Shown here piece after piece: positions 1 to 64,000 of a stretch of DNA of 64,000 nt. Origin of the DNA: Gnetum montanum (lineage: Eukaryota > Plantae > Gnetophyta); the NCBI GenBank assembly GCA_015680685.1, contig MNCI01002312.1, positions 102,655 to 166,654 of the forward strand. Direction: 5' to 3'. Every line of letters starts with the position of its first letter. Within the stretch, counting starts at the first letter, position 1. The position numbers and the translations under genes are program-made. Below the pieces are notes generated by a model. It worked only from the letters and a program-made list of their open reading frames with translations. It had not been told where the DNA came from and did not search any database.

Positions 1-1382
1 TTGAGTGTAGCCCAGCATAAGGAGTTGCTGCACTAACTAGTGGGAACTAGGTAATTGATTCTAGATATCTTTGAGCTTTTAGATGTAATCATTGTAACCT
101 AGTTAGAGCTGTTGGAAGTAAGGGGAAAATCTATTATCATGGGGCAATAACTCAAAAAAACCCAAGCTCAAAACCAATGCTTGACTATGGAAGTTGCTAA
201 ACTAAGAGCTTGCCTTACTGATCTTGCATTTCCCAACCCTACACTAACTAGTGATGAAGCTTTTCAACAACTTTAAGACAAGCTTGAGGTTGAGGATGGA
301 AAGGAGATGGTGATCATTGATTAGTCATTGGCCGATGGCACCATGCATAATATAAAAAATTCCTTAGACTAGACTCATCATGAGAATGTAACTTTGATTG
401 CAAAAAATCATCACACATGGAATGTTGAAGTGTAGAAACAAGAAATACAAGATTTTGTCTATCAAAAACTGAAACAACTAGCCAGAGTGAATAAAAAACT
501 AAGAAGATTGGCAATTGAAAACAAAAATCTCTCTATGGAGGAAGTATGGGTTCTTTTTGAACATTATGCAATAGTGGTATCCCCCTAGAAAAATGAGGCT
601 TTTAAGTTTCAGAGAGTAAAAAATCACTATAGAGATAAGGTTCATCTATAAAAAGAAACCAATGAGAAACATATTCATATGATAAAGGTGAAAGTTAATA
701 TGATCCTCTAGTAGCTTAAGGAAGAAGGTGATGTTTGGAAGCCTATCTTTGATGGGCTCAATGACTACAACAAGGCAAAGATCCCCATGAAGGAGCTGTA
801 GATTGAGGACATGATGGAGTACATGAAGATTGCCAATATCCATTATGCAAATATGGTGATGTTCACTGCTAGAAGACCATGGTTTGAATTGGAGAAATAG
901 GTGGCCAATTCATACGTGTTATATGAATTAGAGTTTAAGCATCACAAACACACTAAGCAGAAGCTTGAGTTGGAAAATGCAAATCTTGATGTTCCTAGCT
1001 AGTGCTTCATCGATTAATAGTTTACAGTTAAGAACCTAGCCAAGAGAATGAGTGACTACTAGGGCTACAAAATGTAGTAAAGGTGTTTGATTTTTAATGC
1101 AAACTTTTTATTACAGGGTTCATCAATGTGAAGGAGCTATTCCAGGAAATGTTCTTTCCTTGGGAAGTTCCCACACTGATCTACATTTATGATGCAGTGT
1201 GGACTGTGAATGATTTCAAGAGTAAGGAGGGAAAGTTGAAGGAACTTTTGGATGCCTTCCATCTTCCACTAGAAGTTACAGATACTACAGGTCAACCACG
1301 ATTACCTTAACCACCATGTGCACTTTAAGTAGGAGAAGGTTCTTTGAAGCCTCAGGAACCTCCACCACCTAGGACCATTTGA
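1..1382 (+). pseudogene. Degenerate extra ORF (ORF2, env-position) of Athila copy A, C-terminal half
   Basis: ORF 1128-1310 is homologous to the same region in copies B and C. Many TAG/TGA stops. Confidence 0.75.
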
Positions 1383-1631
1383 ACTTCTTCCTTGTCTTCA
1401 TGTCATCAAAGGAATTTTATTTGTAATTTTTATCTTAGTGTTTAATTTTATTGTCTTGAACACCAAAATTTTGTAATAATTATAAATCTGTACACTCAGG
1501 TACTTAGTGTTTGTCTATACTTGTGTATGTTAGTAGTTAGTCAATAATCCCATGACTTCCCAAAATTTTGTAAAAAACTTGTTTCTCCTTTATATCACTC
1601 AATGTTGAGTCTCCTTTTAGTTTTGGGGGTA

Positions 1632-2536
1632 TGATGACTTGAACCATGGTTTACATCAATGAGACCTCATCTATGTGATCTTGTCAATGTAACTATGTTA
1701 GCATATGATTTGATGCATTGACATGACCTCATTGACACAATGTCTATTTTTGCTTATAAATATGTGCTCACCCACCATGTTTATGACATCCTTTTTCATA
1801 GTTGTAGTGAAGCTCTAGAAATTTTCCAATTGAAATTTAGACTATTTTTCTAAGTGCCAATAGTAGGAGTCAAATAGAGGATGGATCTTTATTCAAGCAT
1901 TGTTGTACCTAAGCATGATAGTGTGTGTGGCAATAAGAACGAGCTTTCTCATAAACCTTGCAACACTTTGAAATAGATTAGTTATTTCCTTTATGCATTT
2001 AGTATTTTATAAAATTTCCTTTAATACTTTAAGTACTTAAAATAATTAATTATGAAATAAATTAACCTAAATTATGCTATATTAAATAGTGGAAAATTAA
2101 GCACATAAGTACAACCACTTTAGGCATACACTTGGCACCTGGTGATCCCAGTAACACTTAATGTTTGGTAACCCAATAGCATTGAATGTGTTTAGGATGT
2201 GTATAGAAAGTGGAAATGGATGCCTATGCTAGGATTAGTTAAACATGAGGTAGTTAGATTAAATTAGCAATTAAATACTTTAATCCTCTATTCTTTATTC
2301 TTAGGAAACTCAGAACATAAAACATAAAAATGACAAAAATCATATGCCTCAATTGCACTTAACCATACTTTTATGTTTTACAAGTGTAATTGGGAAGATA
2401 ATGATTACAATGGTTAGTTTCACTTCTTAGAGACCACTATACTTGGAAGGCTATAAGTTCATGAAATTCAACCAAATTGGGCATGAACACTTGGTGATTT
2501 GTATGGTTGGGAAGATGGTATACTCATCACTCATCA
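1632..2536 (+). repeat. 3' LTR of Athila copy A (~905 bp)
   Basis: Starts TGATGA after the PPT and ends CTCATCA. Shares blocks with 4248-5153 and 17376-18322 (tataaata, gtaggagtca, aaaaatcatat..c...tacacttaaccatac). Confidence 0.85.
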
Positions 2537-4242
2537 ATCATATTCTTTGATCATCATTCAAGCCAAAGAGTAATAAAGGTTTAGATCATGATGCATAGAT
2601 TAATAATCAGATGGTCAACACCTTGAATGCCACTAAAAACATGGGTACTTAAGCTCTCTATCATTAAAAGTGATTTATTTAAAAAATGAAGGAAAAGGGT
2701 TCTATTGATGATTTTGAGTATGACAATAGTGTTGAGGTTATGGTCCATATTAAAGGCTTCAATTGTAGAGAGGAAGCTCAAACAATTGTAGGTGCTTTGG
2801 AGAGCTCATAAGAAGAAGAAGAAGTAGGAACTAGTATAGCATCTAGTTTAGAATTAGAGGAAGAGGATAGTAAGGAAAGTACCTTAGAGGAGAAGGAGCA
2901 TTGAGTCTTCTTCATTTTTTCTTTGTCCCTTATCTCTTACTTTTATAGCCCAACTTATCCTCTTATTATCCCTTATGTTACTTGTTTCCCTAGTGTTTTT
3001 CAGTTTTGGTTGATCTTTGACAAGTAGGACAATTTATATTTATTGTGAAAAATGATTTTATGCTTTTATGTTGCTATAATTTAATTAATGTATGCATGGC
3101 TTGTTTAGTTTTATTCTCTCTATACTTAATTTTATGTTATTCATTAAATTCATGTTATAGATATATCTATGTTATCATTTGCATCTATTATTGCCTAGGT
3201 ACTCATCTTTCCCTAGAAGGGGATTATACTTCTTGATAAAATTTTTCTTTTTGGTTTGCTTGTTGTGTATTATTTTATGTAGAAAACCATGACAAATAAG
3301 GAGAAGAGACCAAAGTATTTTTTTTCTTATTTTATGTAGAACACCCAACCCAAGTTTGAAAATTTAGCTTAGTTCAATAAAAAGATGAAATTCTTGGATC
3401 GATTAATCCCTAGTTTAGTTGATAGAGCAAGACATCTAATTGATCAGAGATATCTAGGTTAACCAATTGGAGTAGTTACAAGATTTTTTTGATAAATTAT
3501 GGAAATTTACCATTTTGATGCTCATAACTATTTTAAGAAAATGACAATATAATGGGATCTATAGTATTGCTAAAATCATAAGAGGATCATTAGAAAGAAT
3601 TAGAGAGAGAATGAAGAAGATTGGTGATCAAGAGTTGAACATTAAAATTGATTATCTTGTGAGATTTCATCCTTGTTGAAAGGGATTCTTTCTTTATCAT
3701 GAACTATCTATATGTTAATCCCATTTTCATCTTGTTCATACTCCCTTTCTTGTTTATTATGTTTTCATGTGGATATCTCTGATCTATTGGATTCATGTTT
3801 CTTCATCCAAATCTTTGTAATTTCTTAATCCTTGAGAGATTTTGAGGATTAAAAATTGCTATATGCATTCTTGGAATATTGGAAAGTCTTAAATCAATGT
3901 TGTATAAGGGAGATAGAAAACCCTTAAACCAATGATAGCAAAACTATTAGTAAAATAATGAAATGGGGGGAAGAGTAGTTGATTTCACCCTTGTAGTGGA
4001 TGTAGGCCTATATAAAAAATAATAAGTTAGTGTTTTTGCTCCATGTTTTCTTTTATATTTTCTTATAGTAGTTATTTGCATGAATCTCATAAATAATTAT
4101 ATAATTAATGATTGAGTTTCTTATTATCTTATAGAATTATAGATTCTATATTTGATCAAAGATAATTATTTGAAATAGATCTATGTATTTATTAATTTAT
4201 CCTATTCACCTTAATCTATGGTGTAATTATTTTGATCCATAA
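2537..4242 (+). mobile_element. Degenerate SIRE-like (Copia) 3' region and LTR remnant
   Basis: Acidic ORF end at ~2810-2903, purine-rich tgacaaataaggagaag at ~3290, gtggatgtaggcc at ~3996 and cctattcacc at 4201, all resembling Sirevirus LTR motifs. Highly decayed. Confidence 0.4.
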
Positions 4243-4247
4243 ATTAT

Positions 4248-5153
4248 TGATGAGTCTCAATTTGTTGCATCAACTAGGCCTTACTAATGTAGTTTGTTGC
4301 ATAGACATGGCCCTGTCGACTGGGCCCTGTTGACATGGCCTTGTCGATGCAAGGGTCTATCTTGGCCTATAAATACATGCTCACCAACTGCATTTATGGC
4401 ATATAATTTTCTTAGTGGTAGAGCTCTTGTAGTTTGTTCATTCCAAAGTTAGAATATTTTTCTTCAGTGCCTGCAGTAGGAGTCATTAAGTACACAGATC
4501 TTTATTCGAGCACTATTGCACTTGAGCACGACAATGTGTGTGGTAATAAAGACAAACTTTGTGATACACCTTGTAGCATTCTAGATAGATTAAATGTTTC
4601 ATTAATGCATTTAATATTTGCAATTAATTATTCAATATTTTTCAATAATTAAGCTAATTAAGTTAATTTTGCAAGATAAGCTAGATATATTAAATATATA
4701 AGTATGTCATTTTGAGCATAACGCATATTTGCTTGGTAACCTCAGCAACATTATTTCTTGGTTTGTCTAGTAGTGTAGTGCTTGGTAATCCCAGTAGCAG
4801 ATATGTGGGTTTAAGATGTGTACAATAAGTAGGACTAGATGCTTATGTTAGGATTAGTTACACATGAGTTAAATCATTAAATCTTGGTAGTATCAAATCA
4901 TCTTACCTTTATATTTTAGCATCACAAACCCTAAAAACCTAAAACCATAAAAATCATATACCTTTATTACACTTAACCATACCATGCACATCAAGAGTGT
5001 AATTGGGAACACAACAAATGACCTTAAGGTAAGGTTTACTTCCTAGAAGACTAGTGCACCGAAAACTATAAAGTCTATGGAATTTGACTAGATCATGTAT
5101 GAATGATTTGTGATTAATATGGTTGGGCATAAGGGTACCTTCACTACTCATCA
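4248..5153 (+). repeat. 5' LTR of copy B
   Basis: Direct repeat of 17376-18322 (roughly 85-90% identity by eye, mostly transitions). TATA cctataaata at ~4366; short ggccctgtcgac-type repeats near the 5' end. Confidence 0.95.
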
Positions 5154-5154
5154 T

Positions 5155-5172
5155 TGACACCATTATGTAGAA
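5155..5172 (+). promoter_or_regulatory. Degenerate tRNA-Asp primer-binding site
   Basis: tgacaccattatgtaga directly after the LTR; resembles a decayed Athila PBS TGGCGCCGTTGCCGGGGA. The site is clearer in copy C. Confidence 0.55.
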
Positions 5173-5479
5173 CTTTGTTTCTTGAAATGTGCACTATCTA
5201 GCATTAGTGAACATTATTAATATCATTGGACAAACCCAAGGTCAACATCACTTTCAAATGATGTTCAATTACAAAAGCACACTAATTATTTTATTTATTG
5301 TAAAATGTATTCTTCTCACAAACATGAGGATGTCAAACCGTTGGTCCCATAGGAGTGCAAAGTGGTGTATACTCATCCAAATGAGTATGTACTAGACTTC
5401 ACCTTCATCCTACACTAGGAAGAGAAACTACAATGGCATGATATGAAGGGCAACATTATCTTGCCCCATGATTAATCTA

Positions 5480-8400
5480 TGTCCAAGATGCTATTTCAAA
5501 CTCTTAAGAAGTTGGAAATTCTATATCTTCATGAGAAATACATTGTGCATGGTTATGACACTTGAGATTACTATCCTACTGAAACACAATGCAAGCAAGA
5601 TTGACATTAGAAGAAGCACCACAAGGTTATGAAGGCGAAACATTTCAGTAATCCCTTGTTCGCACTAGATTAAGATGAAAATGATGATCCTCCCTTTGAA
5701 GGTTCTCAACATGAAGATTCTCCACCCCCTATTATTAGTAATGCAGTTGTGACCTTGAACCTATGATCCACTAACCATAAACTAGCTTCAACAAGAAGTG
5801 ATAGTCAAGGTAGGGACTTGGGTAAACATCATAGTGCTAAGGGATCTAAGGATGATGATTGTAATGAGCATAGAGGTGATGGTGGACACCACTATGGTTC
5901 TGGTGGTCCACCTTCCTCTCCATCGTCTTCATTCAATTCCAAACATTCCTCTTCATCTATTGATTCTCATAGAATCCATCATCAAAATAATCATGATGAA
6001 GGTGATCAATGAGACAAAAATGACCATCAAGGTCATCATGAACGTAGAGGTGGTAGGAACCATCATCAACATCATCAATGCAACAATGATGATGAACCTC
6101 TATTATTTACTTGAAGCATGCTCAACATTGGAAAGGGAGTAAAGATGCAAACCAAGCATGTGAAAGATAGTAGGATCAAGCACTTAAACATGAATAATAT
6201 CCCAAGATTTGATGTGGGATGCAACTCTAATCCACAAACACATCTACAAGCTTTGCATGATGCCTATGCCTTATAGAACATTGAAAATGATTGGCAAAAA
6301 CTCAAGATTTTTCCTAACTAAGACACTCATCAAGGAAGATAAAAGCTAGTCCTAGTCCTTGGAATAGGAATTTATTCACCGATGGAGTACCATGTTAGAA
6401 CTATTTAATGATAAATATCAGACATACTCTAGAGTATCTAACCTAAGAAGGAAAATCCAAGGCTAGAAATAAGGAACACATGAACCCTTAGATGCCACCA
6501 TGGGAAAATATTATTCACTCTTACACTGATGCCCTAGTCATGATTATTCTCAAAGGGAATAGCTCCACCACATCATAGATGGGCTTAAAGTTTAAACTAG
6601 AAGAACTCTTAAGGTTTATGCCCAAGGGAGACTCTCTAAATGAAGAGCTCATCAAATCCTAAGGATAATTGAGTAGGTAGCCAAATAGGAAGGAGAGTTT
6701 CATAAAAGAGAAAGTGTAGAAGAGTATAACTGAGACCCTTCTATTAGAAAAAGGAAGATTCAATTTTGTGGCAAGGAGGAGTTACCACTCGATGAAGTGA
6801 TGAATAAGAAAACCTTGCCTATTCAAAAATTTGTTTTTGACATTTTGGAAAAGGTTGATAAATTATGGAACTCTTTGGATGAGAAGTTTCAAGCTGCTAT
6901 GAAGATTGCTGAAGCATCCAAAGAACAGAATAGTATTCATAAATGTAGGAGACCAAAAGAAGTTGCATGTGCCTACTAGAGAGGTAAGGGCAAGGTTGCT
7001 ACCATAGAGGAAGTGGTGGAAACTAGACTTTGATGATGATCCTGGTTTTCAATATGAATATCCAAAAGGATGTTACCCTATAGTGTCACATTTACAAGAG
7101 TGTAGGGTGTATGCATTGAATCCACAACTAGCAAGGAGGAAAGCACCTATACAATTACCTTATCCTTAGGGCAATCCAAAGTAGTTCCACCAGCACCAAT
7201 AAGCTTATTATCCAAGTGGAGATCCACCAAAACCATATGGGCAATACCAACAATGGCACCAACTACAATCATGGGAAATTTCACTACCAAGGTAGTAGTA
7301 CCCTTACACGCAACCAAATCCATATGGGTACTATGTTTAGCAACCAGTTTCTCCAAGAATTTTTATAAGAAATTTCTCATTTTAGCATCACTATTACCCT
7401 CAAGAGTACCACTGAACACATTTACCATCCACTCAAGGAGAGAACCCATATCCATACCACCCTCCACATTTGTCTATCCACATCCCTTTGTCCTCTACCT
7501 AGTTACCTCTTGCTTCGTCTATGCAAGGAAAAATTCCTCCATAGCCATAGCAACAAAATGCCACAAGGGATATACACTCACATCTAACCTTTTAGTCATG
7601 TGGTTTAGACAATCGATCTAGAAAATGACATTTTATCTAACCAAATAGTTCTCCTAAACCCTCACAACCTCTTATGGCTAGCTGCCCTGCATCTCCAACA
7701 CCCTCATCCTCTACATCAAATACCTTTGAGTGTCCTTCAAACCAAAAGCTACCTCAGATTAGCACTATGATATTAACTTATGTTTTTGTTGATTGGATCA
7801 ATGCTGGCAATCTTTTCACAAAAATATTTGACTAAGGAAGTTCACTCATTTACTTGCAAATTGCTAGACATAAGCCACTAAAGGCTCTTCTTGATTCTAG
7901 TTTCAAAGTAAATCTCATCTCCCATGACATGTACAGGGCTTGGAACCTACCACCTCTCAAGAAGAGCAAAATTCGTTTAGAATTGGCAAACCAATCAATC
8001 AATCTTTCTTTGGGATTAGTGAAGGACATTGTGATCATAGTTTGTGGGTGGTCCTATGCTATCAATTTTCTAGTGATCAAGGTTGCGAATTGCAAAGGTG
8101 ACATCCCCATCATAATAGAAAGAGCTTGGTTAAGCACAATTGATGTGAAAATGAGCATAAGGAATCTCTCGCTAGAAATATCCAAGGAAAATGAATTTGG
8201 AACATTGGATAAGAAGTGTATTCCATGTATCATGTATAGCAATAATAGTTGCAATTGCATGAAAAATATTTGATCCATCAAAACTACATACATTAACGCA
8301 TATAATCAGTGTTTACAAGAAATAGATATTCAAAGGTGTCTATATGAAACAACCACAAAATAGGAGGGCATCCAATGGTTGACAACTAACTCAGAAAGTA

Positions 8401-11395
8401 GAACATTATGCATGGAACCAAATGAGAGCCTAACATATGCTTATGTTGAAAGCATGAATGAACTTGAGCAAGTTCATCACTAACTTTCTAATGATGAAGA
8501 TGATGATACTTATTAGGGAGAGTTGGAAATCCTTGATAACTTCAAGCAAGAGCCCCTAGAGTTGAAAAATCTACCAACTAACATAGAGTATGCATCCTTA
8601 AATAATGGTAAGCTGGTCATAATCAATGCCAAACTTGCTCTTGAATAAAAAGAAAAGATGTTAAAAATGGTTAAAAATGGTTGATAGCCTTTGCTTGGTC
8701 ATATCCTAAGCTAATTGGAATCAATCCAAGGATATGCCACCATCACATTTACACCAACTCGACCATGAAGCCAAGGAGGTAGCTGCAAAGATGGCTAAAC
8801 CCTAAATTGAAGTAGATCGCCAAGGAGGAAATAGAGAAACTCCTCAAGGTGGGGTTCATCTACCCCATCATGGATAGTGAGTGGATTAGCCAACTTATAA
8901 TTATACCAAATAAAGATGTCAAGTGGTATGTCTGCATTAACTTTAGGTTATTGAACATGGAAACATTTAAAGATTAGTTTCCATTGCCATTTGTGGACTA
9001 AGTGTTGAACACTATCTCTAGGCATTGCTATTATAGCTTCTTGGATGATTATAATGGCTATAACCAAATCCAAATTGCACTAGAAGATTAGGTCAAGATA
9101 ACATTCATGAGTCCCTAGGGAACTTTTTCATATTGCAAGATTCCATTTGGTCTATGTAATGCCCCTACAACATTTCAACACATGGTCCTTAACATATTTT
9201 AGCAGCAAATCGATTGTGATGTGGAAGTATTCATGGGTGACTTTTCCACCTATGGAGCTATGTTTGAGAAAGCCTTGGATCACCTTGAGCAAGTACTAAA
9301 AAGATGTGTAGAAATAAATATGTGGCTCAACTGGTAGAAGAGTCATCTCATGGTCTAAGAAGACATTATATTGGGGCATTGAATTTCACAAGAAGGGATT
9401 GAGGTAGATCCATAGAAGATAAGGGTCATCCAAGGAATAACATGCCAACTAGAGATAGTTAAAGATATCTAATCATTACTTAGACACATTAACTAATATC
9501 AATATTTCATAGAGAATTTATGTAAGAACGCCAAGCTGTTGGTCGCACTTATGAAGAAAGATGCTTCATTCATCTCAACCAAGAAGTGCAAACATGCATT
9601 CCAATAATTGAAGGGAAAACTCGTAGAAACTTCAATTCTACAAGTACCAGATTGGTTTAGACAATTCCACATAATGACAGATGCCTCTAATTATTTCTTG
9701 GGAGTAGTACTTAAGCAGTTGGATCATAAAAAATGTCCATATTACATCCATTGCATGATCCAAAGCATTGTGAGTACACAATTGAATTAGACCACCATGG
9801 AAAAATAATTAATGGTAGTGGAGTATGCCCTAGAAAATTTTAGATACTATGTGCTTGATTATAAAGTGTTTGTGCACATAGACCATAGTGCCATCCACTT
9901 CCTAATGAACAAGCTAATAGTGAACCCTTGTATCATACAGTGACTTATGATTTTGTAGGAATTCGATCTCATGATGGTAGATCGAAAAGGAACTAAGAAT
10001 GTGGTCATTGACCACCTCTCTCAATTAGCATGGAATAACAAAAAGGAGGAGAGCTGGTTCACTGACCAATTTTCTAATGAACTCCTCTTTACAAAAGTAA
10101 TCAATGACCAAGTACCCATAGAACCAACATGGTATAATGCCATCCTCATCTATCTTCTCACTCAAGAAATGCCACAAGATCTTGACTTTAGAAAGAAGTA
10201 AAAATTTCTTTATTAGGCTAAATACTTTATGGAAATTAACAAACACCTTTACAAGGTGTATGCCAATGATTCATTGGTGTGTCCCTGATGCAGATAAACT
10301 ACATGTTCTTCAGGATGCTCATGAAGGCTCCTGTGGAGGCCACTATGAAGGGAGATGCATGATCATAAAAATCATGATAGTAGGATACTATTGGCCTATA
10401 ATCTTTAAGGATGCCTACCAATTTATCTGATCTTGTGAGCACTATCAACAAGATGGTGGGATGACTACACAAATGGAAAGTCATCAATAGTCGATTCAAC
10501 CACTAGGGCCTTTTGACATATGGGGCATTGACTTCATGGATCCCATCACACCCATGTCCAATGGAAAGGCATACATCATTGTAGCAGTTGACTACTACAC
10601 AAAGTGGGTAGAAGCAGCAACCATTACTAATTGTACATCATCCACTGCTACTAGATCTATACAACAAAATGTTGTAAATAGGTTTGGGTGTCACATGCAC
10701 TAATTTCTAACAATGGAACTCATTTCATAAGTGCCACTTTTAGAAATTTGATGCATTGCTTGGTGGTTGAACATAAATTAACAACACCCTATCATCCCCA
10801 AGCCAAAGATCAAGCAAAGGTAACTAACTAGAAGATTACAAAACACCTAACATAGACTATTAGAGAATATAGGAAATATTGGAGTACAAAACTCAATGAT
10901 GCCCTTTGGGCTTATCACATAGCATGGAAACTTCTTATTGGCTATTCTCCCTATGAGATAGTGTATAGAAAACATCCAATGCAACCAATTCAATTTGAAC
11001 TTTGTACACTCTCAATAGCTTGTGATCTAAACCTTGACCTAAGTCTAGCAGAAAAAGAAAAATTGATCAAGCTTAATGTGCTAGATGAAAATCAATTAAT
11101 GGCCCTATCTTTGAATGAGGTGCATAAGATATTTAACAAGAAACATCATGACTTGAAAATATGAAAGGTAAAACTTCAACTAGAAGATAAGGTTCTTTAT
11201 TGGAGTCCAACACATGTACCCCAGAAGACCAAAGTCCAAACACTGTGGAAGGGACCTTATATAATTGATCAAACCTTTCCCTTTAGGACCATGTTAATTT
11301 ACAAACTTTAGAGCTTAGATAAAAAGTAGTTGGTCAACATCTAATAAGTAAAACCTTTCCTAGAACCAAGACAAGCTAGTGCAACTATCACCTGA
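5480..11395 (+). pseudogene. gag-pol pseudogene of copy B (gag, protease, RT, RNase H, integrase)
   Basis: PR ALLDSSFKVNLI (~7885); RT YYSFLDDYNGYNQI, PFGLCNAPTTFQ and VFMGDF (~9030-9245); RH FHIMTDASNY (~9670); INT HEGSCGGHY, PFDIWGIDFM and YHPQA (10320-10805). Many stops. Confidence 0.92.
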
Positions 11396-13509
11396 ATGGA
11401 TGGACAACTGCATTCAATTTTTTGGATCTCCTCCTTATAACTTAATCATGGGGGAGATGGCTAGCATGCTAACAATCCATATGGTTTCTTAGTTTTTCTA
11501 CCTTTTGCTTTCCACATTTTTCATTTTACAAGTTATTTACTTTACAAATTATTTATTTTCAATTTCTTTCATTTTCACCATTTTTTGTTTTGCACCATCA
11601 TTAGTATATTTTAACATTTCTTGATTATTTTACACTTTCTTATATATTTTGCCTTGTTTTTTTTTTTTTGTTTAAGTATGAATTTTCATCATTTTTACTA
11701 ATAAAGGTGCTTTATTACCATAGGACATAGTGCCACTATTGCTATTTACTGATGATGACTTGTGCATAATTTTGTGACTATCAATGTCTAGTTTCTATTC
11801 TTGAATTCTAATCTTTGATGACTATGACATGGTTTATTTTTCATAGAACAAGCAGTGAGTCCATGTCATTTTCCCATCCAATAAACTCTACGATTTTCCT
11901 TATTCTAGGAATTTGAGGTTCCTTCCATTAAAGAAAATTTTAATCAATTGGTGACCTTGGTATTTTTGGAATTGGGAAGGATTCAAAGGTTTGTAGGGGG
12001 TGTGAATTCAAGGGGACTCAATACTCTTTTTACTATTCTACTTGCTTGAATGCCTTAGTTTTTTTTATGAACTTCTTACCGTTCCATTTCAACCACTCTA
12101 GGAAGTCAAATAAAGTCTTTGCATGGTGTGGTTCCTATCTAAAAAATATAATATAATATATATATAAACATGATGGGAATTCAAAGCACACTGCTTAGAC
12201 AAATAAATGGGATACAAGAACTAGTTATGGGACTAGAAANATGCCTTAGTTTTTTTTATGAACTTCTTACCATTCCATTTCAACCACTCTAGGAAGTCAA
12301 ATAAAGTCTTTGCATGGTGTGGTTCCTATCTAAAAAATATAATATAATATAGATATAAACATGATGGGAATTCAAAGCACACTGCTTAGACAAATAAATG
12401 GGATACAAGAACTAGTTATGGGACCAGAAAGACATGCACCCATGCCTAAGGGTCTCCTCTAATTATGTCCCTCTCTCACTTCCTACTTCTCTTTCCTTCT
12501 CTTTATAGAATGGTGGTTGTTTTGTGGCATCACTCACATGTCTTGAGGAGGTGTATTAGGCTTAGAGTGGCAATGAAAATTCACTAAAAGTGATTGGTTT
12601 TGGTCTAGACTAAGTATGGATCTTCTCAGGTCATTTAAAACACAAACTCCACAAGGGACTTCTTATGACCTCAATTCGGGATTCCATTCCACCTTCTCCA
12701 TGATCCATCCATGCTACCACACCTCACCTCACTATCAAGTTCTATGTTATTTTCTATGTCTTAGTTTGATGTGTTTGAATTCTTAGATAGATTATTTTTT
12801 GTTAGCCCTTAACTTTTCATGATAATTAATGAACTATGGGGCTCACAGACTCCTTAGTTGAAGTTATGCAAGGGAAACAAGGGCATGAGACTACTATGGA
12901 AGGATCCACTTGCATATATCTTGGTTTGGTTAGTTAAGTCCCTTATCTTAGACATAGCTATAATCCTATATTTTGCATATTCCATTGTGCAAATCACTGT
13001 GTGCTCCTTGATCTCTCATTTTCCATCCTCTTTCTCCATTTTCTTAAATTTCTCAATTTTTAAAAAATTGAAATCCTCTTCTCATATTTTGATGATGTTT
13101 GTGGCTATTTGGACTTCCATTTGACCCTAATTTCATTCAAAATATCTTTGTAATTTTTAAGTTTGACCAAGTTAACAAAAGTCAATGGTGGTCAATAGTT
13201 GCATCGATTAAGCCCCATTGATGCAATTGGCCACATAAACTAGACCCCATTGATGAGGCCCTATCAAAACAACATAAAAATAGTATAAATACCATTGAAA
13301 CTTTGAATTTTTCACATTTGGTCCATAACACCCAAGGAGTTTTGCAATTTTCAGAGTCCAAAAACCTTCTCGAGCCTATAACTCTTGCATCGTTTATCTG
13401 AATCATCTCATTCTTTGATCTTGTAGTTACTAGAGGTAAGATCTTAGTTGTGGGTGTATTAAACCCCAAGGTTTTGATGATAATTTCTTGAAACTTTTTC
13501 TAACTTCCC

Positions 13510-14117
13510 TGTGACATCCCATCCTAGGATGTCATGGCAAACGTCAAATATATGATGATATATTAGACATTATGCATATGAATAAAATATACCAAATGTG
13601 AAATATAAGTGATATTAAACATTATGTATAAAGGAAATAATAATACAAATGCAAAAATATGAATAAAAGGTTGCTTTATTGATATAGAATAGCATATCTA
13701 GATTGTGTTTTGAGAGTGTTCCTTGGGGTTTTCTTCCTTTGGTATCTATCCCTTAGAGGTAATTTAGCACTGCCACCATGGTTAGGCCTATACCTTAGCT
13801 AGAAGGGATGGCTAGTCCATTTCCTATCCTACTTCACCCAGCTTCTTGTGACTTGCCTATACTAGCTCCACCACCCCATGACTTGCTCATACCAACTCTA
13901 CCATTCCATGTTGGCATGACCTCTAACCCTGGGTATAAATGCCTTAGCTCAAACCCCCAATAGTTACCTTATGAGACATGTCCATTATTACAACGTGTCC
14001 TTTTTGATCTCAATTACAACTACCCTTTTGGATCCTATTAAGATAATAATAACACTTGTTATGAAGAGACACCATCTTCATTAGTCAACAACATCATTTG
14101 GGAATGGGGATGTGACA
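13510..14117. mobile_element. Solo LTR (608 bp) of an unrelated family inserted in copy B
   Basis: TGTGACATCCCATCC...GGAATGGGGATGTGACA inverted termini; TSD ttccc/ctccc; absent from copy C. Confidence 0.8.
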
Positions 14118-14340
14118 CTCCCCAAAGGGTTAAAAGGTAAAATGCTATTAAATCATTAATTTTTGAGAATTTAACACTTACAAAAACTTCATTAAATCAA
14201 AGATTAAATTAATAATTAAATATTAAATCCATCTAGCCATAACCACACCTTAGCCAAGTGTAACCTTCCTGTGAGGTAAGGTATTCCAATCATTCTAAGT
14301 TACATAATATTTGCTAACCCATTGTTATGTGTGATTGTAG

Positions 14341-17130
14341 ATGGCACCAGGACCAAAGAGACCATAGGAGGAAGGACCATTAGAACCATGGGAGAAACAA
14401 CCTAGAGGAGGGAAGGGACCAACAAAAACATAGTTAGAAATAGGCTAAGGAAACCCATGCAATAGGACCTCCCAGAGAGGAGGTTAAGGTGGAATTTGTA
14501 TGATAGATTCTTGAAGAAGAAGCTACATCTGAACATTCATAGCAAGGTGAGGCACTAGGCCCTATACCCAAACTGAAACTCATACTCACTCAAGCTTACT
14601 CAACATAATAGGAAACTATGAGGCTTCAAAAGATGTCAGAACTCATCTATAAGCCTCTTTCATGTGGCTAATCATTACTTCTAGTAGGAAGTAGTACATG
14701 GAAGAATAATAGGAAAGTAAGAAACACTTTGAAAATTAAGGATATCCAAGTGTCTTACTTGGTAGAAGCCATTGGGTAGGCCCTTGGGTTGCTAGAATCA
14801 GGAACATAGCTAGTAAAGCTATCCATGCAAGTTGATCGTGGAGCAAAGAAGGAATGAACTTAATGGTGTTATGGGTTTGACCATAAGGAGTTTAGTACAC
14901 TCACATTGGTGAACTGAGTCTATTTTAAGATAGCAACCTACCACCTCAATCCAACAGTAAGACCCAGTAAGGTAACAACCTTCTCCACTTGAGCATGAAT
15001 TGCTCTATGTGAAAAATTTCCAGAACATCTACCACAACTAATCAATCTAGAGATAAAGAAGTGCTTCAAGGATAATGAACATGGAAGAAAAACCTTGCCC
15101 TTCTCCTACTTAATCAGAAAAGTATGTAGAAGGGAAAGGATATTCTGCTATGCAAATGATACACTTAGGCATGCTCCTAATGCTTCGTTGGTCGAGATGA
15201 TGAAAGAAAAGACACCTACCATGACCATAGAAGAGGAGTAGCAACAGCCACCTCCATCACCTACTCATGAGAAACCAATGAAGGACCATACTATAGTTAA
15301 TTTCATGTAGAAAATTTGAGAGCAGCTCTTGCAAAAATAGGAGAAACAAGAAGAAACTAGTGATGGAGACCCATCTATATATAGACTGGCCATGGGTCAT
15401 CTCAAAGAAGTGGCTTGCACAATTAGCCAAATAGAGGGAGGTAGATAAATGTTTTCTACCTAATGAACACAATTTCATGTGAGGTCATATCCAAGTTCTT
15501 GAGAGGTGACAGTGTCTCTCTCAACATCATCTATTCCTAGAAATATTTGGGAATGCTGCTTCCTTTATGCACTTGAAGGAGGGTAAGGAGGAAACCATAT
15601 TACTGATGTAACACTAGGGGAAAGAGATAGCTATAGAGATTGTTGCTAATCAAATCACTGAGGCATTAATTGCACCTACGATGCCTGAGCTAGATGTTTT
15701 TGCACTAAGAGATGTGTCAATGTCCACAGGGATAATCAACAGAAGATTAAGTGTAGCCCAGCATGAAGAATTGGTGGACCAATTGGTGGGAACCAGGCAA
15801 TTAATTCTAGATATCTTTGATTTTTTTGATACCATCACTACAAACTAGGTAAAGCTATTAGAGGCAAAGGGCAAGTGCCTCATCTTAGAAGGGAAACTTA
15901 AAATAGCTCAAGCACATAATCAATGCTTGGCTATAGAAGTTGCCAAATTACATGTCTAAATTGCTAACCCCATTTTTATCAACTCTACATTGACACGAGA
16001 CAAATATTTTCAATATCTTCAAGAATAGCTAAAGTAAGTTGAGGGAGAAATGGTTATGATGGTGTTCAATTAGTCCATAATAGAAGCCAAAACTCATTTA
16101 ATATGAAGGGACGTGATGCAAATGTGCAGGAAAATGAGACCTTGACTGTAGAGAACCATCACCTACGAAATGTTCATATGTAAAAACAATAGTTAGAAGA
16201 ATTTATCCATCAATAGTAGGAGAAGCTCACCAGAAAAAACATTAAATTGAGGAGACTAGCAATGAAGAATTATAATCTCTCCATGGAAGAGGTCCATGCT
16301 TTACGTCAGAAATTAACCATTGAGATTACTGCCTAGAAAAATGAGGCTTTGAAATTTGAAAAGGTAAAAATCATTATAGAGACTAGGTTGGCCTATAGAA
16401 AGAGGTGAATGAAAAACATATCCAATTGGTGAAGCCAAAGGTTAATGAAGCCCTCCAACAACTCCAACAAGGTAGAGAAATGTGGCAACCCATTTTTGAT
16501 GGGATTGATGCCTACAATAAGACAAAAATATGCATGTAGGAGTTGCAGATTGAAGAGATGAATGAATACATGAAGTTATTCATTCTTTTCTATGCAAACT
16601 TTGTGATGATGACTATCGAATGGCCATAGTTTGATCTTGAAAAATAAGTGGCCAGCTTGTACTTATTGTACAAGGCTGAGTTCAAGAATCATAAAGACAC
16701 CAAGCAAAAAATTGCAGTGGAAAATACTAAACTTGAGGTTCTCAAGGAAAAATTTATTAATCAATGATCAGTTTTAGAGAACCTAGCCAAAAGAATGAAC
16801 AACTACTAGGTGCTACAAGACATACTCTGAGCGTTCGACATTGAGCGCAAGTAATTCGTAGCCTAGTTTGTTAATGTTAAGGAGCTATTTCTAATTTTGT
16901 CTTTTCCTTGGGATATTCCAATTCTAGCCCACATCGATGAATCTATGTGGACCATGAATGATCCCAAGAGTAAAGAAGAGAAAATGAAGGTATTTCTGGA
17001 TGGTTTTCACCTTTCACCTAAAGTCATAGTAGCAATAGGATAGCCACAACTACCTTGACCACCATACATGCTTGAAGCTAGTGAAGGTCCCTCAGAACCT
17101 TAGGATCCACCACCACTTGGGATTGTTTGA
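14341..17130 (+). pseudogene. Extra ORF (ORF2, env-position) of copy B, ~930 codons, disrupted
   Basis: Starts ATGGCACCA (MAPGPKRP). Plant-transposon-type domain (LINLEIKKCF..RKTLPFSYLIRKVC) followed by a coiled-coil region. Collinear with 43951-46720. Confidence 0.8.
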
Positions 17131-17375
17131 CCTTCTTCACCAACCTCACATCATCAAAGAATGGGTTGTTTAATTTTGAAGAATCATGTCATGGTGTTCA
17201 ATTTTGTGTCATGAACATCATAATTTTTTGTAATGTGTTGATCTGTACACTAGGCACTCAGTATTGTTATGATTATTTTGTCTTATTTTGTTATGCCAAA
17301 ATCCAATTAATAATCCCATACCTTTCCAAGTTTGTAAAGAACTTGAGGACAAGTTTTTATTCAATCATGGGGGTA

Positions 17376-18322
17376 TGATGACTCTCAATTTGGTGCATCA
17401 ACTGGGCCTTATCGACTAGGCCTCATCGACATAATCTATTATGTTGACACAACCTCATCGATTAGGCCTTGTTAACTAGGCCTCGTTGATGTAGTCTGTT
17501 ACATCAATATGGACCTGTCAATGTAGGGGTCTATCCTAGCCTATAAAGACATGCTCACCAGCAATATTTATGGCATCTACTTTTCCAAGTAGTAGCCAAG
17601 ATCTTGTAGTTTGTTCATTTGAAAGTTATAATATTTTTCTTAAGTGCCTACAGTAGGAGTCATTAAGTGCATGGATCTTTATTTGAGCACTATTGTACCT
17701 AAGCATGACAGTGTGTGCAACAATAAAGATAAAATTTGTGATACACCTTGTAGCATTCTAGACAGATTAAATGTTTCATTTATACATTTAATATTTTTAG
17801 TTAATTATTCAATATATTTTAGTAATAAAGCTAATTAAGTGAGATAAGCTAGATAGATTAAATACATAAGTATGACCACTTCGAGTGTAACAAATATTTG
17901 CTTGGTAACCCTAGTAGCATTATTGCTTGGTTCACCTAGTAGCGTAGTGCTTGGTAATCCTAGCAATAGGTATGTGGGTTCAAGATGTGTATGGTAAGTG
18001 GGACTAGATGCTTATGTTAGGATTAGTTAGACATGAGTTAATTCATTAGATCTCAGTAGTATTCAATCATCTTACCTTTATATTTTTGCATCAAAAACCC
18101 TAAAATCCTAAAACCATAAAAATCATATACCTTGATTACACTTAACCATACCATGTACATCACAAGTGTAATTGGGAAGACAACAAAAAACCTTAAGGTA
18201 AGGTTTACTTCCAAGAAGACTAGTGCACCGGAAACTATAAAGTCCACGGAATTTGATTGGATATTACATAAATGCTTTGTGATTCATATGGTTGGGCATA
18301 GGGCTACCTTTGCTACTCATCA
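17376..18322 (+). repeat. 3' LTR of copy B
   Basis: Follows the PPT; direct repeat of 4248-5153 with extra short 5' repeat units. Confidence 0.95.
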
Positions 18323-21300
18323 ATTATGCTCTTGGATTGAAGAAATGAGGACTTCTATCTTTAGATCAAATTCCTTTTAATAGCTTCAATGATTAACATA
18401 ATTGAAGCTATAAATATAATAAAGAAGTACCTAAATTTAATCATCATAATAACATCAAGCATAGAGAGGATTAAATCTCATATAATCTTCCATAAAAACT
18501 TATAAATAAAAATTAAAAATAAAGGTTTTAAAATGGCCTTCTCTCCTAAACACATTCAACCTCATAAGGATGCAAAAATAGCTCCATAATAAACTCATAT
18601 TTATTTCTCTATCTTAATCAATTGGTAATGATGCTTCTTCTTGATCAATATTGATCTTTAATTTTCTTTTGATGTTGCACCTTCTTAATGTCTTCTTAAG
18701 TGATGTTTTCTTTGATGCTTCTTATCTTGATGTTACTTCCTTTTCTTGATTTCGATATTTTATTGAACTTAGCACCTTTCTTAACATTATTATTCTTCTT
18801 TGATGAGAGAATTTTGTAGCACTATTTGGAACCATTATGATTGATTAAGTCCTTAGAGACTTTGATAAACTTGAGTTTGAGATTATTGAATTAGATTTAA
18901 ATTTTTCTTTGTGCTATTCTCTGTAAGCTTTCTTCTTCATTCTTTGTGCCTTAATTATTTGTTTACTTTGGTGACTTAATGTATCGCTTGAAGCTTACTT
19001 CATTCTTCTAGCTTGGATGTTATTACTTTTATGATCTTAATCTTGAGTAATTTGTCTTAGATCTTGATAAATTTGATGATTTTTTTCTTGAGGTATGAGG
19101 CTTGATAATTTCATCTCTTATGGATTCTTTGATTTTTGGAATTTTCTCTCCTTTAAGACTTCTTATCTTTGATAATTTGAGACTTCTCTTATTTGGATCT
19201 TTAAGGCTTGGAATATTTAGTAAACTATTTCTTTTTCATTACTTTAGGCTAACCTTTGTTCTTCATTATTGAGGCTTTTTCAATTTTCTTATGTGTAGTG
19301 CTTTGATTATCTTCTCATTCTTTTGTTTTTTTAGCTCATCGAGAGAGTTTGATGGCTAATTTTGAGTCATATTTTTAGCTAGGTATTCTTGTTCTTTCCT
19401 TATCATTATTTCCTTCATTCATTTTAGGATTCTCTCTTTTTCTTGGCTTTTATGCCATTACATTATCTCTTAGTGCTTAGAAATTTTAGGATCATGTAGG
19501 TCATCAATATTAAGATTCCATGAATCATTACATCTTTCCACTTGGACATCTATACTTGGCCACTTAACTTATAATTTGAGAGCCAATTAGTATGCTTATG
19601 ATTGAGTATTCTTTCAAATCAAACTTAGCTTCTTGGGTAGAGTCTACTTGGGTTGTTAATCCTATATTTTTTTAATAACTTTTGGTTATGGGCCCTTTTA
19701 GGTTACAGTGGTCTCATTGGGCTTTTTTCCTTGGGTACCATTCTTCTTATTTAACCTTTCACTTACTTGCCTTGTAGGAACAAACATGTAGGATTACCAC
19801 TTAAGCTTACAATCATAGGGATTTTTGAGAGAAAATGAAAAGTATCCTCTTTGAGTACATATGAAGAAAATGACATAGAAACATGCTAGAGTCATGAATT
19901 TTCCATCTTTATTGAATTACAGTAAAGAGAGGAACATATGTGTTTTTTGAGCTCAACATACAACTATAATGAATACATCACTGAAGGGGTTTAAGGATAA
20001 GATGAGCCTCTTCTTGAAATATTAATGTCTCATAGATGACTATGTCAAATAATTTACAAAATAAATGCATCATTAAGTTGAGTTTAGATACTATGCCTTC
20101 TTACTACTTATGTACATATTCATATTACATCTCTAATAATAATAGTTATGCCTCATATTTAATAATTTCTTTACAATACCTCATCAAACTTCTTCAAACA
20201 TGATGCCTTATAAAACTTCAATTAATGATGCCTCCTTTAATTCTTTTATTTTATCATTAATTCCATCTTATAATTTTTTACACCACATATTTTAAAACCT
20301 AAAAAATAGAAACTCAATGCTCTGATAAAATTATTAAGGTTTATGTAGATGGAATCATGATGGATCTTGAAGTATAACAAAAGTTGAAAATTTTAGGTTT
20401 GAGTTAAGGTGGTTGTAAAATATCAAACCATGACTTGACTATGAGTTAAGGATGGTTGTGAATTATGTGTTTTTATCTTGTTGTAAGTTCATAATAAGTT
20501 ATGGTGGAGGTTGAGGCTAACGTTTTAGACAATCATGAGTTAATCTAATGTTGACCACAAATCATGGTCTATACATTTTGAATAACCAAGAGTTGGCCAT
20601 GACTCACATTGAATGACTAAAAGGTGATTGTGACCCCACCTTGGGTCATAATATATACTTTATTTTACTATATTGGTTGCAAGCTAGATGCAAGGAACCT
20701 TGTAAATCATGCTACTCTTGGTTTTGAGTGCAAGTTAGACATAAGCTATCAACAATGGCTTTGATATCACAATAAATGTAAATATATAAAGAATAAACAT
20801 CGAATCTACCTTGGTCTATGTGCTTAAGAATGGATGTAGCAATAAAAACTTAGGCAAAGAAATATGAGATTATTAATCTATTTATGTGTAGATTTAGGTT
20901 AAATTCATTGTGAATTCAACCTCATGTTTTGGTAGTTAGAGTAGGTAGCTTGGCAAGGCATATGGATTGAAAATGGGCTTAATATCATGAATAGAATAAC
21001 CAAATCTTTACAAGAATATAAGAGGATCAAGGTTTATGAAATGTGAGGTAAAACTTAATAATTAAACATAGAAAATTATTCCCATGCATTCAAGAGATGA
21101 TGACTTATATCTTTACATTAAATACCCTTAAATAACTTCAATGTTCAACATAATTGGAGTTGTAAATACAACAAAGAAGTGCCTTGATTTAATCATCACA
21201 ATAATATCAAGAATAGAGAGGCTTTGATATTTTCTAAAATTTTATAAAAAATTACAAATAAAGATTCAAAATAGAGGCTTCAAAATAACCTTCTCTACTA

Positions 21301-21382
21301 AACACATCCAACCTGGTGACAATGAAAAACAAAACCTCCACAATACATTCATATTTATCCTCCTATCTTCATCAATTCAACA
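18323..21382 (-). mobile_element. Very degenerate Copia-like (tRNA-Met PBS) LTR element remnant
   Basis: 18330-18625 is a diverged direct repeat of ~21085-21380. The minus-strand terminus reads TGTTGAA at 21382. Reverse PBS-like strings ggctttgatatcac (~20757) and gctctgataaaa (~20319). Confidence 0.4.
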
Positions 21383-22426
21383 TGTTCAACTTAGTGGGAA
21401 AGAAACATAACTAAACATAATAATTATACAAGCTTTGAAGCCATTATACATGCTATTTTATTTGTACAAACACTTACTTCTACACCAAACATAATAAAAT
21501 TTAATTAAATATATGCATGGAATGTTAGATTTTTATTTTACATCACTTGGATAACTCTAATTACCCAAGGATCTAAGCCCATAAGAAAATTTTACTTTTA
21601 TATATCATCTTAAAAAATTCATAACTCTCAAGGATNCTTTTACTTTTATATATCATCTTAAAAAATTCATAACTCTCAAGGATATATATCATTCTTCTTA
21701 ATCACTTTCTTGTGTTTCTTTGCAATCTCTTTTTGACTTGCTTGTACATTGGCTAGTTCTCTGTGAACTTATCTTATCTTGTCTTCATGGATTACTATCT
21801 TGATTCTTTAGACTTTATGAAATAATTCATAGTATTTTTATTTTCTTAATCATTTTAACCTTCTAGATGAAATTATTTTCTAATTTAAGAAATTAGACCA
21901 ACATAATCATGTTACAACTTGGACCTCCTCTTCCTGTTTAGGAAATTAGAGTTTATGGTATAGGAACTGCACTTATCTCTTACAACACTTACTTCTTAAA
22001 TTTAAGTCACTTCTTTAACCATTTGGTTATGTTCCTGGGATCTTGTTACAAGCTCTATATTTTGTAACATCTACTTTATATATTTGAGTTACGAATTACT
22101 TTGACTTCTTTATATACCATGGTGTCTTTATTTCTTAGTGCTCTTATATTTATTGATCCATTATTTCTTCTTTTTTCTTCATATACACATTTTCACACAT
22201 ACATACACTTTGAAACTTCAATTTTGGTTATTAATAATTTATAAAAATATTGTGAATATTCTTAGGCTATGAATCACACATTTTCCTTACAAATTAATGA
22301 AGGTTATAAATGGTCTTAAGAGATTATAAAACTAATGATTGTACATTAACTTATGAGTATATTATAACATGAAACTTAGAAAGAAAACAAGACAAAATTA
22401 AATATAAATGAAGAAGCATGAGAGAA

Positions 22427-25151
22427 TGTGACATCCTTGAGATGCATGAGCTCTTACAATGGAACTAAATCTTGTGAAAAAATCATGAGGGTTTGTATTT
22501 GGGTATGAGAGTTATGAGATCTTTGTCTTGAGAGAATGAGAGAAATGCATGAAATCATTATAATAAATGTAAGAGATTGATATATGAACTTTAATAATTA
22601 GAGACTACCATGGGAGAACCTAGATTAGGGAAAACTATTACTAAAATTGCAAGAAAGAAGGAGAGTGTTCTATTAGGAGCTTCAAAATAAGGCAACCATT
22701 CAAAGGAATAGAAAATGGAGCATGAAAGGAGAAAGAAAAGCTTAAGGTAATTCATCTTCACTTCATTGCATAATGTTCCATTGTGCTTCTACATGGAGAC
22801 TCTTGGCCAAATTTGGCATGCTTCTCATGAATGCTCTATAAATCTCTTCTTTCTCTTTTGGGATATTTCCTCTTTGCATGTCTTTTCTATGTTGTTTTTT
22901 GTTCTAACTTTCTTGGCTATCTAGCCTTCTTTTAGTATATAATTTCAAAGAATAAATAAAAACAACTAAATAACTTTAGAGCCTTGGTAATGAATCCTAA
23001 AATTAATAAATATATAAAGTTTGGATATTGTACCATATCACATGTTCAACCTAAGCCTAGATCATGTAAGAACTGATTGGTAACATAAAGCATGCAAATT
23101 AAATCATTGAAATAAGTAAATGGATCACATAACATAATAGAAGATCATAAATCACTCCATAAAAATATCAAAACTAAATAACCAAATAAGAATGAAACAC
23201 ATACATAAATAATACATATATAACATCATCCTTTAATATTTCTATACATATAAGTGTATCCAAGATAAAGACATAGTAGCTAATATTCCAAAACATCACA
23301 TCATATTAATCTATATGTCTGGAACCTATACTATTACTATGTACATCGTATAAACATCATACATAAGAGTCATAACTTGTAGTTAGTTTAGACCTATACC
23401 ATCTACAAAAACATCCATCTCACATGTAAAACTATGTAACATAAAGTACAAGAATATAGAAGTAAGACCTTCATCATCTTCCTTGATCTTACTAGTCTCT
23501 TTAGCTTCCAACTCTATCACCTCTATATAAATGGAATCAATGCATGAATGAATTAAATTCATTACATACCTCTTGTAGATGTAGAGTATGGTGCTATGTG
23601 GGAGTTTAGCTATGGAGAAATCAAAAAGGCTTGCATCAAGGTCAATACATCACATGCATAACAAGCATCTAGCCACATTAACCACAACCTATACATTTAA
23701 CATATAGCACAAAACCAACTGATTCATGTCTATGACACATACATCATATTCATAGTATCATAATACCACTATTACAAAATATAGACTTTACACATAATCA
23801 TAATCAATATAGTCTTTCAAAATTATTTAATTTAAGAAATTACATCAAAATCATTCATAACACAATACCCCATCATCCTATTCTTTGAGGGACTCCTAAC
23901 ACATGCTCATGACACATCACCACCAAGCTCATGCATATAACACATATAATCTAAGCATAATACATAATCCATAACATACTTCCCTAACAACTAGTCCCTC
24001 AAGAAAAACATGTCATTCATGGTAGCTGATACATCTTCATTCTATATAATGTATGATATCATTAACATGAGTACTTATAATACAATCCATGCCTATAGAT
24101 ATTTCATTAGTTTTATTATTACATATCATAATTGGTGCTAGTACTTATTGTCTCATCTACATTCCTAGGTCACTAACCTTATGAAGGATGGATTTGTGCA
24201 TGTCCATATGCCTCAAGAACCTATATTGATCATAGACCCAACCTATGCCATCTCATTCTTAGTATGAGAATTGAGATAGAAGCGTTATTGATGTATCTAG
24301 TAGGGATTATTTTAACTCCTCCATGATGTTTCATCATTAACTGATCCACACCCTAATGTCAACTCCAACACATTACATACATTGCATGCACAAATAATTT
24401 AAAAGAGACACATAACACATTTATAAATACCTAGCTACCATTTACATAAATGGATCATTGTACAAACATAATATAATACATTAGTTTGTGGGCCTAACAA
24501 ATAGTGATACGAGTATCACCTTAAGACACAAGAATTATTTCTTGGTCATAACACATAAGTCTTATTTACTTTCAACTTTGAACAAACATGCATCACTCAT
24601 ACATTAGCTACAATATAGATCATGAATAATGAATTACTTGTAGTGGTCCATTATAAAGGATAAAAACCTAATTATGCCTCATGTTGGTCTCATGCCTTTT
24701 CATAAAAATTAGTTCTTCACTTGTTACATAAAGAGAATTCCAATTGTAATCAAACTGTAATGGCATTATAACTATACCTTGCTCATGCTCATTGAGAAAA
24801 GAGAAACTAAAATTTTTCATGGCAATGTTGTGATCCCACTACAATTATCTACCACTTTCACCCTTATCCTTGATCATGTTGCAATCCATCTTCTTCTTAA
24901 AAACCCTAGTGCAACCATGTCACAACACATGTGCAACCTATTTGTGACTTGTGCTTGCAAAAATAAATAAATAAATTTTATGTTAAAAAGAAAAAATACA
25001 AAGTCCACCATATGGCATCTAGTAAGAGTATAGGCTTCAAATTACATCACCTAGGCCTAGGTGGCCAACAATGGGATTTCTATTATTTCTAAAATCATTA
25101 ATCAAATTATTAATATTAACCATCTAAATCATGTCCCTCATAGGAGTTACA
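22427..25151. mobile_element. Degenerate LTR-derived sequence (probably one or two chromovirus-type LTR remnants)
   Basis: TGTGACATCC at 22427 and GGAGTTACA at 25151; CAT/ACA-rich strand bias typical of a reversed LTR. No TSD confirmed. Confidence 0.3.
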
Positions 25152-25199
25152 CCTCAAGATCAAACACATACATATGGAATATTCAATGAATCGAATACT

Positions 25200-26540
25200 C
25201 ACGAACACCATATAAAATTTTTTTTAAGGAGAAAGGAAAACCCCATTCTATAGTGATCAAGGTACATTTAGAAAGAAAAAAAAATTACATAAGTTAAATA
25301 CATCTAAAGAACTAGACAATCCAAAACATAAGAAAGAATATCCATCATCTAGTGAGGTACAAGAGGACTTCATTCCAGAATAAAGTTATTAAAATAAGGA
25401 CCAACAAACCCAACAAAAAAGTAAACATCAAAACACATCCCTGTGAACAAAGGAGGTACTCATTATCTTAGTTCTTTAGCTATTTTGGTAAATCAAGTAG
25501 AGAGAGCAAGGTGAATAGAAATAAAAATGATTTTTCCCAAGAAGATGAAACTATTTTGACCAAACCATACGTAGTAAAGTAGGGATAGAAGAAATACTTT
25601 AATTTTTCTCTTTTACTAGGTCAAATGAATATGTGCTCATTGATTAAGGATATTCACAAGATTGGACATGTGGATGTTAATTCCTATAAGATTTTTTAAA
25701 TAATTTCAACAATCATTATTCAATGGGCAAGTAAATAAATAATTATCAATAGTATCTTTGTTACTTTTGCATCTCTTACAAATATCATTGTTAATGAGAT
25801 CCTTATGCTTGAGAACTATTTTGACTATGTGGTGTTTAGGAACAATAGCTACATACCACCATGTACTCTTTAAGGAATATTTTTAATATTAAAATTAGCA
25901 TTATATGCATGTTGCACTTTGTAGCTATCATGATTAGCCTAGTGGAACTACCCATTGGAATTTTTAATAAAAATGAAAAACTAGGTTTGAATACATTAAA
26001 AGCTATACCATGTTGCTAAAGCATGAGAGACTATAGGGGCATTATGGAATAAGAGACAATCATATAAATATTCATCCTTCATAATACTAGCCTAAGGCTT
26101 CTTCACAATCTATAATTGAAAAATAAGTTTACCAAGAATAGCGAAGTTCACATTTTTTTGAACTCTAACATCCTAACTACCTTTACTAATGTTCTTACAA
26201 ATGGTCTACCAATTAATAGAAAGAAAAGATTTTTCTCTTGATGAGGACCAAATAAAAGATATTTCAAGTTTTTGTAGTGATGTAAGAAGTAATTACAGGG
26301 CTTTAGAATATGAAAGAAGGTAAAGGACCATATAAATCTTATTAATTTTATCATGAGACAGACAAAAATGAATAATGATCTCAAAAAAAAAATAGAAGAT
26401 GAATAATAAATTTCATTTGATATTTGGTAAACATGTTGATGAGTAGTGGAAAATTCCAATGCTTAACCATTTAAGTAAAATTTGATCACATGCAATCAAA
26501 TCATAATGTATGGATAGACAATGTAAGTATACTATCTAGT
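25200..26540 (-). mobile_element. LINE (L1-type) ORF2 3' fragment
   Basis: Minus-strand translation gives DICKRCKSNKDTIDNYLFTCP (zf-RVT-like, ~25720-25790) and LLYYVWFGQNSFIF (YxIWxxRNxxIF-like, ~25545-25585). Confidence 0.6.
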
Positions 26541-27290
26541 TGATAGTAAGTTCATGATCATTGTCTTTCCACTTAGAGGTAGCAAGGTGTAAAATGTATG
26601 GTTTAACTCTTAGTGAGGTATACGATTAAATAATGTTTGTTAGCTTTAAGTATGCTAAAATTAAACATAATGGAAATGATTATAAATTTTAATTCTAAGT
26701 GCAATGAAAATGTAAAATTATTCTATCTTATGGCAATAAGAATCCATTTTTGGTTTTCCATGCATGTCATGAGCTAATGGAACTATTACTGGGATTACTA
26801 AGTAACTTTACTACTAGATTACCAAACAATTAAACTTTACACTCAAAACTAGTCTTACGTATTCCACCTTTACTAATGAACATTAGAATATTAAATGACT
26901 TAGTAAATGTAAAAACGTGGTAAAAAGAAACAACATAGGAAAGTAAACCTATTCTATGTGAGATGTTGCAATGATGAAGAATAATCTTGATCTTTATTAC
27001 CATTCATGAATTATGTTTAGGAAGAGTCCACTCAAATAAAGATGTTGTATAACTATAATTCACTAGTCTATGGGCATTCACAACTAACTCTAATTTTATG
27101 GAAAAAAACTACAATAATTTCACTAAGTGTTAGTCAAAAAATTATTTTTGATGTAATGGTGGACTTATATTTATAAGCATAACCATGACCTACTAAATCA
27201 TATCTACAAAATCATATATTGGTCTATGATATCACATCTATGATATTGGAGATATGATATCATAGTCCTTAATACAAATGTATTTTTTCA
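26541..27290 (-). repeat. 3' LTR of copy R (~750 bp)
   Basis: PPT-adjacent TGA start and ATCA end; TATA gcttataaata on the minus strand at ~27170. Confidence 0.65.
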
Positions 27291-27499
27291 TACCCCCAAA
27301 ACTAACTAAAAACTTGTCCTCAAGGTCAAACAAAAGAAGGATAGAGTTAATTACAAACTTGTGGGGTTACATGGACTTGAAATCATGACATATATATACA
27401 TGACTATCTCTACTATGATTGCTACATTTTTGTTCGAGTTGTATTACAAAATTATCATGAAGTGCATGATTGATGCATAGAAAAAGCAAAATAAAATAA

Positions 27500-30446
27500 A
27501 AATTAATGTAGCTTCTTCATGTTCATGGTGGTGGTGGCTCTTTCATTATGCGTTTCCTTTTCTCATCTATCTTTTTAAACTAATACTTGTTTAACAATGC
27601 TCCTAATGTTTCTTCTTTAGTTCTAGGATATTGCACCACCCATGCTAATTTAGCAATGTTTGCAAGTGTTGATACTTCCCAAGAACATTGTATTTGTTAG
27701 AACATTTTGTTAGCCTTGAAATACTATGTTTCAAATTGTGTTATTTCTATCTCAAAGGATTTGGCCATCTTCTACAATTTTTGATAATTAGTCATTCTTT
27801 TGGCCAAATTCACTACAATATCTTTCTGGTCTTGATAGCTAGATTTGACTACTTGGAGTTAAACATTTATGATGTGAAACTTTTAATGTGCATCTTTTTT
27901 ATTTGCAAACTTCTTTTTATTCATAGAACACACTGTAGTCACTTGTTGTTTTAATTCTGTTCTTGGCATGCCTATTATCAACATGGGTAAGTTAGTATAT
28001 GATAAATCTGTTAGTCCCATGTATTTTGTTAAATCTTCCATATGTAGGATTTTGTTATTTAGTTTAGCTTGATGGAAAATGGGAAGATTTTCTAGGATGG
28101 GTTGTCAATTAGGTGTTTGCTACATGATGGAACTAATTTTGACCTTAGCCAACTATATCTCTTTCTCGTTGATTTACTTGTACATGCCCACTTGATCTTT
28201 TAAATGCTTCTTGAGCCTTTTTATGTTTCTTGCCCACATTTTACCATGAGATAATATCAACAGCTGAATTTTATTTGACTATCCATACTTCTTTCATTGA
28301 TAGGGTTTTTTTTTTCACTAATAAATTATCTTTTGTCAAGCTTAACTCTAGAAAACTGCTAGCTTAATTGATGGATACTTTCTTCAAGTATGTTTTTCTA
28401 CTTCTCAATGTTTGTCAACCTTAAATTCTATGCAGCAATCCTTTTATTTTCTTCTTTCAATGTAGCAATAGCCTTATCATGAAAATAAGTTTAAGCATCT
28501 TCTGCTAAGGCATTCTACATTGCCTTTTCATTCTTCATCTTCAGTTTTAATGTTTAACCATTAGTTAATGAATTTGTTCATCTCTCAATTGTGACAACTA
28601 GTTTGGTGCAATGTGTCAAGAAGGATCTTATCTTTCAAATCTTAATGTAACTAGTTCCTCTTGGATCCTTTTCACTTTACTTTCTGCATGTTGCATCTTG
28701 GTTTCTTCCATGACTAACTAGCCTTCTATAGCTAATTATGACTATACTGCAATAATATCATTAGGAATATCAAAATGATTTTGCATATCTTGTCCTATCT
28801 CTAGCAATATTTTCAAGACATCTTAATGTTTAGTAGGGAAAATAATTTTCTTTCCTAATGTTTTGGTTAATGTTTCTACATGTTTAGCTCTAGAAATATC
28901 TACTAGTGACATAGTAGAAACATTAAATAAATTAATGTGATTTGTTATTACTTTTATGGATCCAGCTGCATCTTGGTGTTGCACCACCACTACAATGGCT
29001 TCTTCTCTAGTTTCTAACATCACTTAGAATGATGTAGCCTTCTTAGAAATTTTTTATGTCCAATCATCATCCTCATTTTCCTACAAAGTTATTTAACCTC
29101 TAGAAGTTCCTGTGGATACTGCAGGTGTACTTGGATTATCCTTTACTCTGTACATACTTAAGAATTCCTTGTTTTCCTAAATGATTATCTTAGTAATTTG
29201 CTACAACTGACTCATAAAATACTTATAGTCTAGTTATTATGCTAGTGGAACACTTGGTCCTAATTGTTCCATAGTTGGGATTGATCCACTAGGTCTTGCT
29301 TGTTTCATTGCTATGAACAGAATGTCTACCATTAGTGTTGACCTTGTTGTGGCCTTAGTGCCTACTAGTTTCTCTACTTAATCTTTCTTGGGTGACACTA
29401 GCTTGGAGATTTTTTCATATGAAGCATTTTGGACATTCCAAAGAACATCATTGTATAGTCGAAGATTCTAGCTTATCTACATAACTTTCTAATAAGACAA
29501 GGAAATGGAAGAGTGGGTTTCCCTATATTCTACTCTTCAAACCTTCTCTATATTTCTAGAAAAACTAGATGGGCTATGTTAGCCTAGAATTTCTCCATTA
29601 AGATAGCAATTCCTCTGGCAGCATAGGTATAAATTTTGTTAAGTATCTTGGTTGGGAAAATATGATATGTACCAATCTTGAAGTAGATATTTTTTACAAT
29701 GGATAATCCATTATACTATTTGTTTGTAGTTTCATATGTCCTCTGCAACCATAAACTTCTCACATCTATGTTAGACCATGTGGAGATTTGAGTGATGTTA
29801 GCCATAACATTTGATACGTTTAATATCTTTGTGATTTCTTCAACCAAATCTAGCACTATTACATCCTTAATCTTTATGGTTACATCATCTTATTTATTCT
29901 ACTACAATTGATGAAAACATTCTTGAACACTTATTTTCTCTTGTAGTATCTCATAGGAAATCTTCACCAAAAGAATTTGTAAAGAAATGTTCTCCTCTTA
30001 GGAAAGAAACTTTTTATTCCTTGAAGTATTTTTCTTATTCACTATGCTTGAGGTGCTTTCTAAATTCCCCTCCTCCTTTTCTACTATAGCATCACTACTT
30101 ATTTTCCTTTATGGCTCCTTAATTCTTTCTATCATTGAAGATGTTACCTCCTCTTTAGTCCTTGATGTTGATGTCAAAGGATCCCATTAGTTGATACTAG
30201 ATGTAAACATTAGACTTCCTAAGTTTTGACATAAAGGGGACCTAAAGTATACCTCAAAAGTGACATCTAATTTCTTCTCTTCTTTCTCAGTAAATAAAGT
30301 TTCCATTACCTTTATTAATCCATAATAAAATATAAAATTAAACCTCTTAATCACCATTTTTCTTTTCCTTTTTTATTCTCCTGGGGTAGTTTCTCTATTT
30401 CCTCTACTACCCCTTAATAGATAACTAGTTTCTAATTAGGTGTCAT
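27500..30446 (-). pseudogene. Degenerate extra ORF (ORF2) of copy R
   Basis: Fragments such as ORF 28823-29023 match motifs of copy B/C ORF2. Boundaries approximate. Confidence 0.65.
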
Positions 30447-31359
30447 TTTCTAGAGCATAGTCCTGCATAATCCATACAACTACATGTTCATACACTTTTG
30501 GTCATTTTATGGAGTAGACTTGATAAGGGTGTAGCACTAGAAGTAAATTATTACTAAGAAAAGAAAAAAGGAAGAGGTTAATACTAAAAGTAGATTCTAT
30601 GTTAAAAGAAGAGAGGATTCCTATGATAAAGAGCTATGGAGGTATTAAAACTTGAATAGTGGTTTATGTTCCTTGAAGATTTTTCAAATGCCCAAGTAAT
30701 AAGCTTGAGAATATTTTGGAATAATAGCTTTGTTGGATTATAAAATCTAATTGAATGAGCATGCTTAACTTATTACTTTAAAATAAAAGCTTCAATTCCA
30801 ATTTCTTTTTGGCTCTAGCACATCAGCTATTGTTTAATTAATATTCTAAAATTGCAAAAAGAATGAGATGAGCCATGCTAAGGCTACTGAAAGTAGAAAT
30901 TATTTTAGCCATGGAAAACCTTATGAGAAAAAACTTCATTGCACCCACTTTAAAGTTAATGCTCTCATTAGTTGTAGTTTCTTTTGCTTTTGGTGCCACC
31001 ATTAGCTCCTTACAATAAGGATCCAGGGTTATGAAGGTAGAAAAGACATATCAAAGATATTTAAGCTCTAAAAAATAAAGGAAATGAAGCTACATAAGAC
31101 ATTATCAATATATCAAGCTTATTAGAAGTATTATGACTGTAATGGCTTGAAGAATAACTTAGCACAAATATGTTACCTCATAAGCTATTTTAATCAAGCT
31201 CTAGTATATAAAATTTTATAAATGATGTAAAGTCTAAGTTGCAATATTACGTGTAATGAGTAAAAACATCTCATAATAGTTTTGGAATTGTTGTGATTAA
31301 GAGATTTTGGGTATTTGTGGATTCTCATCTAGATGAGATTCACCCATTTGGTTGCTCAA

Positions 31360-32420
31360 AAGCTCATCTTGATCTTCTGACACCACATCGGCTTTGCTAC
31401 ATATAAGCTTTCCATGTCATCTTCTCTCTACATCAACACACTATTAAGCCTATTCATAAGAATGATTTTTGCTACTACAAACCCACTTTTCCACTTAGCA
31501 AGCTTTGACATTAGCACTTATATTAAGCTTCCTTTTTTATCTAGATGAGATTTTTAGCCTCTACCACATCATCTTCTATCCACATCAGCATGATGTCAAC
31601 AATGCCACATCAGCAACTAGACAAATTACACTTTTCATCTAGATGGGTTTTGCTTCCTCTACCATGTCATCTTCTACAAGCATTAGCATGATGTTTGCAT
31701 ATGTCATGCTAGCATCTCATACATGTTAGCTAGAGGCCAAGTTAGCACACCATATCAGCATTGCCACATTAGGTTCTATCACATCATTGTGAGGTTGGAA
31801 AGTTGCCACATCAACTTCTAGAGGTGGCTCATAATGGTGATTACTACCTGAATGAATATGTTCTACCACATCAACATATGTCATGTCAACATAAATTTCA
31901 TGCCATGTCAACTCATAGAACCAACTTGTGAAGTAAAAATTCAGCCCTACAAGGTCTCTTTTCCATGTCAATAGTTCCATGATGACTTTGCCACTTTAGC
32001 TTTCTACTATGTCAACATTTTGATTTAGTTTGAAGGATGAAATTTCTCCTCTATAGAATATCTCTACCATGGATCCACATTAGCATGACATTAGCATCTA
32101 GATGAAGCATTATTTTTCATCTAGATGGGTTCCATTGCCTCTATCATGTTAGCATGATATCATTAGTGACATCAACAAAGTGGCATGTTAACTTGTAGAG
32201 GTAGTTCATGAGGATTATTTTAGGCTCTATAAACTTACTCTACCATGTTAGCATCAGTGACATCATTATGACATCAACATTATGCCATGTTAGCATGTAG
32301 ACCCATTTCACACAGTTAAAATATGAACTAGCTCTACCAACTTAGCATGATGCCATGTCATCATAGTCACATCAACACCTCACTACGTCAGCATGTATAG
32401 CTCATTTTCAAGGCCACATT
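31360..32420 (+). repeat. Degenerate tandem array of gccacatcagca / catgtcagca / tcatctagatg motifs in U3
   Basis: Many interspersed variants; consistent with deaminated GCCACGTCAGCA units. Confidence 0.7.
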
Positions 32421-32822
32421 CCAACCCCATTCAAGAGCACATGAGGATCTATCCATTGAATCAAATCATTAAAAAATGTAATGTTACAAGAAGTTACTCC
32501 ATGGTTGGAAATTAAATAGCTTTAAAACTAAATTCAATGAACCAGGCTCTCTTAATGAAATGTGATTATCATTGAAGGAACTCAAAATGTGGAGGATTTG
32601 TAAGATAGTTATCCAACATCCTATGTAAAGAGGACATTTGGCGGCTATAGCTTTTAACTTCTATGGTAGTTGTAACTAAATTCTTGAATATTTGTAACTA
32701 ATTTTAAATTCAAATGATGTTAGTAACTACCAAGAAACCACTATAAAAGGGCTTCAAGGATTAAAAAAAGTGGATGAAGGAACTAAGAAGAAATATTGAA
32801 GATTAGTTGTAAAATGGCTTAT

Positions 32823-33759
32823 TAATGAGTGTCAAAATGTTGTGTCAATGGGTTCCCATTGATGTGGCCTTGTCAATGGGCCCTTGTTGATGGGGCCCCA
32901 TTTACATGATGTTGTCTCATCAATGAGGTCATGTCAATGTAGCATTTCCTAGATTGACAAGGCCTTGTCGATGTAGCCCTAGAATAAAACCTATAAATAT
33001 GAGCTCCCCACCTATGTTTATGCATCAAAATTCATAAGAGTAGCAGAGCTCTTATAGTTTTTACATTTGAATGTTAGAATATTTTCCTGAGTGCTAGCAA
33101 TAGGAATCGTTGAGTGTATGGATGTTTATTCCAACATTGTTGTACCTAAGCACAATAGTATGTATGATAATAAAGATGATCTTCTTGATAAACTTTGCAA
33201 CATTATGGATAGTTTAGATATTTATTCATGCATTTAATGCTTTCAGTTATTTATTTAATGTTTTCCATTAATCAAGCTAATTAAGCTAGATAGATTAAAT
33301 ACATAAGTATGACCACTTTGAGCATAACACGTATTCACATGATAATCCTAGTAACATTATTGCTTGGTGCACCTAGTAGCGTAATGCTTGGTAACTCAGT
33401 AGTGGATATGTGGGTTTAAGAAATGTATGAAAAGTGAGATTGGATGCTTGTGTTAGGACTAGCTAGAGACTAGTTAGTTAATTAAATCAAATTAGTTATT
33501 AAATCACTCTATCTCTCTTTTTAAGTACCAAAGAACAAAAAACATAAAATGATAAAAATCATATACCTCGATTACACTTAATCATACCATGTGTGTCACA
33601 AGTGTAATTGGAAAGATAACAAATGACCTTTGGGAAAGATTCACTTACTAGAAGACTAGTGCATTTGAAATTAGGAATTCCACAAAATTAAATTGGATTG
33701 TGCTTGAATGCTTCATGATTCATATGGTTGACCATAGTAGTACCATTAATCACTTATCA
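32823..33759 (+). repeat. 5' LTR of copy C
   Basis: taatgagtgtcaaa...cttatca; direct repeat of 46960-47890. Confidence 0.9.
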
Positions 33760-33760
33760 T

Positions 33761-33778
33761 TGGTGCTATTGCTGAAGA
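33761..33778 (+). promoter_or_regulatory. tRNA-Asp primer-binding site (Athila-type), decayed
   Basis: tggtgctattgctgaaga equals TGGCGCCGTTGCCGGGGA after C>T/G>A transitions. Confidence 0.75.
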
Positions 33779-35151
33779 CTTTGTTTGTTGAAACATGTAC
33801 TATCTAGGTTTAGTGGATATCATTAATATCATTAGATGAACCTTAACATTAATATCATTTCCAAATAAGATAACGACAAAAACACATTGATACTTTATTT
33901 GCTTACAAAATGTCTTCTTCTCATAGGTGAATTGATATGAAACCACTGGTCCCACAAGAGCGCGAAGTGACATAGACTCATCTAGATTATTACGTGCCTA
34001 ATTTCACCTTTATCCTTGTTGGCGACCGTTTGGGATGCGACCGCCAAAAAGTGTCCTCGAATAGGATTTAGGTGCCTGCTGGTCTCTGGCAACACCAAGG
34101 CCCAGATACCTTCAAATAAACTCAGTAGTTAATGTGAGTATGTGTGTGTGCTGTTGCNNNNNNNNNNNNNNNNNNNNNNNNNNNNNNNNNNNNNNNNNNN
34201 NNNNNNNTTCACAATAAAGCTATTCCAAATTCAATATCTACGAATTATTCAAACCTCCAAGGCTCAACCAAGCAATATCTTCAAGAAAATCCTACTGTGC
34301 AACCAAAAATTGCTGCGTAAACTACCACGTACGAGACTCCACTTTGACTAGACAATAGATGCCAATGATTGCATTCAAAAAGAACCTTTAAAATACTTGA
34401 CAATTTTTGATTGAAATAACACAGAAAATCACTTTAAAGATAAAGAAGCTATTCTGGTCCCATCAAAATACCAAAGATTTTCTGAACCCTCTCGACTACT
34501 AAATTGNNNNNNNNNNNNNNNNNNNNNNNNNNNNNNNNNNNNNNNNNNNNNNNNNNNNNNNNNNNNNNNNNNNNNNNNNNNNNNNNNNNNNNNNNNNNNN
34601 NNNNNNNNNNNNNNNNNNNNNNNNNNNNNNNNNNNNNNNNNNNNNNNNNNNNNNNNNNNNNNNNNNNNNNNNNNNNNNNNNNNNNNNNNNNNNNNNNNNN
34701 NNNNNNNNNNNNNNNNNNNNNNNNNNNNNNNNNNNNNNNNNNNNNNNNNNNNNNNNNNNNNNNNNNNNNNNNNNNNNNNNNNNNNNNNNNNNNNNNNNNN
34801 NNNNNNNNNNNNNNNNNNNNNNNNNNNNNNNNNNNNNNNNNNNNNNNNNNNNNNNNNNNNNNNNNNNNNNNNNNNNNNNNNNNNNNNNNNNNNNNNNNNN
34901 NNNNNNNNNNNNNNNNNNNNNNNNNNNNNNNNNNNNNNNNNNNNNNNNNNNNNNNNNNNNNNNNNNNNNNNNNNNNNNNNNNNNNNNNNNNNNNNNNNNN
35001 NNNNNNNNNNNNNNNNNNNNNNNNNNNNNNNNNNNNNNNNNNNNNNNNNNNNNNNNNNNNNNNNNNNNNNNNNNNNNNNNTGATAAAATATTATAATTGT
35101 AACTATCATAGGAAGTTACAACTTCCATAGGAATAATAGCCAAATGTCTCC

Positions 35152-35158
35152 TTTTATA
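35152..35158 (-). promoter_or_regulatory. TATA box of the solo LTR
   Basis: Minus strand reads cctataaaagg, the same motif as ctataaaagg at 32741 and at a similar distance from the LTR end. Confidence 0.65.
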
Positions 35159-35285
35159 GGATGTTACAAAAATATTTCATAACTGGCTTTTCATCATTTT
35201 CTTAAATCATAAAATATTTTATTATTATTTATATCATAGTAGTAAAGATAGTAACCATGGAGTTGTTGCTCATTTCATCATCCAT

Positions 35286-35540
35286 CTTCATAAGCTTTTC
35301 CTCTGCTTTGGATAAGTTTATGCTGCCTCCACATTTAGTTGACAATGCAAATATCATAATTGACAAAGCGGACATTCATTCTTTGATCTTCTTTCAGCAT
35401 TTTGTTCTAATGATAATAAAGTCACGTTGAAGCAACTTCAAATAATTGACCTCCCAACACCAGAGGCAATATTCGGATTCATCCTCACGCTGATTATCAA
35501 TATTATCTTTGTTAATACCGTAGCATGGACGTTGCCTGAT
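35286..35540 (-). pseudogene. FAS1: Captured fragment of chromatin assembly factor-1 large subunit (FASCIATA1/p150) N-terminal region
   Basis: Translates IRQRPCYGINKDNIDNQREDESEYCLWCWEVNYLKLL..IIIRTKC*KKIKE*MSALSIMIFALS..INLSKAEEKLMK. This matches the recalled FAS1 motifs GQRV.YGV..EDE.ESCLWCWE.RDLK..RTCRKKIHERITAVSAM..DLSKA.EKLGK. Both stops are TGA at Arg (CGA) positions. Not in the supplied ORF track. Confidence 0.8.
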
Positions 35541-35993
35541 GTTGCTGTAGATGTTTCATATGGCTTTGGCTCTCCCAGGGGCCGCATTTCACGGTTCAAT
35601 TGGTGATGATGGCCACGACGGCCACCATTCCACCATTGCTCGGCCTCTTCATTGTCCTCTCGTTGCTCTGCTACCGTTGACTGGAAACCCTACAAACCCT
35701 TGCTGCAGAAACTTGCGAGAAACCCTGCCATTTTCGTGAACGTCGCGGTTGCACGTTTCTCTTGACGTACGTCCACAACGTCGTGCCGATGCCACCACCG
35801 TCCTGCTGCTGCTGATATTGCCCACGCGCAGTCCTCCTTTTTGCGGCCACTGCTGCTCCGTCGTCCTCTCCATCGGTGCCCATTGTATTATATTTTTTTG
35901 TTTTATTTTTTGGGGTCACCGCGCCAGCCTTGAACTCTGTCCGCGCCCGCTTCTTGCTAAGCTCCTCAATGGCCTTTCTTAGCTGCTCCACCT
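35541..35993 (-). pseudogene. GC-rich exon-like captured fragment(s) of unidentified gene(s)
   Basis: Abrupt GC/CpG-rich segment; translates [29 protein letters not shown]...QYQQQQDGGG. Confidence 0.45.
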
Positions 35994-36817
35994 TTGAATT
36001 CATCAGAATCATGTGCAAGTAAGATGAATAGATCATCATCAGTTACATCTGAATACAGACGACCAGGAGCACTAAAATTTCTAATAAAGAGACCAATTGC
36101 CACTGGTATGAACATTGGATTTTTGACAAGTTGGCCAGGCGTAGGAGGAATTTCCTGCCTAAACCTGAGAGTAAATGTTTTTTCTTCTGCGTCGTAATGT
36201 GATTTTACTTGCAGAACAGGGGTTCCAGCCTGTGAATTCCATAACAAGAAATTTGAAAAATTCTATTTATTTGCATCTCTCATTGCAGCAAAAAGTCTTC
36301 ACATGTGACTGCCTGCCCATCATGTCTTTGAAAGTAGAGATCCATCAGCGTAATTACTATCAGTTGCTGTCTCTGGGGATGCTAAGACAAGTCTTGAATT
36401 GAATATATTAAGGCTTTTGTTTTCCATTGCACCCATGTTAAAATCAGGTATAGCAACTATATTAAATAGATCAAGATCATATTCCAAACCAAACACATCC
36501 TCATCCCATTTCATTGCTGCTTTAAGGGAATACATAGCATAAGCAGTCTTTGAAAAGTCCTCTGCAGGAGTCCAAATGCGGAGGTTAACAGTGCGTCCCG
36601 ATTTTGTTACAAAAGTGTCATCCCTGCTAACTAACCGGCCTGCAACCAAAGCAAAAAGATAGGAAGGCTTCTTAAAAGGATCCTCCCATACTGCATAGTG
36701 CCTGCCACCCTCTAAGTCTCCATGTTCCTTCAAATTACCATTCGACAAGAGAACTGGATACAATGCCTTATCAGCCTCAATCCAAGTTGTATATTTGGCC
36801 ATTATATCTGGATGGTC
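35994..36817 (-). pseudogene. Processed, internally deleted fragment of plant M1 aminopeptidase N-like gene (At1g63770-type)
   Basis: [51 protein letters not shown] (36817-36346); [31 protein letters not shown] (36345-36089); [15 protein letters not shown] (36088-35994). No introns; the HExxH region is missing; frameshifts and a stop. Confidence 0.95.
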
Positions 36818-37004
36818 CAATGCCCTGCTTGGGTTTTCATTGTTGTTTAGATAGCACAATAATGTTTCCATAAATGAGGTTGATGCCGTTGATGACATTT
36901 GATAACAGGAACAGGTCAAATATATCAACCTTCACATAACCAAGGCTGAATGAATCTCGTATGAACTTAAAGGAGAGAATCTTCATTGTCCGATTTCAAC
37001 AAGG

Positions 37005-37080
37005 AATGAAATCCCATGGAATGGTAAGATTTTTGCATATGGGCCACATGGTCCTTGGAAGGAGGCTCTGCAACTTTTGT
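37005..37080 (+). pseudogene. Possible PLS-class PPR motif fragment
   Basis: TRNEIPWNGKIFAYGPHGPWKEALQLL resembles the PPR consensus [26 protein letters not shown]. Confidence 0.5.
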
Positions 37081-37369
37081 CTATTGGTTGGTTCAAGGAT
37101 GCAAGAACAAGGCCTCTAAGATTTTGGGACATTCAACCATACCTTTGTGGATGCGAACCAATTAGCCAAAAGCTTGTCTTAATCAACATGATAGACTCCA
37201 AGGTGAAGAAACAGAATCTCAAAAATCTCTTTTTAATTTTTCAAAAATCACCATAACCTTATAAAGCCTATTCCATGAAATGGCCAAAATGTGCTAACAA
37301 TCCTACATTAGGATGAGCAACTATGATGGCGTGATATGGAGGGAAACATTGTATTGCCCCCTAATCAAT

Positions 37370-40300
37370 CTATGCCCAAGATGTTGCTTCAAAGTTTGAG
37401 GAAGTTAGGCATATTAGATCTTCAAGAAGAATACGTTGTAAATGGTTATGAGACTTAGGACTACCATCCCATTGACATACAATGCAAGCAAGATTGACAT
37501 TAGGAGAGGCATCATGAGGATGCTAAGGGGAAACAGTTCACAAATATCTTATTCCTACTAAATCAAGATGACAATGAGGATACTCCCTCTAAAGGCTCTT
37601 AGCATGAAGACTATCTATCCTTTGTTACTAATGATAAGGCTGTGACCTTGAATCTATAGTCTACAATCCACAATTTACGTTTAAAGAAAGATGGCAATCA
37701 ATGTAAGGGATTGAATAAGCATCAAGATTATACAGAAAATAGTGAATGTGGCTATGATACCCAAGGGGAAGTTGGTAGATTTCATGCTAGAGGTAGTCCT
37801 CCTTGCTCTTCTTCCCTTTTATCTACATCCACCTCTTCTTCCTCTTCTAATTATGAAAGACATTGTAGAAGGAACAACTCTAATGGAGGTGAGCATTGAG
37901 GCAATAATCCTAGTCGCCATGCCCATAATAATCAAAGAGATAGTAGAGGACATCATCAATGACAATGAAATCATGATGTTGATGAGCCTTTGTTGATGAC
38001 TTAAAGCATGCTTAACATTGTAGAGGTAGTTAAGATTCCAACTAGGTATGTGAAATACAATTGGATGAAGCACTTAAACATGAACAATATCCCAAGATTT
38101 AAGGGGGGATACAATTCTGATCTACAAACACATCTACAACCTTTCCATGATGCCTATGTCTTACAGAACATTGAAAATGATTAGCAAAAACTCAAGCTCT
38201 TCCTTAGGATACTCATCAAAGAAGAAAAAAGCTAGTACTGATCTTTAGAGCTAGAATCTATCCATCGATGGAGTATAATGCTTGAGCTATTCAATGACAA
38301 ATACTAGATGTACTCCATAGTGTCCAATTTGAGAAGAAAAATATATGGCTTGAAACATGCAACACATGAATCCTTGGATGCTACCATGGGCCAATATTAC
38401 CCTCTCTTACATTGATTCCCTAACCATGGTTACTCTCAAAGGAAACAACTCCATCACATCTTAGATGGGCTTTGAGAAGAAACTAGAAGAACTCTTAGAG
38501 TTTATGCCCAAGGGATATTGTCTAAATTAAGAGCTCATCAAATCCAAAGGATGATAAAGAAAGTAGCAAAAGAAGAAGGTGAGTTACAAAAAAAAAGAAA
38601 AAGTGTGAAAGAATATAATAGGAATCCCTCCCTCAAAAAATGGGAGGTCTAATTTTGTGATGAGGAGGAGTCATCACTTGTTAAAGTAGTGAATAGGAAA
38701 ATCTTATCGATTTAAAAATCTATTTCTAATATTTTGGCTAAGGTTGATAAATTATGGAACTCTTTGAATGAAAAGTTCCAAACTACTATGAAGTTAATGG
38801 AAGAATCCAAACAAAAGAATAATGATTATGAATGTAGGAGATAAAAAGAAGCTAAACATGCTTACTAGAGAGGTAAGGGCAAAGCTGATGTAGTATAAGA
38901 AGTTATGAAAACTAACTTTGATGATGATACTAGTTGTAACATTTGTCAATATGAACATCCAAAGGGATGCTATCCTATGGTGTCACAATCATAAGAGTTT
39001 GGGGTGTACGCATTGAATACTTGACTAGCACATAGGCAAGCACCTAGATGATTGCTTTATCCTCAAGGCAATCCAAGATTGTTCCACCAAAAACAACAAG
39101 CTTATTACTCAAGCGAATCACCACCACAACCATATGAGAAATACCAATAATGGCATCAACCACAATCATGGGGAATGCCACCACCAAGATAGCATTACCC
39201 TTATAAATAATTAGATCCATATGGGTACTATGTTCAACAACCTATTTCTCCACAAAGCTCTGCAAGCCATGCATGATTCTAGCATCACTATTATCCTCTA
39301 GAGTATCATCAAACTCATTCACCATCTACTCAAGGAAAGTACCCATATTCATACCATCTTTCACATGTATCTGCACACATCCCTTCACCCTCTACCTAGT
39401 TACCTCTTACTCTATCCATGCAAGGTGAAATGCCCCCACAGTGGTAGCATGCTATGAGGGCTTTGAATTTACAGTTGGTTTTCTAGCTAATGGTTTAGAC
39501 AATTGATCCAGGAAATGATCATTTTTTTGATCCAATAGTCCTCACAAGCCCTCACAACCTAATATGGCTACTTGCTTTGCATCTCCAACATCCTCATTCT
39601 CTACATCAAATATATTTGAGTGTCCTTCAAACCAAACGCTATCTTAGATCAACACTATGATGTTAAGTCATGTTGTTTATAATTGGATCAAGGCTAGCAA
39701 CCTTCCCACAAAAATATTTGACCCAGAAAGTCCTCTTATTTACTTACAAATCATTGGACATGGGCCATGCAAGGGTCTACTTGATTCTAGTTTTAGTGTT
39801 AATCTCATCTTCCATAATATGTACAAGGCTTGGAACCTACCACCTCTCAAGAAAAGTAACATCCATTTAAAATTGGTAGACCAGTCAAGCACTATCCCTT
39901 TGGGGTTAGTGAAGGACATTGTTACCATAGTTAATGGGTGCTCCTATCCTACCAATTTTCTGGTGATCAAGGTTGAGAACTACAAAGGTGACTTCCCCAT
40001 CATTATGGAAAGGGCATGTTTAAGAAAAATTGATGTGAAAATGGGTCTAAGGGGCCTATCTATAAAAATATCCAAGGAAAATGAATTTGAAAGGTTAAAG
40101 AAGAAGCATATTTCATGCATTGCATACAGTGATAATGGGTGCAACTACATGCAAAAAATCTAGTCCATAAAAAGTACATACATTAAAGCATGTAATTAAT
40201 GTGCACAAGACATAAATATCTAAAAGTACCTATACATAGTAGCCATAAAATAGGAGGATACCCAATGGATGATAGCTAAATCTAATAGTAGTACAGTATG

Positions 40301-42470
40301 CATGGAACCAACTAAGAGCCTAACATGTGCTTATGTCGAAGGCATAGATGAACTTAAGTAAGTTCATCACCAACTCTCTAATAATGAAGATGATGATACG
40401 TATTGGAGAGAGTTGGAAATTCCTAATAATTTCAAATAGAAGCCCCTAGAGTTAAAAATTCTACCAACTGACATGGAATATGCATTTTTAAACAATGGCA
40501 AGTTGGTCATAATCAATGTCAAACTTGCTTCTAAACAAAAAGAAAAGCTGTTAAAGGTTGTTAACAAATGGCCAATAGCCTTTTCTTGGTTGTATCCTAA
40601 GTTGACTAGAATTAATCCAAGGATATACTAGCATTTCATCTACACTGACCTAGCCATGAAGCTAAGAAGGTAGCCACAAAGACGGCTAAATCCCAAGTTG
40701 AAGTAGATCATCAAGGAGGAAATAGAACAACTTCTTAAGGTGGGGTTCATCTATCCATTGCGGATAGTAAGTGGATTAGCTCACTCGTAATTGTTCCAAA
40801 GAAAGGTGGTAGGTGGTAGGTTTGCATCAATTTTAGGTTGTTGAACATGGCAACATTTAAAGATCATTTTCCATTGTCATTTGTGAACCAAGTGTTGGAC
40901 AGTATATCAAAGCATTACTATTATAGCTTCTTGGATGGTTATAATGGCTATAACCAAATCCAAATTGCACTAGAAGATTAGGCCAATACTACATTCACAA
41001 GTCCTTGGGGGACTTTTACATATTATAATATGCCATTTGGTCTATGCAATGCCCGTCCAACATTTCAACACCTAGTCCTTAGTATTTTTCAATAGCAAAT
41101 TAGTAGCAAGGTAGAAGTATTCATGGATGATTTTTCTACCTATGGGGCTACATTTGAGTAAGATTTGGACTGCCTTGAGTAAGTAATAAAGAGATGTGTT
41201 GAAAAAAATCTTAGGCTTAATTGACAAAAGAACCATTTAATGATCCATGAAGGCATAGTATTGGAGCATAGAATTACTCAAGCAAGGATTGAAGTAGACC
41301 TAGGAAAAATAAGGCTCATTTAAGGAATTACACATAAAAGGACCTAATGTTCCTAATGTAGATCAACTATGAATTCTCCAGGATGCTCACAAAGGACCTT
41401 GTAGAGGCCACTATGTAGGGAGGTGCAAAACCATAAAAATCCTGATGGAAAGATAATATTCACCCACAATATTTAGGAATGTTCACTAGTTTGTTTGATC
41501 TTATGAATGTTGTCAAAGAGATGGTGGGATGACCAAACAAATGGAGGGTTCTTAATAGTGGATTCAACCAGAGGAGCCCTTTGACATATGGGGCGTATAC
41601 TTCATGGGTTCCATCACACCCATGTCCAATGTAAAGGCATATATTATCATAGCAGTCAACTACTACACCAAATGAGTAGAAGCAACAACCATCACCAATT
41701 GTACATCATCCATTGCTACTTGATTTATATAAAAAAATGTTATAAATAGGTTTGGGATACCATGTGCACTAATTTCTAATAATGGAACTCACATCATAGA
41801 TGCCACTTTTAGAAGGTTAATGCAATGCTTAGGGGATGAACATAAATTAACAACACCTTATCACCCCCAAGCCAATGGTCAAGTAGAGGTAACCAATAGG
41901 GAGATTACAAAGATCTTAACAAGGACCATAAGAAAATATAGGAGTGATTAGAGCATAAAATTCAATGATGCCCTATGGGTCTACTATTTAACATGGAAAC
42001 TTCCTATTGACGACTCTCCCTACAAGTTAGTGTATAGAAAAATTTCAATGCTCCCAATCCAACCTGAGCTCCATACACTCTCAATAGCCTATGAACTAGA
42101 TCTTGACCTAAATCTAGCACAAAAAGAAAGATTGATCAACCTCAATATGCTACATGAGAACTAGTTAGTGGCCTTATCTTTGAATGAAGTGCACAAAGCA
42201 TTCAAAAAGCAATGACATGACCTAAGAATATAAAAAGTAAAATTCCAACCTGGAGATAAGGTTCTCTAGTGGAACCCAACACATGTACCACAAAAACCAA
42301 AGTTTTAAACATTGTAGGAGGGGCCTTACATAATTACTAAAACCTTTCCTTTTTGGATCATGAGCATCTACAAACTTGATGGCCCAAATAAAAGGCAGTT
42401 GATCAACATCCAACAAATAAAGCATTTTCATGAGCCCAAGCAATACAGTACAATAAATACCTCTAAGGAT
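37370..42470 (+). pseudogene. gag-pol pseudogene of copy C, with the RT end and RNase H deleted
   Basis: PR GLLDSSFSVNLI (~39780); RT FLDGYNGYNQI and VFMDDF (~40930-41135). At ~41340 the sequence jumps from the copy-B position ~9440 to ~10280. INT YHPQANGQVEVTNREI. Confidence 0.9.
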
Positions 42471-43950
42471 GAACAACCACATTCAATTTTTTGAATCACC
42501 TCCTTCCAAATCAGTCATGGGGGAGATGGACATCCATGCTAATCATCCATATGGCTTATTTTTTCTATTTTTTGCCTTTATACTTGTTTTTTAACAACTT
42601 TTTAATTTTAAATATTTTTTCTATTTTACACCATCTTTGTTTTACACCATCGTTAGTACATTTAAATATTTCTTGAATATTTTACAATTTCTTATATATT
42701 TTACTTTGTTTAAGTGTGATTTTCAAATTTTTGCTAATAAACATGCTTTGTGCGAGTAGGACACAGTGGTCCTGTGGTTGCTACTAATGGTGGTTTGTGC
42801 TTTCTGTTTGGTTTGCTAATGTCTAGTTCTCATTTTTAAATTTTTGTAATGATGACTTAGGCATGGTTTATTTTTCATGGAACAAGCAATGAGTCCGCGA
42901 CATCCACCCATTTACAAACTCTATGGCTTTCCTTATTTTGGAAGTTTGAGGTCCCTTTCATTAAATAAACTTTTAATCAATTGGTAACCTTGGTAGTTTC
43001 TATAATTGGAAAGGATTCAAAGATTTGTACAAGGTGTGACTTTAAGGGGTCTCAATACTCTTTGTACTTTTCTACTTGGATGCTTGAGTGTTTTCATCAA
43101 CTTCTTACTATTCCATGTTCCAATAATAGGAAGTTCAATAAGGTCTTTGCATGGTGTGGTTTCCATACAAAAAAGAAAAACAAACAAAAAAATAAAATGA
43201 ATAAAAGAATAAAAAAATAGGATGGAAATTCAAATCACATCCCTTAGATGAATAAATAGGCTATAAGCACTAGTTATGGGACTAGAAAGACATGTTACCC
43301 ATGCTTGAACATCCCCTATAACTAAGGCCCTATCTCACTTCCTACTTCTCTCTTCTTCTCTTTATGAAATGGTGGTTGTTTTATAGGAACACTCTTGTAT
43401 CTTGAGGGACTGGACCAGTCTTAGAGTGGTGATGTGAGGTCACTGAAAGAGGTTGGTTTTGGTCTAGAATAAGGATGGATCTTCTTAGGTCATTTTAAAA
43501 ATAAACTCCACAAGGGACCTCTTATGACTTTCATTTGGAATTCTATTCCACCTTTGATATCATCCATCTATTCTGATCATAATTCATCTTGCTACTAGTG
43601 TCCATGTTCTTGATTCCATGTCTTGGCCTAACATGTTTAAATACTTAGGTAGAATCTTTTGAGTTCTATTCCTTAACTTCCATTGACCATTAATCACCTA
43701 TGGGGCTCATGGATGCCTTAGGTTGAGGTTATGTAAGGGCAAACAAGGCATGTGCCTACTATGGAAAGGATCCATTTGCATTTCTTTTGGTCAGTTTCAT
43801 TATGCACCTTATCCTTAGGCATTATTTCATAAATCCATCTTCTCCATAGTCCAACCATAGCCAAAGTGTAACTATCTAATGAAAGGAGGTATTCAAAAAT
43901 TTAAATTTACACATTATATCTACTAATCCATGAATGTGTTGTAGCCACAA

Positions 43951-46720
43951 ATTGCATCAAAAGGGAAGAATACACAGGAAGAGTGATCATCTCAACCATG
44001 GGAGAAATAGCCCAGAATGGGAAGAGGTCAAGAATAGCCCTAAGAAGAATGTGGAATCTATTAGATAGATTTTAGAACCAACAAAAAAAACAATAGAACT
44101 CTCCCATTGGGATGATGTGCCAACACAACCTGAAAATCTTGAGTTGACCTTAACAAAGGCTTACCTAAATCAAATTAAATTAAGGGAGGTAAAAAAGTTG
44201 ATGCTCCAGGAGTTAAATTTTGGTCCTTTCCAAGAGCATGAACCAAGAGAAGTACAAGACTAGCTAAAGACTTCTCCCATGTGGCCAATCATCACTTTCA
44301 TCGGTGAGTGGCACATGGGAGAAACATTCCTTTTCTGGAACAATAGGTGACCTAGATTAATAGTGAAAATCAAGGACATCTTAGTGTCATATTGCTACAA
44401 GCTATTGCTTTAATGCTTTGGTTTCTTGAAATAGGAGAAAATTTAACTAAAATTCCAATGTAGGTAGATCCAAGGATAAAGAAAGAATGGGTGCAATGGT
44501 GTCAACCGTAAGGAGTTTGGTGTGCTCACACTAGTAGAGAGAATCCATTATAAGATTACAACCTTTCTCTACTTGTAAATGCATTTCTCTAAGTGGGAGA
44601 TTTCTGGTCAACCTTTTGCAACTTATCTATCTAGAGATGAAGAAGTGTTTTAAAGAAAATGAATCTAGAAGGAAGGCACTCCCCTTCCCATGCCTCATCA
44701 AGAAACTTTGTCAAATAGGAGGAATAGCCTATTATACCAATGACACTATCAAGAATATTTTGGCCACCAATCGGACATAAATGATGAAGGATAATATGCC
44801 TACCAAAACTATTCAATAGGAGGAGTAGTGATCACCACCACCACCTTCCACTTAGACATAGTGTTAAACATTACTGCAACCACCCAATGGTTGTGAGAGA
44901 ATAGAGAATGGCTCTTGAGTGAACAAGAGCAACAAGAAAGCATGAGTGGCAAGGACCCATCCATATACAAATCAACCATGAGCCACCTTAATAAGATGTC
45001 CCAAATAATTATTTTGATAGGTGAGGGTGGATCCATTTTCTTAAACCAAAGAATGCAGCTACTTGCAAGGTTAAATTCGAGCACCAAAAGGGTCACAACA
45101 TCTCTCACACAACAACAAGTATTTCTAGAAACCTCTAGAACACTGTGACCTTCTTGGTGCACTTGGAGGAGACTGAAGAAGAAATTGTTTTTGTGATGTA
45201 GCACCAAGGGTAGGAAACAACAACAGAAGTGGTCGTTGAAAAGATTGCCAAAATGGTCAATTCACGTGCACCATCTACACTAAATGTCACTACACTTAAA
45301 TATGTGTTAACATTTTTAGGAATTACAAGTAGTAGAATAAGTGTAGCATAGCATGAGGAATTGCTGAACCAATTGGTGGAAACTAGGAAACTACTTCTAG
45401 ATGTATTTGACCTTCTAAACAACATCACTACAACCCAATCAGAGCTGTTGAAGGAAAGGGGAAAAAACATCACATTGGAGGGGTAACTTGAAATAGCCAA
45501 AGAGTGAAATGAATGCTTGTCTATGAATATTTCTGAATTACAAGCCTAGATTGCTAATCCTACATTTTTCAACCCAACACTAACAAGAGATGAAGCTATG
45601 CAACAAATTCACACCAAGCTCAAAGGGGCTAAGGGTGCAATGGAGATGGTGGTTTTCTATAGATCCTTAGTAGAGTCCACACAACACAAGGTTCAAAAGT
45701 CTAGGTTAGACCTACCAAGAGAATGTCTAGTTGACCACAGAAAATCATCACCTATGGAATGTTTATGTGCACAAGCAATATTTTAGAGATTTCATCCATC
45801 AACAACAAGAGCAATTGGATAGAGTAAACACTGAATTAAGGAGATTGGTAGCAAAAAATAGAAATCTCTTCATGGAGAAGATGTGTGCCCTTCACTAGAA
45901 AACTACAATTGAAGTAGCTACCTAGAAATTAGAGGCTCTCAAATTTGAGAGAGTCAAGAACCACTACAAAGAGTAGGTTGGTCTCAAAAAAGAAGTAAAC
46001 AAAAAACATATCCAATTGATGAAGGAAAAGGAAAAGGAAGCCCTTCAACAACTCCAGTAAGGTAGAGAAATTTGGAAACCCATCATTGATGGAATAGATG
46101 CCTACATCAAAGTGGAAATCTACAAAAATGAGTTGCAAATCAAGGAGATGATGAAGTACATCGAGCTTGCTTATATCTATTATGCAAATCTATCCATGTT
46201 GACTACTAAATGGCTATAGTCTAAATTAGAAAAGTGGGTGGCTAGATCATACTTGTTGTATGAGGTTGAGTTCAAGCACCACAAGGACACTAAGGAAAAG
46301 CTTATGGTGGCTAATCTTGAAGTCAAAGTCCTAAGGGCATGATTCACATATCAAAAATAAACTACTGAGAACCTAGGTAGGAGAATGACTAACTACCAAG
46401 AGCTACATAATGCAATTAGGGCATTTGACATCGAACATGAAAAATTCACTACCTAGTTTATCAATTTAAAGGAGATATTCCTATTCATGCCATGTCCATG
46501 GGATGTCCCCATTCTAGCCCACATTGGTTATGCCATGTGGACTTTGAATGATCCCTAAAGTAATGAGGAGAAGATGAAGGAATTACTAGATGCCTTTCAC
46601 CTTCCATTGGAGGTTGCAGCTGTAGTAGGATAGTCATAACTATCTCAGCCATTGCATGTACTTGAATCTAGCAAAGGTCCTTCAAAGCCTCAAGAGCCAC
46701 CACCACCTAGGACTATCTGA
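43951..46720 (+). pseudogene. Extra ORF (ORF2) of copy C, disrupted
   Basis: Collinear with 14341-17130 (QPWEK.PR, LEMKKCFKENE.RRKALP, C-terminal PPPP.TI*). Confidence 0.8.
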
Positions 46721-46959
46721 TCTTCACCACAGTCTTCATGCCATCAAAGGATGTGTTGTCCAAAATTTTTGTAGTCATGTCATGGTGTTCAATTTTGTGT
46801 CATGAACACCACAAATTTTGTAATTTTTTAATTCATGTACTCAAGCACTTAGTATTGTCAAGTTAGTTTGTTTTGTTTTGTAAGAGTCACTCAATAATCC
46901 ATATCTTCCCAATTTTGTAAAAGAAATGGAGGACAAGTTTTCATTTAGTCATGAGGGTA

Positions 46960-47890
46960 TGATGAGCATCAAAGTGTCACATCAATGGACCCCTATTGAT
47001 ATGGCCTTGTCGATGGGCCTCATTTACGTGGTGTTGCTCCCATCAACAAGGACACATTAACATAACATTTGCTACATTGACAGGGCTCCATCGATGTAAC
47101 CCTAAAGATACAACTATAAATATGAGATTTGTAGCCATGTTTATGCATTAGAATTCATAATAGTAGCAAATCTCTTACATTTTTTACATTTGAAAGTTAG
47201 AATATTTTTCTGAGTGTCCACAGTAGGAGTCATTAAGTATACAGATCTTTATTTGAGCATTGTTGTACGTGAGCACGATAGTGTATATAGTAATAAAGAA
47301 AAGCTTCTTGATAAACTTTGTAGCATTCTAGATAGTTTAGATTTTTATTCATGCATTTAATTCTTTTAGTTGCTTATTTAATGTTTTACAATAATTAAGT
47401 AATTAATCGATATAAGCTAGATAGATTAAATACATAAGTACTATCACTTCAAGCATAACACGTATTTTCTTGGTAATCCCAGAAGTGTTATTGCTTGATG
47501 CACCTAGTAGCATAGCACTTGGTAACCTAGTAGTGAATACATGGGTTTAGGATGTGTATAGAAAGTGGAACTAGATGCTTGTGTTAGGACTATTTAGACA
47601 TCAATTAGTTAGTTAAATCAAATTAGTTATTAAGTCACTCTATCTCTCTAATTAAGCACCAAAGAACATAAAACATAAAATGATAAAAATCATATACCTC
47701 GATTACACTTAACCATACCATGTGTATCAAAAGTGTAATTGGGAAGACAATGAATGACCTTTGGGAAAGATTCACTTCCTAAAAGAATAATGCATTGGAA
47801 ATTAGAAAGTCCATGGAATTCAACTAGATCATGCGTGAATGCTTTATGATTCATATGGTTAAGTGTAGGGGTACCTTCAACTACTCATCA
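46960..47890 (+). repeat. 3' LTR of copy C
   Basis: PPT catgagggta, then TGATGA...CTCATCA. Confidence 0.92.
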
Positions 47891-48974
47891 CTTACTAAGT
47901 GTAACATCAATTCAGCTACTTTGTTTAAATCCTAAGTTTTTTCTCATCTCATTTTGTCTTAGTTACTTATGTAATAGTTTACAAAGTACTATTCTTGGCA
48001 TTTAATTTTGCAATTTTCTAATTGCTCTTATAGCTTAAATTTCTTGCACTTTGAGACCACTATTGCTTAGCCATGTAAGAGCTAGTATTTTTCTCTTGAA
48101 AAGCATCTTGAGAAATTTAATAGTAATGTATTTATGAAATTGCATATTCAAGTCTAAAGGATCTAGAAAATATTTGATATTTTGAGCTGACTTAAAATAA
48201 CTTTCATTTTAAAGTTTTTCCTCATGTTCAATCTTGAAATTGTTATAACCTTTTTGATAGCTCTATTTTATGCAATTCTTAACATCTCTTAACTAGCTGC
48301 ATAACAACTTGTATTTTCCTTTTACAAAGCTTTTTGGGAAATTTAATAGGAGTTTCTTTTATGAAATTTCTTATTGAGCTTGAAAGGTTTGGATAATTTC
48401 TAACACATTGGGTTGAATTGGAACAACATTATTTTGAAGTGTTTCCTCATGTTCATTTTATCTCGCTTAAATGTTTGAGATTCCACAAAAATATGCCTTT
48501 TCTTTTCTTTTCATTCTAAAAAATTGAATCTTACTAAATTTCTATTTTTCTTGTGGACTTTTGTCTCTAGAAAAATGTAGGAGTAAATTTCTATAGAATT
48601 ATGCTTAAGCATTTTGGTGAAATTCTTGTTTCAAGCAATGTACCATTGAAACTATATAGAATAAGTGATTTAACAAAATAGAAGCCTGTAATGACTCATA
48701 GTATTTAACAAAGTTATCTATATTTATGTTATAATAGCTAGTTACTATTTAATATACAAACCCAACCATTTTAACAATCATAACAAAAAATACACATTCA
48801 TGCTTAGTTTGCTCCATTACCATTGAGTTTATTTAGAGGTATCTAGGCCTTGGTGTTTCTAGAGACTAGTAAACACCTAAACTTAGGTTTGAAAAAATTT
48901 CTTCATTTCCTATGATCCCGGTCACAAGACTGAAGGAAACATTGGTGGTTCCAAATGGTCGTCAATAGTTCTTT

Positions 48975-48991
48975 TTGCACTAGAAGGAGGG
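48975..48991 (+). promoter_or_regulatory. Tat-type primer-binding site
   Basis: ttgcactagaaggaggg, matching the recalled Tat/Retand PBS TGGCGCTAGAAGGAGGG, just downstream of the LTR end. Confidence 0.7.
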
Positions 48992-49229
48992 TAAGAACAT
49001 TAGCTATTATTTTGAGTTAATGACTGAATAAATTGATAACTCTAAATATTTTGAAAGTCTTAAAAATTTCTCTAATTATAAGACCAATTATTCATTAAAG
49101 GATAAACAAGAAAAATTTTTTGAGTTTGGGATAAGTAGTGGAGTAAAAACTAGAAGGACAAGAAGTTCACCTCTTCTATTTGGTTTATTAGTCTTTAGGG
49201 AAAAGCCAAAGAAATATAAGAGTTCAGCC

Positions 49230-52200
49230 ACTAAAAAGAATCCTAATGGGATGATGAATCTACAACTAGTGCATCCTTAGCAAGGAGTTACACCTTTAAG
49301 GTTCCAAAATTACAATGATACTCCTAAGGTAGCTTGCAAATATTTGCTTGAGCCTTTGATTCCTAGAAAAGCTTACTTGGCTGAAGTATACCTTCACTTG
49401 TTTCAGTTAGCCTTAGCTCATGAAAATATTTAATACTAAGAGCAAGCTTATAGGTTGTTTATACCAAATTTGAAGGATATAGCTCAAATTTGATATTCAA
49501 ACTTGCTAAGAAATAGTATTACAAGTTGGGATGATATGAAAAGCCTTGTATTGGATTAGTTTGACAATCAATTAGATAAACAACTATAATATAAGTAGTA
49601 CAAGCTAAGCAATGAGTTGAAGAGTCAATTAGGGATTTCAACATTAAATTTCAACAAATTTGTGGGCTCTTTCAAAGATAGTATAGACCATTAGATTAAA
49701 TGCTTAGAGACACTTATCTTAAGGTTGTGAATCCTAATATTTCAATCTAGTTAAGGGGAACTCAAAACTTTCTAACATTGAATGATTACTTTGGTGAAGC
49801 TATATAGTTAGAAAAATAACTAAACCTAAATAATGAAGCTCAAAAAGAAGAAGAGATAATTATGATCCTTGTGAAAATTTTTCCCAACTTAAAGCACTAC
49901 CAAAGCCTTCTCATATTAAAATAGATCAAGAGTTAGAAAGTAGAGAATATGAAAAAGAAAAAATGAATGAAAGACTTATCGAACAAAGTAGTGAAACTAG
50001 AAAAAGTTTTGGTAAAAGTTAAAATAAAGAACAAAAAGAAAAACAAAAAACAAGAACATCAAGACATTAAGTTAGTAGATGATGAGGATGAGAGTGATGT
50101 TACTATGTCCACCTTCGTCCATATTGAATTTGATAATGAGCTATCTAGTATTCACTACATAAGCAAATCTTCTAAGAATGAATCTAGTGATACCTCTTTT
50201 CAGTCAAGTTTTAAAGAGGATATATCGTTAGATAAAGAGTGTAATAACAATGAAGAAAATAGCTATAATATGTGATCAAAAGAAAAATTAACCACTTCCA
50301 AGCCTCAAAATATTATTTCTAACCCATCTACTATGAGGAATATTTTTTAACCAAGTGGAAGAGGAAAAATAAAAATAAACAAGATCGAATAGAGAAAAGT
50401 ACTCAAAATTAGACTTTTAATAAATGGGTGAAGAAATCATGCTTTTAAGGAGATGAAAAATATAATCTAATTGAGGATCTTAAGCATATCAAGGCTAACA
50501 TCAATATATATCAACTATTATAGATAGAAGATTAGCAAAAGAAAGCTTTAAATCTTATTAAAGCAAAAAAGGAAAATTGGAGAGTCAAAGTTAAGTTATG
50601 TGTCTAACATTGATAAGACAAAAAAAATAGCTATAATTGTACTCTTGATAAAGGAGCTCCTTCATTTCTTTTAACAATAAAGTTAAAAGATAAATGTTTG
50701 CATAATTGTTTGGTTGATTCTAGAACTAAATCTACTATTATGTCATTATCTATATGTAAAAAAATTAGTTTAACTCAGGAATAATTCAATAAAAAGATTA
50801 TTCAAGTGAACAAAAATAGAGTGAATATTATGGGTCAACTACCTAATGTTTTGTTAGAAATTCCTTCTAAATCTAGTATAAAAAGTAGAGTAACTATTCA
50901 AGTAGTAGATATCCCAAATTCATATAGCCTTTCGTTGAGTAGAAGTTGAAGTAAAAATTTGTCAAGATACTTATCAACAGATTATTCAAATATGTGGCTA
51001 CGTTGGAAAGAAATACCAAATCAAATATACATATATAGTGAACCTTTAATGAATGAAAACATTGCTTCAAATGGAAAAAACAAAGTTTCTGGAACAAGAG
51101 CTTTTGAATCCAAAATTTTCACACTTAAGAAGTTTATAACTTGTAAAAAGAGAAATTTCAAGATAAGAGAAAGTGGAAGTTATACTTTGATGGTTCTTGT
51201 AACTCCAAAGGTGTAGGAGCTAGAGTAGTTTTAGTAAAAGATGATTTCCCAAAAATTTTAAAGGTATTTCATCTATCTTTCCATTGCATTAACAACAAGA
51301 CTAAGTATGAAGCTTTGAGTATTGGAATTAAAACAACACTAGAAAGAGGAATCAAGGTGATCATGGTAAAAGAAGATTCAAGATTTGTTTGTGAACAAAT
51401 TAAAGGTAGTTGTATCATAAAAACCTCATTCTTGCTATCTTATAAACAACTTGTTTGTAAAATGTTAAACCAGTTTCATCATTATAAAATAGAACATATA
51501 TGTAAGGAAGATAACCACTTAGTAGATGATTTAGCAATGGCAGCTTTAACATTAGATTTAAAAATGATAGAAAATTATGAAGTGGTAGAAATTAAGAATG
51601 AACATCAACCCTCGATATTAGATAACATAAAACATTTATAGGTATTTGAAGATGATGATCAATTACTTAGGTTTCTCAAGAATAGGTAGGAATTCAAAAA
51701 TAAAATCATACCCAAAACAATGTTAAGGTTAAAGCCAAATTTCATTCTGAAAAAAGTAATTGATTATGAACAAGAGTTTAGCAAAATGTTTCTTATAGGA
51801 AAAGAAATACAAAATCTAGATGATTGAGCTTATGAAATAGTAAAACTTGAATTTACTAAGACACCAAAGATTCTAAACATTACAACGGGAAAGAATTTAG
51901 TTTTCAAGAAAAATTTATTATTGTTGTTGAAAAATAATTTACAAAATTTTTCTTGGTATTATGATGGCCTTAAGGTCTTTAGACTAGATGTGATGACACA
52001 TAAAATTCCTTTGGTAGATGGTTCTAAGATAGTTAAATAAAAGAAAAGAAAATTCAATCCATCATTTAAACTAACTATGGAAGCCAAGTTTAGGAAGTTA
52101 TTACAAAATCAAATCATATATTCAATCAAATATTCAAAATGACTTCTTAATCTTGTCCTAGTAAGGAAGAAGAACAATGATATCAGGGTTTTTTATGAAT

Positions 52201-54518
52201 TTTAGAAATTTGAATGAAGCCTCTAAAAAAGACACATATTCACTTTTTAGAATTGATGAGATGTTGATCAAAGTATTGGGATGTCAAGTATACTCTTTCC
52301 TAGATGGTTTTTTATGCTATAATTAGATTTTGATAAATAAGGGTGATAGGTATAAAACAACAGTCATTACCAAGTGGGGAAATTTTTCTTACAAAAGAAT
52401 GCCATTTGGATTATCAAATGCTAGAGCTCCTTTCCAAAGAGCTATGGATTTGGATTTTAAGGATTTAATAGGAAAAATTATCATGATTTATTTAGATGAT
52501 ATTACTATCTATTCAAAGAGGAAGAAAAATCATATTGGCCAACTCCACCAAATTTTTGATAGATGTTGTGAATATAGTATTTCATTAAATCCTAAGAAAT
52601 GTATCTTTGGGGTTAAGTTTGGAAGCTTGTTAGGTCATGTAATTTGTCAAAAATGAATTACTATGGATGATTCCTGAATTTAAGTAGTACAGAAGATTAA
52701 GCATTCAACAAATAAAAGTCTCTTAGATCTTTCTTTGGAAAGATAAATTTTGTTAAGAAACTTATCCTAGGATTAACTGAAATTACTAAAACTTTGATGC
52801 ATATGCTCAATAAAGATGTATCAGTAAAGAAAACACCAAAATCAAAGAAAGCCTTAGTAGAAATTAAAAGGACTATTCAAGAAGCTCCATACTTGGTAAA
52901 GCTAAAATTAAAGGAAGATTTCTAGTTATATGTTTCTACCTCAAATGATTAAATTACTATTGTTTTAACTCAAAGAGACAAAGGTCAAGATGAAGCAATT
53001 GGATTTTTGGATATCATCTTAAGGTTTTGAGCTAAATTATTTTGATTTAGAGAAACAAGAATTCCAAATTTTAAAATCACTTTTATTGTTGGTTTGTATA
53101 ATGTTAATACAACCTATAGTTAAGAAATTTTTGGCTTAAAATGAAATTGGATTAAAATGAGAGAATTGGCTTATAAAACTCCAAGGTTTCAAATTTTCTT
53201 TGGAAGTATGTAGAACTATTAAAGCAATGGGATTAGAAAAGTTAATGAATAAAAAATATGAAACATGTATGTTAAGGATTCACAAAGGAAGTTGGTATGA
53301 GGAAATTCTAGAATTTCTTACTACAAGAAAAGTTCCAAATGAATTTACTGCAAGTTAGAAAAGAGATTTCTTCAAAAAGGTAAATAAATTTGTGGTTAAA
53401 GATGGAATTTTATATATAAAGGACTTCAAAGAAGTTTTTTTGGAATGCATTCATAATAATCAAATTGATCCTATTATAGAACAATTTCATGATCATGCTA
53501 ATCTGTTTTATGAATCTCCTAAGTTCACAATGTAACATATACTTTGCTATGATTTTTATTGGCCTAACATGTACCAAGATAATAGTGCAAAGATTCAAAG
53601 ATGTTATAAATGTTAGATTCATGGATCAAAAATCAAAAAGGCTAGAGCTCCCTTAACACTAATAATTATCAATAGGCCATTTCAACAGTGTAGTTTAGAT
53701 TTCATTGGCACAATTACTCCTTCAAAGGCCAAACATAAATTTATTCTTGTAGCCACTAACTATTTTTCTAAATGATCTAGAGAAAGAGCTTTTAGGAAAA
53801 ATTCAACATTAGATGTAATTAAGTTTTTAAAAGATCAGATTCTAAATTTCTTTGGTATGCCTAAATTTTTGGTTTTTGATAACAGACTTGCTTTTCAATT
53901 CAAAGAGTTTTTAAAATGGGCATAAGAGAAATCCATTTTTTTATTTTATTATTCTAATTATTTTCATTAGGGGAATGGGTTAGTTGAATCTACAAATAAA
54001 AAGTTTATTTCCTATATCAAAAGATCAATGGATGGGAATTTGAAAAATTGAATCAATTACTTGTAATCTACATTTGGAACTGATTGTAACATATTTAAAA
54101 AGGCTATTGGAACATTAACTTATAATTTGGTTTACAGTTTGCCTCCAAGAGTTACAAATAAAATAAAATTATATGGTTGACTTTAGATTTTGTGCATTAT
54201 GACCTTACTTATTAAAAGAGAAGTTGAAAAAGATAAGCTAAAGCTAATTTGTTAAAAAACACTTCTCAAATTAAGATATGGTTTGATAAAAAGACTATAA
54301 AATAAGCTTTTAGGATTGGTGATCTTGTTTTACTATAAAATATGAGATTTAAAAATAATTACAAGAAGTTTTTAGCCAAATGGAGGGGCCCATTCTAGAT
54401 CAAGAAGCAAGTGTCAAGGGATACATACAAACTCTCCACATTAAATGGAATAAAATTAAAGCTTTCATTTAATGCCTTCTACATTAAGAATTACTTTGGG
54501 AAACCACCCACAATGTGA
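49230..54518 (+). pseudogene. gag-pol pseudogene of the Tat element (gag, PR, extra RNase H, RT, RH, INT)
   Basis: gag SITSWDDMK (~49520); PR HNCLVDSR (50701); aRH WKLYFDGS..NNKTKYEAL..EDS (51175-51600); RT KRMPFGLSNA and IYLDD (52390-52500); INT LDFIG and GNGLVESTNK (53695-54000). Confidence 0.9.
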
Positions 54519-55552
54519 TAAAGCTCAAAAATAGGCAAAGTTGTAAATATGTGCATAGCGGGAATTATTAAAAGAATAAATTAGCTAAAATAAAAGCTAT
54601 TATTACATGTTGTGCAAAATAAATAAGTTATAGTGGAGGTCATATAAAGCATGTAAATTAGTTATAGAAGTAGCTGTAGGTTTTAAAAATTGAAATTATA
54701 TAAGGGAGTTACAATTAGCTAGCATTGACAAAAAGGTTTAGCTTCAGTTTTCAACTACGTTAATAGAGAAATTCAATTCCATTTTTCAATTAAAGTGAGC
54801 TTAGCAAATGGCAGTTAAAAGGCCTTTTATTCCACAAATGATTGGCTACTATCCAAAACACATTTTAAGGGGTTTTTACAAGGCAAAAGCTCATGGGACT
54901 TACCATGATAGCCCTTTCCTACTTTAGCTTATAGCCAAATTTAGCTTCCTCACTAGTGATCACTCTATTCATTCCAATATTTGGAGCGAATTTTCCCGAT
55001 ATGTAGTAAATGCTAAGCTTCAAGAAGAGCTTGACTATGATGATTCCTAGGAAGAAGCTTTCATTTCCTAGGACACTGAGGAAACTAGCTATGAGGAGCA
55101 TCACAAGTCAATAATGGAGAAACTAGTTGAAAAAGGGAAGGAGATAATTTTGGGTAATAATATTGTAAAGGATAATGTGAGGGTTGAAGAAGTGGGAGTA
55201 CCAATAAAACAAGAGAAAGAAAAGAAAGCTTAGATTACAACAAGAATTAAGTATAATAGAATCCAAGATAAGAGAATTCCTAAGAGAGTTACTTTCACCT
55301 TTCTCTTTCCTTCTTCTGAGTAGCTTATGGTATGGCTTCACATGTACAATTTTCATTTCTATTTCTTAGGAATGGGGCTTTTATACCAACAAGCCTTAAG
55401 TTTGATGGAAATTTTCCTCTAAAAAGATTTACTATTTTTCACTATAAAAAGTCCAATAAAAAGCTTTAGATACAATTAAACTCATAGAGTATTTTTTTAG
55501 TTTAAATTGTGTCTTTGATAATTTCTTTAAGAATTTTAAGAAAGATAAGAAA

Positions 55553-56512
55553 TGTTGGTACATTTCCAACCATTTTATGGAGTAGAATTTATAAGGTTGT
55601 AGCACTACAAGTAAATTATTACCAAAAATAATGAAGAGCTTAAGATTGAAAAGAGATTCCATGCTAAAAGAAGAGAGGATTCCTAAGCTAAAGAGCTATG
55701 GAGGTATTAAAATTTGAATGATGGTATATGTTCCTTGAAGTGTTTCTAGATGCCCATGCAATAAGCCAAAAAAGATCTTTAGAATAATAGCTTTTGTAGA
55801 CTATATAATATAATTGAACAAGCAAGCTTACCTTATTACTTTAAAATAAAAGCTTCAATTCCAGTTCATTTTTACCTCTAACACACAAGCTATTGTTCAA
55901 TTAAAGTCCTAAAATTGGAAAAAGAATGAGATGAGCCATGCTAAGACTAATAGAAGTAGAAACTATTTTAGCCATGGAAAACCTTGTGATAAAAAGCTTC
56001 ATTGCATTGAATTTAAACATAATAATCCCATTATTTGCAGCTTATTTTGCTTTTGATCCTACCATTAGCTCCTTACAATAAGGATCCAGGATCATGAAGG
56101 CAAAGAAGGATTAGCAAAGATATTTAAGCTTCAAAAAAGAAAGGAAAGGAAGCTACATAAGCTATTATCAAAGTATCTAATTTATTAGAAGCATTATGAT
56201 CATAATGGCTTAAAGAATAACTTAGCACAATACATTACCTCACAAGCTATTTCAATCAAGCCTTGGTATGGAGACTTTAGATATATGATGAAAAGTCTAA
56301 GCTACAATATTGCATGTAATAAGAAGAAAAAACATCTTGTAAGCTTTGTGGAATTGATCTAATGAAGATCTTTTGGACATTTAAGGATTCTCATCTATAT
56401 GAGATTCATTGATGTAGTTGCTTCAAAGCTCTTCTTGATTTTTCGACACCACATCAACTTTGCTACATATCATCTTTTCACATCATCTTCTCTTCATATT
56501 AGCACATTTTAG
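55553..56512 (+). repeat. 3' LTR of the Tat element (first ~960 bp only)
   Basis: Preceded by purine tract aagaaagataagaaa; direct repeat of 30485-31440. Confidence 0.85.
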
Positions 56513-56978
56513 TGCATAGAAAATTTGATCATTGGAAATCCAAAAATCCTAGGTTGCAGTAACCTACCCTTGAATCCCAAGGGTCTCCAAAAATAATATT
56601 CAAGGTGCTCTAGATGGTCTTATCAATCACCCAAGTGCTCTAAATGAAATGAAAATAAAAATAGAATGACATATTTAAAAGAAAATACATTATCACATAA
56701 TTAAAATTGAAAATAAATCTACATGACAACGAACCTAAAAAATTTAATAAACCAAAGTGTAAAGTCCAAAAAGTACATATGGGCACTCAAAGGAAAAGAA
56801 GCTTGAATGAAGCTTGAATGACGCTTGAAGCCTGTTGGAGCTAGTAGATTGTGTTCTATAGTTGATCTCCATGGTTTAGGTACTTCCTGAAACACCATCA
56901 ATTTTAGGGCTCCCATGATTCATCATAATCCCAAAATTTGGGTAAGGATCTCTACAAGCATAGTGTCACACTAAACTA

Positions 56979-57161
56979 TGGGGCATAGCAACCCTATCAG
57001 TGCGGGGCATAGCAACCCTATCAGTGTAGTAGTTCCTGCACTATCCACTACGTTACACTATCTACTGCGTTACACTGTCCACTACATTATGCTATCTACT
57101 GTGTTATGCTATTCACTACGTTACGCCATCCACCATGATATGCTACCCATTGTGTTACATT
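56979..57161 (+). repeat. Leader minisatellites: 24-bp unit x2, then 17-bp unit x7
   Basis: ggggcatagcaaccctatcagtg occurs twice; atccactacgttacact variants run from 57043 to 57161. Confidence 0.85.
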
Positions 57162-57369
57162 GCCTATGTCCTATGTGGCAAAGAAGCCCTATCAACATAG
57201 CAAGTGTAACAATGAAGGAAACCAGTTTCCAATACTTCCAAGTGTACCAAGTTTTAGCCTACCTCTCTTATAGTTTGCAACTATTGCGTACACATATCTT
57301 TCTTGTTTCTATTTTTTTCATAACAAAAAAATGAATCCTATTATCACTGTATTTTCTACTTGAGTTTGT

Positions 57370-60073
57370 AGGTGCCTCACTTTGTTCCATCCATGATAGA
57401 TTTCGAGTGACCACCCAACCCACCATAGGTACTGCGGTAGTCCCTTAGACTACGATAGCAATCCCCTAAATGTTTACTCCAAGATGAAGAGTGATATAAT
57501 TTTCTGTGTGCAAATTAGACTGTCCGCACTTAGGAGTGATATAATTTTCTTGACAGTCTAATGGTAGATTCACTCTTCATCAAGTAAGTAGATCAAGAGA
57601 ATGGGACACAACATCTCACTATGAGGAACTGTTTCAGAATGGGTTTGTGTATTTTCCATGTCCTTGAAGGGTAAAGCCTTGGACTGGTACCACGTGCTTC
57701 CCCGTGCCTCAATCTCAACATTGGAGGAACTGTTAAGCTAGTTTGTGACTTGCTTTAAGTACAAACTAAAGCTAGAAGTCACTTTGGATCAACTTATGAG
57801 CATTAAATAAGAGCCACTAGAATTTGTGCAAAAGTTCATACAACGATGGAGTGCTACCCTAAATGAAATTTGTTAACTAATTGGTAAATGATTTCAAATG
57901 TGCAATAAATGATTTCATTAAATCCAAATTATAATATTTGGCTCCACATCCACATTCCCTTAGTTCGGCCTTCGCTCAAACCAAGAGTATCCAAGATGTA
58001 GCGAGGGCTAGTAGGGATCCAGCCTATGTAGTATATAAAAATGCACACACAAAGAAGGACAAGGAGAGAGGAAAAACCACAACAACCACAATGGTTATTG
58101 TAGCCCATGAAACCATCAAGGGTAAATAGAAGGATAAAGCATCTAAAAATCATTCCACAACCAACATAGCACTAGACCCTAGCAGCACTAGGCAACCTTC
58201 AACCTTAGCAATTACTACCCAAACTTTGGTAAGGCCAAACTTTGAGCACAAGGATCGTTCAAAGTATACTCCCTTACCAATCAAGCCATTTGAGCTTCTA
58301 AAATAATTTCTTGGAGCTTGGCACATTCAACAAAGATTGATGTTAGATGAGGCTCTTAAATTTCATTATAGGTACTATGAAATCCTCTATGACCCCTCCA
58401 TGGTTGCGCCTAATGGCCCACCAGTACCTAAGAATCTTAGACTTGAACGCTTCTGTGATTATCATCAAGTGTGTGGGCATGAAACAGACTATTTCTTGGG
58501 AGTAAAATATGATATCCAATGAATGATCAATTAGGGTAAGCTTGTGTTATATGAGAGTAATCCTTTCCAAACTAAAAACAAATCGATGCATGTTTACAAA
58601 GACCCTCTAAATGCTAAGAACACAGGTTACAATATCAATGTCATTGGCATTAACTACAAAGTAGACTTGCAACATGAGCCATTTGTGGTTCGTGTACATT
58701 CCCTCAATCCTCAAGAATTAACAACAATCACTTTGCAAATCTTGTTTTTCATTAAAGTCCCTCCTTAGACATCGGTCCCACCTTTTTTGCTTAACACTAC
58801 ATCACCTACTACCACAACAACTAAAGCACCTTTTGTTATCAAGGTGCTCAAGGATATGGCTTCCTCTGCAACCCAAGGTCCAATGATAAGAACTACATCA
58901 CAATGTTCCCATCCAAGGAAACGTGAAAATCACTTAGTAGACAAGTTGGCTAGAGAGTGCACTACGTTGGGCCCCCCTAAGCCCACCCCTCTATCAGCCG
59001 TTCCCATGACTTCATCATCGAAGGCTATAGGTAACATGCGACAAGCGCCCTATGAGCCAATGAAACTTATCATTCAATCTAAACCCACTCCTCCATAGGA
59101 AATTCACCTTTTAGGACATAGAAGAAGCAAAGATAAACAAATAACTAGATAATGAACAAGATTTCTTAGATGCGCTTTCACAAGTAAAATAGGATTCAAA
59201 GAAAAAGAATACAATGTTAAGATTATATGACCTAGTAATGACTTCTATGGTGCATCATGAGGCCTTGGTTCACATGTTAGCATCCATTCCTATTAACAAA
59301 AACATGCCAGCTAAGAAGAAAGCTATCCATGCAGTTATGCTTCCCCCTATGGTTGAAGAACCATGGCCAACCCAATTTACATTTCAAGACAAGGCCATCA
59401 AAGATGACCTTGAAAGGGTCAAGTAACCACAACCCCCATGTTTATCATGATTTGGGTGGGTCAATACAAATTTTGCAGAGTACATGTTGATGACGGGACT
59501 GCTACTAACGTGATCCTGTTTCCCATTGTTGACAAGTTGGTACTGGTAGATTAAATCAAGCTTACAATAACTTCCTATCTAAAATAATTTAATGAAGCAT
59601 GTGTCATACTCAAAGGCATTATTAACACCAAATTTGTGGTGAGGGACTAGTTTCCCACCAACGTAGAATTCATTGTGGTGGAGGAGATGCCTAGGTTCAA
59701 CTTCATCTTGGGGAGATCATGGTTAGCCCAATTAAGAGTAGTCTCCTCATCCTTACACCAAGAAATCCACCTACCCTACATAGATAGAGAAGTGATGATA
59801 TTTGGTGATGAAATAGTCCCCCAAGCTATAAATAATATAGACATAGAACAAGGGTTAGAGATAGAAATCTCTGAAAACCCATCACCCATCTACAATGAAG
59901 CCCCATGTTCAACAGATGAGCTGCCCAAAGCTGCAAACTTAGACCAGGAAACCACTTGGGCTAAGTTGCCTTTCCAAATAGCAAATGACAACATAGAGGA
60001 ATATCATCACAAAGCTTCTCATCCATACACTCTACCTAGTGCACAATGGGTTAGGAAACAATTGTGTAACTAA
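57370..60073 (+). pseudogene. gag-protease pseudogene, Ogre/Tat-like
   Basis: ORF fragments 58337-58522 and 59675-60073 carry gag C-x2-H-x3-GH and protease motifs. Confidence 0.8.
57484..57580. other. 97-bp foldback insertion (MITE-like) in gag
   Basis: ATGAAGAGTGA...TCACTCTTCAT terminal inverted repeat, inner ATTAGACTGTC/GACAGTCTAAT pair, flanked by CAAG/CAAG. Confidence 0.6.
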
Positions 60074-60439
60074 AGACTATCTCTAATTCAATTCCATGAA
60101 TGCTTGGACTTAATACTCCTGTTCTTTTTGATTTCACATTATGTTCACTATTTGCATTATGTCCATTATTTGTATTAATTATCTTAGGATGGCCTGGAAT
60201 GGCCTTAAACTATCGCCATGGCCTACTAAGGCCTAAAACTGGCAACCGACCCTTGGAAGTTACATTGCGATGGCCCAAAATGTCCTTAAACTAGAACAAG
60301 GGACCCATAAGGATTTCAAGCACATTAATAAAATACTAACCAAAACAAAATGAAATAATTGTTTCACTTTTTACTCTTCATTAAATTTGAAGTCCATACA
60401 ATAAGGGTTACAAAAAATAAAATATAGAAACAAAATTAA

Positions 60440-63400
60440 CATCTTTGTCCACCACGCTACAAGCCTTCACCAACATCTTCATATCTTGTTCCACTAGGTC
60501 CTGCACCTCCATTTGGATCCTACATAAAGAAAAAATAAAATAATGAATCGAATTACAATAAGGCTCTCATGAAATAGACTTTGATACAATAAAGAATGGC
60601 TAACCTGAGACAAGACCAAGTCCATCTTGTAGGGTATCTTGTCCATGCTAGCTGTTAGACATTGTAGAATCTCCTCCTTGATTAGGTTGGCCCAATCTTC
60701 CTCCCCCAGGTGAACGCTTACCACAACTTTCCCCTTCTCCACAACCATCCATCTGGGTGGCCCCAAAGAAATAGTGGTAGTAGTGGTCTCCCTAGAAGGT
60801 AAGGTCATTTCTCTTTTGGAAGACTCACTAACCACTACATGTTGCGTAAATTTTTCATAGGCCTTAGCAACACCAATCACATCAAGAAATAACTTATGGG
60901 TATGCAACTCAACAGAAGCATCTCAATATTTCCAACAGTAGGCAGCATGTTCCATTTGGTACATGTGCTTATGCTTCTTTTATGCTTGACCCCATTCATA
61001 CACTTTGGTGCTATAGTCCTTCTAGTCTTGGTTTTTCTAGGCCAATAGGTTCATCTACAAGTGTTGCTCAATAATCTCACAAGTGGCCTCGTTCTTACCC
61101 TGTACGGCTGACCAGTATCTTGCATAATCAATTATAGCCATATAGCAGTTGCCATTGGAGGCATCATGAGCCATCAAAAATTCATTTTGTGACCGTAGAT
61201 CCTCCAACTCAACTACTTGGCTAGCTTTCTCCTTTTCCAACTTTTGAACCCACTTCCAGAGATCCTTATTGACGTGTCTACACTCCCACAATGATCATGT
61301 TGAATAGAGCGCACATTTGCTTATTTCCTCATATACATCACGAGGCTCCTTGGTCACCTCTAGTGGGAGTTTAGGCACAATGTCAACCTCAACCACCTGT
61401 CTGGGGTTCCACTTAAGACAAGAATATGTCAATCACACATGAGAAAGCATTAGTCATTGGATGATGGAAAAAATGCAATAACTTAGAGAGCCCAACATTG
61501 TAAGTTGAACACACCTATTTCAAGGTTAATCTACTTTAGGGAATCAATCATTTCATCAACCACCACCTCCATAAAGGTAAATTTGTTTGGGGTCTCAGTC
61601 CATGGTTGGAGGTGGATTGAAGAAGAAGAATCAGGGGCATTAATAGTAGTGTCCTCTGCACAAAAAAGCATGTTAGCTTAGCAAAGAAGAGAAAAAAACT
61701 GAAAAATAACTTAAATGATAGTAAAAAGCTCCTACCCAGCAAACCCTTAGGGGTGAGAGTAGGGGGATCATCCATTGGCACACTGTCAAGCAAATGGTCA
61801 AACTCACTGGCATCAAAATGTAGCCCTCCCCCCTCTAGCTAACTCAATAATGTAGTGGCATGTTCAACCATCATATGCCTCTCAGGTACTAGGGCACACT
61901 CTGTGAAAGGATCATTGGTAGTAGGGGTCTCTTCCTCTATGGCATGGGCCTCCTCCTCTACAGCCGAGGCCTCTTCTTCTTCTACAGCAGGGGCCCCTAC
62001 ATTAGGGGCCAAAACTTCTTGTTCTTCTTCTATTAAACATGTCTAAAGTAAGAAAGCTAGTGTAACAAAAAATAGGAGGGATAACTAATGAGATAATTAA
62101 ACATACTTACCAACTGTGGGCTGCACTTTACAGAACTTGATCTGTAACTTTCTACCTCTTTCTTCACTAGTGCATGGAGCCTCTTCCATGGGATGAGACT
62201 TCTTACACTACAACCTTGATTTCACTACTTCAGCAATGAGATGTGCCCCCCTTAGAACATTATCTATGTTAGCGGGAGGCACCTCTCCAACATTGTCTAG
62301 TGTACAAAAGGGACATACCACCTGATCCTTCATCGTTATTGAAAGAGACCCCCCAATAGCATCTAGGGGGTCTTGGGATCAAGTGGTGCAAAATACTTGG
62401 TAGATCCATGGTTTGGATATCTAGGTGTGATCCTGCTGCACCCAGATGTCATTCTCTTGGACCACCAATAATTTTTCAAACCATTTTAGATAGGCTATGA
62501 AGAAGGTGAAGTGTACATTGAAACATGCATCAAGCTTCTCATGAAGCTTAACCATTTCAGCCCGCAAGCCTTTGGAAAGGTACTTGGCCTAATTATAGAA
62601 AGTCTCTTCTTCCATAACATTCATCAACATCCAAGCCTACTCTACTTTAAGATTTTTCCATTGGAAGAGTAGCTTGGGGAAGGCACAAGCCCAAAAGATA
62701 GGGTAAATCTTTTGGGCTACCCCAAGCCTAACCTTATGCATATAAATCCCCTTTTGGTCCTTGCTCGTTGCTAGCCATTCTTCTATGTCCCCTTGAAGGT
62801 TTACATCCTTGCTAGTCTTATCCCATATAGGTAGACCATTAGAGGGAATATCGAAGAGATCAGCAAAAAGGTTGTTAGTAATTTCAAACACCACTTGCAC
62901 ATTGTGAACCCATGTGTAGAAGCAGTAAGCCTTTTCAGAAAAAAGAATCGACTATGGAGAGCATTTCTATAGCTAGGACACTTGGATTTATTGCTAAGAA
63001 TAAATTCATGAGCCCAGCCTCCTAAACATTATAAACAAGGATGGCTGGGGCCCCATTGCATAGCCAATGTTGTGTCTCATCCACCTCCCCATATTTGATG
63101 AAGAGGTTAGTTTTTTCTCGTCTAGAGGTGATTACTATAACCTCTTGGGATTTCCTTGCTACTGCAGCAATCAATGAAAAAATTAACAAAACAAGAAAAC
63201 AAAACCAAACACTTGAACACTTAAAAAAATGCATAATCTAACACACCAAGTATGAATGGTGTGGGAAATGGTGGGATTTCCACTAGGACGTCCTCCACGG
63301 TAAGTGCTCGGTGGGATGCCCATTCGCTATCCAACGACCTAAGTTATTCACATTTCACATAGAACTTGGCATACTTGGCTGGATAGGTTCTAAAATTGGC

Positions 63401-64000
63401 CCCAAGCTATTCTATGATATTGGAGCACATGTTCCTGGTAGAGGAGAACTCCTATAAGGCTGTTTGGGCTAATGCTAATGTTCCCTCGTGATCATGAAGA
63501 CCATCCTTGTCAATTACAAACTTGGTAACATATAGAATACAATAAGCACTTTAATTATGCAAGAGAAATGATACAACATGTCTAAAGAATCTTCATAGGA
63601 CCCATCCGTTGGCACAGTAGATGGTTCCAAGTGGATTCTGGAAGAAAGTGCCCATGTGATGGGCAATGAACAATGTGCTGTATTTATGATAGCATTTAAA
63701 TTTGGGCATGGCCCAAATCCAACATAAGCATCTTAAGCCTATTGGGCACTGATTTGAGTCTTCTACCCCTTCACCTTCAATTGACCCATCAGCCATAAAC
63801 ATCAAAATGCCTCGGTCTGCCCTAGGCAACAATGTTTCAATAAGAACAACAACTACCTCGGCCAACAAGTGTGACCACACTATCACACTGAAGTGGCAAA
63901 GGAGGAACTCTAGGAATTCCTGTGCACCTTCTTGGAACCAGACCACCTGATCCCCTACCCATGCATGGGGAAGGGGGGACGTTGGCCATGGGTGCACTCA
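60440..64000 (-). pseudogene. Multi-exon antisense ORF: FCP1/NIF-like phosphatase domain, plant-transposon domain and coiled coil; runs off the window
   Basis: VVWFQEGAQEFLEFLLCHFSVIVWS..YSTLFIAH..FFQNPLGT (63593-63997); FEITNNLFADLFDIPSNG and FYN*AKYLSKGL (62570-62900). GT-AG introns at 63246-63162, 62110-62043, 61735-61656 and 60604-60520. Confidence 0.7.

Follow-up and report, generated by a model that had tools for sequence, protein, structure and literature searches.

A probable Tat-type LTR carrying a multi-copy patchwork of intron-less host gene pieces upstream of its TATA block

Mosaics of several gene fragments amplified by a mobile element are known from Pack-MULEs, Pack-CACTA elements and Helitrons. 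Pack-MULEs and Pack-CACTA elements have terminal inverted repeats (TIRs) and target site duplications (TSDs) of 9 or 3 bp, Helitrons have TC...CTRR ends without a TSD, and the genomic DNA captured by these elements keeps its introns. Processed pseudogenes generated by LINEs derive from a single mRNA and carry a 3' poly(A) tail and a long, variable TSD. In LTR elements, copying into both LTRs at each replication is part of the established scheme of reverse transcription, and experiments with double-copy retroviral vectors, whose insert sits in the 3' U3, have shown that both LTRs of the provirus receive a copy of such an insert from the RNA. Subfamily-specific U3 regions are known from Tnt1.

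Gene capture by LTR retrotransposons is itself well known. Bs1 of maize and other LTR-retrotransposon transductions have acquired intron-less pieces of several host genes via RNA (PMC13317346; Baucom et al. 2009, PMC2774510), and a maize survey reported no LTR element that combined pieces of two or more genes (PMC2774510). As cited in PMC13317346, BARE-2 and Veju have chimeric LTRs attributed to template switching. For gymnosperm giga-genomes, PMC13477047 (2026) gives ~400,000 coding fragments per genome captured by transposable elements (TEs), LTR elements among the hosts, with a first-exon bias, mostly silent copies, and two or more fragments in 13.7% of host TEs. Ogre/Tat elements have a hypervariable 3' untranslated region (Macas et al. 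2009, as cited in PMC11963269).

The window analysed here is a 64-kb stretch of Gnetum montanum DNA, and the unit under study is ~3.3 kb long, with TG at 34017, CA at 37299 and the minus strand as its LTR sense (Table 1). The insertion is real. An Athila-like paralog (4366-5764) represents the uninterrupted empty site: its alignments to 32990-34016 and to 37300-37657 overlap by 5 bp, and it has a single ATCCT (5407-5411). The insertion site lies 257 bp downstream of the end of the host Athila-like element's 5' LTR (33759). An earlier reading made from the sequence alone, in which a TG...CA insertion with a perfect 5-bp ATCCT TSD had landed in an Athila leader, is thus borne out on both points. 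The insertion is young, with ~1% private differences. As that reading had it, the unit has no gag/pol domains in its readable part and no direct repeats between 34017-34506 and 35081-37299, even with 7-bp seeds. The latter result excludes terminal LTR pairs shorter than ~2.2 kb; short LTR pairs hidden at the unit's ends are rejected, as both termini are readable and have nothing in common. Neither inverted repeats in the unit nor tandem repeats in its readable part were found.

Table 1. Features of the LTR-like unit, its flanks and the Tat-like comparator in the window
Feature	Position	Strand	Basis and remarks
Comparator X1 part 1, 5' LTR of old Tat-like element	30485..32825	+	sequence comparison
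Left target site duplication ATCCT	34012..34016	n/a	sequence and paralog comparison
Whole LTR-like unit, TG...CA	34017..37299	-	ends, TSD, paralog, X1 homology
Conserved LTR 3' terminus, homologous to 48812-48967	34017..34157	-	z 23.5
Assembly gap, 50 N, probably longer	34158..34207	n/a	sequence; contig search; X1 spacing
Conserved R/U5-like block, extremely abundant	34208..34506	-	z 13.4; placed by scaffolding only
Assembly gap, 574 N	34507..35080	n/a	sequence; contig search
Conserved promoter-like block with TATAAAAGG at 35158-35150	35114..35165	-	z 6.0
Unnamed block, earlier read as a FAS1 piece	35286..35664	-	without RNA reads
GC-rich block, 52-60% GC, A-rich tract at ~35880-35910	35665..35993	-	low-depth RNA reads with fixed differences; rearranged joint
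Aminopeptidase piece 1, PepN residues ~524-558	35994..36084	-	PDB alignment, RNA
Aminopeptidase piece 2, PepN residues ~427-486, start of DUF3458	36089..36346	-	Pfam, PDB alignment, RNA
Aminopeptidase piece 3, PepN residues ~127-284, includes GAMEN and stops immediately short of HExxH	36346..36818	-	Pfam, PDB alignment, RNA
Unnamed piece, expressed parent	36819..36995	-	RNA ~20-58x; fixed differences at 36943, 36959, 36977
PLS-class PPR-derived piece, antisense to LTR, decayed	36954..37253	+	phmmer; depth 9-13 thousand
Conserved 5' terminus, start of U3	37238..37299	-	~50 bp common to LTR starts 30485 and 55556; z 7.9; summed depth 67-89 thousand
Right target site duplication ATCCT	37300..37304	n/a	sequence and paralog comparison
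Comparator X1 part 2, 3' end of that LTR	47891..48967	+	sequence comparison
X element internal region (RVT_3 51147-51638, RVT_1 52327-52653, purine tract just before 55556)	48968..55555	+	domain search
Comparator X2, start of 3' LTR	55556..56506	+	81% identity with X1 for 940 bp, divergent beyond

The same window contains an old Tat-like element, X, whose 3.4-kb 5' LTR (X1) is interrupted by the Athila-like element at 32826-47890. Four blocks of the unit, read on the minus strand, are significantly similar to X1 and occur in the same order (z 6-23): the first ~50 bp, a TATA-box block at the same distance from the LTR start as in X1, and two 3' blocks. The TATA box had already been recognized in the sequence-only reading. 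Nothing in X1 corresponds to the 1.9 kb that separate the 5' end from the TATA block (z -0.3). RVT_3 and RVT_1 lie between X1 and its partner X2, on the same strand as these, with a polypurine tract abutting the start of X2, and because the ends of the unit are homologous to LTR ends that flank this RT-bearing internal region, the unit behaves as an LTR. Tat-clade elements have a second, archaeal-type RNase H domain in the polyprotein (PMC6317226); the evidence for such a domain comes from the relative X, where RVT_3 (E 1.4e-11) lies upstream of RVT_1. Judged by these homologies, 34017-37299 is most likely the LTR of a Tat-type Ty3/gypsy retrotransposon. The pair X1/X2, which surrounds the RT-bearing region and polypurine tract, is an old relative from another subfamily and the sole full-length relative found; it has only the anchor blocks in common with the unit. 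In the X element, which is ~19% decayed, no TGG-type primer binding site directly follows 48967, and no host domains were identified in the variable parts of X1 and X2. A tRNA scan for a primer match gave nothing.

The cargo was originally placed inside U3. The comparison with X1 puts it between the LTR 5' end and the conserved TATA block, where U3 would be; the U3/R border itself we infer. Matches to Peptidase_M1_N/Peptidase_M1 and DUF3458, together with alignment to PepN in the PDB, support the proposed three aminopeptidase pieces. These M1 pieces are spliced and non-contiguous, and they follow mRNA order with internal skips, in LTR orientation. One stretch of ~158 contiguous aminopeptidase residues has no intron and is matched end to end by RNA reads. 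Loose ends of RNA reads set the piece borders at 35994, 36084/36089, 36346 and 36818. A 4-nt filler (36085-36088) separates pieces 1 and 2, another cargo junction has ~6 nt of microhomology, and piece 2 has a 1-bp deletion at 36289 relative to the parent mRNA.

For the PPR-like piece, Pfam, a word-indexed search and Atlas were blank, and an exhaustive phmmer search returned 37 matches at E<=1e-3 (best 1.3e-12), confirming both its identity and its opposite orientation. The top seven matches are PLS/E/DYW PPR proteins aligned at the repeated motif. This piece is part of a far more abundant subfamily backbone. Beside the aminopeptidase and PPR pieces, the cargo holds at least two unnamed pieces with expressed parents, one at 36819-36995 and the other in the GC-rich block, where the low-depth RNA reads with fixed differences and the rearranged joint indicate another expressed parent. 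The suggested FAS1 piece could not be upheld: searches of Pfam, Atlas and the PDB were blank for FAS1, and the block at 35286-35664 is therefore left unnamed. Protein databases contained no near-identical predicted proteins representing other copies.

Abundance was examined in DNA contigs from three runs carrying three organism labels (sets of ~3.1 Gb, mean length near 55 bp). Contigs with the element's own alleles have depths of ~200-300, compared with 4-12 for the rarest exact contigs, and a 122-bp contig across the 36084/36089 junction has a depth of 230; these depths represent relative abundance, not copy numbers. In the three runs, the element's alleles and this internal junction are covered 30-50 times as deeply as the rarest exact contigs, which shows that the cassette is multi-copy. 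A one-off later insertion of the cargo into this copy, which the sequence-only reading had flagged as a way to be wrong, is ruled out by the same result. Summed DNA contig depth rises stepwise from the cassette outward to both ends of the unit, the pattern to be expected when constant ends surround a middle that is nested and variable.

Several known classes of element do not account for the locus. Like Pack-MULEs, Pack-CACTA elements and Helitrons, it is a multi-gene mosaic amplified by a mobile element, but those elements capture genomic DNA with introns, whereas the unit has TG...CA ends, a 5-bp TSD, no inverted repeats and spliced pieces. The ends, the TSD, the several donors and the lack of a terminal poly(A) rule out a LINE-mediated processed pseudogene. 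Bs1 is similar in being an LTR retrotransposon that amplifies intron-less pieces of several genes; however, its pieces lie between the LTRs, whereas here they lie inside the TSD-bounded LTR unit, between the LTR-start and TATA blocks, and terminal repeats shorter than ~2.2 kb are excluded. BARE-2, Veju and Tnt1 resemble the unit in retaining the LTR ends and R/U5 although U3 has been replaced or extended, with copy-choice proposed, but their foreign sequence comes from another retrotransposon or is of unknown origin, in contrast to a mosaic of host mRNAs. Double-copy vectors embody the principle that the sequence-only reading proposed for U3 cargo, but they are engineered and carry one insert. 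The Ogre/Tat hypervariable region, as described in the citing source, is likewise a fast-changing non-coding stretch near the 3' end of a Tat-clade element, but lies upstream of the 3' LTR and yields tandem repeats, whereas the variable stretch here is inside the LTR and holds gene pieces. For the gymnosperm captures, the available portion of PMC13477047 gives no position for the fragments within their host elements and describes no family with constant ends and a variable U3, unlike that proposed here. In the open-access literature we found no paper placing multi-gene mosaics in the U3 of a plant LTR; the U3 location combined with the multi-gene mosaic is the unusual part.

The reading that we favor, and consider reasonably probable as a whole, is a Tat-type Ty3/gypsy LTR, probably solo, with a patchwork of host pieces in a variable U3 stretch. 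A Tat-type LTR, with the minus strand as sense, would have entered the leader of an older Athila-like element and duplicated 5 bp of the target. Conserved throughout the family would be a short stretch at the 5' end, a TATA-box block lying ~2.15 kb into the LTR and, within its final ~0.5 kb, two R/U5-like blocks; what lies between the 5' end and the TATA block would differ among members. In this member the variable stretch would consist of the antisense PPR piece common to a large subfamily and, inside this PPR-bearing stretch, a younger cassette of three spliced pieces of one aminopeptidase mRNA and at least two pieces of other expressed genes. We hypothesize that reverse transcriptase, while copying U3 from the 3' end of the element RNA, switched to co-packaged host mRNAs, skipped along them and then returned to the element RNA. 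Since both LTRs derive from U3 of the RNA, every descendant would inherit the cassette, and the cassette would multiply.

Whether the locus is a solo LTR depends on the assembly gaps. No contig from the three DNA runs bridges either gap, X1 spacing predicts ~350 bp per gap as against 50 and 574 N in the assembly, and the 299-bp contig at 34208-34506 is positioned by scaffolding only. Open reading frames running through N are artefacts, and no real reading frame crosses a gap. Solo status is probable but unproven. The strongest alternative, although unlikely, is a full-length element in which the short-read assembly merged two near-identical LTRs into one and the internal region disappeared into the 574-N gap; even then the LTRs would hold the cargo. 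The gaps fall within the family's most abundant part, their lengths are estimates only, and the insertion is young, an age at which elements are often still full-length. Against collapse, the three contigs, in their order, orientation and X1-like spacing, add up to one LTR, and the exact-match contigs of this copy fall into the lowest depth class (4.4 and 7.7) without a clear doubling, which is a weak argument.

Somewhat less probable is entry at the DNA level, in which the 3' LTR of a master copy received insertions of processed pseudogenes or of another mobile element that its descendants then spread, with no template switching by reverse transcriptase. The A-rich tract in the GC-rich block would fit this, as would the antisense PPR piece, which simple copy-choice from mRNA does not predict, and nested LTR insertions are common in the window (the Athila-like element in X1, and the unit in the Athila-like element). 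However, the cargo has no TIRs, internal TSDs or long poly(A) tails, and the arrangement of several short pieces of a single mRNA, kept in order and linked with skips, a filler and microhomology, fits copy-choice better than separate LINE-mediated insertions. A self-contained single-LTR mobile element, with LTR-length cDNA integrating directly and no two-LTR parent in the subfamily, is very improbable: this analysis turned up no complete element that carries the cargo in paired LTRs around gag-pol, but no known mechanism regularly gives such units, an RT-bearing internal region lies between homologous ends in the same 64-kb window, and solo LTR formation accounts for the same picture. That the drawn 3.3-kb unit is nonexistent, a scaffolding artefact joining left and right contigs from different copies or elements, is hardly credible despite the two gaps and an unanchored contig (34208-34506) from a very abundant repeat, because both outer contigs bear their own junction to the same host element with the same 5-bp duplication, and their ends correspond, in the correct order and orientation, to the two termini of a single LTR family.

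More tentatively, the favored copy-choice reading may extend to the Tat-type LTR family, in which the stretch between the 5' end and the promoter could be an open, heritable cassette that repeatedly takes up host mRNA by copy-choice, each mosaic being multiplied to tens or hundreds of copies. Cargo in U3 would be doubled at each replication, would survive reduction to a solo LTR and would adjoin the promoter, so that such LTRs could out-spread internal cargo as carriers of exon pieces and of small-RNA targets against the donor genes. Fixed ends with a swappable middle would offer a concrete, testable mechanism for the exon-fragment load of giga-genomes. If the U3 cassette is indeed open, it would be an RNA-level counterpart of Pack-MULEs, and many of the hundreds of thousands of exon fragments reported from gymnosperms could stem from such U3 cassettes, a major source that would so far have gone unlocated.

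The single locus is of modest practical value: this copy is silent in one RNA sample, and the zinc site of its aminopeptidase cargo is deleted. The RNA run was unstranded and thin over the LTR. RNA reads carry parent alleles only, for example 137 of 137 at 36119, compared with 0 of 201 in the DNA.

The unit at 34017-37299 (LTR sense on the minus strand) is a real and young LTR from a Tat-type family whose presumed U3 holds an mRNA-derived mosaic of several host genes. ATCCT at 34012-34016 is repeated at 37300-37304, and the sequence between these copies runs from TG to CA. An Athila-like paralog in the window (4366-5411 aligning with 32990-34016, and 5407-5764 with 37300-37657) is uninterrupted at this site and carries a single ATCCT, so the unit is a genuine insertion flanked by a 5-bp target site duplication, as the sequence-only reading had proposed. 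Its claimed position in an Athila leader also holds, 257 bp past the LTR end at 33759 (host LTRs at 32826-33759 and 46963-47890). The Athila-like host element (32826-47890) is itself nested in an older LTR, X1; its own LTRs are only ~81% identical, and its putative target site duplication (ATTAA / CTTAC) is decayed.

The first ~50 bp of the unit on the minus strand match plus-strand sites at 30485 and 55556, both beginning TGTT, and its last 141 bp match 48812-48967. These sites belong to X1 and X2, the latter starting at 55556. We rebuilt X1 as 3418 bp by excising the nested Athila-like element (30485-32825 joined to 47891-48967). Four blocks of the unit align to it in identical order and at similar distances (table); the intervening 1939 bp from the first to the second block have no match in X1 (z -0.3). 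X2 is 81% identical to X1 over 940 bp and then diverges, and a purine tract adjoins 55556. The plus strand between X1 and X2 encodes RVT_3 RNase H (E 1.4e-11) and RVT_1 reverse transcriptase (E 9.5e-15), with protease- and integrase-like stretches recognized by eye only. Together, the reverse transcriptase region, purine tract and shared identity indicate that X1 and X2 are the LTR pair of an old Tat-type element, of a different and older subfamily than the unit. The unit thus has the ends and promoter block of this LTR family, in line with its earlier designation as an LTR.

The internal region (48968-55555) is degenerate, and no clear primer binding site was seen after X1. Its extra RNase H (51147-51638) lies upstream of the reverse transcriptase (52327-52653), as in the TatI/TatII arrangement described in club mosses and gymnosperms, where RNase H sits between protease and reverse transcriptase (PMC6317226); this order hints at the type of plant concerned. 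Within the final ~30 nt of the LTR (34017-34045; 48940-48967) is a duplicated short motif, CGGTCGCA ... CGGTCGCCAACA, which is kept in X1 and on the opposite strand resembles a tRNA-primer site. Past the end of the X2/X1 match, a further element may be nested in X2 at 56507-60073; this stretch has 17/34-bp tandem repeats at 57039-57145 and plus-strand gag-like and protease-like ORFs at 57600-60073 that Pfam does not recognise.

Conserved blocks, assembly gaps and abundance within the unit
Feature	Position	z vs X1	Summed contig depth (ratio)
Conserved block, 5' end of unit		7.9	
Conserved TATA block containing TATAAAAGG	~2.15 kb in, both unit and X1	6.0	
Conserved 290-bp block		13.4	
Conserved block, 3' end of unit		23.5	
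N run	34158-34207		
N run	34507-35080		
3' part of unit	34017-34575		~0.4-1.1 million
TATA block			23-33 thousand
Cassette region	35300-36900		only ~45-1200
PPR piece			9-13 thousand
5' end of unit			67-89 thousand

No contig from three DNA runs crosses either N gap, and numerous contigs terminate at the gap edges. Each outer contig has its own junction to the host element. Scaffolding alone positions the middle contig (299 bp), which belongs to the family's most abundant part. Continuity of the unit therefore depends on block order and spacing relative to X1. The left contigs share no direct repeat with the right contig, consistent with the earlier description, and this rules out a hidden element with terminal LTRs shorter than ~2.2 kb. 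ORFs called through the N runs are artefacts; no real reading frame spans a gap. Elsewhere, a 190-bp direct duplication (98.4%) at 12050-12430 flanks a single N at 12240 and looks like a gap-closing artefact.

Minus-strand ORFs of the unit contain Peptidase_M1_N/Peptidase_M1 and DUF3458 domains, and the pieces cover residues ~127-284 (ending immediately before the HExxH zinc site), ~427-486 and ~524-558 of solved PepN structures, in mRNA order and in LTR orientation. Oligo-dT RNA reads of the same organism label cover 35907-36995 at ~100-140x and break exactly at 35994, 36084/36089, 36346 and 36818, marking the borders of three intron-less, non-contiguous pieces, the number first proposed. A 4-nt filler occupies 36085-36088 between pieces, and ~6 nt at 35994 are common to the donor (the parent gene) and the neighbouring piece. 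At 36638-36709, fourteen RNA reads from the donor aminopeptidase gene skip 70 nt; they probably come from an alternatively spliced transcript, in which case the skip would mark exon borders within piece 3.

Fixed differences in the RNA at 36819-36995 (~20-58x) and at 35665-35906 (~3x, with a rearranged joint) show that the cargo includes pieces of at least two more expressed donors. The GC-rich piece has a telo-box-like TAGGGTTT motif within 35665-35760. The plus strand of 36954-37253 was blank in Pfam, a word-indexed search and Atlas; by exhaustive search it matched 37 proteins at E<=1e-3, of which the best seven are PLS/E/DYW pentatricopeptide proteins aligned at the repeated motif, so the PPR label, in opposite orientation to the LTR, stands. 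Of the U3 composition originally proposed, the multi-gene mosaic upstream of the TATA block (aminopeptidase and PPR) is retained, but Pfam, Atlas and PDB searches gave no support for a FAS1 piece.

At site 36119 the donor letter occurs in 137/137 in RNA and 0/201 in DNA contigs, and at 36263 in 106/107 and 0/364; the DNA contigs carry the element's letter. Cassette copies are therefore silent in this one RNA sample. The family version differs from the donor at a minimum of ~7 sites over 825 bp, and at least ~9 further sites appear private to this copy. Capture and insertion are therefore young compared with the ~19% divergence of surrounding LTR pairs.

Depths in the DNA runs are ratios, not copy numbers, and climb stepwise from the cassette toward both unit ends, as expected for constant ends around a nested, variable middle. 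Cassette contigs with the element's own alleles reach ~200-300 (406 bp with 2 mismatches, 230; 445 bp, 247; exact contigs of 136 and 158 bp, 221 and 298), and a 122-bp contig crosses junction 36084/36089 at 230, versus 4-12 for the rarest exact contigs and paralogous empty sites. The cassette has thus been amplified as a unit with at least one junction; high cassette depth occurs in runs of three organism labels.

A 2026 survey puts the number of exon fragments captured by TEs at ~400,000 per gymnosperm genome, with only 13.7% of host TEs holding at least two; the passage concerned does not state their position inside the element (PMC13477047). A maize survey saw no LTR element carrying pieces from more than one gene (PMC2774510). 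Bs1 holds pieces of three genes between its LTRs, whereas the cargo here lies in the presumed U3, and the chimeric LTRs of BARE-2 and Veju are built from TE or unknown sequence rather than a host-mRNA mosaic (PMC13317346). Our search of open-access papers found none describing multi-gene mosaics in U3.

We infer that the cargo was captured by repeated template switching. Under the usual model of reverse transcription, the 3' end of the RNA supplies the U3 copy that goes on to seed both LTRs; a reverse transcriptase copying U3 would switch repeatedly onto co-packaged mRNAs. Sense-oriented, spliced pieces, skips that progress 5'-ward along one mRNA, junctions with filler and microhomology, and the GC-rich piece argue for this account. 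The antisense PPR piece is at odds with it and may be of another origin; it is part of an older, far more abundant backbone.
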